Below are positions 1-64,000 of a stretch of DNA of 64,000 nucleotides, piece after piece (position 1 is the first letter of the stretch; every line of letters starts with the position of its first letter). Origin of the DNA: Vulcanimicrobiota bacterium (GTDB taxonomy: Bacteria; Vulcanimicrobiota; Xenobia; Xenobiales; JADMJV01); assembly GCA_050250895.1 (NCBI GenBank), contig JBFWNU010000001.1, positions 1,352,008 through 1,416,007 on the forward strand. The letters run 5' to 3'. The translations under genes were made by a program, and so were the position numbers. Under the pieces are notes generated by a model, which was not told the DNA's origin, made no database searches, and worked only from the letters and a program-made list of their open reading frames with translations.

Positions 1-1
1 C

Positions 2-979
2 GCGGCCGTTCGCATCCACTGGGCCGCCAAGCCTCGCTCGGGGCTGGTCTTCACGATTCACAACATCGCTCATCAGGGCATGTGCGCCAACTCGAAGTGG
101 CCGCTCCTGGGCGTCTACAACGCCATGGGTCACCTCAACCTGATGGAGCAGGCCATCTATGCCGCCGACGTGATCACGACCGTCAGCCCGACTTATGCCA
201 ACGAGATCCGAACCCGCGAGTACGGGTTTGGGCTCGACAGTATTCTCTGGCAGCGTTCGGATCGTCTGGTCGGTATTCTCAATGGTATCGATACCGAGAG
301 TTGGAATCCGGCCACCGATGAGGAGTTGGTCGGCAACTATGATGCCGGCCACCTGCGGGGCAAGGCCCGCTGCAAAGCTCATTTACAGAAGAAGATGGGA
401 CTGGCGGTCAATCCCGACGTTCCGCTCATCGGAGTCGTCAGCCGTCTCGACGATCAGAAAGGGATCAGCCTGATTGTCGACTCGTTGGGCGATATCCTGG
501 CCCTGACCAACGCTCAGCTGATGGTGCTGGGCTCCGGGCACGATGCCTATGAGAACGCCTTTCGTCGGGCCACCCATCACCATCCGGACCGCATCGCCAA
601 CTATATCGGTTTCCACGCCGGCCTGGCCCGAGAGGTGTATGCGGGCTCCGACATTTTCTTGATGCCTTCATCCTTTGAGCCGTGCGGCTTGAGCCAGCTG
701 ATCGCCATGCGCTATGGGACGCTTCCGGTGGTGCGCGCCACCGGCGGGCTGGTCGACACCGTGCGCGATCGGGTGCACGAAGATGGCGTTGGTTATCTGT
801 TTGGTCCCTATGACAAAGGCTCGATGCTGGGGGGGCTCGGGCGAGCCCTGCGCGACTATTGGGAGCGGGGCTCCTGGGAAGCGGCGATGCGGCGGGCTAT
901 GAGTCTCGATTTCTCCTGGGACCGCTCGGCGGCCCGCTATGAGGAAATCTATCAGTGGGCGGTGGACGTTTCCCGCTAA
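2..979 (+). CDS. glgA: Glycogen synthase (GT5), 5'-truncated by window edge
   Basis: Frame open from base 2 with FTIHNIAHQG; TTVSPTYA, GILNGID, SRLDDQKG and MPSSFEPCGLSQLIAMRYG motifs. Confidence 0.95.
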   Translation, partial: AAVRIHWAAKPRSGLVFTIHNIAHQGMCANSKWPLLGVYNAMGHLNLMEQAIYAADVITTVSPTYANEIRTREYGFGLDSILWQRSDRLVGILNGIDTESWNPATDEELVGNYDAGHLRGKARCKAHLQKKMGLAVNPDVPLIGVVSRLDDQKGISLIVDSLGDILALTNAQLMVLGSGHDAYENAFRRATHHHPDRIANYIGFHAGLAREVYAGSDIFLMPSSFEPCGLSQLIAMRYGTLPVVRATGGLVDTVRDRVHEDGVGYLFGPYDKGSMLGGLGRALRDYWERGSWEAAMRRAMSLDFSWDRSAARYEEIYQWAVDVSR

Positions 980-1562
980 GGTTCTAACGGCGGCCGTCGG
1001 GGCGGTGGTGGTGACCATCGCTGTCCTGAGCTTGAGCGGGCGGGTGTGGTGGTGCGCCTGCGGCCAGGCCTATCCCTTCAGTCTCGACATCTGGAGTGCG
1101 CATAACTCCCAGCACCTGGCCGACCCGTATGTCTTTACTCACCTGCTGCACGGGTTTCTCTTTTGCGCGCTGGCCCGGCTGCTCGTTCGCGACCGTCTCG
1201 AGCCCGAGCAGGTCTGGTTGCTGGTGGTGCTGGTCGAGTGTCTGTGGGAGTTAGCCGAGAACACTCCCTCGGTCATTGTCCGCTATCGTGAGTCGACTCT
1301 GGCCCTGGACTACTTTGGTGATTCCATCGCTAATTCGCTGGGCGATATCCTGGCCTGTGCCCTCGGGTGTTGGCTGGGGTTGCGTCTGCCAGTGTGGGCT
1401 TCGGTATCGATTTTCCTGATCACCGAGGTCTTGTTGGCCCTGTGGATTCGGGACGGACTGCTGTTGAGCGTGTGGATGCTGTTCTTCTCTACCGAGACCA
1501 TCCGCCAATGGCAGCTGCATGGTAGGGATATGCCACAGGGAGCGAGGTGGTTGGGGTGGTAA
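939..1562 (+). CDS. DUF2585 (UPF0314) membrane protein; exact start uncertain
   Basis: GRxWWCACG, HNSQHLADPYxFTHxxHG, WELAENTP and YFGDSIANS motifs. Confidence 0.85.
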   Translation: MRKSISGRWTFPAKVLTAAVGAVVVTIAVLSLSGRVWWCACGQAYPFSLDIWSAHNSQHLADPYVFTHLLHGFLFCALARLLVRDRLEPEQVWLLVVLVECLWELAENTPSVIVRYRESTLALDYFGDSIANSLGDILACALGCWLGLRLPVWASVSIFLITEVLLALWIRDGLLLSVWMLFFSTETIRQWQLHGRDMPQGARWLGW

Positions 1563-1574
1563 GATAGACGAGGG

Positions 1575-1964
1575 ATGTTGTCAAGACGAACATACGGGGC
1601 CCTGTTGGTGGAAGCTCTCGTGAGTTTTATGATATTTCTGGTCGCCACCATGTCACTCTATGGGCTTCTGGCCACGGCTCGTCGCTCTGAGGCAAGGGCC
1701 CGCCAGCTGACGGCCGCCAGTCAGCTGGGCCGTGAGTTGTTGGAGCGCTACCGCTCTCGCGCCTTCGCTGAAGTGACACCAGGGACCGAGAAAGGGCGGG
1801 TTCGCCTCGAGACCCGCCGCGACAACCTGGCGGGGCTTTTAGTGCTAGACTATCAGGTTCAAGTCAGTTCGGGGCCCGGCAGTCTCAAGAGCGTGGTGGT
1901 CACGATCTGGTGGACTCAGGAGCCGGCCGGCAAGGTCGAGATGGAGAGTTATGTCGGGCCGTAG
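1575..1964 (+). CDS. Type IV pilin-like minor pilin (PilV-like)
   Basis: Class III signal peptide RRTYG|ALLVE followed by a hydrophobic helix. Confidence 0.7.
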   Translation: MLSRRTYGALLVEALVSFMIFLVATMSLYGLLATARRSEARARQLTAASQLGRELLERYRSRAFAEVTPGTEKGRVRLETRRDNLAGLLVLDYQVQVSSGPGSLKSVVVTIWWTQEPAGKVEMESYVGP

Positions 1965-2499
1965 GGGCATGTCGCTGGTCGAGGTGATGGTCTACTGCAT
2001 GCTGCTGGCGCTGTTCTCGGCAGCCGTCTTCGTGTCGCTTCCGAGCAGGGCCACCCGCACCACCCAGGACCTGCACCAGGCCACCAGCCAGGCGAGCCTG
2101 GCCCTGACGCGTCTGGTGGGCGAACTCGACAACAGTCTGGCCAGTACCGTCTCGAACACCGACAGTTCGGTCCTCTTTCTTTCAGCCACGCCCCAGAAGG
2201 GGGGCCTTCGCTACGATTCCGAGGGAGAGTTGCTGTGGCAGGGTTGGGTTGCTTACGTCTACGAGAAGCCCACGCTCACTCGCTACTGGCTGCCGCTGGC
2301 CAGCGAAAGCGTGAAAAGCGGCGTGGGCACGACCCCAACTCTCGACCAGGTCCGCAAAGGCAGTGCCCGGGTTATCGCCCGCGGGGTCACTTTCTTTAGC
2401 GTCACTCGCGAGTCGTCTAGCCTGTGGGTCTTTCAGGCCCGGGTGGAGGTGGGCGGATCCTTTCACCGTCTGCGGACCGGGGGAGGGCCACGCCGATGA
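1951..2499 (+). CDS. Type IV pilin-like minor pilin (PilW/GspJ-like)
   Basis: RRG|MSLVEVMV prepilin cleavage motif with Glu+5; overlaps previous gene. Confidence 0.8.
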   Translation: MSGRRGMSLVEVMVYCMLLALFSAAVFVSLPSRATRTTQDLHQATSQASLALTRLVGELDNSLASTVSNTDSSVLFLSATPQKGGLRYDSEGELLWQGWVAYVYEKPTLTRYWLPLASESVKSGVGTTPTLDQVRKGSARVIARGVTFFSVTRESSSLWVFQARVEVGGSFHRLRTGGGPRR

Positions 2500-3725
2500 G
2501 AACCCGTCGCCGTGCCGCCATGCTGATTGTAGCTCTGTCGTTGATCGGGGTGCTCTGGTTTTTGGTCATCGGTTTTGCCCACCACTCCTCTCAGGCGGTG
2601 CGCTTGGCTCGGGCGGGCCTGGCTTCGGAGCGGGCTCTGTGGGCGGCCGAGGCGGGCATCCGGCAGACTCTTGAAGGTTTGACCAAGGATGTCAGCTATC
2701 GCCCCAAGAGTGGCTACACCGCCATGGCCCACACGGGCGAGAGCTATAAAGTGCAGGTTTTTACCTCGCTCAACTCGCCGATCAAGCTCTCCACCAGCGG
2801 GCTCTACGTGTTGTCCACGGGCCGCGATCGTTCTGGTCTCGAGCGGCGGGTCGCGGTGGTGGTCACCATCAGCCAGGGTTCGAGCCCGGTCAGCTTTTCG
2901 GTCTTCGCCAATCACCTCGATATGAGTGGGGGCTGCTCGATGGACTCGTTCAACTCGACGGTGGGCTCTTATCCTCGCGGCAGCGAAGCCACCGTGGCCA
3001 CCAATGCAACGAAGGCGGCCTCGATCGAGCTCTCGGGCGGCTCGTATATCCAGGGCCGAATCCAGGTCGGACCGGGCGGAGTGACGGGCGAGGCCAGGCC
3101 CAGCAAGCCTACCAAGAACACCAACAACGTCGTCTGGAAAGACTGGAGTTGTTGGAGTCTCGACGAGTCCAATCTGGATAAGCCCATCGAACTACCTGCT
3201 GTCAGCAGCCCGAGTGCCGGCAGCACCGATTTGAAGGTCAACTACAAAGGGGCTGACGTGGCTCCCGGCAGCTATGCCGAGTTGCAGGCCAGCGGGGGCG
3301 GCGAGGTGCGGCTTAAAGGCGGTGTCTACGTCTTCAAGTCGATCAAGCTCACGGGTGGCGCCAAGCTCAGCTTTACCGGCACCAGCGAACCGGCCGTGGT
3401 CTATATCACCGAATCGTTGGACATGTCCAACGGGGTTTTCTATAACACCAGCCTGCGTCCTAAGAATCTCGTCTTCATGCTGGCCAAGGGGGCCGAAGCC
3501 AAGCTCACGGGCGGAGCCCAGGCCTATGCCATTGTCTATGGTCCCGAAGCCAACCTCGACCTGACCGGCGGCACCGACCTCTACGGCGCCCTGGTGGGTA
3601 ATGACGTGAAACTGCGGGGAGGCTCGCGCGTTCATTACGATGTGGATCTGGCCAAGAATCCTCCGGCCGTGTTCGGCCAGACCGGCAGCGGGGGGATGTC
3701 GGTCCAGAGTTGGCAGAGACTCTAG
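2496..3725 (+). CDS. PilX/GspK-like pilin with large Gly-rich beta-solenoid C-terminal domain
   Basis: ATGA overlap with upstream stop; RRRAA-MLIVAL helix lacking E5, then ALWAAEAGI (PilX-like); repeated LSGG/LTGG units. Confidence 0.7.
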   Translation: MRTRRRAAMLIVALSLIGVLWFLVIGFAHHSSQAVRLARAGLASERALWAAEAGIRQTLEGLTKDVSYRPKSGYTAMAHTGESYKVQVFTSLNSPIKLSTSGLYVLSTGRDRSGLERRVAVVVTISQGSSPVSFSVFANHLDMSGGCSMDSFNSTVGSYPRGSEATVATNATKAASIELSGGSYIQGRIQVGPGGVTGEARPSKPTKNTNNVVWKDWSCWSLDESNLDKPIELPAVSSPSAGSTDLKVNYKGADVAPGSYAELQASGGGEVRLKGGVYVFKSIKLTGGAKLSFTGTSEPAVVYITESLDMSNGVFYNTSLRPKNLVFMLAKGAEAKLTGGAQAYAIVYGPEANLDLTGGTDLYGALVGNDVKLRGGSRVHYDVDLAKNPPAVFGQTGSGGMSVQSWQRL

Positions 3726-5530
3726 CGCAGCAGGTCCTCGACGGCGCTGCGGGTGAGACTGTGGTAATTGAGTCGGGCCCGCTCGAAGATCTTGGTGGCC
3801 CAGGCTTTGCCGCCGGGCTGGGCCACCATGGTCTCGAACAGCGGTTCGACGAACTTGCGCCGACCCACCTCGATCAGGAAGTCTTCGACCGCCGGGTAGG
3901 CCGGCTGATATTGGACCCGCACGGCCGTGCGTAGCCAGGCGAAGAGCAGCTCTGCGTTGCGTGAACGAGTAAAGTCGAAGCCCTGATCGAGTTCGGCCAT
4001 CTGAGCCAGGGTGACGTTTTCAGGCAGACTCCGCAAGAAGTGAAGCCATTCGTGACTTGACCATCCTGAAGTCTTGAGGTCACTGGTCGGCGAACCGGCC
4101 AGCCAACGGGCAAGTTCCGCGTCTACCTGGGCGAACAGTTGGCTGGTAGGAGGGGGAAAGCTGGGCAGGCCCGGCTCATAAATCCAGGCCTCGAGGTCCA
4201 GGGGTGGGTCGAGCCGGAGGCGCACCTCCTCGACGAATCCTTCGGTGGTCATGGTCGAGAAGGCGTGGCGGTCGAAATACCCGGCCAGAAATTGGTCAAA
4301 TCGCGGCCGGCCCACCGAACGCTCCAGAGCCACCAGAAAAAGGTAGCCTTTCTCATAGGCTATGTCGGACATCCCCAGGTCGGGGTCGCGGTCGGTCAGT
4401 TCTAGCTTGAGACGGGTGTCGGGGCTGTCGGCGCCCAGGTCGTCCAGGGTTTCGAGCAGATCGCCGTAACCCAGCACGGCCAGCATCTCGGCATAGTCCG
4501 GCCCCTCCATCCGCTCCATGATCCGGCGCTCGAAATAGTCGGTGAAGCCTTCATTGAGCCAGAAATCGTTCCAGGTGGCGTTGGTGACCAGATTGCCGGA
4601 CCATGAATGGGCCAGCTCATGGGCCACCAGCGGCGTCAGTGAGCGGTCGCCAGCGATGACCGTCGGGGTCACGAAGGTCAGTCGAGGGTTCTCCATGCCG
4701 CCAAAGGGGAAGCTGGGCGGCAGTACCAGCAGGTCGTAGCGACCCCAGCGGTACGGTCCATAGAGAGCCTCGGCTACTTCCAGCATCTGGTCGGTCTGGG
4801 CGAATTCATAAGCGGCTGCAGCCACAGTTTCAGGCTCGGCGTAAACCCCGGTGCGCTCGCCCAGGGGGGCGAAGGCCAGACGGCCCACTGCCAGAGCCAT
4901 CAGATACGCCGGGATCGGTCTTCGCTGAGTAAAGGTGTAGACTCCGTCGGAGCTTTCTTGCTGAGGATTCTCGGCGCTCATTAGGGCCAGCATGCCGGGG
5001 TTGGTCTTGACTGTGGCCTGATAGTCAAAGCGCACCCCCGGGCTGTCCTGGCAGGGCAACCAGCTGCGAGCCAGGATGGCCTGGGATTGGGTGAACAGAA
5101 AGGGGGCCCGGCGGCCGGCTGTTTGCTCGGGGGTGAGCCACTGTAGGGCGGGCGCCTCGGGATGGGTCTGATAGTCGATGCTGATCCGTCGGGTCGAGGG
5201 CCGCAGGTGGACCACCAGCGGGCGGCCTAGCACCGGATCGGCCGGACCCAGCTCCCAATCGAGCGGTCCGCTCGAGTCGGTCACGCGCTCGATGGTCAGG
5301 GCGAAGGTGTCGAACACCACCTGCTCGGCCCGAGGGGCAGGCTTGATGTCCCAATTCGCCTGGCCCTGGAGGCGCCGGGTGCGAAAGTCTACGGCCAGAC
5401 GCAGGTCGAGATGGGTCACCACCGCCTCGTTGGGCTGGCAGTAGCTATGGGGATCCGGACCGGCCGTCGCCAGACTGGTCAGAAGCAATAGCCAGGCCGC
5501 GATTCTCAGCGGGCAGCGATTTTTAACCAT
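3722..5530 (-). CDS. M1 family zinc aminopeptidase (leukotriene A4 hydrolase-like), probable signal peptide
   Basis: GGMEN, HELAH-x18-E (WLNEG), YEKG and VGRRKF motifs; start taken at MVKNR. Confidence 0.93.
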   Translation of the reverse strand: MVKNRCPLRIAAWLLLLTSLATAGPDPHSYCQPNEAVVTHLDLRLAVDFRTRRLQGQANWDIKPAPRAEQVVFDTFALTIERVTDSSGPLDWELGPADPVLGRPLVVHLRPSTRRISIDYQTHPEAPALQWLTPEQTAGRRAPFLFTQSQAILARSWLPCQDSPGVRFDYQATVKTNPGMLALMSAENPQQESSDGVYTFTQRRPIPAYLMALAVGRLAFAPLGERTGVYAEPETVAAAAYEFAQTDQMLEVAEALYGPYRWGRYDLLVLPPSFPFGGMENPRLTFVTPTVIAGDRSLTPLVAHELAHSWSGNLVTNATWNDFWLNEGFTDYFERRIMERMEGPDYAEMLAVLGYGDLLETLDDLGADSPDTRLKLELTDRDPDLGMSDIAYEKGYLFLVALERSVGRPRFDQFLAGYFDRHAFSTMTTEGFVEEVRLRLDPPLDLEAWIYEPGLPSFPPPTSQLFAQVDAELARWLAGSPTSDLKTSGWSSHEWLHFLRSLPENVTLAQMAELDQGFDFTRSRNAELLFAWLRTAVRVQYQPAYPAVEDFLIEVGRRKFVEPLFETMVAQPGGKAWATKIFERARLNYHSLTRSAVEDLLR

Positions 5531-5633
5531 GGCGGGCCTTTCAGGACCGGCTGTGGGGTTCCCTCCGGCAGGACATGCCTGCCCCCTGTTCGTAGAAGCA
5601 GGTTCTCGTATTTCTTCTGAAGGAGACCGTCCG

Positions 5634-6632
5634 GTGGAATTTGGCATTACTTTCAAAGGGGACATCGGGCTCGAGCGCACGGTGGCACTCTGCAAACAGG
5701 CCGAAGTGGCCGGCTTCGACTACGCCTGGTTTTTCGACTCGCATGTGTTGTGGGCCGAGTGTTACACCACGATGGCGGTCTGTATGCGCGAGACTCAGCG
5801 GTTGCGCTACGGCCCCTGCGTGACCAATCCAGGCGTGCGCGACTGGACGGTGGCCGCCAGCACCTTTGCTCAATTGGCCAACATCAGCGATAATCGCTAC
5901 GACCTGGGCGTCGGCCGAGGCGACAGTTCGCTGCGCATGCTGGGCCGCAAACCCTTCACCGTCAAGAGCACCGTGGACTTCATGTATCTGATCAAGAAGA
6001 TGGCCCGAGGCGAGACGGTCCATATCCATGGCCGCGACCTGGAGTTCACCTGGGCTAAGCCCGAGACCGAGATCCCTTGCTGGTTTGCTGCCTATGGCCC
6101 GATGGCCCTCAAGGCCGCTGGCGAGCACGCCGACGGTATCATCCTGCAGCTGGCCGACCCCTGGCTGATCGACTGGTTCGCCAGCCAATCGCGCCAGGCG
6201 GCCAAGGAGGCGGGCCGAGACCCGGCCTCGCTACGAGTGATGTCGGCCGCCCCGGTGTGGGTGGGCGACATCGAGAAGGCCCGCCAGCAAACCCGCTGGT
6301 TTCCGGCCATGGTGGGCAATCACGTGGCCGACATCGTCAGCAAATACGGCTCGGGCAGCAGCAATGTGCCCCAGCGTTTGACCGACTACATCGAGGGCCG
6401 CAAAGGCTATGACTATAAGCAGCACGCCGACAAGGACGCCGACCACCTCGATTTTATCTCCAACGACATCATCGATAGCTTCAGCATCCTCGGCCCCGTG
6501 GAAGAGCACGTCAAGAAGCTCAAAGAACTCGAGGCCGCCGGCGTGACCCAGTTCAACATCTACTTGATGTGCGGCGAAGAAGAGAGGCTGGTCGCCGAAT
6601 ACGCCAACCACGTCCTGCCCCACTTTCGCTAG
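5634..6632 (+). CDS. LLM-class oxidoreductase, probably F420-dependent (TIGR03842-like)
   Basis: AGGAGA RBS and GTG start; FDSHVLW, GPCVTNP, GVGRGDS, RWFPAMVGNHVAD and YDY..H motifs. Confidence 0.85.
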   Translation: MEFGITFKGDIGLERTVALCKQAEVAGFDYAWFFDSHVLWAECYTTMAVCMRETQRLRYGPCVTNPGVRDWTVAASTFAQLANISDNRYDLGVGRGDSSLRMLGRKPFTVKSTVDFMYLIKKMARGETVHIHGRDLEFTWAKPETEIPCWFAAYGPMALKAAGEHADGIILQLADPWLIDWFASQSRQAAKEAGRDPASLRVMSAAPVWVGDIEKARQQTRWFPAMVGNHVADIVSKYGSGSSNVPQRLTDYIEGRKGYDYKQHADKDADHLDFISNDIIDSFSILGPVEEHVKKLKELEAAGVTQFNIYLMCGEEERLVAEYANHVLPHFR

Positions 6633-7482
6633 CGTTGGTCATCAGCGCGACCCCCGCCAGCGAGAGCAGACTGGCCACGACCGTGCGCGCGCTCAGCGGT
6701 TCAGAGCCCAGCCAGCAGCCTAGCCAGAGGGCTACCACGGGATTGACGTAGGCGTGGGTGGCCAGCACGTGGGTCGGGCAGTTGCTCAAGAGCCAGTTGT
6801 AGGCCCAGAAAGCCAGTAGCGAGCCGAACAGGGTGAGGTAGGCCATGGCCAGCCAGCCGTTTCGGGTCGTGGACCAGGGGTCAAAGCGTTCTCCGGTAGC
6901 GGTGCCAACCAGGCAAAGCAGCAGACCGGCCCAGAGCATCTGCATGCCGGCCCGCAGGCCAATGGGCAGGGGGTGGGTGCGGCGGGCATAAAGCGACCCC
7001 ACCGCCCAGGCCAGAGCCGAAACCAGCAGGGCGGCGGTAGCCAGCAGTTGGCGCGCCTCGAGCAGGTCGGGGTCGACCAGCAGGCCTAATCCGGCCAGGC
7101 CCAGGGCGACGCCGGCCAGACGGTTGGCGGTGAGAGGCTTCTGGCTGTCGAGCAAAGTGACCCAGAGAGGCGAGGTGCCCACCAGCAGGGCGGCCAGTCC
7201 CGAAGCAACCCACTGTTCCGACCAGGCCACCAGGCCCGGTCCCAGCACCAGCAGCAAGCTGCCGAGAGCGGCCTGCTGGCGCCATTGGTCCAGGCTCGGA
7301 GCGGGTTGGCCGGTCAGGCGCGCGGCCAGGTAGAGGCCGGCGCCGGCTACCAGAAAGCGCAGGCCAATCAAATGCAGAGGCGGGATCGATTCGAGCCCGA
7401 CCGTGATGGCGTAAAAGGTCGAGCCCCACACCAGGTAGACGGTGGCTAGAGCTAGACCCCGAGTGATGGTCTTGTTTTCCAT
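6553..7482 (-). CDS. EamA/DMT family transporter
   Basis: VYLVWGSTF and YVNPVVA..LG..LGSE motifs; about 10 hydrophobic helices. Confidence 0.9.
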   Translation of the reverse strand: MENKTITRGLALATVYLVWGSTFYAITVGLESIPPLHLIGLRFLVAGAGLYLAARLTGQPAPSLDQWRQQAALGSLLLVLGPGLVAWSEQWVASGLAALLVGTSPLWVTLLDSQKPLTANRLAGVALGLAGLGLLVDPDLLEARQLLATAALLVSALAWAVGSLYARRTHPLPIGLRAGMQMLWAGLLLCLVGTATGERFDPWSTTRNGWLAMAYLTLFGSLLAFWAYNWLLSNCPTHVLATHAYVNPVVALWLGCWLGSEPLSARTVVASLLSLAGVALMTNASESGAGRGWRIRRPASLLRRTSSRC

Positions 7483-7536
7483 AGCTTTGACTGTAGGGGC
7501 GCCGTCAGCGGGAAAACAGAGGCAGTCTGGTGAAAT

Positions 7537-7618
7537 TGTATGCTCGACAGTTTCTTCTTTTGTACGACTGTATGCTGACTTGTTGAGGTAGGCTGTACTG
7601 CTTTGGCCAAACTGTATG
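7537..7618. promoter_or_regulatory. Putative MocR operator repeats
   Basis: TGTATGCT at 7537 and 7569, plus TGTACG (7561), CTGTACTG (7593) and ACTGTATG (7611), between divergent EamA and MocR genes. Confidence 0.55.
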
Positions 7619-9036
7619 AGCGCGTAGCTAGCGAGGTTGCCCGCCGGGTGGATGTGGGTGTCTATGGCTATGGAGAAAGGATTCCCTCGGTGCGTCACCT
7701 CAGTCGAGAACTCGAGGTGAGCACGACCACCGTGGTCGAGGCATACAGATTGCTCGAGGACCAGGGATTGGTGGAAGCCCGTCCTCAATCCGGCTACTAC
7801 GTTCGCCATCCTTCGTTCGACGACCATTGCCCGCGGCTCCACTGCCCGCGACCCGAGCGGCCGGTACCGGTTACAGTGGCTGATATGGTCATGACGGTCA
7901 TGCGCGACAACTACCTGGGAGGCGCTCGCCTGGCGGACGCCTCTCCGGCTCCCGATTTGCTTCCGGTCAAGCGCCTGCAGAGGTCGGTAGCGCTGGCTGC
8001 CCGCGAGTCCGCGTGCCTATCGCGCTACGACACCCCTCCGGGATGCCCTGAACTGCGAGTTCAGATCGCGCGCCTGGCTCTGGCCGCGGGATGTCAGGTC
8101 TCGCCTGAAGAGATCGTGTTGACGACCGGATGCCAGGAGGCTCTCACCCTGTGCCTGCGGGCAGTGTGCGAAGTGGGCGATGTGGTGGCCATCGAGTCTC
8201 CTACCTTTTACGGGCAGCTTCAGGCCATCGAGATGCTGGGCTTGCGGGTCTTGGAGATTCCCAGCGACCCGCTCGAGGGGATCAGTCTAGATGCCCTTTT
8301 GCTGGCTCTCGAGCAGATGCCGGTGCGGGCGGTCATGGTCACCCCCAGCCATAGCAATCCGACCGGCAGCTGCATGAGCGTGGCCCACCGCCGGGAACTG
8401 GTCTCGATGCTGGCTGAGTGGGACGTGCCCATGATCGAGGATGACGTCTATGGCGATCTTGGCTTTGGACTCAAGCGCCTGCCGGCCGCCAAGTCGTTTG
8501 ACCGCTCGGGACGCGTGCTCTATTGTTCTTCTTTCTCGAAGACACTGGCTCCGGGCCATCGGTTGGGCTGGGCCGTCGCCGGTCGCTATCAGCCTCAGGT
8601 GGAACGACTCAAAACTTTGACCAACCTGGCCTCTCCTTCCCTGTTGGCGCGCGGAATGGCTGACTTCTTGAGGGGTTCTCGCTACGAGCGCCACCTGCGT
8701 ACGGTGCGCCGAGAATACGCCCGGCGGGTGCGCCTGATGCGCGAAGCGGTGTTGGCCGAATTCCCCGCTGGCACCCGCGTTTCTAACCCGCGGGGGGGCT
8801 ATGTCCTATGGGTCGAGTTGCCGCGTGGCCTGGACACGGTCGCCCTCTATCCCAAAGCCGTCGAGGCCGGGGTGCCCTTCGCCCCCGGTCCGATGTTTTC
8901 GGCCGGTAAACGGCTCAAGCATTGCCTCCGTCTGACCGCTTCGGTGTGGCAACCAGAGCAAGAGCAGGCCATCGCCCGACTGGGTCGTCTGGTGAGCCTT
9001 GAATCCCATGCTACAATGAAGGTTCGGGCACCATGA
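7603..9036 (+). CDS. MocR/GabR-family GntR regulator with PLP aminotransferase domain
   Basis: wHTH RIPSVRHLS...EARPQSGYYV; IEDDVY, SFSKTLAPG.RLGW. Confidence 0.93.
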   Translation: MAKLYERVASEVARRVDVGVYGYGERIPSVRHLSRELEVSTTTVVEAYRLLEDQGLVEARPQSGYYVRHPSFDDHCPRLHCPRPERPVPVTVADMVMTVMRDNYLGGARLADASPAPDLLPVKRLQRSVALAARESACLSRYDTPPGCPELRVQIARLALAAGCQVSPEEIVLTTGCQEALTLCLRAVCEVGDVVAIESPTFYGQLQAIEMLGLRVLEIPSDPLEGISLDALLLALEQMPVRAVMVTPSHSNPTGSCMSVAHRRELVSMLAEWDVPMIEDDVYGDLGFGLKRLPAAKSFDRSGRVLYCSSFSKTLAPGHRLGWAVAGRYQPQVERLKTLTNLASPSLLARGMADFLRGSRYERHLRTVRREYARRVRLMREAVLAEFPAGTRVSNPRGGYVLWVELPRGLDTVALYPKAVEAGVPFAPGPMFSAGKRLKHCLRLTASVWQPEQEQAIARLGRLVSLESHATMKVRAP

Positions 9037-10610
9037 CCAGTCGCAAGAACAAAGCCGAACTCAGGGTTAGCAACTCGATCCACGACCGCCTTCAGATGGA
9101 GTCGACCTATATTTTCGATCTCCAGGCGGGCCCGGGCGAGCAAGCCCGTCGTTACTCGGCCGACATGTACATCTTCATCCCGACCTCGTTGGGCATCAAT
9201 CGTGACACCTACGATCGGGAGAGCTTCTTCAAGGATGTCACCTCCTACTTTCGTATCCGCACTCCCTCGGTCCGCGCCTGGTGGGATGCCTCTCCCGAGG
9301 ACTTTGCCATCGATTCGCTCGAGCGCTACCTGGGGGCTCACCTCGACACCTTCGAGCGCAAAGCTCTGGTGGCTCGGGCCGTGCAAGAGGTCAAGGTGTT
9401 CGGCAGTTTTCTGCACACCCGCCTGAAGAATCTCGAGAAGCGCGCCCGCAAGCGCGCCGCCGGTCGCAACGACGAGACACCGGCCTTCCTGCTGTCGCGG
9501 GTCGAGCGCTGGTTGGCGGTGATGGGCACTTTTCGACGCCGTTATCTCGAGCGCATCCGCAACGAGGCTCTGCTGGTCGATGATGAAGTGCTGCGGGCGC
9601 TCCATCTCACCGATGAGTACCTCTCCTACCGCATCGAGGTCATTTTATTGCGAGTGCGTGAAGCCCTGGTCGATCTCAAGGAGCCGCTCGAACGTCACCT
9701 TCAGGCCGAGGCGCGTTATCGGCGCGAGCATGAGCTGGTCTGTCTCGAGGATCGGCCCGACCAGGGCCGCCAACTCGAGGCCTACACCTATCGGCTCGGC
9801 TTGCTCAAGAAATATCTCTCGCAGGCGCTCTATCTCAAGCTGGAGGAGGCTAAGCGAGACGCCTTCTATCGCAACGGCGCGGCCGCCGTGGGGGCCGGTC
9901 TGGCGGCCACCTTCGCGGGGCTGGCCGAGCAGCAACGCATCCAATACCTGAGCGGCCACGACTCGGGGCATCGATTGGCTCTGCTCTTGATCATGGCCGT
10001 AGCCGCTTATGTCTTCAAAGACCGCATCAAAGACCTGAGCAAGGAGTACTTCAATAACCGGCTCAAACACAAGCTGCCCGACCATCGCTATCGGATCACT
10101 TATCCTCATGTGGCCACCGATGGCAAAAAGGACGAGATCGAACTGGGTTTCATCCAGGAGTTCATGCGCTATCTGAGCGACTTGCCCGACGAGGTGGCTT
10201 ATCTACGCACCATCGAGAAGCGAGCCGACAATGACCCCCGCCGCAACGAGACCGTGCTCCATCTCTCCCGGATGTTTGACTTCAACCTGCGCCCGGTGGG
10301 CGACTTCCGCTACATCAAGAATGTGCTTCGGCTGGATTTTAGCGAGTTTCTGGCCAAATTGGACAACCCGGCCAAAGCGGTGCGCTACTACCAACCGCGC
10401 CAGGGCCTGCGAGTGGTCCAGGCACCCAAGGTCTATCACCTCAACGTGGTGATGCGTTACGAGACACTGTTCGGAGGCGCAGCCGCGCCCTTGCGCCGGC
10501 GCATCGATTTCGAGCGCTTTCGAGTGGTGCTGAACAAGAACGGTATCGTGCGCATCGAGCGGGTCATCGGCGGGGGCGAACTGGCTTACACTGAAGAGGT
10601 CCACGCTTGA
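9033..10610 (+). CDS. Hypothetical protein with central hydrophobic hairpin
   Basis: 525-aa ORF overlapping both neighbours by 4 nt; two hydrophobic segments before YVFKDRIK. Confidence 0.8.
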   Translation: MTSRKNKAELRVSNSIHDRLQMESTYIFDLQAGPGEQARRYSADMYIFIPTSLGINRDTYDRESFFKDVTSYFRIRTPSVRAWWDASPEDFAIDSLERYLGAHLDTFERKALVARAVQEVKVFGSFLHTRLKNLEKRARKRAAGRNDETPAFLLSRVERWLAVMGTFRRRYLERIRNEALLVDDEVLRALHLTDEYLSYRIEVILLRVREALVDLKEPLERHLQAEARYRREHELVCLEDRPDQGRQLEAYTYRLGLLKKYLSQALYLKLEEAKRDAFYRNGAAAVGAGLAATFAGLAEQQRIQYLSGHDSGHRLALLLIMAVAAYVFKDRIKDLSKEYFNNRLKHKLPDHRYRITYPHVATDGKKDEIELGFIQEFMRYLSDLPDEVAYLRTIEKRADNDPRRNETVLHLSRMFDFNLRPVGDFRYIKNVLRLDFSEFLAKLDNPAKAVRYYQPRQGLRVVQAPKVYHLNVVMRYETLFGGAAAPLRRRIDFERFRVVLNKNGIVRIERVIGGGELAYTEEVHA

Positions 10611-12310
10611 CGCTCGCAGCCGCAGCCAGAGCCTTTGGGGGCCTGGGTCTATTCTTCTTTGCCCTGCGCTTTTTGACCAGCCGCCTGGATCAATCCATTT
10701 CGTCGCGCTTTCGCCCCATTCTGGACCGCATTCTGGCCAACCCGCCTCGCTGCCTGGCCTTTGGCGTGCTGGCCACGGCTCTGGTTCAAGCTTCCAACAT
10801 CACCATCGTGACCGTGATGGGTCTGGTCGACAGCGGGTTGGTGACCCTCGAGCACGGCTTTTTCGTCATGCTCGGGGCCACTCTGGGCACGACCCTCAAG
10901 ACCTGGTTCTTTGCTTACACCTTCGAACTTGGGCCTATCCTGGTAGGGATCGGCTCGCTGGCTCTGCTGGTAGCTCGTAACGCTTTGGTCCGCGAGGCCT
11001 TCCAGATTCTGACCTCGATCGGCCTGGCTTTTCTCGGCTTGCAGATGATGATGAGCAGTCTGGCCGGACTGGCCCAATTGCCGGCGTTCAACGCGCTGAT
11101 GGGTCGCTACGACGCTACCAACTTGTCGGGCCAGGCCCTGGCGGTGTTGGTGGGGGCTCTGCTGACGGCGGTGCTGCAGTCGTCGAGCGCTATCGTGCTG
11201 TTGGTGATGAGTCTGGCCTCTCAGCAGCTGGTGACGGTGCCGACGGCCGCGGCACTGGTGCTGGGAGCCAACCTGGGCACCACCACCACCGCCCTGGTGG
11301 TAAGTCTGCAGGCCGATCGCAACGGCAAGCGCATCGCCCTGGCCAATCTCATCATCAAGGCCGGCGGGGTGCTCATTACCTTACTGCTCTTTCCCTTCTT
11401 CCTGACGGCCGTCGAGGGCGTGGTCGGAATGGTGCTCGAGGCCGCCCGACCAGAGCTGTTGGTGGCCGGTGTGCACACCCTGTTCAACATCATCAACGTG
11501 ATCTGGTGGTGGATCTTCTCGGGGGTGGTGTTGCGAGTGGTCAACAGCGCCATTCCCCTTCGTTCACGTTCCCGGACCGGGCTCTCCAAAGGGGTCCGTC
11601 GCATGCTCAATCAGACACCGCATCGGGCCTTCTTGGAGAGTGTCACCCAGTTCTCCAACTTCGAGCAGATGGTCAAGAGCATCTATGACCATACCTTCAG
11701 AAGTCTGTCCGAAGGGCGCCACCGGAGCATTCTGGCGGCCCGGCGGGCCCGGCTCGAAAGAAACCTCGACTCGCTCAAAGAGACGGTTCACGACCTGCTG
11801 TTCATGGTGTCACGTTCGCAATCTCAGCACCGTTCCCGCGTCCTGGGTATCGTCACCATGGTCGAGTTGTATTCGAGTCTTACCCGCACCTGTTTTGCTT
11901 TTGACGACCATCTCGAGCGCGGCTTCCTCTCCGACGGCTACGAGGTGCCTGAAGAGCTCTCCCGAGCCGTCTCGGTCTTTCGCGAGTTACTCGACGGACT
12001 ATGGTTGGATGTGCTGCGCCCCGACAAAGCCAACGCAGACTTTGGCCCCGAAGGGGTCATGTCGCTCGAAGAGTCGCTGTTGACCTACAATGCAAAGCTT
12101 GGGTCGGGTCATCAAGCCTACACCACCTGGTTGCTCGAGATCGCCGGCTTCATGCGGTCTATTGCCCTGGATCTCGGGCAGATCTCGCAGCTCAAGAGAC
12201 AGGCCGAGATTGCCCGTCTGGTCGAGCCCATCAACGGCGTGCCGAGGCTTCCCGAGATGGGCCCGAAAGAAGAGGCGGAAGGACCCGTAAAGACAGGTGG
12301 GGAAGCCTGA
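10607..12310 (+). CDS. Na/Pi cotransporter family protein with helical (PhoU-like) C-terminus
   Basis: Repeated TALVQAS / TAVLQSSSA and GATLGTT / GANLGTT motifs; HTLFN. Confidence 0.88.
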   Translation: MTLAAAARAFGGLGLFFFALRFLTSRLDQSISSRFRPILDRILANPPRCLAFGVLATALVQASNITIVTVMGLVDSGLVTLEHGFFVMLGATLGTTLKTWFFAYTFELGPILVGIGSLALLVARNALVREAFQILTSIGLAFLGLQMMMSSLAGLAQLPAFNALMGRYDATNLSGQALAVLVGALLTAVLQSSSAIVLLVMSLASQQLVTVPTAAALVLGANLGTTTTALVVSLQADRNGKRIALANLIIKAGGVLITLLLFPFFLTAVEGVVGMVLEAARPELLVAGVHTLFNIINVIWWWIFSGVVLRVVNSAIPLRSRSRTGLSKGVRRMLNQTPHRAFLESVTQFSNFEQMVKSIYDHTFRSLSEGRHRSILAARRARLERNLDSLKETVHDLLFMVSRSQSQHRSRVLGIVTMVELYSSLTRTCFAFDDHLERGFLSDGYEVPEELSRAVSVFRELLDGLWLDVLRPDKANADFGPEGVMSLEESLLTYNAKLGSGHQAYTTWLLEIAGFMRSIALDLGQISQLKRQAEIARLVEPINGVPRLPEMGPKEEAEGPVKTGGEA

Positions 12311-12316
12311 TGAACG

Positions 12317-14029
12317 ATGGCGGCCACTGACTCGGAATCCCCGGGGACCGGCACGGAAGACGCTCCTGCGTATGTTCCCGGCAACCTGCAGCGGATTCTT
12401 GGTCGGATGTGGGCCTGCGACGACGACAAACTCGCGCAGGCCGCCTTGCTCCGCGACGCCCTCGGCTTCTTGACCCGGCTATTTGCCTCGCTTGGAGCCT
12501 GCGCCTGTCAGGAGTTCGAGTTGCTCGATGACGAACTCGAAGAACTGTGGAGCACCACCGCCACCGTGGGGGATTGCCGCAGGTTGCTCGAGTTATCGCT
12601 CAAGCGCCTGCAGCCCGAGATGAAGCACGACCTGGTGCGCCAGTTGATGGCGGTTTTCTTCGAGGTCGAAGGGGATACGTTCACCCCCCGCGAGTTCACC
12701 TCGCACCTGGGTTTCGGACCCGACTCCTCGGTGCCCCAGGTGGTCGATTTTTGCACCGGCCTGGCCGGCGCCTATGACGAGCACCTACCCATTCTCAGTA
12801 CCTGGCTCGAAGCCTCTCGGCCAACCTTGCTCGAATGCGACTATCACTACGAGGCCGGGGCCCAGTTCGGTCAACGCGAGTTGGTGGTCGGTTATCGTCA
12901 GTACCGACTGCGAACCCGTATGGCCGTAAGATTGCGTGAGGCCCGCGCCGATGTGGCCGGAGTCTCGGCGCTGGGGGCCATACCCCTGGGGGCGCCTATC
13001 ACCCCAGAAGAGACCTCCACGAGCGGGCTGACGGCTCTGGTCAGCGAGCTCGCCCGGGTCGAACCCAGCAACGCGGCCAAGGTAACCCCCATAGCCCTTC
13101 CCGCCCTCGGCTACCGCGTCGACTATACGGGCTTTGCCAAGGACCGCGAGGGGCGGCTCGGCCACGCCGGCAAGTTGATCCTGTTTTGTGCTGGAGAGGG
13201 CGTACTCGAGGGAAAGATCAGCTCGACCAATCCCAACTTGCGCATCCTGCCGGCCTTTTTCAAAGGCGAAGAGGTGCGCTGTAGTTTTTGGCTCGACCCA
13301 GCCGAAATGCCCCAACCCGAAGGTTATGTCGAGGTCGAGACAGCCAACGAGACTCGCAAGATTCCCATCGTGGCTTTGCTGCCCCGCTCGCGGATATCGG
13401 ACTTTGGACGCCTGTCGCTGGCCGCCATTCTGCTGGCCCCGGGGGGAGTCGGATTTCTCTATCTGTTCTGGGTGTTCTATTCGACCATTCGCCATGTCCA
13501 GACCGTGCTGGAGAAATACCTCGGCTTCGAATACCGGCAGATCATGCGGGGAGTTCCCGAGGTGGCCCTGCGCCATTCCGGGGTCGGAATTATCGACCTG
13601 GATGTCCAACCCAAGGCCGAGTCGGCTGCTCTTCTTTTTTTGCTGTTCGCGGTGCTGTGCCCGTTGCTGGTGACCAAAATTTTTCGCCACTACCCCCGCA
13701 ATCTGCAACGAGATCTCGGCTGGCTCTATTCGATAGGCCTGATCCTTCCAGTCCTGGGCTTTCTGGCGGTTTGGGACCTGCCGGCGCTCAATCATCCCAT
13801 GCTGGCCCATCACGAGCTGCTGTTTCTCAATTATCGCACTCACTTTCCGTTTTTTGCGGCCTTTAATCTGTTGGCCAGCGCCTATCTATTCTTGTCGGTG
13901 GGAGGACGGATCGACGCCTGGGCTGGAAAGGGGCCGCTGCGGGTGCTGGTGCCGACCGTCCTCTTCGTCGGCTACCTGGTGGCCGTCTTCGGATTGGTCT
14001 ATGGTCGGAGTTGGCTATCGATATGGTAA
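12317..14029 (+). CDS. Hypothetical membrane protein (helical N-domain, Ig/BACON-like domain, about 5 C-terminal TM helices)
   Basis: 570-aa ORF in operon; beta-rich GEGVLEGKISS...VEVET segment; hydrophobic C-terminus. Confidence 0.7.
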   Translation: MAATDSESPGTGTEDAPAYVPGNLQRILGRMWACDDDKLAQAALLRDALGFLTRLFASLGACACQEFELLDDELEELWSTTATVGDCRRLLELSLKRLQPEMKHDLVRQLMAVFFEVEGDTFTPREFTSHLGFGPDSSVPQVVDFCTGLAGAYDEHLPILSTWLEASRPTLLECDYHYEAGAQFGQRELVVGYRQYRLRTRMAVRLREARADVAGVSALGAIPLGAPITPEETSTSGLTALVSELARVEPSNAAKVTPIALPALGYRVDYTGFAKDREGRLGHAGKLILFCAGEGVLEGKISSTNPNLRILPAFFKGEEVRCSFWLDPAEMPQPEGYVEVETANETRKIPIVALLPRSRISDFGRLSLAAILLAPGGVGFLYLFWVFYSTIRHVQTVLEKYLGFEYRQIMRGVPEVALRHSGVGIIDLDVQPKAESAALLFLLFAVLCPLLVTKIFRHYPRNLQRDLGWLYSIGLILPVLGFLAVWDLPALNHPMLAHHELLFLNYRTHFPFFAAFNLLASAYLFLSVGGRIDAWAGKGPLRVLVPTVLFVGYLVAVFGLVYGRSWLSIW

Positions 14030-15060
14030 GAGTCTTCTTGATTCTCTGGTTGGCGGCGCTGCCGGCCCTGGCTCAGAGTTTGACGGGCACCGTGGAATTC
14101 TCGGTCCAGAATCTGGATCCTGACACCGTTTCCAGGGTCGAGTACACCCCTGACGGCAAGTATGTCTACGTCTTCTGCGATCTGCCCGACGGGGGCACCC
14201 GCGCGCTGGTCACCACCAACGTCGGTCTGGTGGTCAGCACCCAGGCTTTCGAAGAGGGCTGGATCGACACCATCGGATTCTCGCGCAACGGTAGCTCGGG
14301 GCTGATGTTGTCCAACTATGGTCGCGAGAAGACCTGGCGGGATTTCGATGGTCGCACCTCCAGACCCGTCGAGTTCGATCCGCCCGACTTCGAGGTGCAG
14401 GCGCCGTTTACCATCCTCGACGACTCGCACGGCCGGCTGGCTACCCGGGGCAGTGACGCCAGCGCCGACTCGAGCGGACTTTATCTCTTGAAAGTGGCCG
14501 GCGACAAGATCAAGCCCGAACTGCTCGCCCGGGATCGCGATATACTGGCCGAATTGGGGCCGCCCGGGCCGCTGCTGGGTTTTGGCTTGAGCCCCGATTT
14601 CGGCTGGTGCGTGCTATCGGTAGCCGGCCGAAAGGAAGGCGAGCTCGAACTCTTTCGCTACAATCTGACCCGCCATACGGGGCTACTGGTGGCGGCTGCC
14701 ACCAGCTTCTTGCCTCCGGCCCAGAGCCGCGGCGGCTATCTGGTCTTTGGGAGTCGCCAGGGAGAAGCCGTGAACTGGCAGTTTCAGAATCCCGACGGCA
14801 AGCTTGCTCCGATCGAGCTAGGGCCCGGAGTCATCGGTCTGGGCGTGCGTGCCTTCCCCGACCAGGATGAGTTCTTGCTGACGGGGGTCCAGGGGTCCCA
14901 AGCCTATATCTTCAAGTTGGGCTCGAGCACGGATTGGACGCCTCGCCAGCTCGAGGTGGCCGCGCCCGAGCCGCCTTTCTATCTGCGCACCGGCCCCGAC
15001 GGTCGCTGGTTGATCTGGACGCGCCAGGGGCTGAGCTTTTATCAGCTCGAGAGCCCGTGA
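14023..15060 (+). CDS. Exported protein, possibly beta-propeller
   Basis: Signal peptide MVRVFLILWLAALPALA; YTPDGKY, FSRNG, LSPDF and GPDGRW blade-like turns. Confidence 0.65.
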   Translation: MVRVFLILWLAALPALAQSLTGTVEFSVQNLDPDTVSRVEYTPDGKYVYVFCDLPDGGTRALVTTNVGLVVSTQAFEEGWIDTIGFSRNGSSGLMLSNYGREKTWRDFDGRTSRPVEFDPPDFEVQAPFTILDDSHGRLATRGSDASADSSGLYLLKVAGDKIKPELLARDRDILAELGPPGPLLGFGLSPDFGWCVLSVAGRKEGELELFRYNLTRHTGLLVAAATSFLPPAQSRGGYLVFGSRQGEAVNWQFQNPDGKLAPIELGPGVIGLGVRAFPDQDEFLLTGVQGSQAYIFKLGSSTDWTPRQLEVAAPEPPFYLRTGPDGRWLIWTRQGLSFYQLESP

Positions 15061-17222
15061 GTCTCGCTCAGCAAAGGGGCGAACTTGGCGTAGCTGTCTG
15101 TTAGCTTCTTGCGATAGTAGGCCAGATTGTAATCGGGATTGGCGGGATCGTAGTCCTTGAGCCGGCGGGCGTGGTTATAGGCACTCACCGAGGCTTTGTC
15201 GCCGGTGATGTAGTAGCGCAGGCTGTCGCCTGCCAGCAGGGGCCGCCGGGCCGCCAGGGCGAGCTCGTAGACAGCCGCCCGGTTGCGCGCGTTGGATTCG
15301 ATCTTGCGTCGATAACTGTTGGGCGAGTCGATGAGTGTCTCACGCTTGGCCAGGCCTTCGATGGGAATCAACCCGCTCTCAAGCCGCGCGAGGGTGTCGG
15401 CATACACCGACTCGAGGCTGGGCGAGCCTTCCAGAGCCGCCCGAATGAGTTGCTCTTGAAACTCGCGCAAGAACGGTTCAAGTGCTCGCGAGCGCAGACC
15501 CGAGCCTCGCGTGATCAGTTCGCCGTCGTGGGTCAACAGAGCATAGTTCTTCATTTTGTGGCAATACATGGCGCGATAATGACCGTCGAGCTCGACTTTG
15601 ACTCCGGCCGGTAACTCGCTATTGAGTTCTTCCATCCAGCCCTCGGGCGAGTGCTGGTCGCCTGGTAGGGTGAAGTAGATGCCGTCGGTATCGACCTCGA
15701 GCAAGGTGGCCCCGCGAGCCCGCAACCAATCCATCATGGTCGAGAGCAGTTCGCGTCCGATGGCGGTGACCTGAGCGGCCTGCTCGAAGTCGGCGAAGTT
15801 GCCCTGGCCGAAGCCGAGATAACCGTAGAAAGAGTTGATCAGAATCTTGAACGTCGTCTGCAAGCCTCCGAAGAAGGTGCGGTCGGGCTCGTTATCGGCC
15901 TCACGTTCGAGTTGGCGCGCCTGCAGGCGAAACTCTCGTAGGTCGGCCAGCATCCCGCGGAAGACATCGAGGCTGTCACCGGCCGGTCGGATCTTGTAGG
16001 AGAGGATGATGGACGGGTAAAGCGAGGCGACGTCGCAGTGAAACACGTCGGTGGCGATGCCAGCGTATTCCTGAGCGGTGAGTCCACCCGCGAAATCTTC
16101 GACTTCAGGCTTGGGTGGCACGGCGGTCCTTTGGCGCAGATACTCGCGCAGGAACAGACTATTGATCCGAGTGGCGTTGCCCCTCAAGATGACGTGCTCG
16201 TAGCGGAACGGAAAGATCTGCGCCTGAAGGAAGTAAGGGTAGCACAGGGTGCGGACCACGGCGGCCAGTTCAGCCAGTTCGCGCTCAGGTAGGCTCTGGC
16301 CCGCCCGAGGGGGCAGGGTCTTGCCGAGATGGCGGGCCACCTCATAGCGGTCGAAAGCCAGCAGTTCGCGACCGCTGACATCGTAGAGTTGGGTGAGAAT
16401 CCAGGAATCGACCAGATCCCTTCCATGGACATACCAGCGATTGTAATCGAGGGTCTTTTCGGCCACGAACATGCGGCTTCGTCGGTAGTGGATCTTTTCG
16501 CCCTCGCGGCCGAGTCGCAGCTCGACTTCGTGGCGGTGAGCTCGGTGGTAAAGAAAGGGAAGGTGAAACTTGAACAGGTCGTGTCCCTCGAGGATATCCG
16601 GGTCGCGCTCCACCACCAACTCTACGAAGCGAGCCAGGATCTCGGGCTCGGGGCCTTCGAGCACGGCGCACCAGCCGGTGGAATCGGCCAGGGCGATACG
16701 TTCGATAACGTCCTGGGTCGGATCGGGACGCTCGTCCTCGCTTTCTTCGTTGGGATAGACCAGAATCTGCAGGCGTTTGACCTGCTCGAGCGTCATCGAG
16801 CCGAACATAGTGCGGCCGGTGGCCATAAGATACTGCTGAGTTTGATCGCTCACGAAGAGTTGAGGAGAACGGGGGTGGCCGGCGGCCAGGCCCGAGGCCT
16901 TGGCGATGTGGCTGCTGATGCGCTTGATGTAGTTCCAGGTGGGGGTTCGCACCAGATAGTTGAAGTGTCCGTCTCCTTCGAGCCGTTCCAGGCGGTACTC
17001 CGGGGGCTTGCGGCTTTTCTCCAGGCCCAACAGATGGTCCGGGTCGGATAACCAGAGGAAGGGCTCGAACGTCTCCTGGGTGGCCCGCACCTCGTCGCCC
17101 TCCCGCCAATAGGCGGTAGCGCCGTCTTTGTGAGCCACCAGATTGACCAGACCGGGTCGTCGATCGGCGCCGAACAGGGCAGGGTTGGCTGAGATGCCGA
17201 GGCTATCCAGGTGGGCATGCAT
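15042..17222 (-). CDS. polB: Family B DNA polymerase (Pol II-like) with degenerate 3'-5' exonuclease domain
   Basis: Motif A DVASLYPSII, motif B KILINSFYGYLG, motif C EVDTDGIYF, KNYAL. Confidence 0.9.
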   Translation of the reverse strand: MHAHLDSLGISANPALFGADRRPGLVNLVAHKDGATAYWREGDEVRATQETFEPFLWLSDPDHLLGLEKSRKPPEYRLERLEGDGHFNYLVRTPTWNYIKRISSHIAKASGLAAGHPRSPQLFVSDQTQQYLMATGRTMFGSMTLEQVKRLQILVYPNEESEDERPDPTQDVIERIALADSTGWCAVLEGPEPEILARFVELVVERDPDILEGHDLFKFHLPFLYHRAHRHEVELRLGREGEKIHYRRSRMFVAEKTLDYNRWYVHGRDLVDSWILTQLYDVSGRELLAFDRYEVARHLGKTLPPRAGQSLPERELAELAAVVRTLCYPYFLQAQIFPFRYEHVILRGNATRINSLFLREYLRQRTAVPPKPEVEDFAGGLTAQEYAGIATDVFHCDVASLYPSIILSYKIRPAGDSLDVFRGMLADLREFRLQARQLEREADNEPDRTFFGGLQTTFKILINSFYGYLGFGQGNFADFEQAAQVTAIGRELLSTMMDWLRARGATLLEVDTDGIYFTLPGDQHSPEGWMEELNSELPAGVKVELDGHYRAMYCHKMKNYALLTHDGELITRGSGLRSRALEPFLREFQEQLIRAALEGSPSLESVYADTLARLESGLIPIEGLAKRETLIDSPNSYRRKIESNARNRAAVYELALAARRPLLAGDSLRYYITGDKASVSAYNHARRLKDYDPANPDYNLAYYRKKLTDSYAKFAPLLSETHGLSS

Positions 17223-17292
17223 GGATTAGCCCATTCGATCCGGGCCTGCCAGGTCCTGGAGGACTGCCTCGAGAGGAGTAGAACGCCTGGCA

Positions 17293-17613
17293 GTGGCTCT
17301 TCAACCCGTCAAAGTCGAGACTGACAACGATAAGGGCATTCTGACCATTAGCTGGAGCGATGGCACGGCTTCGCGTCACTCCATGGATCAGTTGCGGCGG
17401 GACTGCCCCTGTGCTACCTGCCGGGCCGAGCGCGAAAAGATGGCGAAACCTGGTCCGTCGCTACGGGTCATCAGCGGTCCTGTGCTCAGCGAAGGCCAGG
17501 CCCGCATCCTCGAGTTCTCGCCGGTGGGGCGATATGCGCTGGCTTTCGTGTGGAATGACGGGCATTCGACCGGCATTTACACCTACGATTCTTTGCTGGA
17601 CCACCAGCTTTAG
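17293..17613 (+). CDS. DUF971 / GBBH-like N-terminal domain protein
   Basis: WSDG, LRRDCPCATC, VGRYAL..WNDGHSTGIY; GAGGAG RBS. Confidence 0.9.
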   Translation: MALQPVKVETDNDKGILTISWSDGTASRHSMDQLRRDCPCATCRAEREKMAKPGPSLRVISGPVLSEGQARILEFSPVGRYALAFVWNDGHSTGIYTYDSLLDHQL

Positions 17614-17688
17614 TCTTTTAGACTTTTTTCAGGCGCTCCCGGTAGATTATCAATGCAAGAGAAATTCTTCCGAAGGAGTGGACGCAAG

Positions 17689-17907
17689 ATGATTAACCAG
17701 GGCATCAAATTGACTCAGGCTCCAGCCAGCTTCACCGCGATGACCGCCTCCCAGGGTCCTTACGACGCTGCGGCGCCCACTCAGGACACCACCGACGAGA
17801 TGGTTTGGGACGGCCGCACCGGCACTTTCACCTGGTTTCAGGGTCCTCCGGACCTGGCCAAGTTGCTGCAGTCGGGCGGCGGTGGAGCTTGCAGCTTTAT
17901 CGTCTGA
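17689..17907 (+). CDS. Small hypothetical protein (72 aa)
   Basis: AAGGAG RBS before ATG; GC3-rich codons; followed by terminator. Confidence 0.6.
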   Translation: MINQGIKLTQAPASFTAMTASQGPYDAAAPTQDTTDEMVWDGRTGTFTWFQGPPDLAKLLQSGGGGACSFIV

Positions 17908-17926
17908 CCATATAGCGAGACGAACG

Positions 17927-17955
17927 AAAAAGGGAGCCGGCCGGCTCCCTTTTTT
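17927..17955. terminator. Bidirectional intrinsic terminator
   Basis: Perfect inverted repeat AAAAAGGGAGCCGG/CCGGCTCCCTTTTT between convergent genes. Confidence 0.85.
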
Positions 17956-18493
17956 AGTGGATGTGCCCTTCCTTTTCTAACGGCACATCGGGGGCCGCTT
18001 CACCCGAGGCCTCCTTCTCGGCTCGAGCCAGCAAACGCTGTGCGAACGGGTCTTCCACGAGGGTGTCGGCGGCCGTCTTCAGGATGGCCAACTCGCGATC
18101 GTGCATCCCCACCTCGTGATAGGCTGCTCCCAGGTCGCGCTTGAGCAGGTCGTTGTCAGGGTTCGCCTCGACTGCTCTTTGATAGATGGCGACTTCACCC
18201 TCGTGGTCGCCCGCGAAGTGAACGGCTGTGGCCCACTCTTCCCAAGCGGCGTAATAAGCGGGGTAAATCTCGACGCACTTCTTGAGCTTCTCGATGGCCA
18301 CGCCGTCTTTGCCGTCGTGGACGGCCTGGTGGGCTTCCATAAAGAGCGTGTCCGCCTGCTGATAGAGTTTCCACTCCTGGTAGCCGCGCGAGGCTCCCCA
18401 CAATCCGAAAGGTAGCAGCAGCAACACCAGCACGATTTCGATCTTTTGCAGCTTCTGCTTTTCCTTGTCTTTGTAAAATAGGATAAAGCTCAT
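17954..18493 (-). CDS. Membrane-anchored TPR protein
   Basis: N-terminal TM (IVLVLLLLPFGLWG); TPR-like helices (AIEKLKKCVEIYP, YQRAVEANP). Confidence 0.75.
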   Translation of the reverse strand: MSFILFYKDKEKQKLQKIEIVLVLLLLPFGLWGASRGYQEWKLYQQADTLFMEAHQAVHDGKDGVAIEKLKKCVEIYPAYYAAWEEWATAVHFAGDHEGEVAIYQRAVEANPDNDLLKRDLGAAYHEVGMHDRELAILKTAADTLVEDPFAQRLLARAEKEASGEAAPDVPLEKEGHIH

Positions 18494-18628
18494 AGTTCTC
18501 CCTTTTGCTCTGTGTTCACCGTTATACCCATTTCGGGTCGGGTCGGTCACTCCTGGCTCGATCCAGCATGAAGGTTCCCACGCGAGGGGACAGAATTACG
18601 GGCCCAAACAGTGTAGCCTGGAGGAATT

Positions 18629-20224
18629 GTGAGAGCGAAGTATTGGATAGTGGGTCTGCTGCTGGCCTGTTTTTGCCTGCCGGCGTTGGCAGATGAAGCA
18701 CCCGTGGCCCGAGTCCGGAAGATCGACGGCAAGAAGCTGTTTTTTCAGCGAGAAGGCAAAAGCAACTGGTTGCTGGCCTTTCCGAACATGAAGAACTATC
18801 TCAAAGATAATCTTCGTACCGATGCCCAAACTAAAGCCGGTATTCAGTTCTTCGCCGGCGGCGAAGCTGGTCTCAATGCCGACACCGAGGTCGAGATTAT
18901 CTCGGCCACGGCTGTCGAAGGGGCCGGCAAGAACAAAGTCAAGGTCAACGCCGGCACGGTTTGGGCCAAAGTGGCCAAGCAGAAGGAAGAACTCCAGATT
19001 CAGACGGCCGGCGGGGTGATGGGTATCAAAGGCACCGAATTCGTGGTGCAGGTGATGCCTGACGGCTCGACCCAACTCTCGGTACTCGAAGGTCTGGTCG
19101 AGGTGGACTCTGGCTCCGGCCAGGCCTACGCCGCGAAACCCGGACATCGCGTGCAGTTCGGCGGCGGCCGGATCATCAACGCCGTGGTCTATCCCGAGGG
19201 TGAACTGCGCAACCTGTTGCGCGACGAATTGGGTCCCTTCGCCGGCCTGGTGGCCGATTTCTTGCTGGGACGATACTTGCACGTGGGCAGCCTGCTACCG
19301 CGCGAGGCGAGTTATTTCGTCGGCTACGGGCCCGCTCTGCGCAGTCCGTTCCGGGGCGCCTCCTATTACTCCATGCGAGGAGTCGGCGTCAGCAGCGCCC
19401 TGCTCAATCTGCCCTCGCGCTCCCCCAGTTACTGGCGCAGCCTCACCCGACCCAGTATTCCCAGTCTTCCAGGTGGCATTCGCTTTCCCCAGGCCCAGCG
19501 CGACGAAGTCAAGTTTGGCGCCGAAGAGCCAAACTGCCCGACCAATCTCGAGCCCAACGAGAAAGATGTCGATGGGGCTCCGACCTTCAAATGGAAGGGC
19601 ATCGATGGAGCCCGCCGCTACGGCATCATTGTCAGCGACAAGCCTTTCTCGGGGGTCAAGAAGCTCGAGGAAGACGCTCTCTGGTACGGCCAGGCCGACG
19701 GCAACGAGTTGACCTATCCTGAAGACGCGCCAGCTCTCGAGAAGGGCAAGCGCTATCACTGGCGCGTGATTCCGCTCACAGCCGATGGGAGTCCCACGGG
19801 CGAGGCATCCGAGACCTTCTTCAAGTCCGAGGGTTTCAAGCCTAGCAAACAGCCCAGTCTTGACTTCGCCTCGGGGCTGGTGCCGCTCGAACAAAAACTC
19901 GGGGCTCAGCGGCCCAAATTCCAATGGACCGCCGTGGAAGGCGCCAGCCGCTACGCATTGTTGGTCTCGAGCGCCGAGGTCGAGCCCGAGAAGATGGGCG
20001 AGGATCTCGACACGCTGGTATGGTCGGCCGAGACCGACCAGTTGTCGGTTGATTTTCCTGAGGCCGGCCCCAGTTTTGCCGCTGGTCGCTACTACTGGTT
20101 AGTGGTAGGTCTCGATGGCGAGGGCAAGCGGGTCGGCAAAGTCAGCCAGACCTGGTTTGAAACCGACGGTTGGGAAGGTCAGGGCGTGGAGCTTGCTCCC
20201 CTCGGCCCGGCCGCCGGAAAATAG
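18629..20224 (+). CDS. Exported FecR-domain protein with two tandem FN3/DUF928-like domains
   Basis: Signal peptide; DNLRT, IQTAGGVMGIKGTEF and VLEGLVEV (FecR); two copies of P.F.W..I/VxGA.RY...LxW...P..AP...G.Y.W.V. Confidence 0.8.
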   Translation: MRAKYWIVGLLLACFCLPALADEAPVARVRKIDGKKLFFQREGKSNWLLAFPNMKNYLKDNLRTDAQTKAGIQFFAGGEAGLNADTEVEIISATAVEGAGKNKVKVNAGTVWAKVAKQKEELQIQTAGGVMGIKGTEFVVQVMPDGSTQLSVLEGLVEVDSGSGQAYAAKPGHRVQFGGGRIINAVVYPEGELRNLLRDELGPFAGLVADFLLGRYLHVGSLLPREASYFVGYGPALRSPFRGASYYSMRGVGVSSALLNLPSRSPSYWRSLTRPSIPSLPGGIRFPQAQRDEVKFGAEEPNCPTNLEPNEKDVDGAPTFKWKGIDGARRYGIIVSDKPFSGVKKLEEDALWYGQADGNELTYPEDAPALEKGKRYHWRVIPLTADGSPTGEASETFFKSEGFKPSKQPSLDFASGLVPLEQKLGAQRPKFQWTAVEGASRYALLVSSAEVEPEKMGEDLDTLVWSAETDQLSVDFPEAGPSFAAGRYYWLVVGLDGEGKRVGKVSQTWFETDGWEGQGVELAPLGPAAGK

Positions 20225-23200
20225 ATGTCGACAGCTCGGTTCCGACTCATCGGAACCGCCGTAATCCTCGGATTACTGGTTGGATTGGCTCTGAGTTGGC
20301 AGCTGCCCAGCTCGGAGCTTTTTCTATCCGACATCGAGGTGCTGGCGGCTCGCCAGCTTCTTCCGGCCCGAGGCCGTGACGAACGACTTCGACTGGTGGC
20401 CGACTATCCTGACCAAGCCATCAGGCGGGACGTTGCCGCCGATGATCGCCAGGAGTTCGTGCTCGAGGTGCTGGCTCGAGGTGCCCGCGGGGTGCTGGTG
20501 ACATCCCCCGACTTTCTCGAGGGCACTCAGCTCGTGGAGGCGCTCGACGAGCTGCCCGTGGCCCTCTTTACCAGAGACTCTCTCGAAGCGATCGCGATCG
20601 AGGATTCTGACGGCCTGATTCGGCGGTTTCGCTGGCAGGCCGAGGCGGCCGGTCCTTTGAGAAGGGCCTTCCACTGGCTCGATGAGACCACACCCGAACT
20701 CGACTCCCGAGGCCTCTTTCGCCCTTTGTTGGCGCGTGCCGACCAGGATGTCGCGGCCGAGCGTTACTTCAACTCCTTCAAGCCGATTTCGTTGGCGAGT
20801 TTGCTCGAGCCCGACTTTCGCGAGGGTTTCTTGAGCCGGGTCGAAGGCTCGCTGGTGATCGTGGGCGACTTCGAGATGGAGGCGACCGGCGATGAATTCC
20901 ACACCAGTGGCGGCAAGCTGATGACCCTGACGGGGACCGCAGCCCTGCTGGACAGCCTTCTGGGCAAAGCCTTGCTCAAGGCCTGTCCGCTGGTGGTGTG
21001 GTTGCCGGGGGCGGCCGTCTTTCTCTGGTTGGCGGCCCTGGCTGCCATCCGTTTTCGACCCCTGTCAGCCTGCTTGGTCTTGATTTTGCTCGAATGGGTT
21101 AGCTTCACCGGTGGCGTCCTGGTGGCCACCTACGCGCAGCTGTTGATCCCGCTCGTGACGGGAGTGATCGGGATGCCGGTGGCCATGGGGTATGTCTTTC
21201 TCGAGCAACTGCGACGCTCGCGCGAGGTGGGCGAGGAGTTTGGGGCCAGGGAAGGCGTGCAGCTGGGAGGCCGTGAGCGTGAGGTGACGATCCTGTTCAC
21301 CAATCTGCCCGAGTATCTCAAGTTGCTCGAGAAACAGGGCGCCGCTGGTCAACTGAGTCGGCGTCGCGAATACAACCAGGTCGTGCTCGAGGCCTGCGCC
21401 CGCTACGGTGGGCGAGTGGTCGACTATCAGGGTGACGCCCAGATGATCGGCTTTGGCCTGGAGGAGAACGCCCCTCACGCCCAACAGGCTACGGCGGCCG
21501 CCTTGCTGGTGGTCGAGCGGGTGCAGGCGCTGGCGGGTAGCTGGGGAGTGGGCAACCCTGACCTTCTTAAAGTGCATGCCGGGGTTTGCACCGGGCCCGT
21601 GGCTCAGGGGCACGTCGGAGCCCGCCAGAAGATGGATATCGCGCTCATCGGTGACACCACCAACACCGCGGCCCGCCTGATGGGCGCAGCCATGAAGCTG
21701 GACGAACGGGTGGTCATTTCGTTGCCCACCCGCGAGGGATTGGGACAGGGCGTCGAAGGGCGCGAGCTCGAACCCGTCAGTCTGAAGGGCAAGGCCAAGC
21801 CGGTGCCCATCTTCGCTCCCGACCGCCTGCTCGAGCATCCTCCCGAGGTCGAGACGGACCAGGTGGTAGGCTCGATGGTCGAGTTGCCGCGAGACCGGGG
21901 CGCCAGCGGGGTGGCCATTTTGCTATCGACGCTGCTGGGCACGCTGTTGTGCGCCAACCCGGTCAGCGAGCAGCTGCTCCAGGGGGCTGAACAGGACCTG
22001 TATGATTTACGCCACCGGATGCTGGCGGCCGATGCTCCGGCCGAGGTGGTGGTGGCAGGCATCGACGAAGAGAGCCTCAATACGTTGGGGCCCTGGCCCT
22101 GGCCGAGGGCCTATCATGCCCAGATTGCGACCAACCTGTTCGAGGCTGGCGCCAGGGCTGTCTTCTACGATGTCCTTTTTGAAGAGGCTGGGGACGACGA
22201 ATATAGCGATCAAGAGCTCAGCCAGGCAGTCAAGGACTATCCCAATCTGGTGCTGGCCATGGCTTTGACCCGGGATCAGTTTGCGGTGGTCCCGGTCCCT
22301 CTCATGCCCGGGCTCGACGAAGACCAGATGCGAAAGCGTCTTCAGGTCGGTCACATCAACACCCGGCGCGACGCTGATGGAGTGGTTCGCAGCGCCATTC
22401 TGGCGGCTTGGGACCAGCAGGATCGTTTGTGGCCATCGGCGGCGCTGTCTTTATTGGGACACGCCACCGACAAGTCCTATCAGCAGCTCGAAGCTGACCG
22501 GCAACGACTGAGGCTGGGCAATCGCGAACTTCCGCTGCGGCCCGACCCTCAGAAGCCGTACGAGACGCTGATTGTCTATCGCCCTCCAGTGACCGGGCCG
22601 CAGGCCCAGGATCGGCCTGAGGGCTATGTTTCGGTTCATCGCCTGCTCGACCCCGAAGACCCCTTTTTCAAACGAGCCAGGGGCACGGTGGTGCTGATCG
22701 GACAAAACGTCAAGGACGAAAGAGACCTCTTTCGGACTCCCCTGGGTCCCATGAAAGGGGTCGAGATCCATGCCCAGACGCTGGCCACTTTGTGGAGTGG
22801 ACCCAGCCTGATTCAGGCCGGGCGGATTCGCTTTCTCTATCTTTTCGGTTGCTGCTTGCTGATGGGCGTAGCCACGACCCTGGCCCCAACCCGGGGGCGA
22901 ACCCTGGTCGTGGTCTTTTCGAGCGGCCTCTTCCTGGTCTTTCTCAACCTGGCCCTCTATCTCACCGGTTGGTGGTTTCCCCTGGCGGCCACCTGTGTGG
23001 GGGCCATCGGCTCGGCGGTCGCGGTGGTGCTGATGCGGTTCGTCTCTTCCCTGGACGCTGCTACGCGCTTTTTGCCGCGTGAGGTGGTGCACGCCCTGTT
23101 GTTCGAGAACCGTTTGCATGAGGGCCTGGTCGAGGCCACCGTCTTGTTGACCGACATTCGTGGCTACACCGCCATCTCCGAGACCCGTTCCCCGGTGGCG

Positions 23201-23692
23201 ATGCTCAATCTGCTCAACGACTATCACCAGCGCACCGTCAGTTGCTATGAGCGTTACGGTGGCTTGACCCTGACCTATCAGGGTGACGCGCAGATTGTGG
23301 TTTTTGGCGCTCTCGGCCGGCGCAAGCATCCCACCGCTGACGCTGTGCGAGCGGCCCTCGAATTGCAGCGGATAGTGCATCATTTTCGCCGCGACTATGG
23401 GATCGAGAGCGCCTCGGATTTCGCGGTGGGGGCCGGTTTGTGCACCGGTGAAGTGGCCATTGGCGTGCTGGGCGGCACCGGCCAGAAGCAGTATTCGGTC
23501 GTGGGCGAGACCGTGCGCAAGGCCCATAAGGTCCAGGGAATGAGCGACGAATTGGGGGCCTCGGTCATTCTCGACGCGGCCTCGGCGGCCCGTTGCGAGC
23601 AGAAGGTAGAAATGCGCTTCCTGGGTGAGGTCGAAATGAAGGGGCTGGAGCATCCCGAGGCGCTCTACGAGGCGGTGGATATGCTGTCCTAG
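20225..23692 (+). CDS. Membrane class III nucleotide cyclase with tandem CHASE2-TM-cyclase x2 architecture
   Basis: CHASE2 motifs (DSDGLIRR; IDEESL..LGPWPWPR, DADGVVR, GVEIHA) and two cyclase domains (YQGDAQ twice, CTG twice). Confidence 0.88.
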   Translation: MSTARFRLIGTAVILGLLVGLALSWQLPSSELFLSDIEVLAARQLLPARGRDERLRLVADYPDQAIRRDVAADDRQEFVLEVLARGARGVLVTSPDFLEGTQLVEALDELPVALFTRDSLEAIAIEDSDGLIRRFRWQAEAAGPLRRAFHWLDETTPELDSRGLFRPLLARADQDVAAERYFNSFKPISLASLLEPDFREGFLSRVEGSLVIVGDFEMEATGDEFHTSGGKLMTLTGTAALLDSLLGKALLKACPLVVWLPGAAVFLWLAALAAIRFRPLSACLVLILLEWVSFTGGVLVATYAQLLIPLVTGVIGMPVAMGYVFLEQLRRSREVGEEFGAREGVQLGGREREVTILFTNLPEYLKLLEKQGAAGQLSRRREYNQVVLEACARYGGRVVDYQGDAQMIGFGLEENAPHAQQATAAALLVVERVQALAGSWGVGNPDLLKVHAGVCTGPVAQGHVGARQKMDIALIGDTTNTAARLMGAAMKLDERVVISLPTREGLGQGVEGRELEPVSLKGKAKPVPIFAPDRLLEHPPEVETDQVVGSMVELPRDRGASGVAILLSTLLGTLLCANPVSEQLLQGAEQDLYDLRHRMLAADAPAEVVVAGIDEESLNTLGPWPWPRAYHAQIATNLFEAGARAVFYDVLFEEAGDDEYSDQELSQAVKDYPNLVLAMALTRDQFAVVPVPLMPGLDEDQMRKRLQVGHINTRRDADGVVRSAILAAWDQQDRLWPSAALSLLGHATDKSYQQLEADRQRLRLGNRELPLRPDPQKPYETLIVYRPPVTGPQAQDRPEGYVSVHRLLDPEDPFFKRARGTVVLIGQNVKDERDLFRTPLGPMKGVEIHAQTLATLWSGPSLIQAGRIRFLYLFGCCLLMGVATTLAPTRGRTLVVVFSSGLFLVFLNLALYLTGWWFPLAATCVGAIGSAVAVVLMRFVSSLDAATRFLPREVVHALLFENRLHEGLVEATVLLTDIRGYTAISETRSPVAMLNLLNDYHQRTVSCYERYGGLTLTYQGDAQIVVFGALGRRKHPTADAVRAALELQRIVHHFRRDYGIESASDFAVGAGLCTGEVAIGVLGGTGQKQYSVVGETVRKAHKVQGMSDELGASVILDAASAARCEQKVEMRFLGEVEMKGLEHPEALYEAVDMLS

Positions 23693-23761
23693 CCGGCCCG
23701 GAGAGGTCCTGTTGGGCGCCAGAGCGAAAGGACGGGCCGATTATTGGGAGGGAATTGTAGA

Positions 23762-25354
23762 ATGAGCGTGGACCTGACGAAATACGGCATCAAGGTGGAG
23801 ACGATCAAGAGAAACCTGGTGCCGGCGCGGCTCTACGAGCGAGCCCTGCGCGGAGAACGCGGGTCGGAGATGGTTGCCAACGGCGCTCTGGCGGTGAATT
23901 CGGGCGAGAAGACCGGGCGCAGCCCCAAAGACAAGCGCATCGTCGAACACGATCAGAGCAAAGGCGATGTCTGGTGGGGCGATGTCAATATTCCCCTCGA
24001 TGAGGTCACCTATCGCATCAACCACGAGCGGGCTATCGACTATCTCAATACTCGCGACGAAATCTACGTCTTTGATGGCTTCGCCGGCTGGGATCCCGAG
24101 TATCGCCTCAAGGTGCGCATCATCTGCACGCGACCCTATCATGCCCTGTTCATGCACAACATGCTGATTCGCCCGACCCACGAAGAACTCGAGAATTTTG
24201 GCGAGCCGGACTATATCGTGATCAACTCTGGCGCTTTTCCAGCCAATCGCTACACCCGCGGCATGACTTCCGACGCCAGCGTGGTGCTCAATTTCGAAGA
24301 GGGTCGGATCGTGATTCTGGGCACCGAGTATGCGGGCGAGATGAAGAAGGGCGTCTTCAGCGTGATGAACTATCTGATGCCCAAGCGCAAGGTGCTTCCC
24401 ATGCATTGCTCGGCCAACGAGGGCGAGGACGGCAAGGTCAGCCTGTTCTTCGGGCTCTCGGGCACCGGCAAGACCACTCTGTCGGCTGACCCGGCCCGCA
24501 AGTTGATCGGTGATGATGAACACTGCTGGACCGATAACGGAGTCTTCAACATCGAAGGCGGATGCTACGCCAAGTGTCTTGGCCTGCGGGGCGATTCCGA
24601 GCCCGAGATCTTCAACGCTATTCGCTTTGGTTCGGTATTGGAGAATGTCGTCTTCGATCGCGAGACCCGAGAAGTCGACTTCGACGACGCCAGCCTGACC
24701 CAAAACACCCGGGCCTCGTACCCGATTGACTATATTCCCAACGCCAAGATTCCGTGTGTGGGGGGCCACCCCAACCACATCATCCTGCTTACCTGCGACG
24801 CCTTCGGCGTCTTGCCCCCGGTCAGCCAGTTGACACCCGAGCAAGCGATGTATCACTTCATCAGTGGCTATACCGCCAAGGTCGCCGGCACCGAACAAGG
24901 CGTGACCGAGCCTCAGGCCACCTTCTCGGCCTGTTTCGGAGCTGCTTTCATGGTCTGGCACCCCAGCGTCTACGCCGAATTGCTGGCCGAGAAAATGCGC
25001 AAACACGACACCAAAGCCTGGTTGATCAACACCGGTTGGTCGGGCGGGGCCCACGGGGTGGGGCAGCGTTTTAAGTTGGCCTATACCCGGGCCATCATCG
25101 ATGCCATCCACGCTGGTCAACTCGATGGCGTCGCGACCCAGGTTGACCCGGTTTTCAAAGTAGCCGTGCCCACGGCCTGCCCGGGAGTGCCCAGCGAGCT
25201 GTTGATCGCTCGCAGTACCTGGACCGACGGAGCCGCCTATGACGCCACTGCCAGCAAGCTGGCCGACCTGTTCCACCAGAACTTCGAACAGTTTCGCGAG
25301 GGATCGAGTCAGGCTATTTGTGCAGCAGGGCCGCGCGTTACCGCCCATTCTTAA
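23762..25354 (+). CDS. pckA: Phosphoenolpyruvate carboxykinase (ATP)
   Basis: [42 protein letters not shown]. Confidence 0.97.
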
Positions 25355-26065
25355 GTGCGGGTTCTCAGCTTCAATCTGCGCTGCGATATGCCGCCCATCG
25401 GCTGGTCCGAGCGCCGGGGCGAGGCGGCCGAGCTGGTCAGACGTTGCAACCCCGATGTGATCGGTTTTCAAGAGGTGCTCCCCCATCAGCGGGCCGACCT
25501 CGAACAAGACCTGCCTGGCTACCAGGTCTGTGGTCGGGGCCGGGACGCAGACGGCGGCGGCGAGCAGTGTTGTCTCTTCGTTCGGGCCGGCATCCGGATC
25601 GTGGAGCAGGACACCTTTTGGTTCGGACCTCATCCCGACCAGCCCGGTAGTCGGGCCTGGGACGCGATGTTCCCACGCATCTGCAGTTGGGTCCGGTTGC
25701 GCCGAGCCGGTGGCGAGGTGCTGGTGGCCAACGTCCACCTCGACCACCAGGGCGAGATATCCCGGCAGCAAGCGGCCGCCCAGTTGGCCGCCTGGCTCAG
25801 CGACCCCTGTATCTTGATGGGCGATTTCAATGCCGAGCCCGACTCGGTGGCCCTCACCAGCCTGCGTCAATGGCTGACCGACGCCTACTTCGCCGTGCAC
25901 GGGTCCTGGATTGGGACCTACCACGAGTTTGCCGGTGGCCATGACGGCCCCTGTATCGACTACATCCTGGTGGCGGGGGTTGAAATCGCCGCGGCCGAAG
26001 TGGTGGTCGCCGGTCCTCCCTTTCCGTCAGACCATCATCCTGTTATGGCCGATCTGATCCTTTAA
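25355..26065 (+). CDS. Endonuclease/exonuclease/phosphatase family protein
   Basis: SFNLR, GFQE, NVHLD, GDFN, IDYI, SDHHPV. Confidence 0.92.
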   Translation: MRVLSFNLRCDMPPIGWSERRGEAAELVRRCNPDVIGFQEVLPHQRADLEQDLPGYQVCGRGRDADGGGEQCCLFVRAGIRIVEQDTFWFGPHPDQPGSRAWDAMFPRICSWVRLRRAGGEVLVANVHLDHQGEISRQQAAAQLAAWLSDPCILMGDFNAEPDSVALTSLRQWLTDAYFAVHGSWIGTYHEFAGGHDGPCIDYILVAGVEIAAAEVVVAGPPFPSDHHPVMADLIL

Positions 26066-26127
26066 CGCTCTTGTGACGCCGGGGCGGTAAAGTTTCCTCA
26101 GTGAGATGAGCATTGGTTGGACCTAAC

Positions 26128-26153
26128 GCCCCGGCGAAAGCCGGGGCTTTTTC
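26128..26153 (+). terminator. Intrinsic terminator
   Basis: GCCCCGGC-GAAA-GCCGGGGC followed by TTTTT. Confidence 0.8.
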
Positions 26154-26176
26154 TTTGCCAAAGACTCTGGCCAGGC

Positions 26177-26548
26177 TCAAAGATGGCCGTCGATCACCAC
26201 TCGCAGGGGCGCCCGCCCCAGGTGTGGCGGCGCGTAGACCAGGGCCGCCACTGGGTCCAGACTGACCACTTCTTGCCGTTCATCCCAGTCGATGTCATTG
26301 GGATGATACAGCACCCTGTTCGAGTTTTGCTGCAAATCGACCAGCAGAGACTCGAGTGAGGCCAACATGCCCGGCGGCCCCGGCGGACACAAGCAGCCAT
26401 CGTCGTAGGAGCAGACCACGAAGTCAAACCAACCCGGCCCCATCTGCCTCGCGCCGGTCAGTTCAAGCTTGGGATGCCGGACTCTTAGCTCGGTCAGATC
26501 GAGGCGACAACCCGAGCATTCGATAATGACGATGGCGCACACAACCAC
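26177..26548 (-). CDS. Hypothetical Cys-containing protein
   Basis: 123-aa ORF with CSGC and C..DDGCLC; fills the gap divergent from an AT-rich promoter. Confidence 0.5.
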   Translation of the reverse strand: MVVCAIVIIECSGCRLDLTELRVRHPKLELTGARQMGPGWFDFVVCSYDDGCLCPPGPPGMLASLESLLVDLQQNSNRVLYHPNDIDWDERQEVVSLDPVAALVYAPPHLGRAPLRVVIDGHL

Positions 26549-26689
26549 GAACTATTCACCACTTCTCAGCGAGGACCTGGACGGCAAATTGGACACCGAA
26601 AAGTGTCCGCACATTTGAGAACTGGCTTATTGTAAAGCGCTCGATTTGTCCGGTTAACATTATGGATAGAAATTTTAACAAAACTAGTA

Positions 26690-26718
26690 TTTACCTTTTG
26701 ACCGTTTGCCCCCATAAT
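26690..26718 (+). promoter_or_regulatory. Putative sigma70 promoter
   Basis: TTTACC-N17-CATAAT in an AT-rich region upstream of the GGAAGGA RBS. Confidence 0.5.
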
Positions 26719-26744
26719 GTGAGTAGGTTCTCGGAAGGAAATGG

Positions 26745-28391
26745 ATGACGATGGAAATCTACGGACAGCCCTCAATTGGAAGACTCGCTCCCGACTACGC
26801 CGCTCGCGAAGCTCGCGCCGCCCAGGTGCAGATCGCCCTGACCGAAGGTCTGGTTTCGCTCCAGGGACTCGGCCAGGGCCAACTCGGGGCGCATCGTCAG
26901 TACTTCGGCTCGGTGATGGGTGACATCCAGACCCTGCGCTGCCCCTGCGAATTCCCGCAGTTCCCGGCTTCCCCCGGTGGCCCTCAGGGCGGCTACGGCC
27001 CCAACCCCTTCTTCCCGCAGATGCCCGGCGCCTGGCCTGGCGGTATGCCCCAGGGCCTCGACCCGATGATGCTGATGATGCAGATGATGCAGCAGCAGTA
27101 TGACAACAACATGATGATGCTCTTTATGGTGATGATGCAGCAGCAACAGCAGCAGTTCATGCAGATGATGATGATGTTGATGGGCCAGCAGCAGCAGCAG
27201 CAGCCCCCCTGCCATCCTCAGCCCCGCCCGCCACACCACCCGCACCCTCACCCGCCGGTGACTCCCCCGGTGTCGGTCGAGCCGCCCGTCTTGCCTGAGC
27301 CCCCTACCGTCGACCCCGAGCCGGTCGCTCCCCAGCCGGTGGATCCGGTCGAGCCCAGCGAGCCGCCGGTCGAGCCCTCGCCGCCCACCGAGCCTGTGGC
27401 GCCGGTGACCCCTTCTCAGCCGCCTCGCGAGCCCTCACGCACCGAGAAGGTCGACAAGTTCGTGGCCGCCCTCCGTCAGGCGGGCAGTGATGTCTCGCAG
27501 GACCAGATTCGAGAATTGGCCGTGCAAAACGGTCTGTCTGAACAAGATGCGAACGACTTGATCGAGTTTCTGGCCGAGGTCGACGAAGGCGACATCGACT
27601 TCTCTGACAACGAAGTGATCGAGATGCTCGGAATCTACAAAAAGGCCGCCGGTGCAGACGGTGATATTCGGGTGTTGTCCGACGCTCTGCTCGACTACGC
27701 CAATAGTGACGTGGTCACCGACAGTCTCAGCGAATCTTGCTACAACGCGCTGGTGCGTATTGCTGGCAACCCGCCCGAAGCGGGCACTCTGACCCGCCGC
27801 TTGACCGAGATCGACGGCTGGGATTGGGGCGGCATCGACCTGCACGACGACGCCATGCGCAACACTCTACGGGCCTTCAAAGATGCGCCTCCGACGAGCG
27901 AAACGCCGGCCGCTCCCCCGGCTAGCGAAGCTCCTGAGCAGGCTCGTCAGCGCAAAATGTCCGACTTCATGGGCAAGCTGCGCCGGGCCGGCAACGACGT
28001 CTCCCAGGACCGCGTGCGCGAACTGGCCGTCGAAAGTGGCCTGACCGAAGCAGACGCCAACAACCTGATTGACTTTCTCTCGGAAGTAGACGGTGGCGAC
28101 ATCGACTTCACCGACAACGAAGTGCTCGAGATGACCCGCATCTTCGAGAAGGCCGCCAACGCCAACGGCGACGTCAAAGTGCTCGCCTCGGCGCTGCTCG
28201 ACTACGCCAACAGCGATGTGGTCACCGACAGCCTTAGCGAAGAGTGCTACGACGCCCTGGTGCGAGCCGCCGGCAATCCCCCCGAAGCCGGCACCCTAAC
28301 CCGCCGTCTGCTCGACGTCGACGGTTGGGACTGGGGCGGGATGGACCTGCATGACGATTCGATGCGCAACATTCTGCAAGCCTGGCAGTAG
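26745..28391 (+). CDS. Hypothetical protein: Met/Gln-rich segment, Pro-rich linker and two ~147-aa acidic repeats
   Basis: RBS, GC3-rich codons, internal duplication, terminator immediately downstream. Confidence 0.85.
   Translation: MTMEIYGQPSIGRLAPDYAAREARAAQVQIALTEGLVSLQGLGQGQLGAHRQYFGSVMGDIQTLRCPCEFPQFPASPGGPQGGYGPNPFFPQMPGAWPGGMPQGLDPMMLMMQMMQQQYDNNMMMLFMVMMQQQQQQFMQMMMMLMGQQQQQQPPCHPQPRPPHHPHPHPPVTPPVSVEPPVLPEPPTVDPEPVAPQPVDPVEPSEPPVEPSPPTEPVAPVTPSQPPREPSRTEKVDKFVAALRQAGSDVSQDQIRELAVQNGLSEQDANDLIEFLAEVDEGDIDFSDNEVIEMLGIYKKAAGADGDIRVLSDALLDYANSDVVTDSLSESCYNALVRIAGNPPEAGTLTRRLTEIDGWDWGGIDLHDDAMRNTLRAFKDAPPTSETPAAPPASEAPEQARQRKMSDFMGKLRRAGNDVSQDRVRELAVESGLTEADANNLIDFLSEVDGGDIDFTDNEVLEMTRIFEKAANANGDVKVLASALLDYANSDVVTDSLSEECYDALVRAAGNPPEAGTLTRRLLDVDGWDWGGMDLHDDSMRNILQAWQ
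27066..27203 (+). repeat. ATG/CAG trinucleotide-rich tract encoding poly-Met/poly-Gln
   Basis: MMLMMQMMQQQYDNNMMMLFMVMMQQQQQQFMQMMMMLMGQQQQQQ. Confidence 0.9.
27438..28385 (+). repeat. Intragenic tandem duplication (27438-27878 and 27945-28385, offset 507 nt)
   Basis: Shared blocks ALLDYANSDVVTDSLSE, AGNPPEAGTLTRRL and DGWDWGG.DLHDD. Confidence 0.92.
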
Positions 28392-28399
28392 AGTGAATT

Positions 28400-28433
28400 G
28401 AAAACGCCAGCCCGAGCGGCTGGCGTTTTCTTT
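28400..28433. terminator. Bidirectional intrinsic terminator
   Basis: GAAAACGCCAGCC-CGAGC-GGCTGGCGTTTTC. Confidence 0.85.
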
Positions 28434-28606
28434 GTTTCCGACACGGTCCTGACACCCTGGCCGGGCCTTCGGTGGGGGCAGCAGCCAGGACTGCACCATC
28501 CAGGTTTTTCGAGGTTGGTCGTTCTGTCAGACATCCTACCCTGGACGCTCGACGACCTCATCGGCTTCATCCGCTAAAAGCTAGCTCGCGAAGCGAGCCC
28601 TGCCGT

Positions 28607-29581
28607 CTACCGTCTGACGACTACCGTCTCTTGTGCCCCGACCCGGTGGCGCCCGGCGTGATACGACGAGCGGACTAACGGGCCCGACTCGACGAAGCGA
28701 AAGCCGAGCGAGAGCGCCTCCAGGCGGATCGCCTCGAATTCTTCGGGGGTCCAGAAGCGCTCCACCGGCAGATGCTTCATGGTCGGGCGCATGTACTGGC
28801 CGACCGTCAGAATGTCGGTGCCCTGGGCGCGGATATCGGCGATGGTTTGGCTGACTTCCTGGCTGCTCTCGCCCAGGCCCAGCATGATCCCGGACTTGGT
28901 CAGCAACTGAGGAGCCTGGCTATCACGGTGCTCAGAGGCGCGCTTGAGCAGTTCCATCGTCCACTCGTAGCGGGCCCGGTTGCGCACGCGTTTGTAGAGG
29001 CGAGCGACCGTCTCGGTGTTGTGGTTGAGCACATCGGGCCCGGCCTCGAGGATGGTCATCAGGGCCTGGTGGTCGCCGCGAAAATCGGGAATGAGCACTT
29101 CGACCTTAGTATCGGGGTTGCGCCGTCGCACCGCTCGGATGGTGTCGGCAAAGTGGCCGGCCCCGCCGTCGGGCAGGTCGTCACGGTCGACCGAGGTGAT
29201 GACGGCGTGCTCGAGCTTCATGGTGGCCACCGCTTCGGCTACGTGCTCTGGCTCTTCGAGGTCGAGAGCCTCGGGGCGGCCGGTCTTGACGTTGCAGAAG
29301 CCGCAGGCACGGGTGCAGGTGTCGCCCATCACCATGAAGGTGGCCGTGCCCTCGCTCCAGCATTCGTAGATGTTCGGGCAGCGGGCCTCCTGACAGACCG
29401 TGTTGAGCTTGAGGTCGGTCATCATGCGGCGAATGGTGGTGAAGGAGCCGCTGGTCTGCAGCTTGATCCGCAGCCATTCGGGGCGGCGCGGTTGAGCATG
29501 CCAGGCGTCATCGCGGGGACCGGCCAGGTCCTCGAGGGCGGTAGGTAGTACGGTCAGCGGGATCCAGTCTTTCTTGGCCAT
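28607..29581 (-). CDS. lipA: Lipoyl synthase
   Basis: CQEARCPNIYEC, CTRACGFC, TSVDRDDL, VRSSYHA. Confidence 0.97.
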   Translation of the reverse strand: MAKKDWIPLTVLPTALEDLAGPRDDAWHAQPRRPEWLRIKLQTSGSFTTIRRMMTDLKLNTVCQEARCPNIYECWSEGTATFMVMGDTCTRACGFCNVKTGRPEALDLEEPEHVAEAVATMKLEHAVITSVDRDDLPDGGAGHFADTIRAVRRRNPDTKVEVLIPDFRGDHQALMTILEAGPDVLNHNTETVARLYKRVRNRARYEWTMELLKRASEHRDSQAPQLLTKSGIMLGLGESSQEVSQTIADIRAQGTDILTVGQYMRPTMKHLPVERFWTPEEFEAIRLEALSLGFRFVESGPLVRSSYHAGRHRVGAQETVVVRR

Positions 29582-29590
29582 GCTTGGCTC

Positions 29591-30241
29591 TTACCCAAAA
29601 AGTGGCTCGGATACCTCCTGTAGATTGCGTTGGAAGACCTCGGCAAAGGCCTGGCACAGTGCATTCTCGACCTCGAGTAGAGGGGCCGGGCGACCCAGCA
29701 GGCGTTCCAGGCTGGTCACCTCGGCGTCGGCAATCCCGCAAGGCACGATCAGGTCAAAACCTTTCAGGTGGGTGACATTGAGCGACAGGCCGTGACTGGT
29801 GACCCAGGCGCTGGCCCGCACTCCGATGGCCGCCAACTTAGCGCCGTTCACCCAGGCGCCGGTGCGCCCGGGCACTCGCTCAGCCTCGAGGCCGAAGTGG
29901 GCGGCGGTGAGAATGGCCACCTCTTCCAGGTCGCGCAGGTAGCCATGCAGGTCGCGGCGGCTCTCCTCGAGTTTTAGGATGGGATAGGCGACCAGTTGGC
30001 CGGGGCCGTGATAAGTGATGGCCCCGCCTCGCCCCGAGTGGACCAGGTCGATGCCGTCAGCGGCGAGTTGGGCCTCGCTCACCCGCAGGTATTGCCGGTC
30101 GGTGGCGCGTCCCAGGGTGATCACCGGTGGGTGCTGGCACAGCAGCAACTGGTCGGCGATCTCGTCGGCTTTGCGACGAGCCACCAGTCTTTGCTGCAGG
30201 GCCTGGGATTTGGCGTAGTCGACCGTGCCCAGGCGGCGCAC
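29591..30241 (-). CDS. lipB: Octanoyltransferase
   Basis: HPPVITLG, RGG.ITYHGPGQLVAYPI, KLAAIG, IVPCGI. Confidence 0.95.
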   Translation of the reverse strand: MRRLGTVDYAKSQALQQRLVARRKADEIADQLLLCQHPPVITLGRATDRQYLRVSEAQLAADGIDLVHSGRGGAITYHGPGQLVAYPILKLEESRRDLHGYLRDLEEVAILTAAHFGLEAERVPGRTGAWVNGAKLAAIGVRASAWVTSHGLSLNVTHLKGFDLIVPCGIADAEVTSLERLLGRPAPLLEVENALCQAFAEVFQRNLQEVSEPLFG

Positions 30242-30249
30242 TTCGACAA

Positions 30250-31494
30250 TCAGAGGGCTCCCTCGGGAAACTCCTGGAGGGTCTTCTTGACCAGGGCCAT
30301 GAATTGGTCGGCGGTGGCTCCGTCGATGATGCGGTGGTCAAACGACAGGGCCAGATACATCATGTGACGGATGGCGATGGCGTCGTCGTCGGTCACCACG
30401 GGGCGTTTGGCGATGGCGCCAATGCCGAGAATGGCCACCTGGGGCTGGTTGATGATCGGGGTCCCGAAAAGGCTGCCAAAACCGCCCGGGTTGGTCAGGG
30501 TGAAGGTGCCCCCCTGGACCTCGTCGGGATTAAGCTTCTTGGCGCGAGCGCGCTCGGCCAGATCGCTCACCGAACGAGCCAGGCCCAGCAAGGACTTCTC
30601 GTCGGCCTGCTTGATGACCGGCACCAGCAGCCCCCAGTCGAGAGCCACGGCCATGCCCAGGTTGATGTCTTTGCGATAGGCCACGGCCCTGTCGACCACC
30701 GACGAATTGAGCACGGGATAGGCCCGCAGCCCATCCACCACGGCCTTCATGATGAAGGGCATATAGGTCAGGTTGACGCCGCGGTCGGCGTAGCTCTGCT
30801 TGTGAGTCTGGCGCAGTTTGACCACCCGGGTCATGTCGACTTCAAAGACGGTGGTCACGTGCACCGAGGTTTCGCGAGAAATGACCATGTGCTCGGCGAT
30901 CGAGCCGCGCATGGGCGAGAAAGGCTCGACCCGATCGCTGGCGGCCGGTTGGTAGCGGAATTTGTCGGGGGGGGCCGGCCGAGCGACGGCAGGGGCTGGG
31001 GCGACCGTGGGTTTGTTCTCGATATGGGCCAGGATGTCGGACTTGGTCACTCGCCCCGAGATGCCGGTACCGCTCAGTTGGGTAATGTCGATCCCGTGCT
31101 TGGCGGCGATTTTGCGCACCAACGGAGAAGACCGAGTGCGGCGCAGCTCTTCTTTATCGGGCACCTCGCCCGAGGGGCTCAGCGGGGCCGGCGCGGTGCT
31201 GGGCGCAGGCGCTTCGGCTACCGCGACTGGCTTAGCGGCCGGAGCGCTGGCCTGATTAGACTCAGAAATGATGCCAACCACGGTGTCTACTTCGACCGTC
31301 TCGGTCTCGCCATGGCGGATCTCGATCAAGAAGCCCGAGGCCGGCGCCGGGATCTCGGCGTCGACTTTGTCGGTAGAAATCTCGAAGAGCGGTTCGTCTT
31401 TCTCGACCCGTTCGCCCACCTTCTTGAACCAGGTGGTGATGGTGCCTTCGGCGATGCTCTCGCCCATCTGGGGCATAACGACGTTGGTGCTCAT
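30250..31494 (-). CDS. 2-oxoacid dehydrogenase E2, dihydrolipoamide acyltransferase
   Basis: Lipoyl domain STDKVD; E3-binding GTGISGRVTKSD; catalytic DHRIIDG. Confidence 0.95.
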   Translation of the reverse strand: MSTNVVMPQMGESIAEGTITTWFKKVGERVEKDEPLFEISTDKVDAEIPAPASGFLIEIRHGETETVEVDTVVGIISESNQASAPAAKPVAVAEAPAPSTAPAPLSPSGEVPDKEELRRTRSSPLVRKIAAKHGIDITQLSGTGISGRVTKSDILAHIENKPTVAPAPAVARPAPPDKFRYQPAASDRVEPFSPMRGSIAEHMVISRETSVHVTTVFEVDMTRVVKLRQTHKQSYADRGVNLTYMPFIMKAVVDGLRAYPVLNSSVVDRAVAYRKDINLGMAVALDWGLLVPVIKQADEKSLLGLARSVSDLAERARAKKLNPDEVQGGTFTLTNPGGFGSLFGTPIINQPQVAILGIGAIAKRPVVTDDDAIAIRHMMYLALSFDHRIIDGATADQFMALVKKTLQEFPEGAL

Positions 31495-31505
31495 GGGTCC
31501 TCCGG

Positions 31506-32465
31506 TCAATATTTCAGCAGTTTCCGCGCCGCCTCGAGAAGGTCCTCGGTGCCGGGCAGCCAGGCTTGCTCGAGCGGCGGGGCAAAAGGAACGGGCGAGT
31601 CGGGCGCGGCCACCCGGGTGACCGGCCCGTCCAGGTATTCGAATCCTTTTTCAGCGATGCGGGCGGCCAGTTCGGCGCCCGGTCCCATGGTCAGGCTGGT
31701 TTCGTGATAGACGATCACCTTGCTGGTGCGGGCCACCGACTCGAGGATGGCCTCTTCGTCGAGCGGCACCAGGGTACGCAAGTCGAGCACCTCGGCCTCG
31801 ACTCCGTCTTTGGCCAGTTGTTCGGCCGCTTCCAGGGCTCGGTGAACGGTGGCGCCATAGGTGACGATGCTGAGATCGCGACCACGCCGGCGCGTGGCCG
31901 CCTGGCCGAAGGGCACAGCTCCGTTGGGTTCGCCTTTGATGCGGCGATAGAGGAACTTGTGCTCGAGGAACAGCACCGGATCGGGATCGTCGATGGCCGT
32001 GCGTAGCAGGCCATAGGCGTCCTCGGCCGTGGCCGGAAAGGCAATCTTGAGACCAGGAATCGACATGAACTGGGCTTCGACACACTGGGAATGAAAGGCG
32101 CTACCGCTCACCCCGGCCCCGCATGGGCCGCGCACCACCATGGGAACGCCCTGGCCCCAGCGGTAGCGGCACTTGGCCGCGAAGTTGGTGAGCATGTTCC
32201 AGCCACAGGCGATGAAGTCGATGAACTGCATCTCGACCACCGGGCGCAGGCCCTGCATGGCCGCTCCGATGCCGGCCCCGATCATAGCCGACTCGCTGAT
32301 GGGCGTGTCCACCACGCGCTCGGCGCCGTGGCGAGCCTGCAGGCCGTCGGTGACTTTGAAGGCTCCGCCGAAGGCCCCGATATCTTGACCCAGCAGCACC
32401 ACCCGCGGATCGGCGGCCATGGCCTCGTCGAGGGCCTGGCGAATGGCCTCGAGATAGGTGGTCAT
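31506..32465 (-). CDS. 2-oxoacid dehydrogenase E1 beta subunit
   Basis: DTPISE, EMQFIDF, FHSQ, FLEHKFLY, DLRTLVPLD. Confidence 0.95.
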   Translation of the reverse strand: MTTYLEAIRQALDEAMAADPRVVLLGQDIGAFGGAFKVTDGLQARHGAERVVDTPISESAMIGAGIGAAMQGLRPVVEMQFIDFIACGWNMLTNFAAKCRYRWGQGVPMVVRGPCGAGVSGSAFHSQCVEAQFMSIPGLKIAFPATAEDAYGLLRTAIDDPDPVLFLEHKFLYRRIKGEPNGAVPFGQAATRRRGRDLSIVTYGATVHRALEAAEQLAKDGVEAEVLDLRTLVPLDEEAILESVARTSKVIVYHETSLTMGPGAELAARIAEKGFEYLDGPVTRVAAPDSPVPFAPPLEQAWLPGTEDLLEAARKLLKY

Positions 32466-33394
32466 TGGAACACACCTCCGTAGGCTCCGGCCGGATCGGG
32501 GCTAGGGCTCTGTTCGGCAAAAGCCGCGTCTTCTTTGATCAAAGCCTCGACCTCAGCCTCGATGGCGGTCAGGTCCTTCTTCTTCAGGCGGGCTCGCAGG
32601 CGGTCGAGAGGATCTTTTTTCTTCCACTCTTCGAACAGCTCTTTGGGCACGTAGCGGGCGTCGTCGTGGGCGGCATGGCCGGTCATGCGCATGGTCTTGC
32701 ACTCGACAAAGAAGGGGCCGGCTCCTGAACGAGCGTGAGCCAGGGCTTCACGGGTGGCTTCAAAAACGGCCTCTACGTCGTTGCCGTCTACGATCAGCGA
32801 GGGGATAGCGTAGGCTTTGACTCGCTCGGCCAGGTCGGTGATGGCCATCTGGTGGGACGTCGGGGTGGAATAGGCGTACTGGTTATGTTCGCCGATGAGC
32901 ACGAAGGGGGCTTTGAGGACCGAGGCCAGGTTGAGCCCTTCATGAAAGTCTCCGGTCGAGGTACCGCCGTCGCCGATATAGGTGAGGGCCACGCTGGTCT
33001 TGCCCTGCTGGCGAGCGGCCCAGCCCATGCCCACCATGACCGGAATCATGGCCCCCAGCATCGAGATAGGGGCGATCACACCGCGCTCGACCGAACCAAA
33101 GTGAGTATTGCAGTCGCGCCCGGCGGTGGGCGAGGTGGCTTTGGCCATATACTGGGTGAAGACATCGCGAGGTCGGTAGTCGCGCAAAAGATAGATGGCC
33201 AGATTGCGGATCAGGGGAGCCACCAGGTCGTGCCCCTCCAGGGCCAGTCCCGAGCCCACCGAGATGGCTTCCTGGCCCAGGCTGCGATAGACTCCGCCTA
33301 CCACCTTGTTCTGGCGATAAAAGTTCACCAACTGTTCTTCCACCCGGCGGGTCAGCAGCATCAGGCGATAGGCTCGTTGGAGATCGATGCTCAT
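32462..33394 (-). CDS. 2-oxoacid dehydrogenase E1 alpha subunit (TPP-dependent)
   Basis: GQEA, GDGGTSTGDFHEGLN...N, RMTGHAAHDD; ATGA coupling to lpdA. Confidence 0.95.
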   Translation of the reverse strand: MSIDLQRAYRLMLLTRRVEEQLVNFYRQNKVVGGVYRSLGQEAISVGSGLALEGHDLVAPLIRNLAIYLLRDYRPRDVFTQYMAKATSPTAGRDCNTHFGSVERGVIAPISMLGAMIPVMVGMGWAARQQGKTSVALTYIGDGGTSTGDFHEGLNLASVLKAPFVLIGEHNQYAYSTPTSHQMAITDLAERVKAYAIPSLIVDGNDVEAVFEATREALAHARSGAGPFFVECKTMRMTGHAAHDDARYVPKELFEEWKKKDPLDRLRARLKKKDLTAIEAEVEALIKEDAAFAEQSPSPDPAGAYGGVFQ

Positions 33395-34800
33395 GAGCGC
33401 TTGCGGCGGGCCGGCGGCAGGTGGATGGGTTGACCGAAGACGCCATGGGCGGCCTCGGGGATGGCCTCCGACAAGGTGGGGTGGGCGTGGACGGTGCGAA
33501 ACAACTCTTCCACGGTGGCCTCGCAGGCCAGGGCCACGCACGCCTCGGCGATGAGGTCGGTGGCATGGGGGCCGATGATATGCACTCCCAGCAGTTCTCC
33601 GAACTCTTCGTCGGCGACGATTTTCACCAGGCCTTCGGTCTCGTTGAGGATCGAAGCTTTGCCCAGGGCGGCCCAGGGAAAGCGACCGACCTTGACGGCC
33701 CGGCCGGCTTCCACGGCCTGGGCCTCGGTCAGGCCGACGCTAGCCACTTCGGGTTTGCAATAGGTAGCCGAAGGAATCTTGTGGTAATCGATGGGGCGAG
33801 TCTCGTGGCCAGCGATATGCTCCACGGCCACGATACCTTCGGCCGAGGCCACGTGGGCCAGTTGCGGGCCGGGCACGATGTCGCCGATGGCGTAAAGGTT
33901 AGGCAGCGAGGTGCGGTAGTATTCATCGACTTTGAGATAGCGACCGGCTCGCTCGACGCCCAGTTCTTCCAGGCCCAGGCCGTCCAGCATCGGGGCTCGT
34001 CCGACGGCCATCAGCAGGGCTTCGGCTTGCAGTTCGACCTGACCCTCAGGGCCCTGGGCGCTGAGGGTGACGCTCGACTTGCCGGTCTTGACCGACTCGA
34101 CGCGAGTGGAAGTGTGGATTTTGATGCCCTTCTTGGCGAAGGCCTTTTGCAGCTCTTTGGAAATCTCTTCGTCTTCTAGCGGCAGAGCCCGGTCGAGCAT
34201 CTCGACCACTTCGACCTGGGCCCCGAAGTCGTTGTAGACGCAGGCGAACTCGAGGCCCACGGCACCTGCGCCCATCACGATCAGGCTTTGGGGCACTTCG
34301 GCGTGCTCGAGGATCTCGTCTGAGGTGAAGACGCGCCGCCCGTCGATTTCGGCCAGGGAGAGGCGCACCGGCACCGAGCCCGTGGCCAGAATCACGTTGG
34401 TGGCCTCGACCGTTTGGCCGGTGTCCGTGACGATGCGGGTGGCCGACTCGAGGCGACCCCGGCCGGCGATGACGGTGATGTCGTTCTTCTTCATCAACCC
34501 GTCGAGACCCATGGCCATACGCTTGACCACCTTGGATTTGCTTTTGTGAACCGCCTCCATGTCGAGACTGGCCTTTTCTACGGTGACGCCAAAGCTCGCA
34601 CCGTGAGCCAGGCTCTGATAGAAGTCTGAGTAGTGAAGCAGTGCTTTGGTGGGGATGCAGCCGCGGTGGAGACAGGTGCCGCCGAGTTTCGGGTCCTTCT
34701 CGATCACCGCCACCTTCAGGCCCAACTGGGCGGCGCGAACGGCAGCTACGTAGCCGCCGGGGCCGCCCCCCAGGATGGCCAAATCGAATCTTGCGCTCAT
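33391..34800 (-). CDS. lpdA: Dihydrolipoamide dehydrogenase
   Basis: GGGPGGY, GGTCLHRGCIPTK, HAHPTLSE. Confidence 0.97.
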   Translation of the reverse strand: MSARFDLAILGGGPGGYVAAVRAAQLGLKVAVIEKDPKLGGTCLHRGCIPTKALLHYSDFYQSLAHGASFGVTVEKASLDMEAVHKSKSKVVKRMAMGLDGLMKKNDITVIAGRGRLESATRIVTDTGQTVEATNVILATGSVPVRLSLAEIDGRRVFTSDEILEHAEVPQSLIVMGAGAVGLEFACVYNDFGAQVEVVEMLDRALPLEDEEISKELQKAFAKKGIKIHTSTRVESVKTGKSSVTLSAQGPEGQVELQAEALLMAVGRAPMLDGLGLEELGVERAGRYLKVDEYYRTSLPNLYAIGDIVPGPQLAHVASAEGIVAVEHIAGHETRPIDYHKIPSATYCKPEVASVGLTEAQAVEAGRAVKVGRFPWAALGKASILNETEGLVKIVADEEFGELLGVHIIGPHATDLIAEACVALACEATVEELFRTVHAHPTLSEAIPEAAHGVFGQPIHLPPARRKRS

Positions 34801-34898
34801 GGGCGCGGGCCTTCTCGCTTTGCCGATCCTGTCCTTCCCCGTTTAGAGCCTGGCCGGTCTGGAAAGGTTATAGCTACCGTCAGAAGAAGGGACATTCC

Positions 34899-35699
34899 AT
34901 GCCACAGCTTGCAGAACACATTCCTATCAACAAGCAACGCACTTCGTGTGCCGAGAAGAACGACAAATTGGGCTGGAAGGCCGGCTTCTCCATCGAGTAT
35001 TACGGGATGACTCTGGGGGTTCGCACCAACAACCCCGACCGACTCGACCAGTTGCGCTCCATGCTTCCAAAGGGCTGCAAGCCTTCGGATGCCCGCGAGG
35101 TCGACGTCCTTCTATCTCTCATCGAAGGCAAGTCGGCCAGACGTAAGGGCGTCAAGAACTACCACATCGTCTATGATGCCTGGTCGCGTATCGCCCGAAC
35201 CATGGACTTTGACGAGGCTCTAGCCACTTTCGAGTCGGGCTTGCGTTTGCGTCTCGCTACCCATTGCCCCGAGCGTCTCTTTTTGTCCTGTCCGGTGGTG
35301 AGTTGGAAGGGTAAGGCCGTGTTCATTCTGGGTGAGACCGGGTCGGGCGTCTCGACCCTGATCGATGCCCTGGTCGAGGCTGGCGGCGAGGTCTTTTCTA
35401 AAGAGTTCGCGCTCATCGACTCTGAGGGCATGGTTTGCTCTTTCGACCGTCCCGAGCGCTCTCCCATCGAGCCCGGCATGATTTTGCTGCCTCGCTACGA
35501 AGAGGGGCGCCATTTCCGGCCTGGTAAACTGACCGCGGGCAAAGCTGCCCTAGAACTTTTTGTCAAGGTCCCCTCGGCTCAGTTGAATCCGGCGCGGGCG
35601 CTTGGTCGACTGGCCCTGTTGGCGGGGGCGGCTCCGGCGTTTCGAGGTCGCCGTGGAGAGGCTGACCAGGTGATTCGCTTCATCGAGCGCAAGCTTTGA
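34899..35699 (+). CDS. HprK-related P-loop protein with degenerate catalytic motifs
   Basis: VVSWKGKAVFILGETGSGVSTL..ALVEAG..FSKEFALID resembles the HprK-like core; C-terminal G.RGEA. Confidence 0.65.
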   Translation: MPQLAEHIPINKQRTSCAEKNDKLGWKAGFSIEYYGMTLGVRTNNPDRLDQLRSMLPKGCKPSDAREVDVLLSLIEGKSARRKGVKNYHIVYDAWSRIARTMDFDEALATFESGLRLRLATHCPERLFLSCPVVSWKGKAVFILGETGSGVSTLIDALVEAGGEVFSKEFALIDSEGMVCSFDRPERSPIEPGMILLPRYEEGRHFRPGKLTAGKAALELFVKVPSAQLNPARALGRLALLAGAAPAFRGRRGEADQVIRFIERKL

Positions 35700-35807
35700 A
35701 AATCGCTTGGAGGCGTACACATTTCGGCAACGTAAAGTTTACAGGACGTTAACAAGAGAGGCCGTTTTATCAGAGGCCCCCCAAAAGAGCATGGTTAACA
35801 TGAGAGT

Positions 35808-36551
35808 ATGGTCCCTGCGACTGCAACGCTCACTGCCGATCTGAGACTACTTCTGCAACGCTTCATCGAGGGCTCGAGCGATCCCCTGGATTGGGAGGTT
35901 TTTCTCTCGCGCCGCTATGGCATGATCGAGCGCCTCCGGCAGTATGCCCTCGACGAATCCGAGAGTGTCGCTCTGGCCGGCCTGGCCGACCTGCTCACTC
36001 GCATCGAGGTGATTTACGAGGGAGGGCCGGGGCGCCAACGGGGCCAGATCCTGGCCGGCCTGGTGAACGACTATGAATCGCGGGTGACCAGGTTTATCGT
36101 CGCTCGGGCGGGGCATCGATTTGTCGAGCTGCCGGCTCAGGACGAATTGATGCGGGCGGCTCACGCAGCCCGGTTGGGGCGGGCTACCTCCGAGGCGGTC
36201 GCCGAGCGGTTGGCTCCGGCCTTGCGTGAGTTGATTGATCTGACCCGTGGCCTTTCCCGCTACGCGGTCGAGGCGGTGCGCGAGTTGCATGAGTCGCTCT
36301 CTGCTTACACTTACTGGCTGGCTCGGCTGGTCGGGGGCGAGCTGCAGTCGTTCGAGCCAATGCTCGAGGAGGGACGCCGACTCGATGATTTGTTAGCCAG
36401 AGTCAGCACGCCGGTCTGGGGTGGTCACCACAATACGAATGCCGATCCCGAGCAGTTGCTCGAGTTTCAGTATGTCTGCGTAGCCACCGAGGCGGCCGAC
36501 TCCGAGGCGCCCCTCGAGTCATTGTGGTTTCAGCTCGCCTGCGGACTTTAA
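35808..36551 (+). CDS. Hypothetical helical protein
   Basis: 247-aa ORF after an AT-rich intergenic region. Confidence 0.6.
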   Translation: MVPATATLTADLRLLLQRFIEGSSDPLDWEVFLSRRYGMIERLRQYALDESESVALAGLADLLTRIEVIYEGGPGRQRGQILAGLVNDYESRVTRFIVARAGHRFVELPAQDELMRAAHAARLGRATSEAVAERLAPALRELIDLTRGLSRYAVEAVRELHESLSAYTYWLARLVGGELQSFEPMLEEGRRLDDLLARVSTPVWGGHHNTNADPEQLLEFQYVCVATEAADSEAPLESLWFQLACGL

Positions 36552-37742
36552 CGAGTCTCGAGAGGTCATGATCAGTCCCATCGGAACCCGCGGATAGAGG
36601 TTCAGAGAACGCCTGGGCAGACGCTTGCCCGCCAGGGTGCTGGCCATGATCTGTTCGACCTGGGGTGGAGGCAGAAAGAAGGCTACACTCAATTGTTCCT
36701 GATCAAGCAGTTCGTGTGCTTCGTCGGGGTCGTCGAAGTAGTCCAGGGCTTCCCCAGGATTCAGAGCCTTGGCTTCGAGTCCCAGCAGTTTCTCGAGCAC
36801 CAGTTCATGGAGGACGACCACATCCAGTGGGCGCGGCGTACTGGCTGGTGCGCTGGCTAGATAAAAGCCCCGGCCGAGCCCGAGGCCGAGCAGGAAGCGC
36901 TCCGTTTCTCCGCTGAGATGGGTCAGTAGTTCCGGTAGTGTTCGGGTCCACCGCGTGATCTCGAAGTGGCCCTCCAAGCGCTTGAGCACATCCTCTGGCT
37001 TGAACCCGCGAAGCCCCCGATGAACGGGCAACAACATGAGCGACGGTTCGTGAGCGGGCACGACCAGCACGGGCAACGGGGTTTCGAGGCCTTCGCGGGC
37101 GGCTCGCTGGGCGGCCTCGAAAGGCACATCGCCGTCGACAATGACGAGGGGATTGCTGGTGATCAAGGCGCCCACCTCGTTGAGGGTGGTGGTGTCGTCC
37201 ACTCGCCAGAGTGAGTGTTCTATCCGGTTCGGGTCGACGAAGGTGACGAGCGGCGCGTTCATCGAGGCGAAACTACTTAATTGCGCCAGTCGGCCCTGGG
37301 GGTCGGCGGTCAGCATCGTTACCGTCTCGAGGTGGGCCGAGCACTCGCGCATCTGGCGTTCCAGGGGTTCGGTCGCCTCAGGGTTGGAGTGGGCGTGAGC
37401 GAAGATATCGCCCGGGTCCGAGTGGGCCAGACTCATGGCGCCAAACCAGCCGGTGCGGTGGTGCAGTTCTTCCCCGAGTTCGAACTCCTGGCGATAGACG
37501 TAGAGGGCGGGATTTTCGTCGCTGACGAGAACGCCCTGCTCTATCCACGCCTCCAGCAACCCGCGGCGGGTCTGAGTTTGGCCGGGAAAGAGCAGGTTGT
37601 AGATGTGGTGGGGATGACTCTCGCGTAGCTTCTGGGTGGCTTTGCGGTCAAGGTCGAAGCACGGAGGGGCCACCAGGTCGGGAAGTCTTGCGTATAGTCC
37701 GTGCGCGAAGCGAAGTGCGGCGAAGGGCTGAAAGTCCGGCAT
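36519..37742 (-). CDS. DUF1015 family protein (degenerate active-site motifs)
   Basis: PF.ALR, VAPP..D, PALYVYRQEF, H.LWRV, LPVHR, LDV.VLH, YP...GL. Confidence 0.8.
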   Translation of the reverse strand: MPDFQPFAALRFAHGLYARLPDLVAPPCFDLDRKATQKLRESHPHHIYNLLFPGQTQTRRGLLEAWIEQGVLVSDENPALYVYRQEFELGEELHHRTGWFGAMSLAHSDPGDIFAHAHSNPEATEPLERQMRECSAHLETVTMLTADPQGRLAQLSSFASMNAPLVTFVDPNRIEHSLWRVDDTTTLNEVGALITSNPLVIVDGDVPFEAAQRAAREGLETPLPVLVVPAHEPSLMLLPVHRGLRGFKPEDVLKRLEGHFEITRWTRTLPELLTHLSGETERFLLGLGLGRGFYLASAPASTPRPLDVVVLHELVLEKLLGLEAKALNPGEALDYFDDPDEAHELLDQEQLSVAFFLPPPQVEQIMASTLAGKRLPRRSLNLYPRVPMGLIMTSRDSLKSAGELKPQ

Positions 37743-37823
37743 CCGAGGCGACCTCCGGCCGCAACCTTCCCCGGGGCCCAGGTTATACCTCCAATCATGA
37801 CTTTGTACTTTAGTGCAGGAAGT

Positions 37824-37853
37824 TTGCCTTTGCAAGAGAACACCGACTAGATT
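37824..37853 (+). promoter_or_regulatory. Putative sigma70 promoter of the SLH-porin gene
   Basis: TTGCCT-N18-TAGATT. Confidence 0.5.
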
Positions 37854-37892
37854 ACTCTGTTGGAAGATATTTCAACCGAGGGGGTTGAGGTT

Positions 37893-40013
37893 GTGAATAA
37901 ATATCAATTGGCGCGAGTAACAGTGCTCGCATTGTTCTTATTTGGTGGGGCCTGGGCGGCTCCGCTGTTTCCTGACGTACCTGACAATCACTGGGCCAAG
38001 GACGCCGTGGCGGCCCTGGCTGCTAAAGGGCTGGTCGAGGGTTATCCTGACGGCACTTTCAAAGGTGACCGGGCCGCATCTCGATACGAAGTCGGGATGA
38101 TCGTCGCTCGCCTGCTGGCCAAGATGGAGCAGGCTCATGCGACCTTTGCTACCAAGGCCGAGCTGCAAGAGCTTCGCAAGTTGGCCGACGCCTACAAAGA
38201 AGAGCTCGAAGCCTTCGGCGTCAGGGTGACCAATCTCGAAGAGCAGACGAATCGCCTTGATTTGCGCGTGTCTGAACTCGAGCGCATTCGCTTCTACGGT
38301 CGCATGCAGTTTGTTGGCGTCTCCAACAATCTGCGCGGCGCGCCGCTCAACATCGGAACTATCGGCAACCCCGGGATCGACTGGTCGACCGGTCGTCTGC
38401 TGGTGGAGGGGACCGGTTTGTCCAGCGTGGGCGTGCTCGGTCTTAATGCCGATATCACCGATGATCTGGTGATGGGCGCCGAGTTCGTGGCCTTCGCCTC
38501 TCAGGGGGTCGGCGCCATCGACTCCTACTGGGGTCCGTCGGCTCCGTATTCGACCAATCCCTGGACGGCTCGCGGCAACGGTGCCGGTCTGCCGGGCTTT
38601 CAGCCCGACAACAACCAGCCCTACACCCGCATGGTGCTCGATAATTTCTGGGTTCATCATAAGCCCAGTGACACACGCGCCACCTTCGGCAGCTATTTCA
38701 CCCGCTACGTTTCGGGCTTTGTCATCAACGGGGCGCGCAACCCCAATATCCATCGGCCTCAGTGGCTCTCCTTCAACGGCGTCGACGTCAACGGTAGTAT
38801 TGCCGGCGTAGACAGCGGCTGGAAATACGAAGTCTTCTACACGTTGCTTCCCGAGTTGACCACCTATGGCAACCACGCTCACGGTGCCGCCGTGCGCTAC
38901 GAGTTTGACGACAACAAAGGCTTCGTCAATCTCACCTTCGCCCGGACTCAGAACGAGCGCATCAACGACGGCGTGCTTCAGGGCGCGGCCGCTCCTCTGA
39001 TTCCGCTGCCCGGCGTCCCTTTCACCGGCCCGGGCGCTCCGCCCGTTCCGGTCAATTCCTGGCTCGACACCCGCCCCGCCGTTCCGGTCGCCCGCACCCT
39101 GGTCGGCCCGCAGTCCGAGAAGACCTACGGTATCGAGTTCAACTATCAGGTGTGGGAAGACGCCGATGTTCGCATCCTGGGCGAGTTCGCATCCAGCGAC
39201 TACAACCCGGATACTTCCTCCCTGTTCTTCAACACCACGGTGAGTGGCGACCTGTTCCGCTTCGGGGTGTCGGCCGCTCCTATCGACGGACTCGAACTGG
39301 GGCTGGAGTATCTGAGCGTCGACCCGACCTACGACCCCTTCATCGCGGGTTATCCGACCCCGCCGGGGGTCCCGGTCTTCTTGCCCTACGGCACTTACTA
39401 CTCTAATTACTACCAGTTGCACGACTATCTGAACTACCCGAACAACCGCGAGGGTATCAAGCTCTTTGGTTCGTATCGGTTCAACGAGAAGAAGACCCGA
39501 GTCTACCTGACCTACCAGCACCTGAATCAGAAGACGCCGAGCACCCCGCGCCAGATCCAGTCGGTGGGCAACATCGAGCCGCTCTTCCCGATTCTGCAGG
39601 CGGGCGGCAGCCAGAAGGGTCAGATCGACAGCTTCGGCGTGGGCATTGGTCACCGCTTCGACTTTGGTCTGCAGGCCGACCTGGAATACTATCGTTACAG
39701 CGTCGACCGCAGCGCCCCGGCCATCGATGATGTGAGCTTGGCCGAGGACATCTATCGCCTCTCGCTCGAGTATCCCATCGACGACGAGTTCACCGTTCGC
39801 GGCGGACTCTACTACCTCGATTATAACGGCCACTCGGGCGTGCTGAACACCAATTTCAGCCAGACCATTCCCAATGTCGGTGTCGACTGGGATATGGCCG
39901 AGAACACGCGAGTGTCGGTCGACTATCGTTTCCACGACCTCGACAACCGGGCCGCTCCCAATGCCTCTTATAACGGCAGCCAGATGCTGGTCGAAGTCAA
40001 GATGGACTTCTAA
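37893..40013 (+). CDS. SLH-domain outer-membrane beta-barrel protein (OmpM-like)
   Basis: Signal peptide; FPDVPDNHWAKDAV..L...GLVEGYPDGTFKGDR..SRYE; coiled coil; amphipathic strands; terminal Phe (VKMDF). Confidence 0.9.
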   Translation: MNKYQLARVTVLALFLFGGAWAAPLFPDVPDNHWAKDAVAALAAKGLVEGYPDGTFKGDRAASRYEVGMIVARLLAKMEQAHATFATKAELQELRKLADAYKEELEAFGVRVTNLEEQTNRLDLRVSELERIRFYGRMQFVGVSNNLRGAPLNIGTIGNPGIDWSTGRLLVEGTGLSSVGVLGLNADITDDLVMGAEFVAFASQGVGAIDSYWGPSAPYSTNPWTARGNGAGLPGFQPDNNQPYTRMVLDNFWVHHKPSDTRATFGSYFTRYVSGFVINGARNPNIHRPQWLSFNGVDVNGSIAGVDSGWKYEVFYTLLPELTTYGNHAHGAAVRYEFDDNKGFVNLTFARTQNERINDGVLQGAAAPLIPLPGVPFTGPGAPPVPVNSWLDTRPAVPVARTLVGPQSEKTYGIEFNYQVWEDADVRILGEFASSDYNPDTSSLFFNTTVSGDLFRFGVSAAPIDGLELGLEYLSVDPTYDPFIAGYPTPPGVPVFLPYGTYYSNYYQLHDYLNYPNNREGIKLFGSYRFNEKKTRVYLTYQHLNQKTPSTPRQIQSVGNIEPLFPILQAGGSQKGQIDSFGVGIGHRFDFGLQADLEYYRYSVDRSAPAIDDVSLAEDIYRLSLEYPIDDEFTVRGGLYYLDYNGHSGVLNTNFSQTIPNVGVDWDMAENTRVSVDYRFHDLDNRAAPNASYNGSQMLVEVKMDF

Positions 40014-40025
40014 CCGGTTCCGAAG

Positions 40026-40055
40026 AAGCGCCCCCGAGTTCGGGGGCGCTTTTTT
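40026..40055 (+). terminator. Intrinsic terminator
   Basis: AAGCGCCCCCGA-GT-TCGGGGGCGCTT followed by a T-tract. Confidence 0.85.
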
Positions 40056-41001
40056 ATAGGCTGCGAGCAAGCCGGCGAACAAAGATGCCGGCTAATTCCG
40101 GGTCGAATTGCGTTCCCGAGCCCCGCACGATTTCGATGAGGGCCTGGGAAGAGTTCATGGCCTCTCGATAGGGTCGTTCGCCGATCATGGCGTCGAAGCT
40201 GTCGGCCAGGGTCAGGATGCGAGCCGCTACCGGGATCGCTTGCTGGCTCAAACCGTCGGGATAGCCCTGGCCGTCCCATCGTTCGTGATGGCCGCGCACG
40301 GCCGGCAGCAGGCTTTCCAGTGAGGGGATGGGTCGCAGCAGGCATTCGCCCACGACCGGATGCAGGCGAACGATCTCGAATTCGTCTTCGCTCAGAGGGC
40401 CCGTCTTGTTGAGAATGTTCGAGGGGATGTGGAGTTTGCCGATGTCGTGGAGCGTGCCGGCGTCGTCCATGTCGACTTGCGAGGCGCGCAAAGCTTCGGC
40501 CAGTTCGTCCCGTTCGCAAGAGGTGAGCGAGCCCAGTCCCACGGCAGCCATGCCGACTTCGCGAAAGATGATGCCGTCCTGAACGGCCTGACGTTCTTCG
40601 GCGTCGAGGTCGAGTTCTTCGGCCAGGCCTTTGGCTAGATCGGCCACTCGATTCGAGTGACTGTAGTTAAACGGGCTCGAGTGGGCAAACAGGTGCAGCA
40701 GGGCTTCAAGGGCTTTGCGCGGCTGCCGATCGCAATCTGGAAAGGCCTTGCGAAGCCAGTTCCAGGTCAGACTGCCGAGATTGCGGGCGGCTACACTTTG
40801 CAGTTCGGGGGTGTTGGCCGCGCCCGGGGCCGCCAGGGCTTGAGACCAGAAGATGGTCACGTCGCCTTCGCTACGAGCCTGGTTCGGCTGGCCCAGGGTC
40901 ACCATATCGCCGAAGGCGTTGCCGTTGGGAGACGCCTGGGGTAAGGCTCGGGGAGCTTGAGCCTGGGAGGGGATGAAGCCGGTAAATCGATCGATGGGCA
41001 T
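40054..41001 (-). CDS. HD-GYP domain phosphodiesterase with low-complexity N-terminus
   Basis: HSNRV, LHDIGK, HHERWDGQGYPDGL, ADSFDAM...RPYR; start uncertain (41001 or 41013). Confidence 0.88.
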   Translation of the reverse strand: MPIDRFTGFIPSQAQAPRALPQASPNGNAFGDMVTLGQPNQARSEGDVTIFWSQALAAPGAANTPELQSVAARNLGSLTWNWLRKAFPDCDRQPRKALEALLHLFAHSSPFNYSHSNRVADLAKGLAEELDLDAEERQAVQDGIIFREVGMAAVGLGSLTSCERDELAEALRASQVDMDDAGTLHDIGKLHIPSNILNKTGPLSEDEFEIVRLHPVVGECLLRPIPSLESLLPAVRGHHERWDGQGYPDGLSQQAIPVAARILTLADSFDAMIGERPYREAMNSSQALIEIVRGSGTQFDPELAGIFVRRLARSL

Positions 41002-41023
41002 TCCAGGCTTCACGGCATGAGTG

Positions 41024-41815
41024 TCACGCACTCGAAGCTGTTTGTCTAGCGTTTTTGCGCTCGAGAACGGTGACGAGCAGATAACCCCCCAACCATTGGC
41101 TGAGCCACAGGTCCAATTGGACCAGGCGCGAGACACCCATGAGCCGGGTGACCAACAGCCAGAGGCCGCGCAGCAGAGGGCGCAAGGGCGGCAGGAACTT
41201 GTAGGCGTCAAACAAGATCGAGAGGAAGGCCATGGTGTATTCACGGGCCATGCGAGCCTCCGGGGGAAGACAGTCCTGCAGACTCTTCTTGGGCACCTCG
41301 ACGCCGTATGGCCAGGCGCCCACCTTCTCGAGAATGAATTTGCCCACCCGATAGATGGGCGAGTTGGCGTAGGGAGTGAAGATGATGACCTGGCCCTGTT
41401 CCGAGAGCACCGAGACGAACTCTGACAAGGCTTTGCGTTGGTCATCGACCGTGAAGTGCTCGAGCACGCCGGCGTTCCACAGCAGGTCGTAAGAATTGCC
41501 GCCTGGCAGGCTAAGGATCGAGCCCTGGACGAAATGTCCGGGGGTCTCGCCAAACTCGAGCCGGGCTAACTCCAGGGCTTCTTCGGTGATATCGAGGCAG
41601 GTGACCGCAGCTCCGGCCAGAGCCAGCCGGTGCGAGATTCGACCCGTGCCACAGCCCGCTTCGAGAATAAAACGACCGCTGGCTCCGCCGGCCTCGCGAA
41701 GCAAGGTTTGCAGGATCAGCTCCGAGAGTGAATCCCACGGTTTGGCCTGGGGGCGTGCCCCCCAATAGCCGGCCCAGACTTCGCGAATCTTGTCTTCGCT
41801 TTGTTCGCGGCTCAA
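41024..41815 (-). CDS. Class I SAM-dependent methyltransferase
   Basis: ILEAGCGTG, LDIT, YDLLWNAGVLEH. Confidence 0.88.
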   Translation of the reverse strand: MSREQSEDKIREVWAGYWGARPQAKPWDSLSELILQTLLREAGGASGRFILEAGCGTGRISHRLALAGAAVTCLDITEEALELARLEFGETPGHFVQGSILSLPGGNSYDLLWNAGVLEHFTVDDQRKALSEFVSVLSEQGQVIIFTPYANSPIYRVGKFILEKVGAWPYGVEVPKKSLQDCLPPEARMAREYTMAFLSILFDAYKFLPPLRPLLRGLWLLVTRLMGVSRLVQLDLWLSQWLGGYLLVTVLERKNARQTASSA

Positions 41816-42573
41816 GGCCGGTCCAGCCAGCGCCGCACGATGAGGCTAAAAGTCTGGCGGATGGTCAGAGGAACGTTCATCTTGCTGCTGCTGAGTTTTT
41901 GGTCGTAGCGAAGCAACAGAGGCACTTCGGTCATTAAGGGCTGGCTTTCGCGGCGGCGCAACTTGAGCAAAATGTCGACCATGACCGTAAAGCCGCTTTC
42001 GGTGATGAACTGGCTCTTTTCGGCCGCAACCTCCTTAAGCAGGCCGGCTCGATAGGCACGATAGCCGCAGGTATAGTCCCGGACCCCTGGAATCGGAAAC
42101 AGAATCTGAAACAGCACCGAGGCTGCCGCGCTGAGAAAGCGGCGATAATAGCTCAGGCCGATGACCCGGGCCCCCGGACGAAAGCGCGAGGCGATGACGA
42201 CATCGAAGCCTTCATAGACCCGTCGCACCAGGTGCGGGATCAGTCCCGGAGTGTGGCTGTTGTCGCTGTCCATGGTCAAAATGACGTCACGGGGACTGGC
42301 CTTGTCGAGGCAATAGAAGAAGCCTGTCTTGACCGCTTCGGCCAGGCCGCGGTTCTGAGGGTGAGAGAGCAGCACGAACTCGACTCGCGGACTCGAGATG
42401 TCGGCAAAGGCCTGGCGGGCCGCCTCGGCCGTGTTGTCGCTCGAGCCATCGTCCACGACCGCAATGGTGAGGTGCAATCCGGGCAGAAATTCCTCGGCCG
42501 TCAGGGCGATGTCATGGAGCAGCGTCGCGATGCCGTCGCCCTCGTTGAAGGCTGGAAGAGCGATAAAGATCAC
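41812..42573 (-). CDS. GT2 polyprenol-phosphate glycosyltransferase (DPM1-like)
   Basis: PAFNE, VDDGSSD, MDSD.SH, IASRF, RDYTCGYRAY. Confidence 0.9.
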   Translation of the reverse strand: MIFIALPAFNEGDGIATLLHDIALTAEEFLPGLHLTIAVVDDGSSDNTAEAARQAFADISSPRVEFVLLSHPQNRGLAEAVKTGFFYCLDKASPRDVILTMDSDNSHTPGLIPHLVRRVYEGFDVVIASRFRPGARVIGLSYYRRFLSAAASVLFQILFPIPGVRDYTCGYRAYRAGLLKEVAAEKSQFITESGFTVMVDILLKLRRRESQPLMTEVPLLLRYDQKLSSSKMNVPLTIRQTFSLIVRRWLDRP

Positions 42574-42659
42574 CTGGTCTGCTTCGCTTCGGGCTGGAAA
42601 TTACCCCTGCCGCGACCGGAGGCGCAGGATTCGACTTTTCCAGCTCAGAAGGCGTCCGG

Positions 42660-44132
42660 GTGAAACGGCTCCCCGTGGGTGTGCTTGCAGCCGTGGTGTT
42701 GGGGTTGCTCGCACGGGCGATGGCCAGTGTGGTCTGCGATGTCAGCGTCGATGAGGGCTTCACCTATTTCCTCTCGACTCTGCCTATCGACAGGCTCATG
42801 ACCGCTCTTCGGGGCGAAGCACATCCGCCCGGAATGTACCTGGTTACCAAGCTCTTGTCCGGTTTCACCCACTCTCAGTTCTGGCTGCGTTTGCCTTCGT
42901 TTTTGGCGGGTTGTCTCGCTCCGGTCTTTATCTATCTGCTGGGCAAAGAGATGGGGATGGAAGAAGAGTCGGTTTGGGTCGGGGCGGTGGTGGCGCTCAA
43001 CTGGCTGACCGTCATCGAAGAGGCCAAGATTCGCATGTACGGCCTGCTCGATTTGGGCTGCCTGGTGGCCATGGCGCTGTTCTTGAGAAGCGAGGAGCGC
43101 TGGCAGAAGGCGATTTTGCTGGTGGCCATCCTGATCTTGCCCTGGCTGCATCTTTTCGGATTTGGCCTGCTGGGGCTGATGTGCTTGCTGGCCCTCAAAC
43201 CGGATTGGGCCACCCGCTGGCAGCGCCTGGCCCTGGGCGCCAGCCTGCTGGCGGGCGGAGCCTGGTTGATGGTGGTGCTGCGAACCCGTCACACGGTGGG
43301 AAGCACCGATGCTTCAGTGGACCTGATGTCGAGCGGTCCGTCGGCCGCGGTGCTGAAGTTTCCTGGTGCGCTGGTGGGGCTCGAGGCGCTGGCCTGGGAG
43401 GCCGGTTGGGCCACCAGTGGAGCCTGGTCGGTCTTTTCCTGGCTGTTTAGTCTGCTGTTCTGGGCCGGGTGTCTGGCCGGGGCCGTGTGTCTCGGTCGCG
43501 AGCACCTGAAGGCTTCCTTGCTCTGCACCGGCTTTGCTCTGGTGCCGCCTTTGACGCTCGCTCTGTTTAGCCTTTGGGCCGGAGGACGCTTTGCCCAACA
43601 GCGCTACTTCGTGGTCTTCTTGCCGGTCTTACTCCTGCTCTTGTTCAAGGCGGTGGGCATGCGGGTAGCCCGGCCTCTGAGCGGGGCTCTGCTGGTGCTG
43701 AACGCGCTTTTGCTACTGGCGCTCCCCGTCAGTCCCGCCCTGCATGCCCAACATTGGCGCACGATCACCAGGTATCTGGAAGAGAACGCCCGCCCGGGGG
43801 ACAAGATCGTGGTCTACCATCCCTATGCTATTACCGCCATCGGCTTCTACTATCCCCACCAACAGACTCGCTTTCTGGCCGAGGATAGTTCGGGCGGGAC
43901 CTTCGTGTTCCCACCCGACGCGGCTCCTCTGATCCCGATCTATCCGCCTCAACTAACCGATAGCTTTCGCCAACGGCTGGGCGACTCGGTGGTCTACCTG
44001 GTGCTCAACCAGGAACTCTCGCCCGAAGTGAGGCAGTGGTTTGGGGAACGCTATTGGCTGGCCGACTCTTATGAGCAGGTTTCGATTCATTCCATGGGCA
44101 ACGTCTCGCTCTATAAACTGCTCCCGCGCTAG
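42660..44132 (+). CDS. GT-C fold membrane glycosyltransferase (PMT/ArnT-like)
   Basis: DE in first loop, HPPG.Y, LRLPS, RMY, RY; many TM helices; divergent from the GT2 gene. Confidence 0.8.
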   Translation: MKRLPVGVLAAVVLGLLARAMASVVCDVSVDEGFTYFLSTLPIDRLMTALRGEAHPPGMYLVTKLLSGFTHSQFWLRLPSFLAGCLAPVFIYLLGKEMGMEEESVWVGAVVALNWLTVIEEAKIRMYGLLDLGCLVAMALFLRSEERWQKAILLVAILILPWLHLFGFGLLGLMCLLALKPDWATRWQRLALGASLLAGGAWLMVVLRTRHTVGSTDASVDLMSSGPSAAVLKFPGALVGLEALAWEAGWATSGAWSVFSWLFSLLFWAGCLAGAVCLGREHLKASLLCTGFALVPPLTLALFSLWAGGRFAQQRYFVVFLPVLLLLLFKAVGMRVARPLSGALLVLNALLLLALPVSPALHAQHWRTITRYLEENARPGDKIVVYHPYAITAIGFYYPHQQTRFLAEDSSGGTFVFPPDAAPLIPIYPPQLTDSFRQRLGDSVVYLVLNQELSPEVRQWFGERYWLADSYEQVSIHSMGNVSLYKLLPR

Positions 44133-44207
44133 TCGCATCGGGAGGCCCTTGCCTGAAAGTTCGAGAAGTAGGTTGCGATGGGACGACCTCGAGGAGTGTG
44201 AAACCTA

Positions 44208-44903
44208 CTGCTACCGGAACGAGCATTACAACGGTTCTCAGGTAAATTACCCCTGTTTCCCCTTCCCAACGTTGTTTTTTTCCCTGGAACCAAGCTGCCT
44301 TTACACGTCTTCGAGCCTCGCTATCGGCTCATGTTGATGGATGCCTATCGGGGCGAGAAGATGATCGGGATCGTTCTGCTCAAGGAGGGTTGGGACGAAG
44401 ACTACTTCGGCACCCCTCCGATCCATAAGATTGCCTGTATGGGCAAGCTTACCCGGGTCGAGCGCCTACCTAGCGGGCGCTTCAACATCCAACTGTTCGG
44501 GCTTTGTCGCGTTCGCATCGAGCGCGAGTTAGAGACCGACAAACCGTATCGCGAAGCCGAAGTCAAGGTGCTGCCCGACAGCCTCGACGAGATCGCTCAG
44601 GTTCGCTCGCAGTCGCTTCTAGAAGAGGCTTTCGGTTCGCTGAATCGGCTCTTGAGAGGGCACTCCAACTTTCCCGGAGAGTTCATCACCCGCCATCCCG
44701 ATCTGCCCATCGGCCTGTTGCTGGATGTGCTGGCCCACCACGTGCCGTCGGACCCGGCCATCAAGCAGACTTTCCTCGAAGAGAGCGATGTGTTCCGACG
44801 GGGTCGCCTGGTGATCGATACGCTCGAAGCCATCCAGGACGGTCTGCGAGCGGGTAATGGTTCTTTCGAGTTTTCCCTATTTCCCAGTCCCAGTCAAAAC
44901 TAG
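44208..44903 (+). CDS. LON peptidase substrate-binding domain protein (stand-alone); start probably non-canonical
   Basis: In-frame LPLFPLPNVVFFPGTKLPLHVFEPRY lies upstream of the first ATG (44331); GRFNI...G..R. Confidence 0.85.
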   Translation: MLPERALQRFSGKLPLFPLPNVVFFPGTKLPLHVFEPRYRLMLMDAYRGEKMIGIVLLKEGWDEDYFGTPPIHKIACMGKLTRVERLPSGRFNIQLFGLCRVRIERELETDKPYREAEVKVLPDSLDEIAQVRSQSLLEEAFGSLNRLLRGHSNFPGEFITRHPDLPIGLLLDVLAHHVPSDPAIKQTFLEESDVFRRGRLVIDTLEAIQDGLRAGNGSFEFSLFPSPSQN

Positions 44904-44918
44904 GTTGAGGAGGGTCCC

Positions 44919-46385
44919 ATGGCGACCTTGTTGAGGAACTTCATTGGCGACGAGTGGCTCGAGGTGGGGGGCGATACGCTCGAGGTGGTCAACCCGGCCA
45001 CGGGCGATGCCCTGGCTCAGGTGCCCCTGTCTGGCAAGGCTCAGGCCGAACAAGCTGTAGATGCTGCCGCCAGCGCTTTGAGTTCGTGGGCAGCCACCCC
45101 GGTGACCGAGCGGATCCAGGTTCTCTTTCGACTAAAGGCCCTGCTGGAAGACGCCTTCGACGATATGGCTCGCATCATCACCGAAGAATGCGGCAAGACC
45201 CTGGCCGAGTCCAAAGGCGAATTGCGGCGCGGCATCGAGAACGTGGAAGTGGCTTGCGGTGCTCCCATCCTCATGCAGGGGCAGACCAACGAGGATATCG
45301 CCCGCGGCATTGACGAGCTGATGTTTCGCCAGCCGGTCGGGGTGTGCGCCATCATTACCCCCTTCAATTTTCCGGCCATGATTCCGTTCTGGTTTCTCCC
45401 TTACGCGGTAGCTTGCGGCAATACCGTGGTTTTCAAGCCGTCCGAGAAGGTACCCCGGACAGGCAGCCGGATCGTCGAACTCTTCCTGCAAGCCGGGCTC
45501 CCCGGGGGGGTGATCAATCTGGTCCACGGCGGGGTCGAAGCGGTCGAAGCCCTGCTTGACCACCCGTCCGTCAAAGCCGTGAGTTTCGTGGGCTCGACGC
45601 CGGTGGCGCGGGCCATCTACGCCCGCGCCTCGGCTCAAGGCAAGCGCGTGCAGGCCCAGGGGGGGGCCAAGAATCCGATCATCATTTTGCCGGATGCCGA
45701 TGTCGAGATGACCACCCAGATCGTGGTCGACTCTGCGTTTGGTTGTGCCGGCCAGCGTTGTCTGGCAGCTTCGATGGCCATCACGGTGGGGGCCGCCGAG
45801 AAGACCTTCTCCGAGGCTTTGCTCGAGTCGGCCCGAGGCCGGGTGGTGGGCAACGGCCTGGACCCGGGGGTTCAGATGGGCCCCGTCATCAATCACCAGA
45901 GTCGTCAGCGCATTGAAGGTCTGGTCGAAGAGGGGGTCAAGGCTGGCGCCCGCCTGGTGCTCGACGGCCGGGGCCAGGTGAAGGGGCACGAGCGAGGTAG
46001 CTTTCTCAAACCGACCATCCTGAGCGGACTGAGCCCGGACAGTCAACTGATCGGCACCGAGATCTTCGGGCCGGTATTGACGCTGCTGCACTTTGACGAC
46101 ATCGACCAGGTGATCGAATTCGTCAACTCGGGGCGTTACGGCAACATGGCGTGTCTTTTCACCAGCAGCGGCGCCAACGCGCGCAAATTTCGCAACCGCG
46201 CGGTAGTGGGCAACATCGGCATCAACATCGGCGTGGCTGCGCCCATGGCGTTTTTCCCCTTTAGTGGGTGGAAAGACAGCTTCTTTGGGGACCTGCATGC
46301 CCAGGGGCGCCACGGGATCGAATTCTTCACGCAGACCAAGGTCGTGGTCGAGCGATGGCCCTCGGAATGGTCGCGTAAGTTCTAA
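44919..46385 (+). CDS. mmsA: CoA-acylating (methyl)malonate-semialdehyde dehydrogenase
   Basis: [55 protein letters not shown]. Confidence 0.92.
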
Positions 46386-47239
46386 ACGTTGAAGTCTAGT
46401 TTATCGGCGCAAGTCTTGCGAAATTCGCGGTTGAGTCGCAGGGCTTCGATGAGTTTGTCGTTGGCCGCTCGCATGACTTGCATGATATCGTCGAGGGCGT
46501 CGTAGAGTTCGTTTTCGACATGCTCGATCATGTGCTCGACAGCCACTTCCCACTCATTGATCCCCTCCATCACCTTGCCCATCTCGTCGGGCGACCACTC
46601 GATGTAGTTGGTGAATTCGGCGAAGTCGAGAATGCGATCCGATCGGGTTCGCATGTTCTCGTGCATCATGACCAGAAAGTCGAGGTATTCGTCACCGCTC
46701 CACTCGCCGTGGCTGAATTTGTCGAGAGCGTTCTCGAATTTCTTGAGGGTGACGTTGATGCTGCCTGGCGCGTATTGAACCTCGTCTTCGACTTTGGCCA
46801 TCTTGGGTAGGCGGGCCCCGCAGTTGGTGCAGACGGCCTCGGTCATGGGGTTCTGGCTACCGCACTTGGTGCAGACCTTGCGGGGAATGTCGTCGTTGTT
46901 GGCGCCTTTTTCGTCTTGAAAATCGAAGGGGGTCTCTTCTTCAGGTTGGTGCTCGAGATCGCTTTCGGTGACGAATTGATTGCGGGCCCGGCGCAGGCTG
47001 GCGACTCGATGATCGCCTCCGTCGTCGGGCTCTTCGGCCTGGGATTCGGGCTCCTGCACCGGCTCGGCCTCTGCCTCGAACTCCTCTGCCTCTTCACCCT
47101 CGAACTCTTCGTCTGCGTCTGGCCGGGGGGCCTTCGGCTCGGAGACTTTCAGGCTCTCTTCGGTGACATACTTTTTTTGCATCGCCTTGAGACGACTAAA
47201 GCGCGGGTCCTGCGGCTCAATGGCTTCGTCGGTAGCCAA
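46382..47239 (-). CDS. Acidic zinc-ribbon protein
   Basis: CTKCG...CTNCG; acidic disordered N-terminus; helical C-terminus. Confidence 0.75.
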
Positions 47240-47299
47240 CTTCGATACCTAACTCCTGTCTTGGTTGCAATCCTTCGGGGCCTGAGGACAATCCCCCCC

Positions 47300-48664
47300 A
47301 TGCTTCTCGGATTGGGTCGAAAGCCCCTACGAGTTCGAGGGGCGATCCGCCACCATGGAAATGAATTGATCGGCCAGGCACGAAGACAAGACCCGTTGGC
47401 TATCGAGGACTTGACCCAGAGGTGGCGCACCGCGCGGGCGGGCGTTGGCATGCTCAACCCCGTCTATTTCTCGGTCGGAGTGCGCTGGTTGGCCTGGTTG
47501 GTGGCTCTGGGCATCTATCTGTTGCGAACGGCCCCAGATGATGCGCTCGAATACGCCCCGGCGGTGCTGGGCGTGACCGGGTTTCAACTGTTGGTGATGA
47601 CGCTCTACCTACCGGTGCTGGGACCTCGCTATCGCCATCTGCTCGAGAGTGTCGGTTTGTTGCGCTGGTGCGAAGACAACCCCGTCCTGCCGGTGCTTGA
47701 CGTCTGTCTCGGACTGGGCGCCGTCTACTTTACCGGCGGCTGGGACAGCCCGTTCTATCATTTTGCTCTGACCACCGTATTGGCTCCCTCGCTCAAATAC
47801 GGTTTTCGCGGGGCTGTGCTGGCCAGCGGCGGCTTTCTGGTGGGCTATCTGTGGGTGATCACCCACTCGGGCGACGGCTGGTCGGCCATCTACGACCACC
47901 AGGGTCGCCTGGAGCCGGGCTTTGTCTCGGCTCCCTTCAATCCCCTGATGATTTCATTTTTTGCTGCTCTGCTGGCCGAGGTGCTCGAGCGCCTGCGCCT
48001 CGAGAAAGAGAAGGGTGCCAGGCTGGCGGCCCGAGAGGAGCGCAGTCGATTGGCCCGGGAGATTCACGATGGGGTGGCCCAGACGCTGTTCATGGTCAAT
48101 CTCTCGCTCGAGAACAGTCTGGCGCTGGCCGAGCGCGAGCAGGCCACCCGCACCCACCAGCAACTCGAGCAGCTTTTGCCGGTCTCGCGCCAGGCCTTGC
48201 TCGAGATCCGCAACTCGATGTTCGACCTGGGGCCGTTGCTCGAGGGCGAGCAGCCGCTGGCAGCGGCTCTCAGCGGCCTGGTTCGAGAGTTCAAGGCCGT
48301 CAGCCGGATGGAGGTCAACTTCCAATGTGAGGGCAGCGAGCCAGCCATGGCGGTGGCGGTCCGCGTCGCTCTCTACCGCGTTTGTCAGGAGGGCCTGGCC
48401 AATGCTTGTAAACACTCGGGGGCCCACGAAGTTGAGCTGAGACTGGCGTTCCAGGAGGCGGGTCTGGTGGCGCGACTGGAAGACGATGGCTGCGGATTTG
48501 AGCCCGACCAGGGGCGCGGCCACGGTTTGGGAAACATGCGCTCGAGAGTTCAGGAAGTGGGGGGAAGTCTCGAGCTCGAATCCCGGCCCGGAGAGGGCAC
48601 GCGCCTTACCGTGATGCTCCCCTATGAAAGGAGTCAAAATGATTCGACTGTTGATCGTAGATGA
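47300..48664 (+). CDS. Membrane sensor histidine kinase (HisKA_3/NarX-LiaS type); start uncertain (47300 or 47366)
   Basis: EERSRLAREIHDGVAQ, QEGLANACKHS, DDGCGF, GHGLGNMRSR. Confidence 0.92.
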   Translation: MLLGLGRKPLRVRGAIRHHGNELIGQARRQDPLAIEDLTQRWRTARAGVGMLNPVYFSVGVRWLAWLVALGIYLLRTAPDDALEYAPAVLGVTGFQLLVMTLYLPVLGPRYRHLLESVGLLRWCEDNPVLPVLDVCLGLGAVYFTGGWDSPFYHFALTTVLAPSLKYGFRGAVLASGGFLVGYLWVITHSGDGWSAIYDHQGRLEPGFVSAPFNPLMISFFAALLAEVLERLRLEKEKGARLAAREERSRLAREIHDGVAQTLFMVNLSLENSLALAEREQATRTHQQLEQLLPVSRQALLEIRNSMFDLGPLLEGEQPLAAALSGLVREFKAVSRMEVNFQCEGSEPAMAVAVRVALYRVCQEGLANACKHSGAHEVELRLAFQEAGLVARLEDDGCGFEPDQGRGHGLGNMRSRVQEVGGSLELESRPGEGTRLTVMLPYERSQNDSTVDRR

Positions 48665-49274
48665 TCACGACCTGGTCCGCAGCGGCCTGCGTGGCACTAT
48701 CGAGTTGGAGGACGACTTCGAGGTGGTGGGCGAGGCGGCCAGCGGAGAAGAGGCCCTGGCCCGTCTGGAGGCGGGCCCCGTGGATGTGGTCCTGATGGAT
48801 GTCATGATGCCTGGAATGGGCGGCATTGCCGCCTGTCGCGAGGTCGGCTCGCGAGCCCGCGTTTTGATGCTGACGTCATCTTCTGACGACGAAGCGGTGA
48901 TGTCGTCGCTGATTGCCGGGGCGGCCGGTTACCTCCTCAAGAATGTGGGGCGCGACGAGATCGTGCGCTCGATTCGGCTGGTAGCCGAAGGAAAAACGAC
49001 CCTGGACCCGGCCGTCACCGAGAAGGTCACGGCCCGTCTGGTGGAACTGGTCAGTGGCCGGGCCGCCGCCGAAGAATCGGGACCTCTATCGGGCCGCGAG
49101 ATCGAAGTCGTCGAGCTGGTGGCCCGGGGAATGACCAACCGCCAGATCGCCGAGCAGCTGGTCATTGCCGAGAAGACGGCGCGCAATCACGTCAGTCGCA
49201 TTCTCGAGAAGCTGGGTCTCACCCGCCGCAGTCAGGCGGCTGCCTGGGCCATGCGCCAGGGGCTGGTAGATTAA
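48639..49274 (+). CDS. NarL/LuxR-family response regulator
   Basis: IVDDH, DVVLMD, GYLLK, LSGRE..V..LVARGMTNRQIA HTH. Confidence 0.95.
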   Translation: MIRLLIVDDHDLVRSGLRGTIELEDDFEVVGEAASGEEALARLEAGPVDVVLMDVMMPGMGGIAACREVGSRARVLMLTSSSDDEAVMSSLIAGAAGYLLKNVGRDEIVRSIRLVAEGKTTLDPAVTEKVTARLVELVSGRAAAEESGPLSGREIEVVELVARGMTNRQIAEQLVIAEKTARNHVSRILEKLGLTRRSQAAAWAMRQGLVD

Positions 49275-49316
49275 GCCCAAGCTCTGCACGTTTACGGCGG
49301 CGCTAGGCGCGGCAGC

Positions 49317-50276
49317 TCAGGCTCGGGCGCAGATGACGGTGGGGCTGCCGTGGTCGGAGCGGGGGAAGAAGGCGACCTCTTCCAGCCCGGCCTCACGACA
49401 CCACTGGCGGATCTGATCCATGGTCAGGCTGTTGAGGGCCCCGGCGGCCAGAAACATGTGATAGAAGAACCGCTCACCCATGCGAAGCCGCGAGGCCGAG
49501 TCTCCGCTCTCGTGCACCTCGGCTTCCGAGCTGATCACCAGCAGTCCGCCGGGGCGCAAGCAAGCGGCCGCTCGGGCGACTGCGCGTTCCGGGTTTTCGC
49601 ACTCCGACAGCGAGCGGTGAAAGACGGCCAGGTCGAAGCGATTTTCATAGCGGGATTCTTCAGCGCTGCCCACCACGATCACGGCCTTGGTGGCCCGCTC
49701 GGCTTCGCGGGCGCATTCGTAATCGAGTTCAATCCCCGTCAACTCGAGTTCGGGATAATACTCACGCAAGAGCTCGAGGCCGCAGCCGGTGCCGCAGCCG
49801 AACTCGATCAGGCGGCCTCCGGCGGTGAGTTTCTCGAGCAGCTGAGGCACTTGCTGGACCAGTTCGTTCCACAGCCATTGGTATGAAGTGTGCAGGCCGT
49901 CTCGCAGCAGCATGCGCAGGGAGAGGTTGGGCTCGGGAAAGGCTTTGCCTTCGAAGACGGCCCCCATGCTCTCGAAAACTCGCTGAGAAACGCGCACATA
50001 AGTGGTGGCCCAGGCCCCGGTCCTGGGCAGCCATTCGGCGCAGCTCTCGCTGAGGCGGTAGCCTTCCTGTTCGTCACCGCTCAGAAATTCGAAAGAGCGC
50101 GCCGCCTGACACCAGACGCGGGTGTAGGCGGGCTCGTAGCCCAGGTTCTCGGCTAGTTCTTCGGGGCGCAATGTCTGTTCGCGCAGCCCCTCGAAAAGCC
50201 GCAGTTCTCGACCCACGTGGAGCAGCCAGGTGGCCCAGAATCCTTCGAAGTAAGTGCGCATCTGTAGGGTTTGCAT
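49317..50276 (-). CDS. SAM-dependent methyltransferase with N-terminal winged-helix/dimerisation domain
   Basis: GRELRLFEGL...ELAE.LG....YTRVWC; IEFGCGTG; LRPGG. Confidence 0.85.
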   Translation of the reverse strand: MQTLQMRTYFEGFWATWLLHVGRELRLFEGLREQTLRPEELAENLGYEPAYTRVWCQAARSFEFLSGDEQEGYRLSESCAEWLPRTGAWATTYVRVSQRVFESMGAVFEGKAFPEPNLSLRMLLRDGLHTSYQWLWNELVQQVPQLLEKLTAGGRLIEFGCGTGCGLELLREYYPELELTGIELDYECAREAERATKAVIVVGSAEESRYENRFDLAVFHRSLSECENPERAVARAAACLRPGGLLVISSEAEVHESGDSASRLRMGERFFYHMFLAAGALNSLTMDQIRQWCREAGLEEVAFFPRSDHGSPTVICARA

Positions 50277-52036
50277 CAACTGCCTTTCAGTGTTTCGGCG
50301 GCCAGGTGCTGCAATTCGCCGGCCGGGATTTCGAGGTCTTCTAGCACCGCCGTCATCCAGGCTTTGACCTCTCGCCGGCGCTGGTCGGGGTCGGCCGAGA
50401 GCGGAAAGGCGGTTCGGAAGATCCACGATTCCAGTTCGATACGGGCGACCGTCAACCTGGCCAGGAAAAGGGCCGACTCATCCCGTTTCCACTCGGCCAC
50501 GGGGGCCATGCCCAGCCCTACCGGCAGGTTCTCGAACCAGCGCTTTTCCAGGCCACCCCGGGCTAGAATCGCGCGCCGAAGGGCGGCCGCTTCGGGGCCC
50601 ACGTCGCCTCGATCGATGGTGCCCGGGTGCAGGGCTTTGAGCCAATTTCGGCAGCCTCTCTCGAGCCAGCTCCTGACCGTCTCGGGAGAGGCCGTGCGCT
50701 CGAAAAACTGGGCGTAGACCAGGCCCGCCAGACGGTCTTGCTCGCGCAGCAAGAAGCGTTCCAGGGCGATGCGAGCGGCGTCGAGCTGGTCGACGAGCTG
50801 AGTTTGCTCGTCGATCGGCGGGATGCGGACCATCCCGAAGGCGGCAGGCAGCAACCGGCCCAGAAAGTTTCTCGGACTATGGCTGTCGATCTCGGCCAAC
50901 ACCTGGATCAGGCGAGCGGTGCTGCCCTCGTGGGGGGCGTGCAGGGCCCAGGGGGGCAACTGCTCGAGCCATCGCGACAGGTCGTGGTGGGCCCTTTGCC
51001 ACAGGTCGAGGGAGGGAGGATAAGCGTTGGGACGACCGGCTCCAAACAGGCGCGTGAGGCTGAGCAGAAAGACCTGCTCGTTGCGTTCGGCGTAGCGGTA
51101 TTTCAGGCGCCATCGCTCGGGTTCGCGCCAGGCGGTTTCGAAGCTGGTCAAGCCAAGACCCATCGAGCGCTGGGGGCTGACCAGATGGAGATCCAACACG
51201 TGGCATCCCAGGGCCAAGCAGAGATAGAGCTTGGCCCACGGCCCTCTCAACCCCCTGGGGGGCTCGGCCAACCAGTCGAGGGTCTGGCGTAGCGTCGGTC
51301 CGGGAGCCTCTCCTGTGTAGTCGCCATAGAGCCAGCCAAGCAGTTCTGCCAGCAGCCGTTGATCGGGTTCCGCCGAGAGGCTCTCGCGGGTCACCCGATA
51401 GACTCCGTAGCTGCCGTGGTCTTCGAGCTCGTCCATCAGGCCAGCGCTGAGCAGTTGCGAGAGAGGCTCTTCGCCCCAGCCCGGTTTAGGCAGGGCTAGC
51501 TTCGAACCCAGATCCAGCAGTTCGCGGCACGACAACAGTAGACGCCGACGACCCGCTCGGGGCAGGTGCAGCGGGGTGTCCGAATAGACCTGTTCGAGCA
51601 GGTGGCTCAAAAATTCGGCGCTGCCGGCTCTCGAAGCGGCTTTGATGGGTCGACCGCGATAGAACCAGCGAAAATTGGCCGGCACCAGCTCCTGACGAAT
51701 CTGGGCCCGAACGGCAGCCAGTTCAGCCGGTAACGGGTCCGGGGGCAGGGCGTCCAGTAGCCGGCCGAGGCCTAGCGGTGCCACGGGTATACCCAGAGCC
51801 ACCTTGGGACCGCTCAGCTCGATGAGCCGTTCTAAATGGGGCATCTCTTCGCGGCGGGTCACGATCAATTGGGCCAGCAATAAATCGTCGTCGGGTGGAC
51901 AAGGGGGTAGCTCGTGGCCGACCTGAAGAAAAGAGCGGCGCACCTTGCGGGCTAGCCCAAAGCGACGGCGATAGGCGGTGGGTCGGGTGGGGCGAGGCGA
52001 GAAGAGACGTTCTAGTCGCTCGAGCAGAGAATCCAT
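50276..52036 (-). CDS. Hypothetical protein, resembles the C-terminal half of SspC/BrxC-like ATPases
   Basis: 586-aa ORF coupled to the methyltransferase (TGATG); VYSDTP, LAEPPRGLR, W..QLP.WA and LP.AFG blocks. Confidence 0.6.
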   Translation of the reverse strand: MDSLLERLERLFSPRPTRPTAYRRRFGLARKVRRSFLQVGHELPPCPPDDDLLLAQLIVTRREEMPHLERLIELSGPKVALGIPVAPLGLGRLLDALPPDPLPAELAAVRAQIRQELVPANFRWFYRGRPIKAASRAGSAEFLSHLLEQVYSDTPLHLPRAGRRRLLLSCRELLDLGSKLALPKPGWGEEPLSQLLSAGLMDELEDHGSYGVYRVTRESLSAEPDQRLLAELLGWLYGDYTGEAPGPTLRQTLDWLAEPPRGLRGPWAKLYLCLALGCHVLDLHLVSPQRSMGLGLTSFETAWREPERWRLKYRYAERNEQVFLLSLTRLFGAGRPNAYPPSLDLWQRAHHDLSRWLEQLPPWALHAPHEGSTARLIQVLAEIDSHSPRNFLGRLLPAAFGMVRIPPIDEQTQLVDQLDAARIALERFLLREQDRLAGLVYAQFFERTASPETVRSWLERGCRNWLKALHPGTIDRGDVGPEAAALRRAILARGGLEKRWFENLPVGLGMAPVAEWKRDESALFLARLTVARIELESWIFRTAFPLSADPDQRRREVKAWMTAVLEDLEIPAGELQHLAAETLKGS

Positions 52037-52042
52037 AGAAAA

Positions 52043-53137
52043 CTAGGGTCTTTCGGCGACCGAGTAGCGAAGGTGTTCTTCCCCTCGCTCGACCACCTGG
52101 AGAAAAGCCTTGACCGCGGCAGGGTCCAGTTGCGAGCCAGCCGCTTCAGACAGACGCCGGATCGCCTCTTCCCTGGGCAAGGCCTTGCGGTAGACCCGAT
52201 CCGAGGTCATGGCATCCCAGGTGTCGGCCACGGCGATGATGCGAGCGAAGATATGAATGTCCTCTCCGCTGAGACCGTCGGGATAGCCTTTTCCGTCAAA
52301 CCGTTCCTGATGTTGACGGATGGAAAGCTTGACTCGGCGGGGGATATCGATGGGTAGCACCAGCGCTTCACCGAGCAAAGCGTGCTTTTCCATCTCTTTG
52401 CGTTCGTTTTCGTCGAGCTGGCCGGGTTTTTGCAGCACGGCGTCAGGGACCCCGATCTTACCGGCGTCGTGGAGAAAGCTCGAAATCTCGAGGTCGTGCA
52501 GGTCTTCGTCGGGCAGGCCCAGTTCGCGGCCGATGGCCATCGAGTAGCCACAAACCCGCTCGATATGCCCCCGAGTGTAGGCGTCTTTGGCCTCGATGGC
52601 GTTGGCCAGGACCAGGATAATCTCTTTGCGCGTCTTGTACAGGCGGGCATTCTCGATCGCGCCCGCGGCCTGTTGGGCGATGAGGGTCAGCAATTCGAGC
52701 TGGGCTGGTTTGAAGATGCCGGCCTGGATGCGATTGTCGACATAGATCAGACCGCGCACCTCGCCCTTGAAAATGATGGGCACGGCCATGATCGAGCGGA
52801 TGTTGTGTAGAGAGACGCTCTGAAACGAGTTGAAGCGGGCGTCTTTCATGGCGTTGTCGCTCAAAATGGGCTCGCCCGTCTCGAGTACCTGCAAGACCTG
52901 GTTGCGACTGACGGAAAAGTCGTCGGCCTCGATGGTTTCGTGGTTCATGCCACGGGCCACCACCTGGGCGAACTGCATGCCCTCTTCGCGCAAGAAGATG
53001 CAGCCGCGTTCGGCCTGAACAACCTCGATGACCTTGTCCATCACGTTGTTGAGGACGTCTTGAAAATCCAACGAGGAGTTGAAGAAGGCACCTACGTCGA
53101 GCAGTAGTCGCAGCGTTGAAGTTTCTAACTGAGACAT
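52043..53137 (-). CDS. GAF + HD-GYP phosphodiesterase
   Basis: GAF (DNAMKDARF, SIMAVPI, IYVDNR, AIENARLY); KDAYTRGH, LHDAGK, HQERFDGKGYPDGL. Confidence 0.92.
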   Translation of the reverse strand: MSQLETSTLRLLLDVGAFFNSSLDFQDVLNNVMDKVIEVVQAERGCIFLREEGMQFAQVVARGMNHETIEADDFSVSRNQVLQVLETGEPILSDNAMKDARFNSFQSVSLHNIRSIMAVPIIFKGEVRGLIYVDNRIQAGIFKPAQLELLTLIAQQAAGAIENARLYKTRKEIILVLANAIEAKDAYTRGHIERVCGYSMAIGRELGLPDEDLHDLEISSFLHDAGKIGVPDAVLQKPGQLDENERKEMEKHALLGEALVLPIDIPRRVKLSIRQHQERFDGKGYPDGLSGEDIHIFARIIAVADTWDAMTSDRVYRKALPREEAIRRLSEAAGSQLDPAAVKAFLQVVERGEEHLRYSVAERP

Positions 53138-53200
53138 TGGCGCACCGTTCTTCGACAGGGTCTCCCGATAGGACCTTCCCCCGGGTTGTTTAAAAAGGCT

Positions 53201-53226
53201 TGTAACATTCCTGGCGGCGACCGGTC
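53201..53226 (+). promoter_or_regulatory. Putative ECF-sigma autoregulatory promoter
   Basis: TGTAAC-N16-GGTC directly upstream of the RBS (AGAGGAGG) of the ECF gene. Confidence 0.65.
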
Positions 53227-53245
53227 ATGCTAGAGAGGAGGCAGC

Positions 53246-53836
53246 TTGTCAGAAAACGACCGGATCCTGGTGGCCCGGGCTCAAAAGGGTGACCGCGAGG
53301 CTTTCGAGGTGCTGGTCGAGCAACATGCCAGGCCTATCTATACTTTGGTCTTTCGCATGGTGCGAGGGCGTCGAGAGGAGGCAGAGGACTTGACCCAGGA
53401 AGTGATGTTGCGGGCCTTCAAGGCTCTGCCCCGGTTTCGCGGCGAGGCCAAGTTCTCGACCTGGCTGCACCGCATCGCCGTCAATCTGACTCTCAACCGG
53501 CTGCAGAAGAAGAGTTTGAATCCTCAGTCCTTGAGTCAGGGAGACGAGGGTGACGGAGAGCATTGGCTAGAGATTCCCGACACTTCGATGGCTCCCGAGG
53601 TGATGGCCGAACGGGCCGAGACCATGGCCTGTGTCCGGGCCGCCTTAGCGGAAATGTCCGAGAGCCTGCGGGTGGTTTTCTTGATGCGCGAGCTGCAGGG
53701 CATGTCCCACGATGACATCGCGGCCACCCTGGGAGCTAGCTCCGAGGCCGTTCGCGTGCGCCATCATCGGGCCAAGAAAGAGTTGGTAAAGCGACTGGCC
53801 TCGCTCAAGAGGGCCAGGGAGGGCAAACCGGCATGA
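53246..53836 (+). CDS. ECF RNA polymerase sigma factor
   Basis: GDREAFEVLV, AEDLTQE, FSTWLHRIAVN; region 4 VFLMRELQGMS..IA. Confidence 0.95.
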   Translation: MSENDRILVARAQKGDREAFEVLVEQHARPIYTLVFRMVRGRREEAEDLTQEVMLRAFKALPRFRGEAKFSTWLHRIAVNLTLNRLQKKSLNPQSLSQGDEGDGEHWLEIPDTSMAPEVMAERAETMACVRAALAEMSESLRVVFLMRELQGMSHDDIAATLGASSEAVRVRHHRAKKELVKRLASLKRAREGKPA

Positions 53837-55245
53837 GTTCCGAGGAACGCTTGACTCAAGAAGAAGAACAGCTCTTTGCCGATCTTCAAGGCTTGCTCTC
53901 GGAGGTGGTCGAGCCCGAGCTACCCGAGGGCTTTACAGACCGATTTCGGGCTCGCCTCGACCGGCTCGAGTCGGGCCAGGATCGTCTGGAAGAGACTCCT
54001 GCCGCTTGGCTTGGCGAGGCTCCCAGGGTGGTCGTGCTCGAGCCCCGTCAGGGCGGACGTAGCTGGGTTCGGCCGTTCCTGGCCGCCGCGGCCGTGGTTT
54101 TGATGGTGTTCGGAGTCTCCTTGTGGCTTTCGCGCGGAGTGGCGCCTTCTGCCGATCCGCCCCAGGCGATGCTGGCCCACGCCGAGGGCCCGGTAGAATT
54201 GGCCGACGGCTCGGTGGACCGCCAGGTGAGCCAGACAACCGCTCTCGAGCCGGGCACGGTGATCACCACCAGGAAGGATAACTTCGGCGTGGTAGTGCTG
54301 GGGGAAGAGGCAAACCAGGTTCGGTTTGGCGAAGATACGGTGGTCAAAGTGAACAAACTCGCTCGTTTTCGGCGTGACCACCAGCCCCTGGAGGGCGAGT
54401 TCGAGTTGGCCCGAGGCCGCCTGTGGGTGACCGAGAAGTCGGCTCGTCTGGCCGTGCGCACTCCCAACGCCATCCTGATCCCGGTGGGGACCGAGTATGA
54501 GGCCCATACCGGCGAAGACGGGACCGAGGTGGTGGTGTGGGAGGGCGAGGTGCTCGCTCGTTCGCTGGACGGGCGGCATTCAGTGCATATCCATGAGGGT
54601 GAAGAGTTGTCGCTGGATCAGCAGTTCGACTGGTCGCCGCGACGGGTGAGGCCGATTCGAGAAGGCCGCGAAGAATCGGGTTGGCATCTCAAGAACCGCC
54701 GGCTGAGACTATTGAATCGGCCGGGCTTGCGTCGCCAGCTCAGTCCCGCCCCGATGGCCGATAAACCCCGCCTGTTGCCGGGTCTCCGGCGCCGAATGCA
54801 GTCGGCTCGAAAGCGCACTCCGCCCCAGCCGGTGACCACTCCCCAGGCTCCAGCCATCAGGCCGCGGGCGAGGCCGGACTACCGGCGACGTCCAGTTCCC
54901 GCCAGGACGCCCACCGGGCTCGACGGACGGCCGCGGGTTCGCGAGCGAATTCAAGAGCGCCTCAGCGACCAGCCCAACTATCCCCGGCGTCGACGCGAAC
55001 AAGTGCGCGAGACGGTTCGCGAACGCGTTGAAAATCGACGGCCGGAGCGGCGTCCGGCGGTCCGAGCCACCCAGCCGCCGGTCTCCCGACCGCGCGTCGA
55101 CGCGCGTCAGAACATCAGGCGGCCTGGGTTTCGAGCCAATCGCGTAAGGAGAGGGCAGCCGGATCAGGGCTCAGTGAGAACCCCACCACCTGTCGCCCCC
55201 GCTGGTTCAAGGCCTGGTACCAGACGGGTCTTGCCTCGACGGTGA
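53833..55245 (+). CDS. Putative anti-sigma factor: single TM, FecR domain, Arg/Pro-rich tail
   Basis: ATGA coupling to ECF; LPEGF..R, TM AAAAVVLMVFG, VRTPNA...GTEY, VWEGEV. Confidence 0.8.
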   Translation: MSSEERLTQEEEQLFADLQGLLSEVVEPELPEGFTDRFRARLDRLESGQDRLEETPAAWLGEAPRVVVLEPRQGGRSWVRPFLAAAAVVLMVFGVSLWLSRGVAPSADPPQAMLAHAEGPVELADGSVDRQVSQTTALEPGTVITTRKDNFGVVVLGEEANQVRFGEDTVVKVNKLARFRRDHQPLEGEFELARGRLWVTEKSARLAVRTPNAILIPVGTEYEAHTGEDGTEVVVWEGEVLARSLDGRHSVHIHEGEELSLDQQFDWSPRRVRPIREGREESGWHLKNRRLRLLNRPGLRRQLSPAPMADKPRLLPGLRRRMQSARKRTPPQPVTTPQAPAIRPRARPDYRRRPVPARTPTGLDGRPRVRERIQERLSDQPNYPRRRREQVRETVRERVENRRPERRPAVRATQPPVSRPRVDARQNIRRPGFRANRVRRGQPDQGSVRTPPPVAPAGSRPGTRRVLPRR

Positions 55246-55429
55246 AGGTGACGTCGGGGTCGACCTCGAGCACCAGAGTGTAGTCGCGCTCTTCAAGCGC
55301 GTTGTCGGTAACGATTTTGACCCCCAGCCACGACACATCCAGGGCCTGAACGGTCCGTTCTTCGCCCAGAAACTTGACGGGAAAGATCTTTTCCAGGCGG
55401 GCTGCCTGGCGCTTTTCCTCTAATTTCAT
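55115..55429 (-). CDS. PilZ domain protein
   Basis: RxxxR (RQAAR) and DxSxxG (DVSWLG); VW...GF. Confidence 0.75.
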   Translation of the reverse strand: MKLEEKRQAARLEKIFPVKFLGEERTVQALDVSWLGVKIVTDNALEERDYTLVLEVDPDVTFTVEARPVWYQALNQRGRQVVGFSLSPDPAALSLRDWLETQAA

Positions 55430-55559
55430 GCCTAAGGTCTTCCCGCCAGGCCGTTAGGGAAAACCTGGCATCTTGTTAACCTGGATTTCATTTTTGGGCC
55501 CCGGCGGCGGGTTATCTTCGCTTCGACAGAACCTACACCCCGTCGCGAGGAGGAAGACG

Positions 55560-57899
<2,340 letters not shown>

Positions 57900-57917
57900 A
57901 GCCTAGGAACGTGGTCT

Positions 57918-57962
57918 GACCCCCCGGCTGGTTTGGGTTCCCAGCCGGGGGGTCTTTTTTTT
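57918..57962 (+). terminator. Intrinsic terminator
   Basis: GACCCCCCGGCTGG...CCAGCCGGGGGGTC followed by T8. Confidence 0.9.
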
Positions 57963-58052
57963 GTCCGCAGAAGCAGTTTTCGATCTTGCGCCGAATCTCC
58001 CCGATAGTGTCGCCTCGGACGCGGCCGGGTCGGGGTGAGCCAAGCAGACTGA

Positions 58053-59156
58053 ATGTCGATTTTCAAGAATTTCTTCAAGAAGACCGCTGGTCCCGACTAC
58101 ACCTGGTCGGCCGCCGAAGAGAACCCCTGGGGTGTGCGGGTGCTCGACATCCGCTCGCTCACCCTGACGGCTGCTCCCGAAGCCGGTGACGGAGCAACCC
58201 CCATGACCATTGACGACCGCTTCGAGCTGAAGGTGGCCAGTGAGCGGGTGGTAACCCTCGAGCTGGTTTATCGGCTCGATCCAATCCTCGTCGACGGGCC
58301 GCTCTTTCTACCTTCAAATCCGCTGGAAAGGTGGGCTCTGTTTGTGCAGGGCGATCATCTGCTGGCCGTCCGCGGCTCGAGTCGCGAGGTCGCTGCCGTG
58401 GTCAGCCTGGAGCGCGAATCCAACCGAGTCCGACTGCTCGAGTTGCGCGGGTTCGTCACGTCGGAACACGAGTCTCGACAGTTCAGCTCGCAGGCCCTGG
58501 ACTTCTTGATCCGAACGTTTGCCCTGGGCCAGGTCTACCCCGCCCCCTGCCCGGTAGCTCAAGCCAAACATCCTAACGAGGCTGCTCACTGGGCGCTTTC
58601 AACCTACGGCAGCCGGGCTCAATTCGCCGTCTTCGAGGACTTCCATCGGGGGGTTCCCGATGAACCTCTGCGAACCATCTCCCCGCTGCATCGAGCCGTG
58701 CTCGACGGCGACACGCAGCGGGTGCGCGATTGCCTCGAGCAAGGCATACCGATCGATCTGATGGCCAACGACGGCCTGACTCCTCTGCACTGGGCCGCCG
58801 CCGCGGGTCAAATCGAAGTGATCCGGTCGTTGGTCGAACTGGGTGCTGATCCCAACGCAGTGGGGGAAGAGGGCGAAACGGCCTTGATGGTAGCCATCCA
58901 GAGCGCTCAATCCCAGGCGGTCGAGGCGCTCCTGAGTCTGGGAACCGATCCCCATCGGGCCGACCAGCGCGGCTTCACGGCCCTGCATCGAGGTGCTGAA
59001 ATGGGTCAACTGGATACCGTCCGCAGGCTCATCGAGGCCGGGGTGGATCCCAATGTCGAGGCCCGTGGTTACAACGCTTTGACCCTGGCCACCAAACACG
59101 AGCAGCAAGCCGTGGTCGAGTTGCTCGAGAGCCTGCTCGAGGTCGACGAGAGTTAA
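58053..59156 (+). CDS. Ankyrin repeat protein with unknown N-terminal domain
   Basis: SPLHRA, GLTPLHWAA, GETALMVA, GFTALHRG, GYNALTLA. Confidence 0.9.
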   Translation: MSIFKNFFKKTAGPDYTWSAAEENPWGVRVLDIRSLTLTAAPEAGDGATPMTIDDRFELKVASERVVTLELVYRLDPILVDGPLFLPSNPLERWALFVQGDHLLAVRGSSREVAAVVSLERESNRVRLLELRGFVTSEHESRQFSSQALDFLIRTFALGQVYPAPCPVAQAKHPNEAAHWALSTYGSRAQFAVFEDFHRGVPDEPLRTISPLHRAVLDGDTQRVRDCLEQGIPIDLMANDGLTPLHWAAAAGQIEVIRSLVELGADPNAVGEEGETALMVAIQSAQSQAVEALLSLGTDPHRADQRGFTALHRGAEMGQLDTVRRLIEAGVDPNVEARGYNALTLATKHEQQAVVELLESLLEVDES

Positions 59157-59203
59157 CAACGCCAGGCAGGCCGCCGTGGGCAGGTTCCAGAAACCCACGG
59201 CTT

Positions 59204-60277
59204 ATGCACATGCGAGCCTGGTTGCTGGAAGCCCTCAAGTTCTATATGCCGATGGGCTTCTTCCGCCAGGCTCCTGACCCGGTCGCCCTGGCCGAAGAGT
59301 TGATCGAGCCTCTCTTTGGTGACAGCCCCTTCGATCCCAACGATCCGGTCCAGGACCTTTACCTCCTCAGCTTTGACCGCTCCCGTGCCTTGTGCGACCA
59401 GATCTGCTTCGGGGAGGCCCTGGCTCCCGGCAACGACGCCTACGTGGGGGTGCTCGAAGCGCTGGCTAAAATCTCCCGAGGCCACTTTACTCCCAAGGAC
59501 ATCCGCGAAGAGTGGCTCGGTCGCGAGGGCCCCATCAAACTCTCCTTCAACTTTCGCGGTCAGGAGCGCACCGTCCAAGTCGGCATGTGGGAGGGGTTCT
59601 TCGACTTTCGTATTCTGCTGCAACTCAACCACATGCTGCGCGAGAGCTTGTATCGCTTCGAGATGGTGCCCCTCGACGATATGCTCTTCGTGTGCGTGCT
59701 CAAGGCTGACGAAAAGCTCAACATGGAGCGCCTGCGCGGCCTGACCTTCATGGTGCTCGATCTTAGTCGAATGTTTCGGCCGCTCTCGCGATTGATGCGC
59801 GAGATGGCCCTGCCAGAAGAAGACGAGACGGTCACTTACTTTGGCACGCTCAACGAGATGTCGGACCGTTGTGTGGGCCGGCTCATGTTGGAGTTGATCG
59901 GGGAAGAGGTCGAGGGCGGCCTGGTCTATGATGGTGAGGCCCATCAGGAAGATCTTGGCTTTATCGGCCGCCTCGATCCCTCGACCGGCTTTTTCAAAGG
60001 CACCATCGAAGGGCAGATTCGCGCCGCCGGGAAGGCCCGTCCCTACTGCGGCGAGTGGGAGGGGCACCTGGTCCCCGGCAACCGGGTCATTACCGGAACC
60101 TGGAAGGGCTGGTTCAAAGACGAGAAAGAGATCGTCTATGAAGGTCAGTTTGCGGCCATCGAAAAGGGCATGCTGATGTCTGGTGACCCCCACCTCGAGC
60201 GGGTGGCCGAGTGGCTCAAGCAGGTCTGGACCTGCCGCAACGCCGTGGATTATCCCTGGATCTTGCCCTGCGATTAG
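59204..60277 (+). CDS. Hypothetical protein
   Basis: 357-aa ORF with GC3-rich codons; beta-rich C-terminal half. Confidence 0.75.
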   Translation: MHMRAWLLEALKFYMPMGFFRQAPDPVALAEELIEPLFGDSPFDPNDPVQDLYLLSFDRSRALCDQICFGEALAPGNDAYVGVLEALAKISRGHFTPKDIREEWLGREGPIKLSFNFRGQERTVQVGMWEGFFDFRILLQLNHMLRESLYRFEMVPLDDMLFVCVLKADEKLNMERLRGLTFMVLDLSRMFRPLSRLMREMALPEEDETVTYFGTLNEMSDRCVGRLMLELIGEEVEGGLVYDGEAHQEDLGFIGRLDPSTGFFKGTIEGQIRAAGKARPYCGEWEGHLVPGNRVITGTWKGWFKDEKEIVYEGQFAAIEKGMLMSGDPHLERVAEWLKQVWTCRNAVDYPWILPCD

Positions 60278-60281
60278 AGCG

Positions 60282-60680
60282 TCAATACATTTCGCAGATC
60301 AAGTAGGGGGCCTTAAGCAGACCGAAGCAGCCCTCGATCCTCTGGGTTGCGTGGCACTGGCCGTTGTCGCGACCCAGCCAATAGGTTCCCGATTTGTCAA
60401 AGGGGGCCGTGTGGGGCGAATTGCAGAAGGTGAGTCCGCCCCCCATCTGGTCGCAGGCGTGCCATCCCTGGCTTTCCATGTAGCTTTCAAATCGGGCCGA
60501 GTCCCGATAGACGTAGCAAGTGTGGCCGTGTGGGTCGACGTAGGAGGCCACCTGGCTGGGACTGAGTTCGGCCCGCAGCACGGCGGGCGCTACCGTCAAA
60601 GGGTGGCCCCAGGGGCGGCAGTAATACCAGGCCAGGGTGGCGGGCAGCATCAGCATGAACCAGACCAGCAGTTTTCTCAT
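60282..60680 (-). CDS. Small exported Cys-containing hypothetical protein
   Basis: Signal-like MRKLLVWFMLMLPATLA; 7 Cys. Confidence 0.55.
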   Translation of the reverse strand: MRKLLVWFMLMLPATLAWYYCRPWGHPLTVAPAVLRAELSPSQVASYVDPHGHTCYVYRDSARFESYMESQGWHACDQMGGGLTFCNSPHTAPFDKSGTYWLGRDNGQCHATQRIEGCFGLLKAPYLICEMY

Positions 60681-60771
60681 CAAGTCATACTACGCCCGCC
60701 GGCCAAATCGGTTCTATTGCAAAAGTCACGCTTTCAGACAATTTTCCGAGACCCCCACTAGACTGGGCCAA

Positions 60772-61758
60772 ATGGGGTCCTCCTTCTCCATAGGCACAGC
60801 TGTGCGACAACATGCTCGCACCGTGCATGCTTACACCAAGCCAAGACCCACCACCGCCGGCAATTTCGAAAAATCGGACTATCTTCAGGCGGTGGGCACG
60901 GGAGCCATCGAGGGCTTCTATATGCTGGGGCCGGTCGGCGCCTTGTCGGCCGGTGGCGCGGCCTTGACCGGAGTGGTCATGCGTCGCCACAATTTCGGCA
61001 AGGTCACCTCGGCCATGACCAGCGCTGCTACCGGGGCGGCCCTGGCCGCAGCGGCCGGTCACTTTCTGGGCACCGGCAGCATCGGTCTGGCAGTGATGGG
61101 CGGTGTTTGCGGTGCCTACGCCTGTCTGCGGGGTGACAAAGAGTCCCGGCTGCGCGACGCCGGTTTTGCCGGCTTGACCTACTGTGCCCCGTTTTTGCCC
61201 GGTCCGGGCAAGGCTGCGGTTGGCATCGCGGCCGCCGTGGCTGCCCATTGCGAGAGCGATTGGGCCCGGGCGGCGGTGGGCGGAAGTTTGGGCGGCGCTA
61301 TCGGAGTGGGGTTGGCCCTCTCGGGACTGACCGGCGCGACCCCCCTGGTGGCCGGTCTGGCCGGAGCCACGGCCGGGGCGCTCGGTCCCATTATCGGACC
61401 GCGCCTGACTCAAGTCATGCGTAACGTCTACGAGGATGTTGGCCAGCGACTCAACCACAACAAGAGTGACGAGCCGACCCCGGCCGACGACCATCGCAGC
61501 CGGGTCTATCGCTCCTTGGGAGCCGTGCCGGTAGCCTTCGCCAAGGAGATGGTGCTGGCCACCATTCTGGCTGATGGCAATTGGGCTCACGGCCTGATCG
61601 GCGGGGTGGTGGACGCCAGTATGGGTTTCTATACGATGTATCGCGCTAAGGTCGAGGACTCACCGGCGGGGCTCGACGGCCACCAGGAAGTTCGAGGCCA
61701 GCAGGGCGGGCCCGAGCCCATAAAAGTAGAGCTTCAGAAAAGTGAAGCTGATGGGTAG
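60772..61758 (+). CDS. Gly/Ala-rich (glycine-zipper) membrane protein
   Basis: Multiple GxxxG helices (AVGGSLGGAIGVGLALSG, AGLAGATAGALG). Confidence 0.7.
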   Translation: MGSSFSIGTAVRQHARTVHAYTKPRPTTAGNFEKSDYLQAVGTGAIEGFYMLGPVGALSAGGAALTGVVMRRHNFGKVTSAMTSAATGAALAAAAGHFLGTGSIGLAVMGGVCGAYACLRGDKESRLRDAGFAGLTYCAPFLPGPGKAAVGIAAAVAAHCESDWARAAVGGSLGGAIGVGLALSGLTGATPLVAGLAGATAGALGPIIGPRLTQVMRNVYEDVGQRLNHNKSDEPTPADDHRSRVYRSLGAVPVAFAKEMVLATILADGNWAHGLIGGVVDASMGFYTMYRAKVEDSPAGLDGHQEVRGQQGGPEPIKVELQKSEADG

Positions 61759-62916
61759 TCGAAAGACGAACAGAAAGAGCCCGAGCAGTCCCGAGCCTAG
61801 CAAGATGGCCGTGGTCACGGCCATCACCTGACGCGGCCAGCCTTTGTGACAGCTGAAGGTGGCCCCGCACAGCAGCGGTGCGGTCACGAACATCACATTG
61901 CCAATGTAGGCCGTCACCGAGCCGATCAAGGTATTGTAGAGCCAACAAAGCAAGGCTCCCAACCACAGAGAGCCGATCAGGTTGCTCTCGATCACCTCTT
62001 CGGCGGTCAGGATCTTGCGGCCGTAGGGGTTGAGTCGCAAGAGCAGACTGGTGGCCGCCCGGGCCACCCAGGTGAGATAGGTGAACAGCCGCCAGACCAA
62101 CAGCAGCGGGGCCAGCACGGTGGCTAGAGCCGGATAGCGCTCGGCCAGGCCGTCGAGGGCGCGCTTGGCGATATAGCTCACCACCAGCATTTGCTGTTGG
62201 ACCTGGTGAGAATGTTTGACCATCCAGAGGTTGTATTTGAGGATGACACCGTAGAAAGGGTACTGCATTCGCAAGGCGTTCACGAAGCCGTCGCGGGCCC
62301 ACTCGAGTTCGGGCTCGAGGGTCAGGGCCTGTTGAAATCGCTCGAGCGCTTTCTGGCGGTTGTTGGACTCTAGCTCGACCCAGCCGAGATTGGCCAGGGT
62401 AAGAGCGTTTTCGGGATCCTCGGCCAGGGCGTTTTCGAGGGCTTCGCGAGCATCAGACTTTAGTCCGGAACGAATCAGAGCCAGGGCCCGGGCGTTGACC
62501 AGGCCTTCGTGGTAGGGCGCGAATTCGAGCCCTTTCTCGGCCCACTCGCGGGCCCGAGCCCAGTCGCTTCGGTCGATGGCCAGAAAGGCCGCCAGGGAGA
62601 GATAATCCGGATTATCGGGAGCTAAGCTCAAGGCCGCCTTGAGGCAGAAGGCGGCTTCGTCGGGGCGATTGCGGTGGCGAAAGACGACCGCTCCGGCGTA
62701 GTGGCCCACGGGGTTGTCGGGCTCGGCCCCCTGGGCCTGGGTGGCCATTTCCGTGGCCTGCTGGTAGTTTTCGAGATGCAGCTGGCAAAGGGCACCCAGC
62801 GCGAGCGCATCGGCGTCTTCGGCCTGCTCGCTGAGGTGGCCCTGAATCTCTTCAAGCGCCTGGCTGTACTTCTGCTGCTCAAACAGGATTTGGGCTTTCT
62901 GATAACTCTGGCTCAT
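61660..62916 (-). CDS. TPR protein with C-terminal membrane domain
   Basis: About 6 TPRs (ALSLAPDN, ALAEDPEN, ALTLEPE) then about 5 TM helices; ATGA coupling to the AAA gene. Confidence 0.85.
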   Translation of the reverse strand: MSQSYQKAQILFEQQKYSQALEEIQGHLSEQAEDADALALGALCQLHLENYQQATEMATQAQGAEPDNPVGHYAGAVVFRHRNRPDEAAFCLKAALSLAPDNPDYLSLAAFLAIDRSDWARAREWAEKGLEFAPYHEGLVNARALALIRSGLKSDAREALENALAEDPENALTLANLGWVELESNNRQKALERFQQALTLEPELEWARDGFVNALRMQYPFYGVILKYNLWMVKHSHQVQQQMLVVSYIAKRALDGLAERYPALATVLAPLLLVWRLFTYLTWVARAATSLLLRLNPYGRKILTAEEVIESNLIGSLWLGALLCWLYNTLIGSVTAYIGNVMFVTAPLLCGATFSCHKGWPRQVMAVTTAILLGSGLLGLFLFVFRLPISFTFLKLYFYGLGPALLASNFLVAVEPRR

Positions 62917-64000
62917 CGGATCCTCGCTTTGTCGAGATAGTCTGAAAGGTCGTTGTAGAACCCATCCTGGTTGGCAAAATTGACGTAGTTGCGAGCCCGG
63001 CGTAGCCACTCCATGGTGGACGACTTGGCGCCTTTGAGCACCTGCTCGAAATCGCCCATGCTCACTTCGCGCAGTTCGCCCGAGCGCAGCGCTTCGGCCA
63101 GCGCTTTCTCGGTGGCCATCTCGACCAGGTTGGCCAGATCGGCTCCCGAGAAATGCTCGGTCTGGGCGGCCAGACGATCCCAGCCGATGCCCTGGGCCAC
63201 TTTGCGCTTGCGCGAATGCAGCTTGAGGATCTCGGCTCGGGCTTTGGCGTCGGGGGGCGGCACGAAGAGCACCCGGTCAAAGCGGCCCGGCCGGCGCAGG
63301 GCCGAGTCGACGTTCCAGGGCGCGTTGGTGGCCCCCAGCACCAGCACTTTTTCGTTGTGGGATTGGATGCCGTCCATCTCGGTGAGCAGGTGGGATACCA
63401 TCCAACGGGTCGAGGCGTTATTGATGCTGCTGCGTTTGGCCCCCAGCGCGTCGACCTCGTCGATGAACAGGATGGAGGGCGTGCGGGCGCGGCAGGTCTC
63501 GAACAGTTTGGCCAGGTTCTTCTCGGTCTCGCCGATGTACATGTTGAGCACTTCGCTGAGCGAAAGGGAAAAGAAGTTGGCTCCCAATTCGCCGGCGGTG
63601 GCCCGGGCCAGATGGGTCTTACCGCATCCTGGCGGGCCATAGAGCATGATGCCGCCCCCGATTTTCTTGCCGTAGGCCTCGTAAATCTCGGGCTTTTGCA
63701 TGGGATAGAGGATGTTGAGACGAATTTGCTCCTTGAGTTGCTCCATGCCGCCGATGTCGGTGAAGTTGATCTTGGGCACGCTGGAGGGGACGGGCGGTTC
63801 GGCAAAGTCGCCCTCGACGGTGCCCGAGGTGGTACAGCGCACCGTTCTGGAGGCCTCGAGATCGGCCTCGAGGCTCTCGTCGATCAGGCTCGAATCCTGG
63901 GCGATGGCGGCCCGGTAGTGGTTCTCGGCTTCTCTGGCGTCGCCTCTGGCCAGCGCAGCCCGGGCCAGGGCCAGCAACCCGGTGGCCTGCTGACTGGTCC
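62913..64000 (-). CDS. Classic AAA ATPase (Cdc48/Vps4-like) with TPR-like N-terminus, 5'-truncated by window edge
   Basis: FTDIGGM, Walker A GPPGCGKT, Walker B ILFIDE, SRH ATNAPW.VDSALRRPGRFD. Confidence 0.93.
   Translation of the reverse strand, partial: TSQQATGLLALARAALARGDAREAENHYRAAIAQDSSLIDESLEADLEASRTVRCTTSGTVEGDFAEPPVPSSVPKINFTDIGGMEQLKEQIRLNILYPMQKPEIYEAYGKKIGGGIMLYGPPGCGKTHLARATAGELGANFFSLSLSEVLNMYIGETEKNLAKLFETCRARTPSILFIDEVDALGAKRSSINNASTRWMVSHLLTEMDGIQSHNEKVLVLGATNAPWNVDSALRRPGRFDRVLFVPPPDAKARAEILKLHSRKRKVAQGIGWDRLAAQTEHFSGADLANLVEMATEKALAEALRSGELREVSMGDFEQVLKGAKSSTMEWLRRARNYVNFANQDGFYNDLSDYLDKARIR

What the first reader, a model, noticed from the sequence alone, without database searches (positions are those of the whole stretch)
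20225..23692. Bacterial single-chain pseudoheterodimeric nucleotide cyclase with inverted C2/C1 order and two CHASE2 sensors
Seen: the protein has two class III cyclase domains with complementary defects. Domain 1 (~21270-21820) lost the first metal Asp and P-loop (ILFTNLPEY) but keeps the transition-state N/R (GDTTNTAAR) and KGK. Domain 2 (~23130-23680) keeps both metal Asp (TDIRGYT, QGD) but lost N/R (GETVRKAHK). Known: most bacterial class III cyclases are homodimers with all residues on one chain, while split C1/C2 roles typify mammalian tmAC, and the inverted order is known from alveolate guanylyl cyclases. Inference: gene duplication plus subfunctionalisation produced one active site and one free, possibly allosteric, pocket, controlled by one canonical and one divergent CHASE2 domain. 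Caveat: domain 2 also has Gly where C1-type domains carry the phosphate-binding Arg (VGAGLCTG).
Basis: partly seen in the sequence, partly recalled or inferred. Interest (0 to 1): 0.85.

Follow-up and report, generated by a model that had tools for sequence, protein, structure and literature searches.

The report
Bacterial fused two-half membrane nucleotide cyclase
This gene encodes a bacterial membrane enzyme made of two joined half-cyclases, each lacking the catalytic parts that the other keeps, and relatives still carry the unjoined two-gene and single-gene versions, so it replays in bacteria the path thought to have produced mammalian adenylyl cyclases.

Summary
ORF 20225-23692 (+) encodes 1155 aa built as two collinear modules, each 1 TM - CHASE2 - 3 TM - class III cyclase domain. 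Cyclase domain D1 lacks the first metal Asp but keeps the transition-state Asn/Arg. D2 keeps both metal Asp but has Arg and Lys in place of Asn and Arg. This pattern is fixed in 42 of 42 aligned family members, while 80 single-module relatives are canonical. New here: (1) 17 loci in related genomes hold the same two halves as two adjacent genes with the same complementary signatures; (2) catalytically complete single-module relatives lie outside both halves in the tree, and the fused forms make one clade nested among split forms, suggesting homodimer, then two-gene heterodimer, then fusion; (3) a FecR-like periplasmic protein gene is a conserved neighbour; (4) the base-recognising pair in D1 is Asp/Ala, so the product (cGMP, cAMP or other) is open. 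A 2022 review states that fused dimeric class III cyclases are unknown in bacteria, though uncharacterised soluble tandem forms exist in databases. Catalysis is inferred and was not tested. I rate it a new variant of a known kind, of high interest.

The parts
18629..20224 (+). FecR-domain protein gene (531 aa) with a hydrophobic N-terminus and Ig-like C-terminal repeats. Its stop abuts the cyclase ATG. Proposed periplasmic co-sensor.
   Evidence: Pfam FecR 48.9 bits and an Ig-like domain. Homologues lie next to the cyclase gene(s) in most fused, split and single-module loci examined.
20225..23692 (+). Whole ORF, 1155 aa: tandem CHASE2-cyclase, CHASE2-cyclase.
20240..20302 (+). TM1 (about aa 6-26).
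   Evidence: Hydropathy scan; helix 3-26 in the model.
20303..20980 (+). Ectodomain 1: degenerate CHASE2 (about aa 27-252). It lacks the PWPR motif that ectodomain 2 has.
   Evidence: Pfam 21.7-23.4 bits, below the cut-off. hhalign against ectodomain 2 gives 98.5%. Mean column conservation 0.38 against 0.53 for ectodomain 2.
20981..21199 (+). TM2-TM4 (about aa 253-325).
21275..21799 (+). Cyclase domain D1 (aa 351-525), C2-like: N360 in place of the first metal Asp, D400 at the Lys position, D404, A473, N480, R484, K521.
21833..21922 (+). Fusion joint and linker (about aa 537-566), low model confidence.
   Evidence: Split D1-type genes align up to about aa 536 and D2-type genes from about aa 567. 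pLDDT is below 50 at 545-558.
21899..21955 (+). TM5 (about aa 559-577).
21959..22825 (+). Ectodomain 2: canonical CHASE2 (aa 579-867).
   Evidence: Pfam 165.7-184.7 bits. It holds 16 family-invariant residues.
22826..23059 (+). TM6-TM8 (about aa 868-945).
23132..23650 (+). Cyclase domain D2 (aa 970-1142), C1-like: D977, T1017 at the Lys position, D1021, S1091, R1098 at the Asn position, K1102 at the Arg position.

Best explanation
The protein is a membrane-bound, single-chain pseudoheterodimeric class III nucleotide cyclase. Both cyclase domains face the cytoplasm. I propose they pack head-to-tail into one catalytic dimer with a single composite active site. D2 would give the two metal-binding Asp (D977, D1021) and the phosphate loop (TDIRGYT). 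D1 would give the transition-state Asn/Arg (N480, R484), the phosphate Lys (K521) and the base-recognising pair (D400, A473). The symmetry-related second site (N360, D404 and the LPxY loop of D1; T1017, S1091, R1098, K1102 of D2) cannot bind the first metal. It is either a regulatory pocket or is closed by a D404-R1098 salt bridge. Input would come from two periplasmic CHASE2 domains, one conserved and one degenerate, probably working with the FecR-like periplasmic protein encoded just upstream; the ligand is unknown. The product is a cyclic nucleotide. The acidic-plus-small pair Asp/Ala resembles the Glu/Gly of Cya2 and the Glu/Ala of alveolate guanylyl cyclases, so I lean to cGMP (about 50%) over cAMP (about 30%) or another cNMP. 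In evolution, a homodimeric CHASE2 cyclase with Asp at the Lys position was duplicated in tandem, the two genes subfunctionalised into an obligate heterodimer, and they later fused once. Shown by computation: the architecture, predicted topology, residue pattern and its conservation, the split-gene forms, the tree, the synteny and a model. Inferred: the D1-D2 pairing, catalysis at one site, the substrate, and the roles of CHASE2 and FecR.
For: Architecture: Pfam. The two halves are collinear paralogues (27% identity, E 1e-24, aa 188-530 against 802-1148). Eight hydrophobic segments in a 1+3+1+3 pattern put both cyclase domains on the same side. Residues in 42 family members: D1 has the first metal Asp in 0 of 42 (N 22, E 13, others 7), Asp at the Lys position in 42 of 42, the second metal Asp in 42 of 42, Ala in 41 of 42, Asn in 42 of 42, Arg in 42 of 42, and K521 as Lys in 40 of 42. 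D2 has D977 in 41 of 41, T1017 in 40 of 40, D1021 in 40 of 40, Arg at the Asn position in 40 of 40, and K 33, H 5, R 1, G 1 at the Arg position; its K1139 is variable (Lys in 24). Controls: 80 single-module CHASE2 cyclase domains have D in 80 of 80, D in 80 of 80, Asn in 77 of 80 and Arg in 78 of 80. Gene-fusion evidence: 17 loci hold adjacent same-strand genes, D1-type then D2-type. The D1-type genes have N 9, S 3 or G 5 at metal 1, and D, D, A, N, R, K in 17 of 17. The D2-type genes have D, D, T and Arg at the Asn position in 17 of 17. In 7 of 17 the stop and start overlap by 4 nt. Tree of 99 rows: the D1 clade has support 99*, the D2 clade 97*, and both fall with the Asp-type complete singles against 16 canonical singles at 99*. 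The D1 and D2 subtrees mirror each other. Split forms are basal in both, and fused forms make one clade in each (SH-aLRT 80 and 87). Complete single-module relatives with Asp at the Lys position occur in other classes of the phylum (6 of 6 loci checked) and twice in the window's own genome. There, each is followed by a cNMP-binding gene, which argues that Asp-type cyclases are working enzymes. Modelling: the full-length AlphaFold2 model has pLDDT 82.0 and pTM 0.67. Foldseek ranks full-length AC5, AC9 and AC8 first (E 2.3e-16 to 1.8e-11), and human sAC, one chain with C1 and C2, aligns at target-normalised TM 0.64-0.69 over about 850 columns, more than one domain alone could give. Complex prediction for D1 with D2 gave weak support: score 0.52 against a best control of 0.00. 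The mark was reached by 58 of 80 solved complexes and 2 of 110 mismatched pairs, but scores of 0.60 or under came from only 7 of those 80 and from both mismatches. Runs agree in at least 90% of contacts and the partner's pLDDT is at least 82. Similar cyclase dimers are solved, so the pass may reflect memory. Substrate lead: in the alignment Cya2, whose entry is titled guanylyl cyclase, has Glu and Gly at the two base positions. The T. gondii cyclase has Glu/Ala on its N-terminal domain with the same inverted order (passages).
Against: No activity data exist. Neither domain has the canonical base-binding Lys, so an unusual substrate or no substrate is possible. D2 has Gly where many class III enzymes have a phosphate-binding Arg, although 33 of 80 canonical relatives also have Gly. 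The complex prediction is only weak support, and both it and the AlphaFold model may reproduce known cyclase dimers from memory. Sequence cannot tell an intramolecular D1-D2 pair from pairing between two chains. In 13 of 42 members D1 has Glu at metal 1, which might still bind a metal, so the second site may not be dead in all members. Support for a single fusion is moderate (80 and 87, not starred), and the trees were quick searches. No cNMP-binding gene lies next to the fused or split loci within the flanks fetched. No RNA or read data could be obtained.
Confidence: 0.75

Rival explanations
1. It is a pseudoenzyme. The tandem protein no longer makes a cyclic nucleotide and acts as a receptor, scaffold or nucleotide-binding sensor, with the cyclase folds kept for dimerisation or ligand binding.
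For: There is no canonical Lys in either domain, Ala sits at the second base position of D1, and Gly sits at the Arg position of D2. No cNMP receptor gene lies beside the fused or split loci in the flanks fetched.
Against: Exactly the residues needed for one composite site are invariant or nearly so (D977, D1021, N480, R484, K521), while their symmetry mates are replaced or free to vary. Asp at the Lys position is shared with catalytically complete relatives that sit next to cNMP-binding genes.
Confidence: 0.12
2. The pairing is heterotypic but between chains. Two copies of the tandem protein dimerise so that D1 of one chain pairs with D2 of the other, giving two composite active sites per dimer.
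For: The ancestral split system pairs two separate polypeptides. Foldseek's best hit is an entry titled as a dimeric form of human AC5. Sequence data cannot tell the two modes apart.
Against: The single-chain AlphaFold2 model packs D1 against D2 within one chain at pTM 0.67, and it aligns to single-chain sAC at target-normalised TM 0.64-0.69. Fusion of a heterodimer most simply fixes a 1:1 intramolecular pair.
Confidence: 0.1
3. These are two independent cyclases on one chain. Each domain forms a homodimer with its own kind in a second chain and is active or regulated separately.
For: Most bacterial class III cyclases work as homodimers (review passage).
Against: A D1-D1 dimer would lack the first metal Asp in both sites, and a D2-D2 dimer would lack Asn and Arg in both sites. 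The defects are complementary in 42 of 42 fused forms and 17 of 17 split pairs.
Confidence: 0.02
4. It is an artefact. The long ORF results from an assembly or sequencing error that joined two neighbouring genes.
For: Relatives do have the two halves as separate genes, often with overlapping stop and start, so a one-base error could in principle join them.
Against: A 95%-identical protein of the same 1155-aa length comes from another assembly, and 15 representative clusters hold both domain types in one protein. Fused forms make a clade of their own in both domain trees, and they have a distinct linker of about 30 residues.
Confidence: 0.01

Closest known systems
Mammalian membrane adenylyl cyclases (AC1-AC9; structures of AC5, AC8, AC9)
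   Same: One chain with two membrane blocks and two class III domains that form one active and one degenerate site. They are the best Foldseek hits for the full-length model. The proposed origin is also the same: duplication and fusion of a bacterial-type monomer (passages).
   Different: This is an independent duplication, since D1 and D2 are each other's nearest relatives among CHASE2 cyclases. The order is C2-like then C1-like. Each half has 1+3 TM helices and a large periplasmic CHASE2 domain, not 6 TM helices. There are no G-protein or forskolin features. The base pair is Asp/Ala, not Lys/Asp.
Alveolate guanylyl cyclases (Paramecium, Plasmodium, Toxoplasma ATPase-GC)
   Same: The order is inverted: the N-terminal domain gives the nucleotide and transition-state residues and the C-terminal domain gives the two metal Asp. 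The N-terminal domain carries an acidic residue plus Ala as the base pair (Glu/Ala there, Asp/Ala here) (passages).
   Different: They are eukaryotic, have a P-type ATPase-like domain and 6+6 TM helices, lack CHASE2, and are of separate origin.
Soluble adenylyl cyclase (sAC/ADCY10) and bacterial sAC-like tandem proteins (for example P0088)
   Same: One chain holds two class IIIb-like domains with one active site and one regulatory pseudo-site. In sAC an Arg (Arg176) links the pseudo-site to a metal Asp (passages). P0088's first domain has Arg at the Asn position, as D2 does.
   Different: They are soluble, the order is C1 then C2, they carry AAA/TPR tails and have no CHASE2. I could not map sAC Arg176 onto R1098, so that parallel is a lead only.
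Single-module CHASE2 cyclases (Synechocystis Cya2, PDB 2w01)
   Same: The module plan is the same and Cya2 is the closest solved catalytic domain to D2 (E 8.9e-17). Cya2 also has an acidic residue at the Lys position.
   Different: They have a full catalytic set on one chain, so by the usual rule for bacterial class III cyclases (review passage) they should work as homodimers with two equivalent sites.
FecR-domain protein plus CHASE2 histidine kinase operons of Burkholderia and Pseudomonas
   Same: A secreted FecR-domain protein is encoded next to a CHASE2 sensor with 1+3 TM helices (passages).
   Different: The output there is a histidine kinase, and the FecR protein carries LysM. Here the output is a cyclase pair and the FecR protein carries Ig-like repeats.

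Membership tests
Class III nucleotidyl cyclase (Pfam PF00211) | The catalytic-domain profile matches above the curated cut-off. | tested here: met
   D1 scores 46.4-49.4 bits and D2 61.3 bits against a cut-off of 21.9. Solved class III cyclases are the best PDB matches.
Class III nucleotidyl cyclase (Pfam PF00211) | Two metal-binding Asp on a chain. | tested here: met
   Met by D2 (D977, D1021). Not met by D1 (N360 and D404)..
Class III nucleotidyl cyclase (Pfam PF00211) | Transition-state Asn and Arg on a chain. | tested here: met
   Met by D1 (N480, R484). Not met by D2 (R1098, K1102)..
Class III nucleotidyl cyclase (Pfam PF00211) | Canonical base-recognising pair (Lys with Asp/Thr/Ser for ATP; Glu with Cys/Gly/Ala/Ser for GTP). 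| tested here: not met
   D1 has Asp/Ala and D2 has Thr/Ser. Asp at this position is shared with a clade of complete cyclases.
Class III nucleotidyl cyclase (Pfam PF00211) | Makes a 3',5'-cyclic nucleotide. | not testable with these tools
   This needs an enzyme assay.
CHASE2 sensor domain (Pfam PF05226) | Profile match above the cut-off, flanked by 1 TM before and 3 TM after. | tested here: met
   Module 2 scores 165.7 bits against a cut-off of 26.3, with the expected TM pattern.
CHASE2 sensor domain (Pfam PF05226) | The same feature, for module 1. | tested here: inconclusive
   Pfam gives 21.7-23.4 bits, below the cut-off. However, hhalign against module 2 gives 98.5% probability and E 3.9e-15, and 4 of 5 split D1-type genes scanned pass the cut-off at 29.6-77.7 bits. 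It is homologous but degenerate.
Single-chain pseudoheterodimeric cyclases (tmAC, sAC, alveolate GC type) | Two cyclase domains in one chain with complementary loss of catalytic residues. | tested here: met
   conserved in 42 of 42.
Single-chain pseudoheterodimeric cyclases (tmAC, sAC, alveolate GC type) | The two domains form one head-to-tail dimer with one active and one degenerate site. | tested here: inconclusive
   Only models speak to this: AlphaFold2 pTM 0.67 with target-normalised TM 0.64-0.69 to sAC, and complex prediction weak support at 0.52 against 0.00. Both may draw on known structures.
Single-chain pseudoheterodimeric cyclases (tmAC, sAC, alveolate GC type) | Common descent with the C1/C2 duplication of tmAC or sAC. 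| tested here: not met
   D1 and D2 group with each other and with Asp-type CHASE2 cyclases, against other CHASE2 cyclases including the sAC-like P0088. The likeness is convergent.

The most novel reading that the evidence does not exclude
One bacterial class (Xenobia/UBP9 of Eremiobacterota) preserves, side by side and often in one genome, all three stages of the path long postulated for mammalian adenylyl cyclases: a homodimeric single-module enzyme, an obligate two-gene heterodimer, and a fused pseudoheterodimer. The composite active site uses an Asp/Ala base pair and so makes cGMP or a non-canonical cyclic nucleotide. The degenerate site, with its invariant Asp404 and Arg1098, has become an allosteric switch that passes the state of a second, degenerate CHASE2/FecR sensor to the single catalytic centre.
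Probability: 0.3. Interest if true: 0.85.

Novelty: new variant of a known kind. Interest (0 to 1): 0.72.

Why it matters
Pseudoheterodimeric cyclases, with one active and one regulatory site, are central to animal signalling, and their origin from a bacterial homodimer by duplication and fusion has been inferred without living intermediates. A specialist review states that no fused dimeric class III cyclase is known in bacteria and asks what advantage fusion brings. This family offers a tractable bacterial case. Homodimeric, two-gene heterodimeric and fused forms are close relatives, sometimes in the same genome, so the effects of subfunctionalisation and of fusion on activity, regulation and sensor coupling can be measured directly. 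It also gives CHASE2, a widespread sensor with no known ligand, an asymmetric pair to dissect. And it points to a sizeable clade of cyclases with Asp at the base-recognising position whose product is unknown.

Tried and rejected
Mapping D2's Arg1098 onto sAC Arg176: I searched the PDB with the sAC-like P0088, hoping for a printed alignment to human sAC, but sAC was not among the alignments shown. The sAC structure paper and Kobayashi 2004 are not held. The sAC parallel is therefore left as a lead.

Expression and read support: the look-up of sequencing runs listed no run for the gene and no RNA holder was listed.

A second structural aligner (pdb_via) was not on the machine, so aligned ranges and lengths for sAC and tmAC could not be obtained.

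A homologue search with P0243 showed only three unnamed metagenome proteins in its tandem family, so I cannot say from which organisms the other tandem forms come.

Literature: searches for CHASE2 / adenylyl cyclase / pseudoheterodimer, two cyclase domains / tandem cyclase / bacterial / class III, heterodimer / class III / adenylyl cyclase / bacterial / complementary / operon, CHASE2 / FecR, cyclase homology domain / heterodimer / bacteria / degenerate and Eremiobacterota / adenylate cyclase (0 papers) turned up no description of this family or of a natural two-gene bacterial cyclase heterodimer among the papers listed. I read only the listings and the passages cited. Subscription journals are mostly not held and supplements are closed. 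Supplementary cyclase catalogues behind the reviews cited, and Figure S2 of the T. gondii preprint, might hold relevant entries. A find in PMC2447327 for heterodimer, two cyclase and tandem gave 0 occurrences.

A bit-score threshold for D2-type hits in the phylum scan proved unreliable. Three genomes from other classes scoring 140-146 bits turned out, by their residues, to hold complete Asp-type single-module genes. I therefore classify by residues only, and the hits of 109-131 bits that I did not fetch remain unclassified.

The promoter scan found 0 sigma-70-like sites in 17500-26500, which is uninformative for this phylum.

Full report
WHAT IS THERE. The window holds an uninterrupted ORF at 20225-23692 (+) of 1155 aa. 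Pfam finds two class III cyclase domains (aa 351-525 and 970-1142) and two CHASE2 stretches: a strong one at aa 579-867 and a sub-threshold one at aa 120-273. The two halves of the protein align collinearly from the end of the ectodomain, through three hydrophobic helices, to the end of the cyclase domain (27% identity, E 1e-24). A hydropathy scan and the structure model give eight membrane helices in the pattern 1+3+1+3. Each half is therefore a complete CHASE2-cyclase module, and both catalytic domains lie in the cytoplasm. A profile-profile comparison shows that the weak N-terminal ectodomain is a true but degenerate CHASE2 (98.5% probability, E 3.9e-15, 208 columns). It is also less conserved across the family than ectodomain 2 (mean column conservation 0.38 against 0.53).

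THE CATALYTIC RESIDUES. HMMER alignments to solved enzymes (CyaB, Cya2, OaPAC) and a joint alignment place the standard class III positions as follows. The roles of these positions are established knowledge, summarised in the passages read. D1 has N360 at metal Asp 1, D400 at the base-binding Lys/Glu position, D404 at metal Asp 2, A473 at the second base position, N480 and R484 as the transition-state pair, and K521. D2 has D977, T1017, D1021, S1091, R1098 in place of Asn, and K1102 in place of Arg.

IT IS A CONSERVED FAMILY, NOT AN ACCIDENT. A search of 5.8 billion protein clusters returned a 95%-identical 1155-aa protein, an 83%-identical partial one labelled Candidatus Eremiobacteraeota, and 39 further proteins of 896-1218 aa, mostly full length, aligned at 29-37% identity. 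Across these 42 sequences, D1 never has Asp at metal 1 (N 22, E 13, others 7). It always has D400, D404, N480 and R484, and A473 in 41 of 42. D2 always has both metal Asp, T1017, and Arg at the Asn position, counting the 40-41 sequences that cover each column. K521 of D1 is kept (K 40, R 2), while its D2 counterpart is free to vary. By contrast, 80 cyclase domains from single-module relatives are canonical: D 80, D 80, Asn 77, Arg 78.

THE KEY NEW RESULT: THE SAME TWO HALVES EXIST AS TWO GENES. A six-frame search of 41 related genomes showed that many hold the module-1-like and module-2-like parts in separate, adjacent open frames. I fetched 20 regions and scored their ORFs with profiles of D1 and D2. 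Seventeen loci (L010-L026) have a D1-type gene followed on the same strand by a D2-type gene. Their residues repeat the fused pattern. The D1-type genes have N 9, S 3 or G 5 at metal 1, and D, D, A, N, R, K in 17 of 17. The D2-type genes have both Asp, Thr at the second base position and Arg at the Asn position in 17 of 17, with K 14 or E 3 at the Arg position. In 7 of 17 the stop and start overlap by 4 nt. Four of five split D1-type genes scanned pass Pfam's CHASE2 cut-off. Two proteins that are separate in some genomes and fused in others are a classic sign of physical partnership. Here they also need each other's residues.

HISTORY. In a tree of 78 cyclase domains, D1 (100*) and D2 (99*) are each one clade, and together they are separated from all 49 single-module relatives (95*). 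A second tree of 99 rows added the split genes and three single-module genes that have a complete catalytic set but Asp at the Lys position: two from the window's own genome (L027, L028) and one from another family of the class (L029). With 16 canonical domains as outgroup, one clade (99*) holds these Asp-type singles, D1 (99*) and D2 (97*). The D1 and D2 subtrees mirror each other. Split forms are basal in both, and all fused forms make one clade in each (SH-aLRT 80 and 87). Both were quick searches without bootstraps, and long branches could distort them. Six further loci from other classes of the phylum all hold complete Asp-type single-module genes, and a FecR-like ORF was found in 4 of those 6 loci. 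The simplest reading has four steps: a homodimeric Asp-type CHASE2 cyclase, a tandem duplication, subfunctionalisation into a two-gene heterodimer, then one fusion. The fusion joint is the roughly 30-residue, low-confidence linker at aa 537-566. Several genomes hold fused and split systems together. The window's genome has only the fused D2-type copy, plus the two Asp-type singles.

SCOPE. In 301 genomes sampled across the phylum, strong D2-type matches lie in the window's family (15 of 15) and in two other families of its order (5 of 5, and part of 19). The largest family has none at E 1e-30 or better (0 of 207). A pattern scan of one genome per species across bacteria and archaea returned 79 loci. 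Sixteen hold D1-type domains, with record labels Xenobia, Vulcanimicrobiota, Eremiobacteraeota, UBP9, 'bacterium', and five 'uncultured Burkholderiales' bins whose labels I did not test. One (Armatimonadetes label) is a complete Asp-type gene, 61 are complete cyclases with other residues at the Lys position, and one was not scored by my script. An exhaustive profile search of 1.84 billion representatives put 41 D1-type proteins at the top (219 bits or more). Fifteen of these are fused with a D2-type second domain, two are truncated fused forms, and 24 are of 196-611 aa. Next come the complete Asp-type proteins, with 60 such domains among the best 150.

NEIGHBOURS. The upstream gene (18629-20224) encodes a FecR-domain protein with Ig-like repeats, and its stop abuts the cyclase start. 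Homologues lie beside the cyclase gene(s) in most loci: upstream of the split pairs, and upstream or downstream of the fused genes. A FecR-domain protein next to a CHASE2 histidine kinase has been described in Burkholderia and Pseudomonas (passages), so the FecR-CHASE2 link does not depend on the output domain. Downstream lie PEP carboxykinase and an endonuclease/exonuclease/phosphatase-family gene, followed by a strong terminator-like hairpin at 26128-26147. I see no functional tie to them. The genome has 30 cyclase-domain and 27 cNMP-binding-domain matches. Both Asp-type singles of this genome are followed directly by a cNMP-binding gene, one CRP/FNR-like and one of 550 aa with HD-type domains, and so is one Asp-type gene from another class. 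That supports the view that Asp-type cyclases make a cyclic nucleotide.

MODELS. AlphaFold2 with the family alignment gave mean pLDDT 82.0 and pTM 0.67 for the whole chain. Foldseek's best hits are full-length AC5, AC9 and AC8. Human sAC, one chain with C1 and C2, aligns at target-normalised TM 0.64-0.69 over about 850 columns, and the AC9 soluble domains at 0.62. Single catalytic domains (CyaB, Cya2) match at 0.83-0.88. A match of one domain alone could cover only about 0.4 of sAC, so the model packs D1 and D2 like a C1-C2 pair. The reported rmsd values for the long alignments are large (20-28 Å), because the membrane and ectodomain parts do not match. Complex prediction on the two domains gave weak support: 0.52 against a best control of 0.00. 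The mark was reached by 58 of 80 solved complexes and 2 of 110 mismatched pairs, but scores of 0.60 or under came from only 7 of the 80 and from both mismatches. Runs agree in at least 90% of contacts and the partner's pLDDT is at least 82. Cyclase dimers are well represented among solved structures, so both results may reflect memory of the fold family and not this pair.

MECHANISM. One composite active site is proposed: metals on D977 and D1021 of D2, and the transition state, gamma-phosphate and base on N480, R484, K521, D400 and A473 of D1. The mirror site cannot bind the first metal. Its invariant D404 (D1) and R1098 (D2) could form a salt bridge or hold a ligand. In sAC, an Arg that bridges to a metal Asp is the bicarbonate switch (passages), but I could not establish positional equivalence. 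The substrate is open. Asp/Ala is neither the adenylyl (Lys with Asp/Thr) nor the usual guanylyl (Glu with Cys) pair, but it resembles the Glu/Gly of Cya2 (alignment; the entry is titled guanylyl cyclase) and the Glu/Ala of the Toxoplasma enzyme.

COMPARISON AND NOVELTY. The protein works like tmAC, sAC and alveolate GCs, but it is not descended from their duplication. [quoted passage not shown] That is too strong for databases. P0088 is an sAC-like soluble tandem whose first domain has Arg at the Asn position. Among the best 150 representatives there are also unrelated tandem proteins with seemingly complementary defects, some with the C2-like domain first (P0242, P0243, P0259). They are unnamed and, as far as my searches show, undescribed. 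What is new here is a membrane-bound bacterial family with paired CHASE2 sensors, a natural two-gene heterodimeric stage, and the full series from homodimer to fusion in one lineage. I found no paper on it.

VERDICT. It is a new variant of a known kind. Interest is 0.72. Confidence in the pseudoheterodimer reading is 0.75. The product and the role of the second site remain open.

Noticed in passing
L027:2541-3257 (+), L028:1641-3290 (-), L035:4460-4999 (+): Catalytically complete single-module CHASE2 cyclases with Asp at the Lys position are followed directly by a cNMP-binding-domain gene. Two cases are in the window's own genome: one CRP/FNR-like protein of 239 aa and one 550-aa protein with HD-type domains. 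The third is in another class of the phylum.
   Followed up: partly
Proteins P0092-P0118 (705 aa group, for example P0107); Thirty of 80 single-module CHASE2 cyclase domains have Arg at both base-recognising positions, with an otherwise complete catalytic set. One of them is labelled Stutzerimonas stutzeri. Their substrate is unclear.
   Followed up: no
Proteins P0157, P0176, P0180, P0193, P0228 (C1-like first); P0242, P0243, P0259 (C2-like first); These are other, unrelated tandem-cyclase proteins with seemingly complementary catalytic defects, from unnamed metagenome sources. P0243's family has only three members. Fused pseudoheterodimers may have arisen several times outside eukaryotes.
   Followed up: partly
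L037, L042, L047, L048, L050 (record titles): Five loci that encode D1/D2-type proteins of this family carry the title 'uncultured Burkholderiales bacterium' (third-party assemblies), while the other 11 are labelled Xenobia, Vulcanimicrobiota, Eremiobacteraeota, UBP9 or just 'bacterium'. These five labels look doubtful.
   Followed up: no
window 15045-17222 (-): A 726-aa ORF matches family B DNA polymerase (74 bits) with a weak exonuclease-domain match. Whether this is unusual for the phylum was not examined.
   Followed up: no
window 9033-10607, 12317-14026, 14011-15057 and 26745-28388 (all +): Four ORFs of 349-570 aa have no Pfam match at E 0.001 or better. Two of them flank a Na/Pi cotransporter-like gene at 10607-12307.
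   Followed up: no
window 23744-26065 (+), hairpin 26128-26147: PEP carboxykinase (ATP) and an endonuclease/exonuclease/phosphatase-family gene follow the cyclase on the same strand, with short or no gaps and a GC-rich terminator-like hairpin after them. They may be co-transcribed with the FecR-cyclase pair.
   Followed up: no
G013 contig 41 (loci L007 and L018): One relative has a fused gene and a split pair about 2.5 kb apart on opposite strands of the same contig, so the two forms coexist as neighbours.
   Followed up: partly
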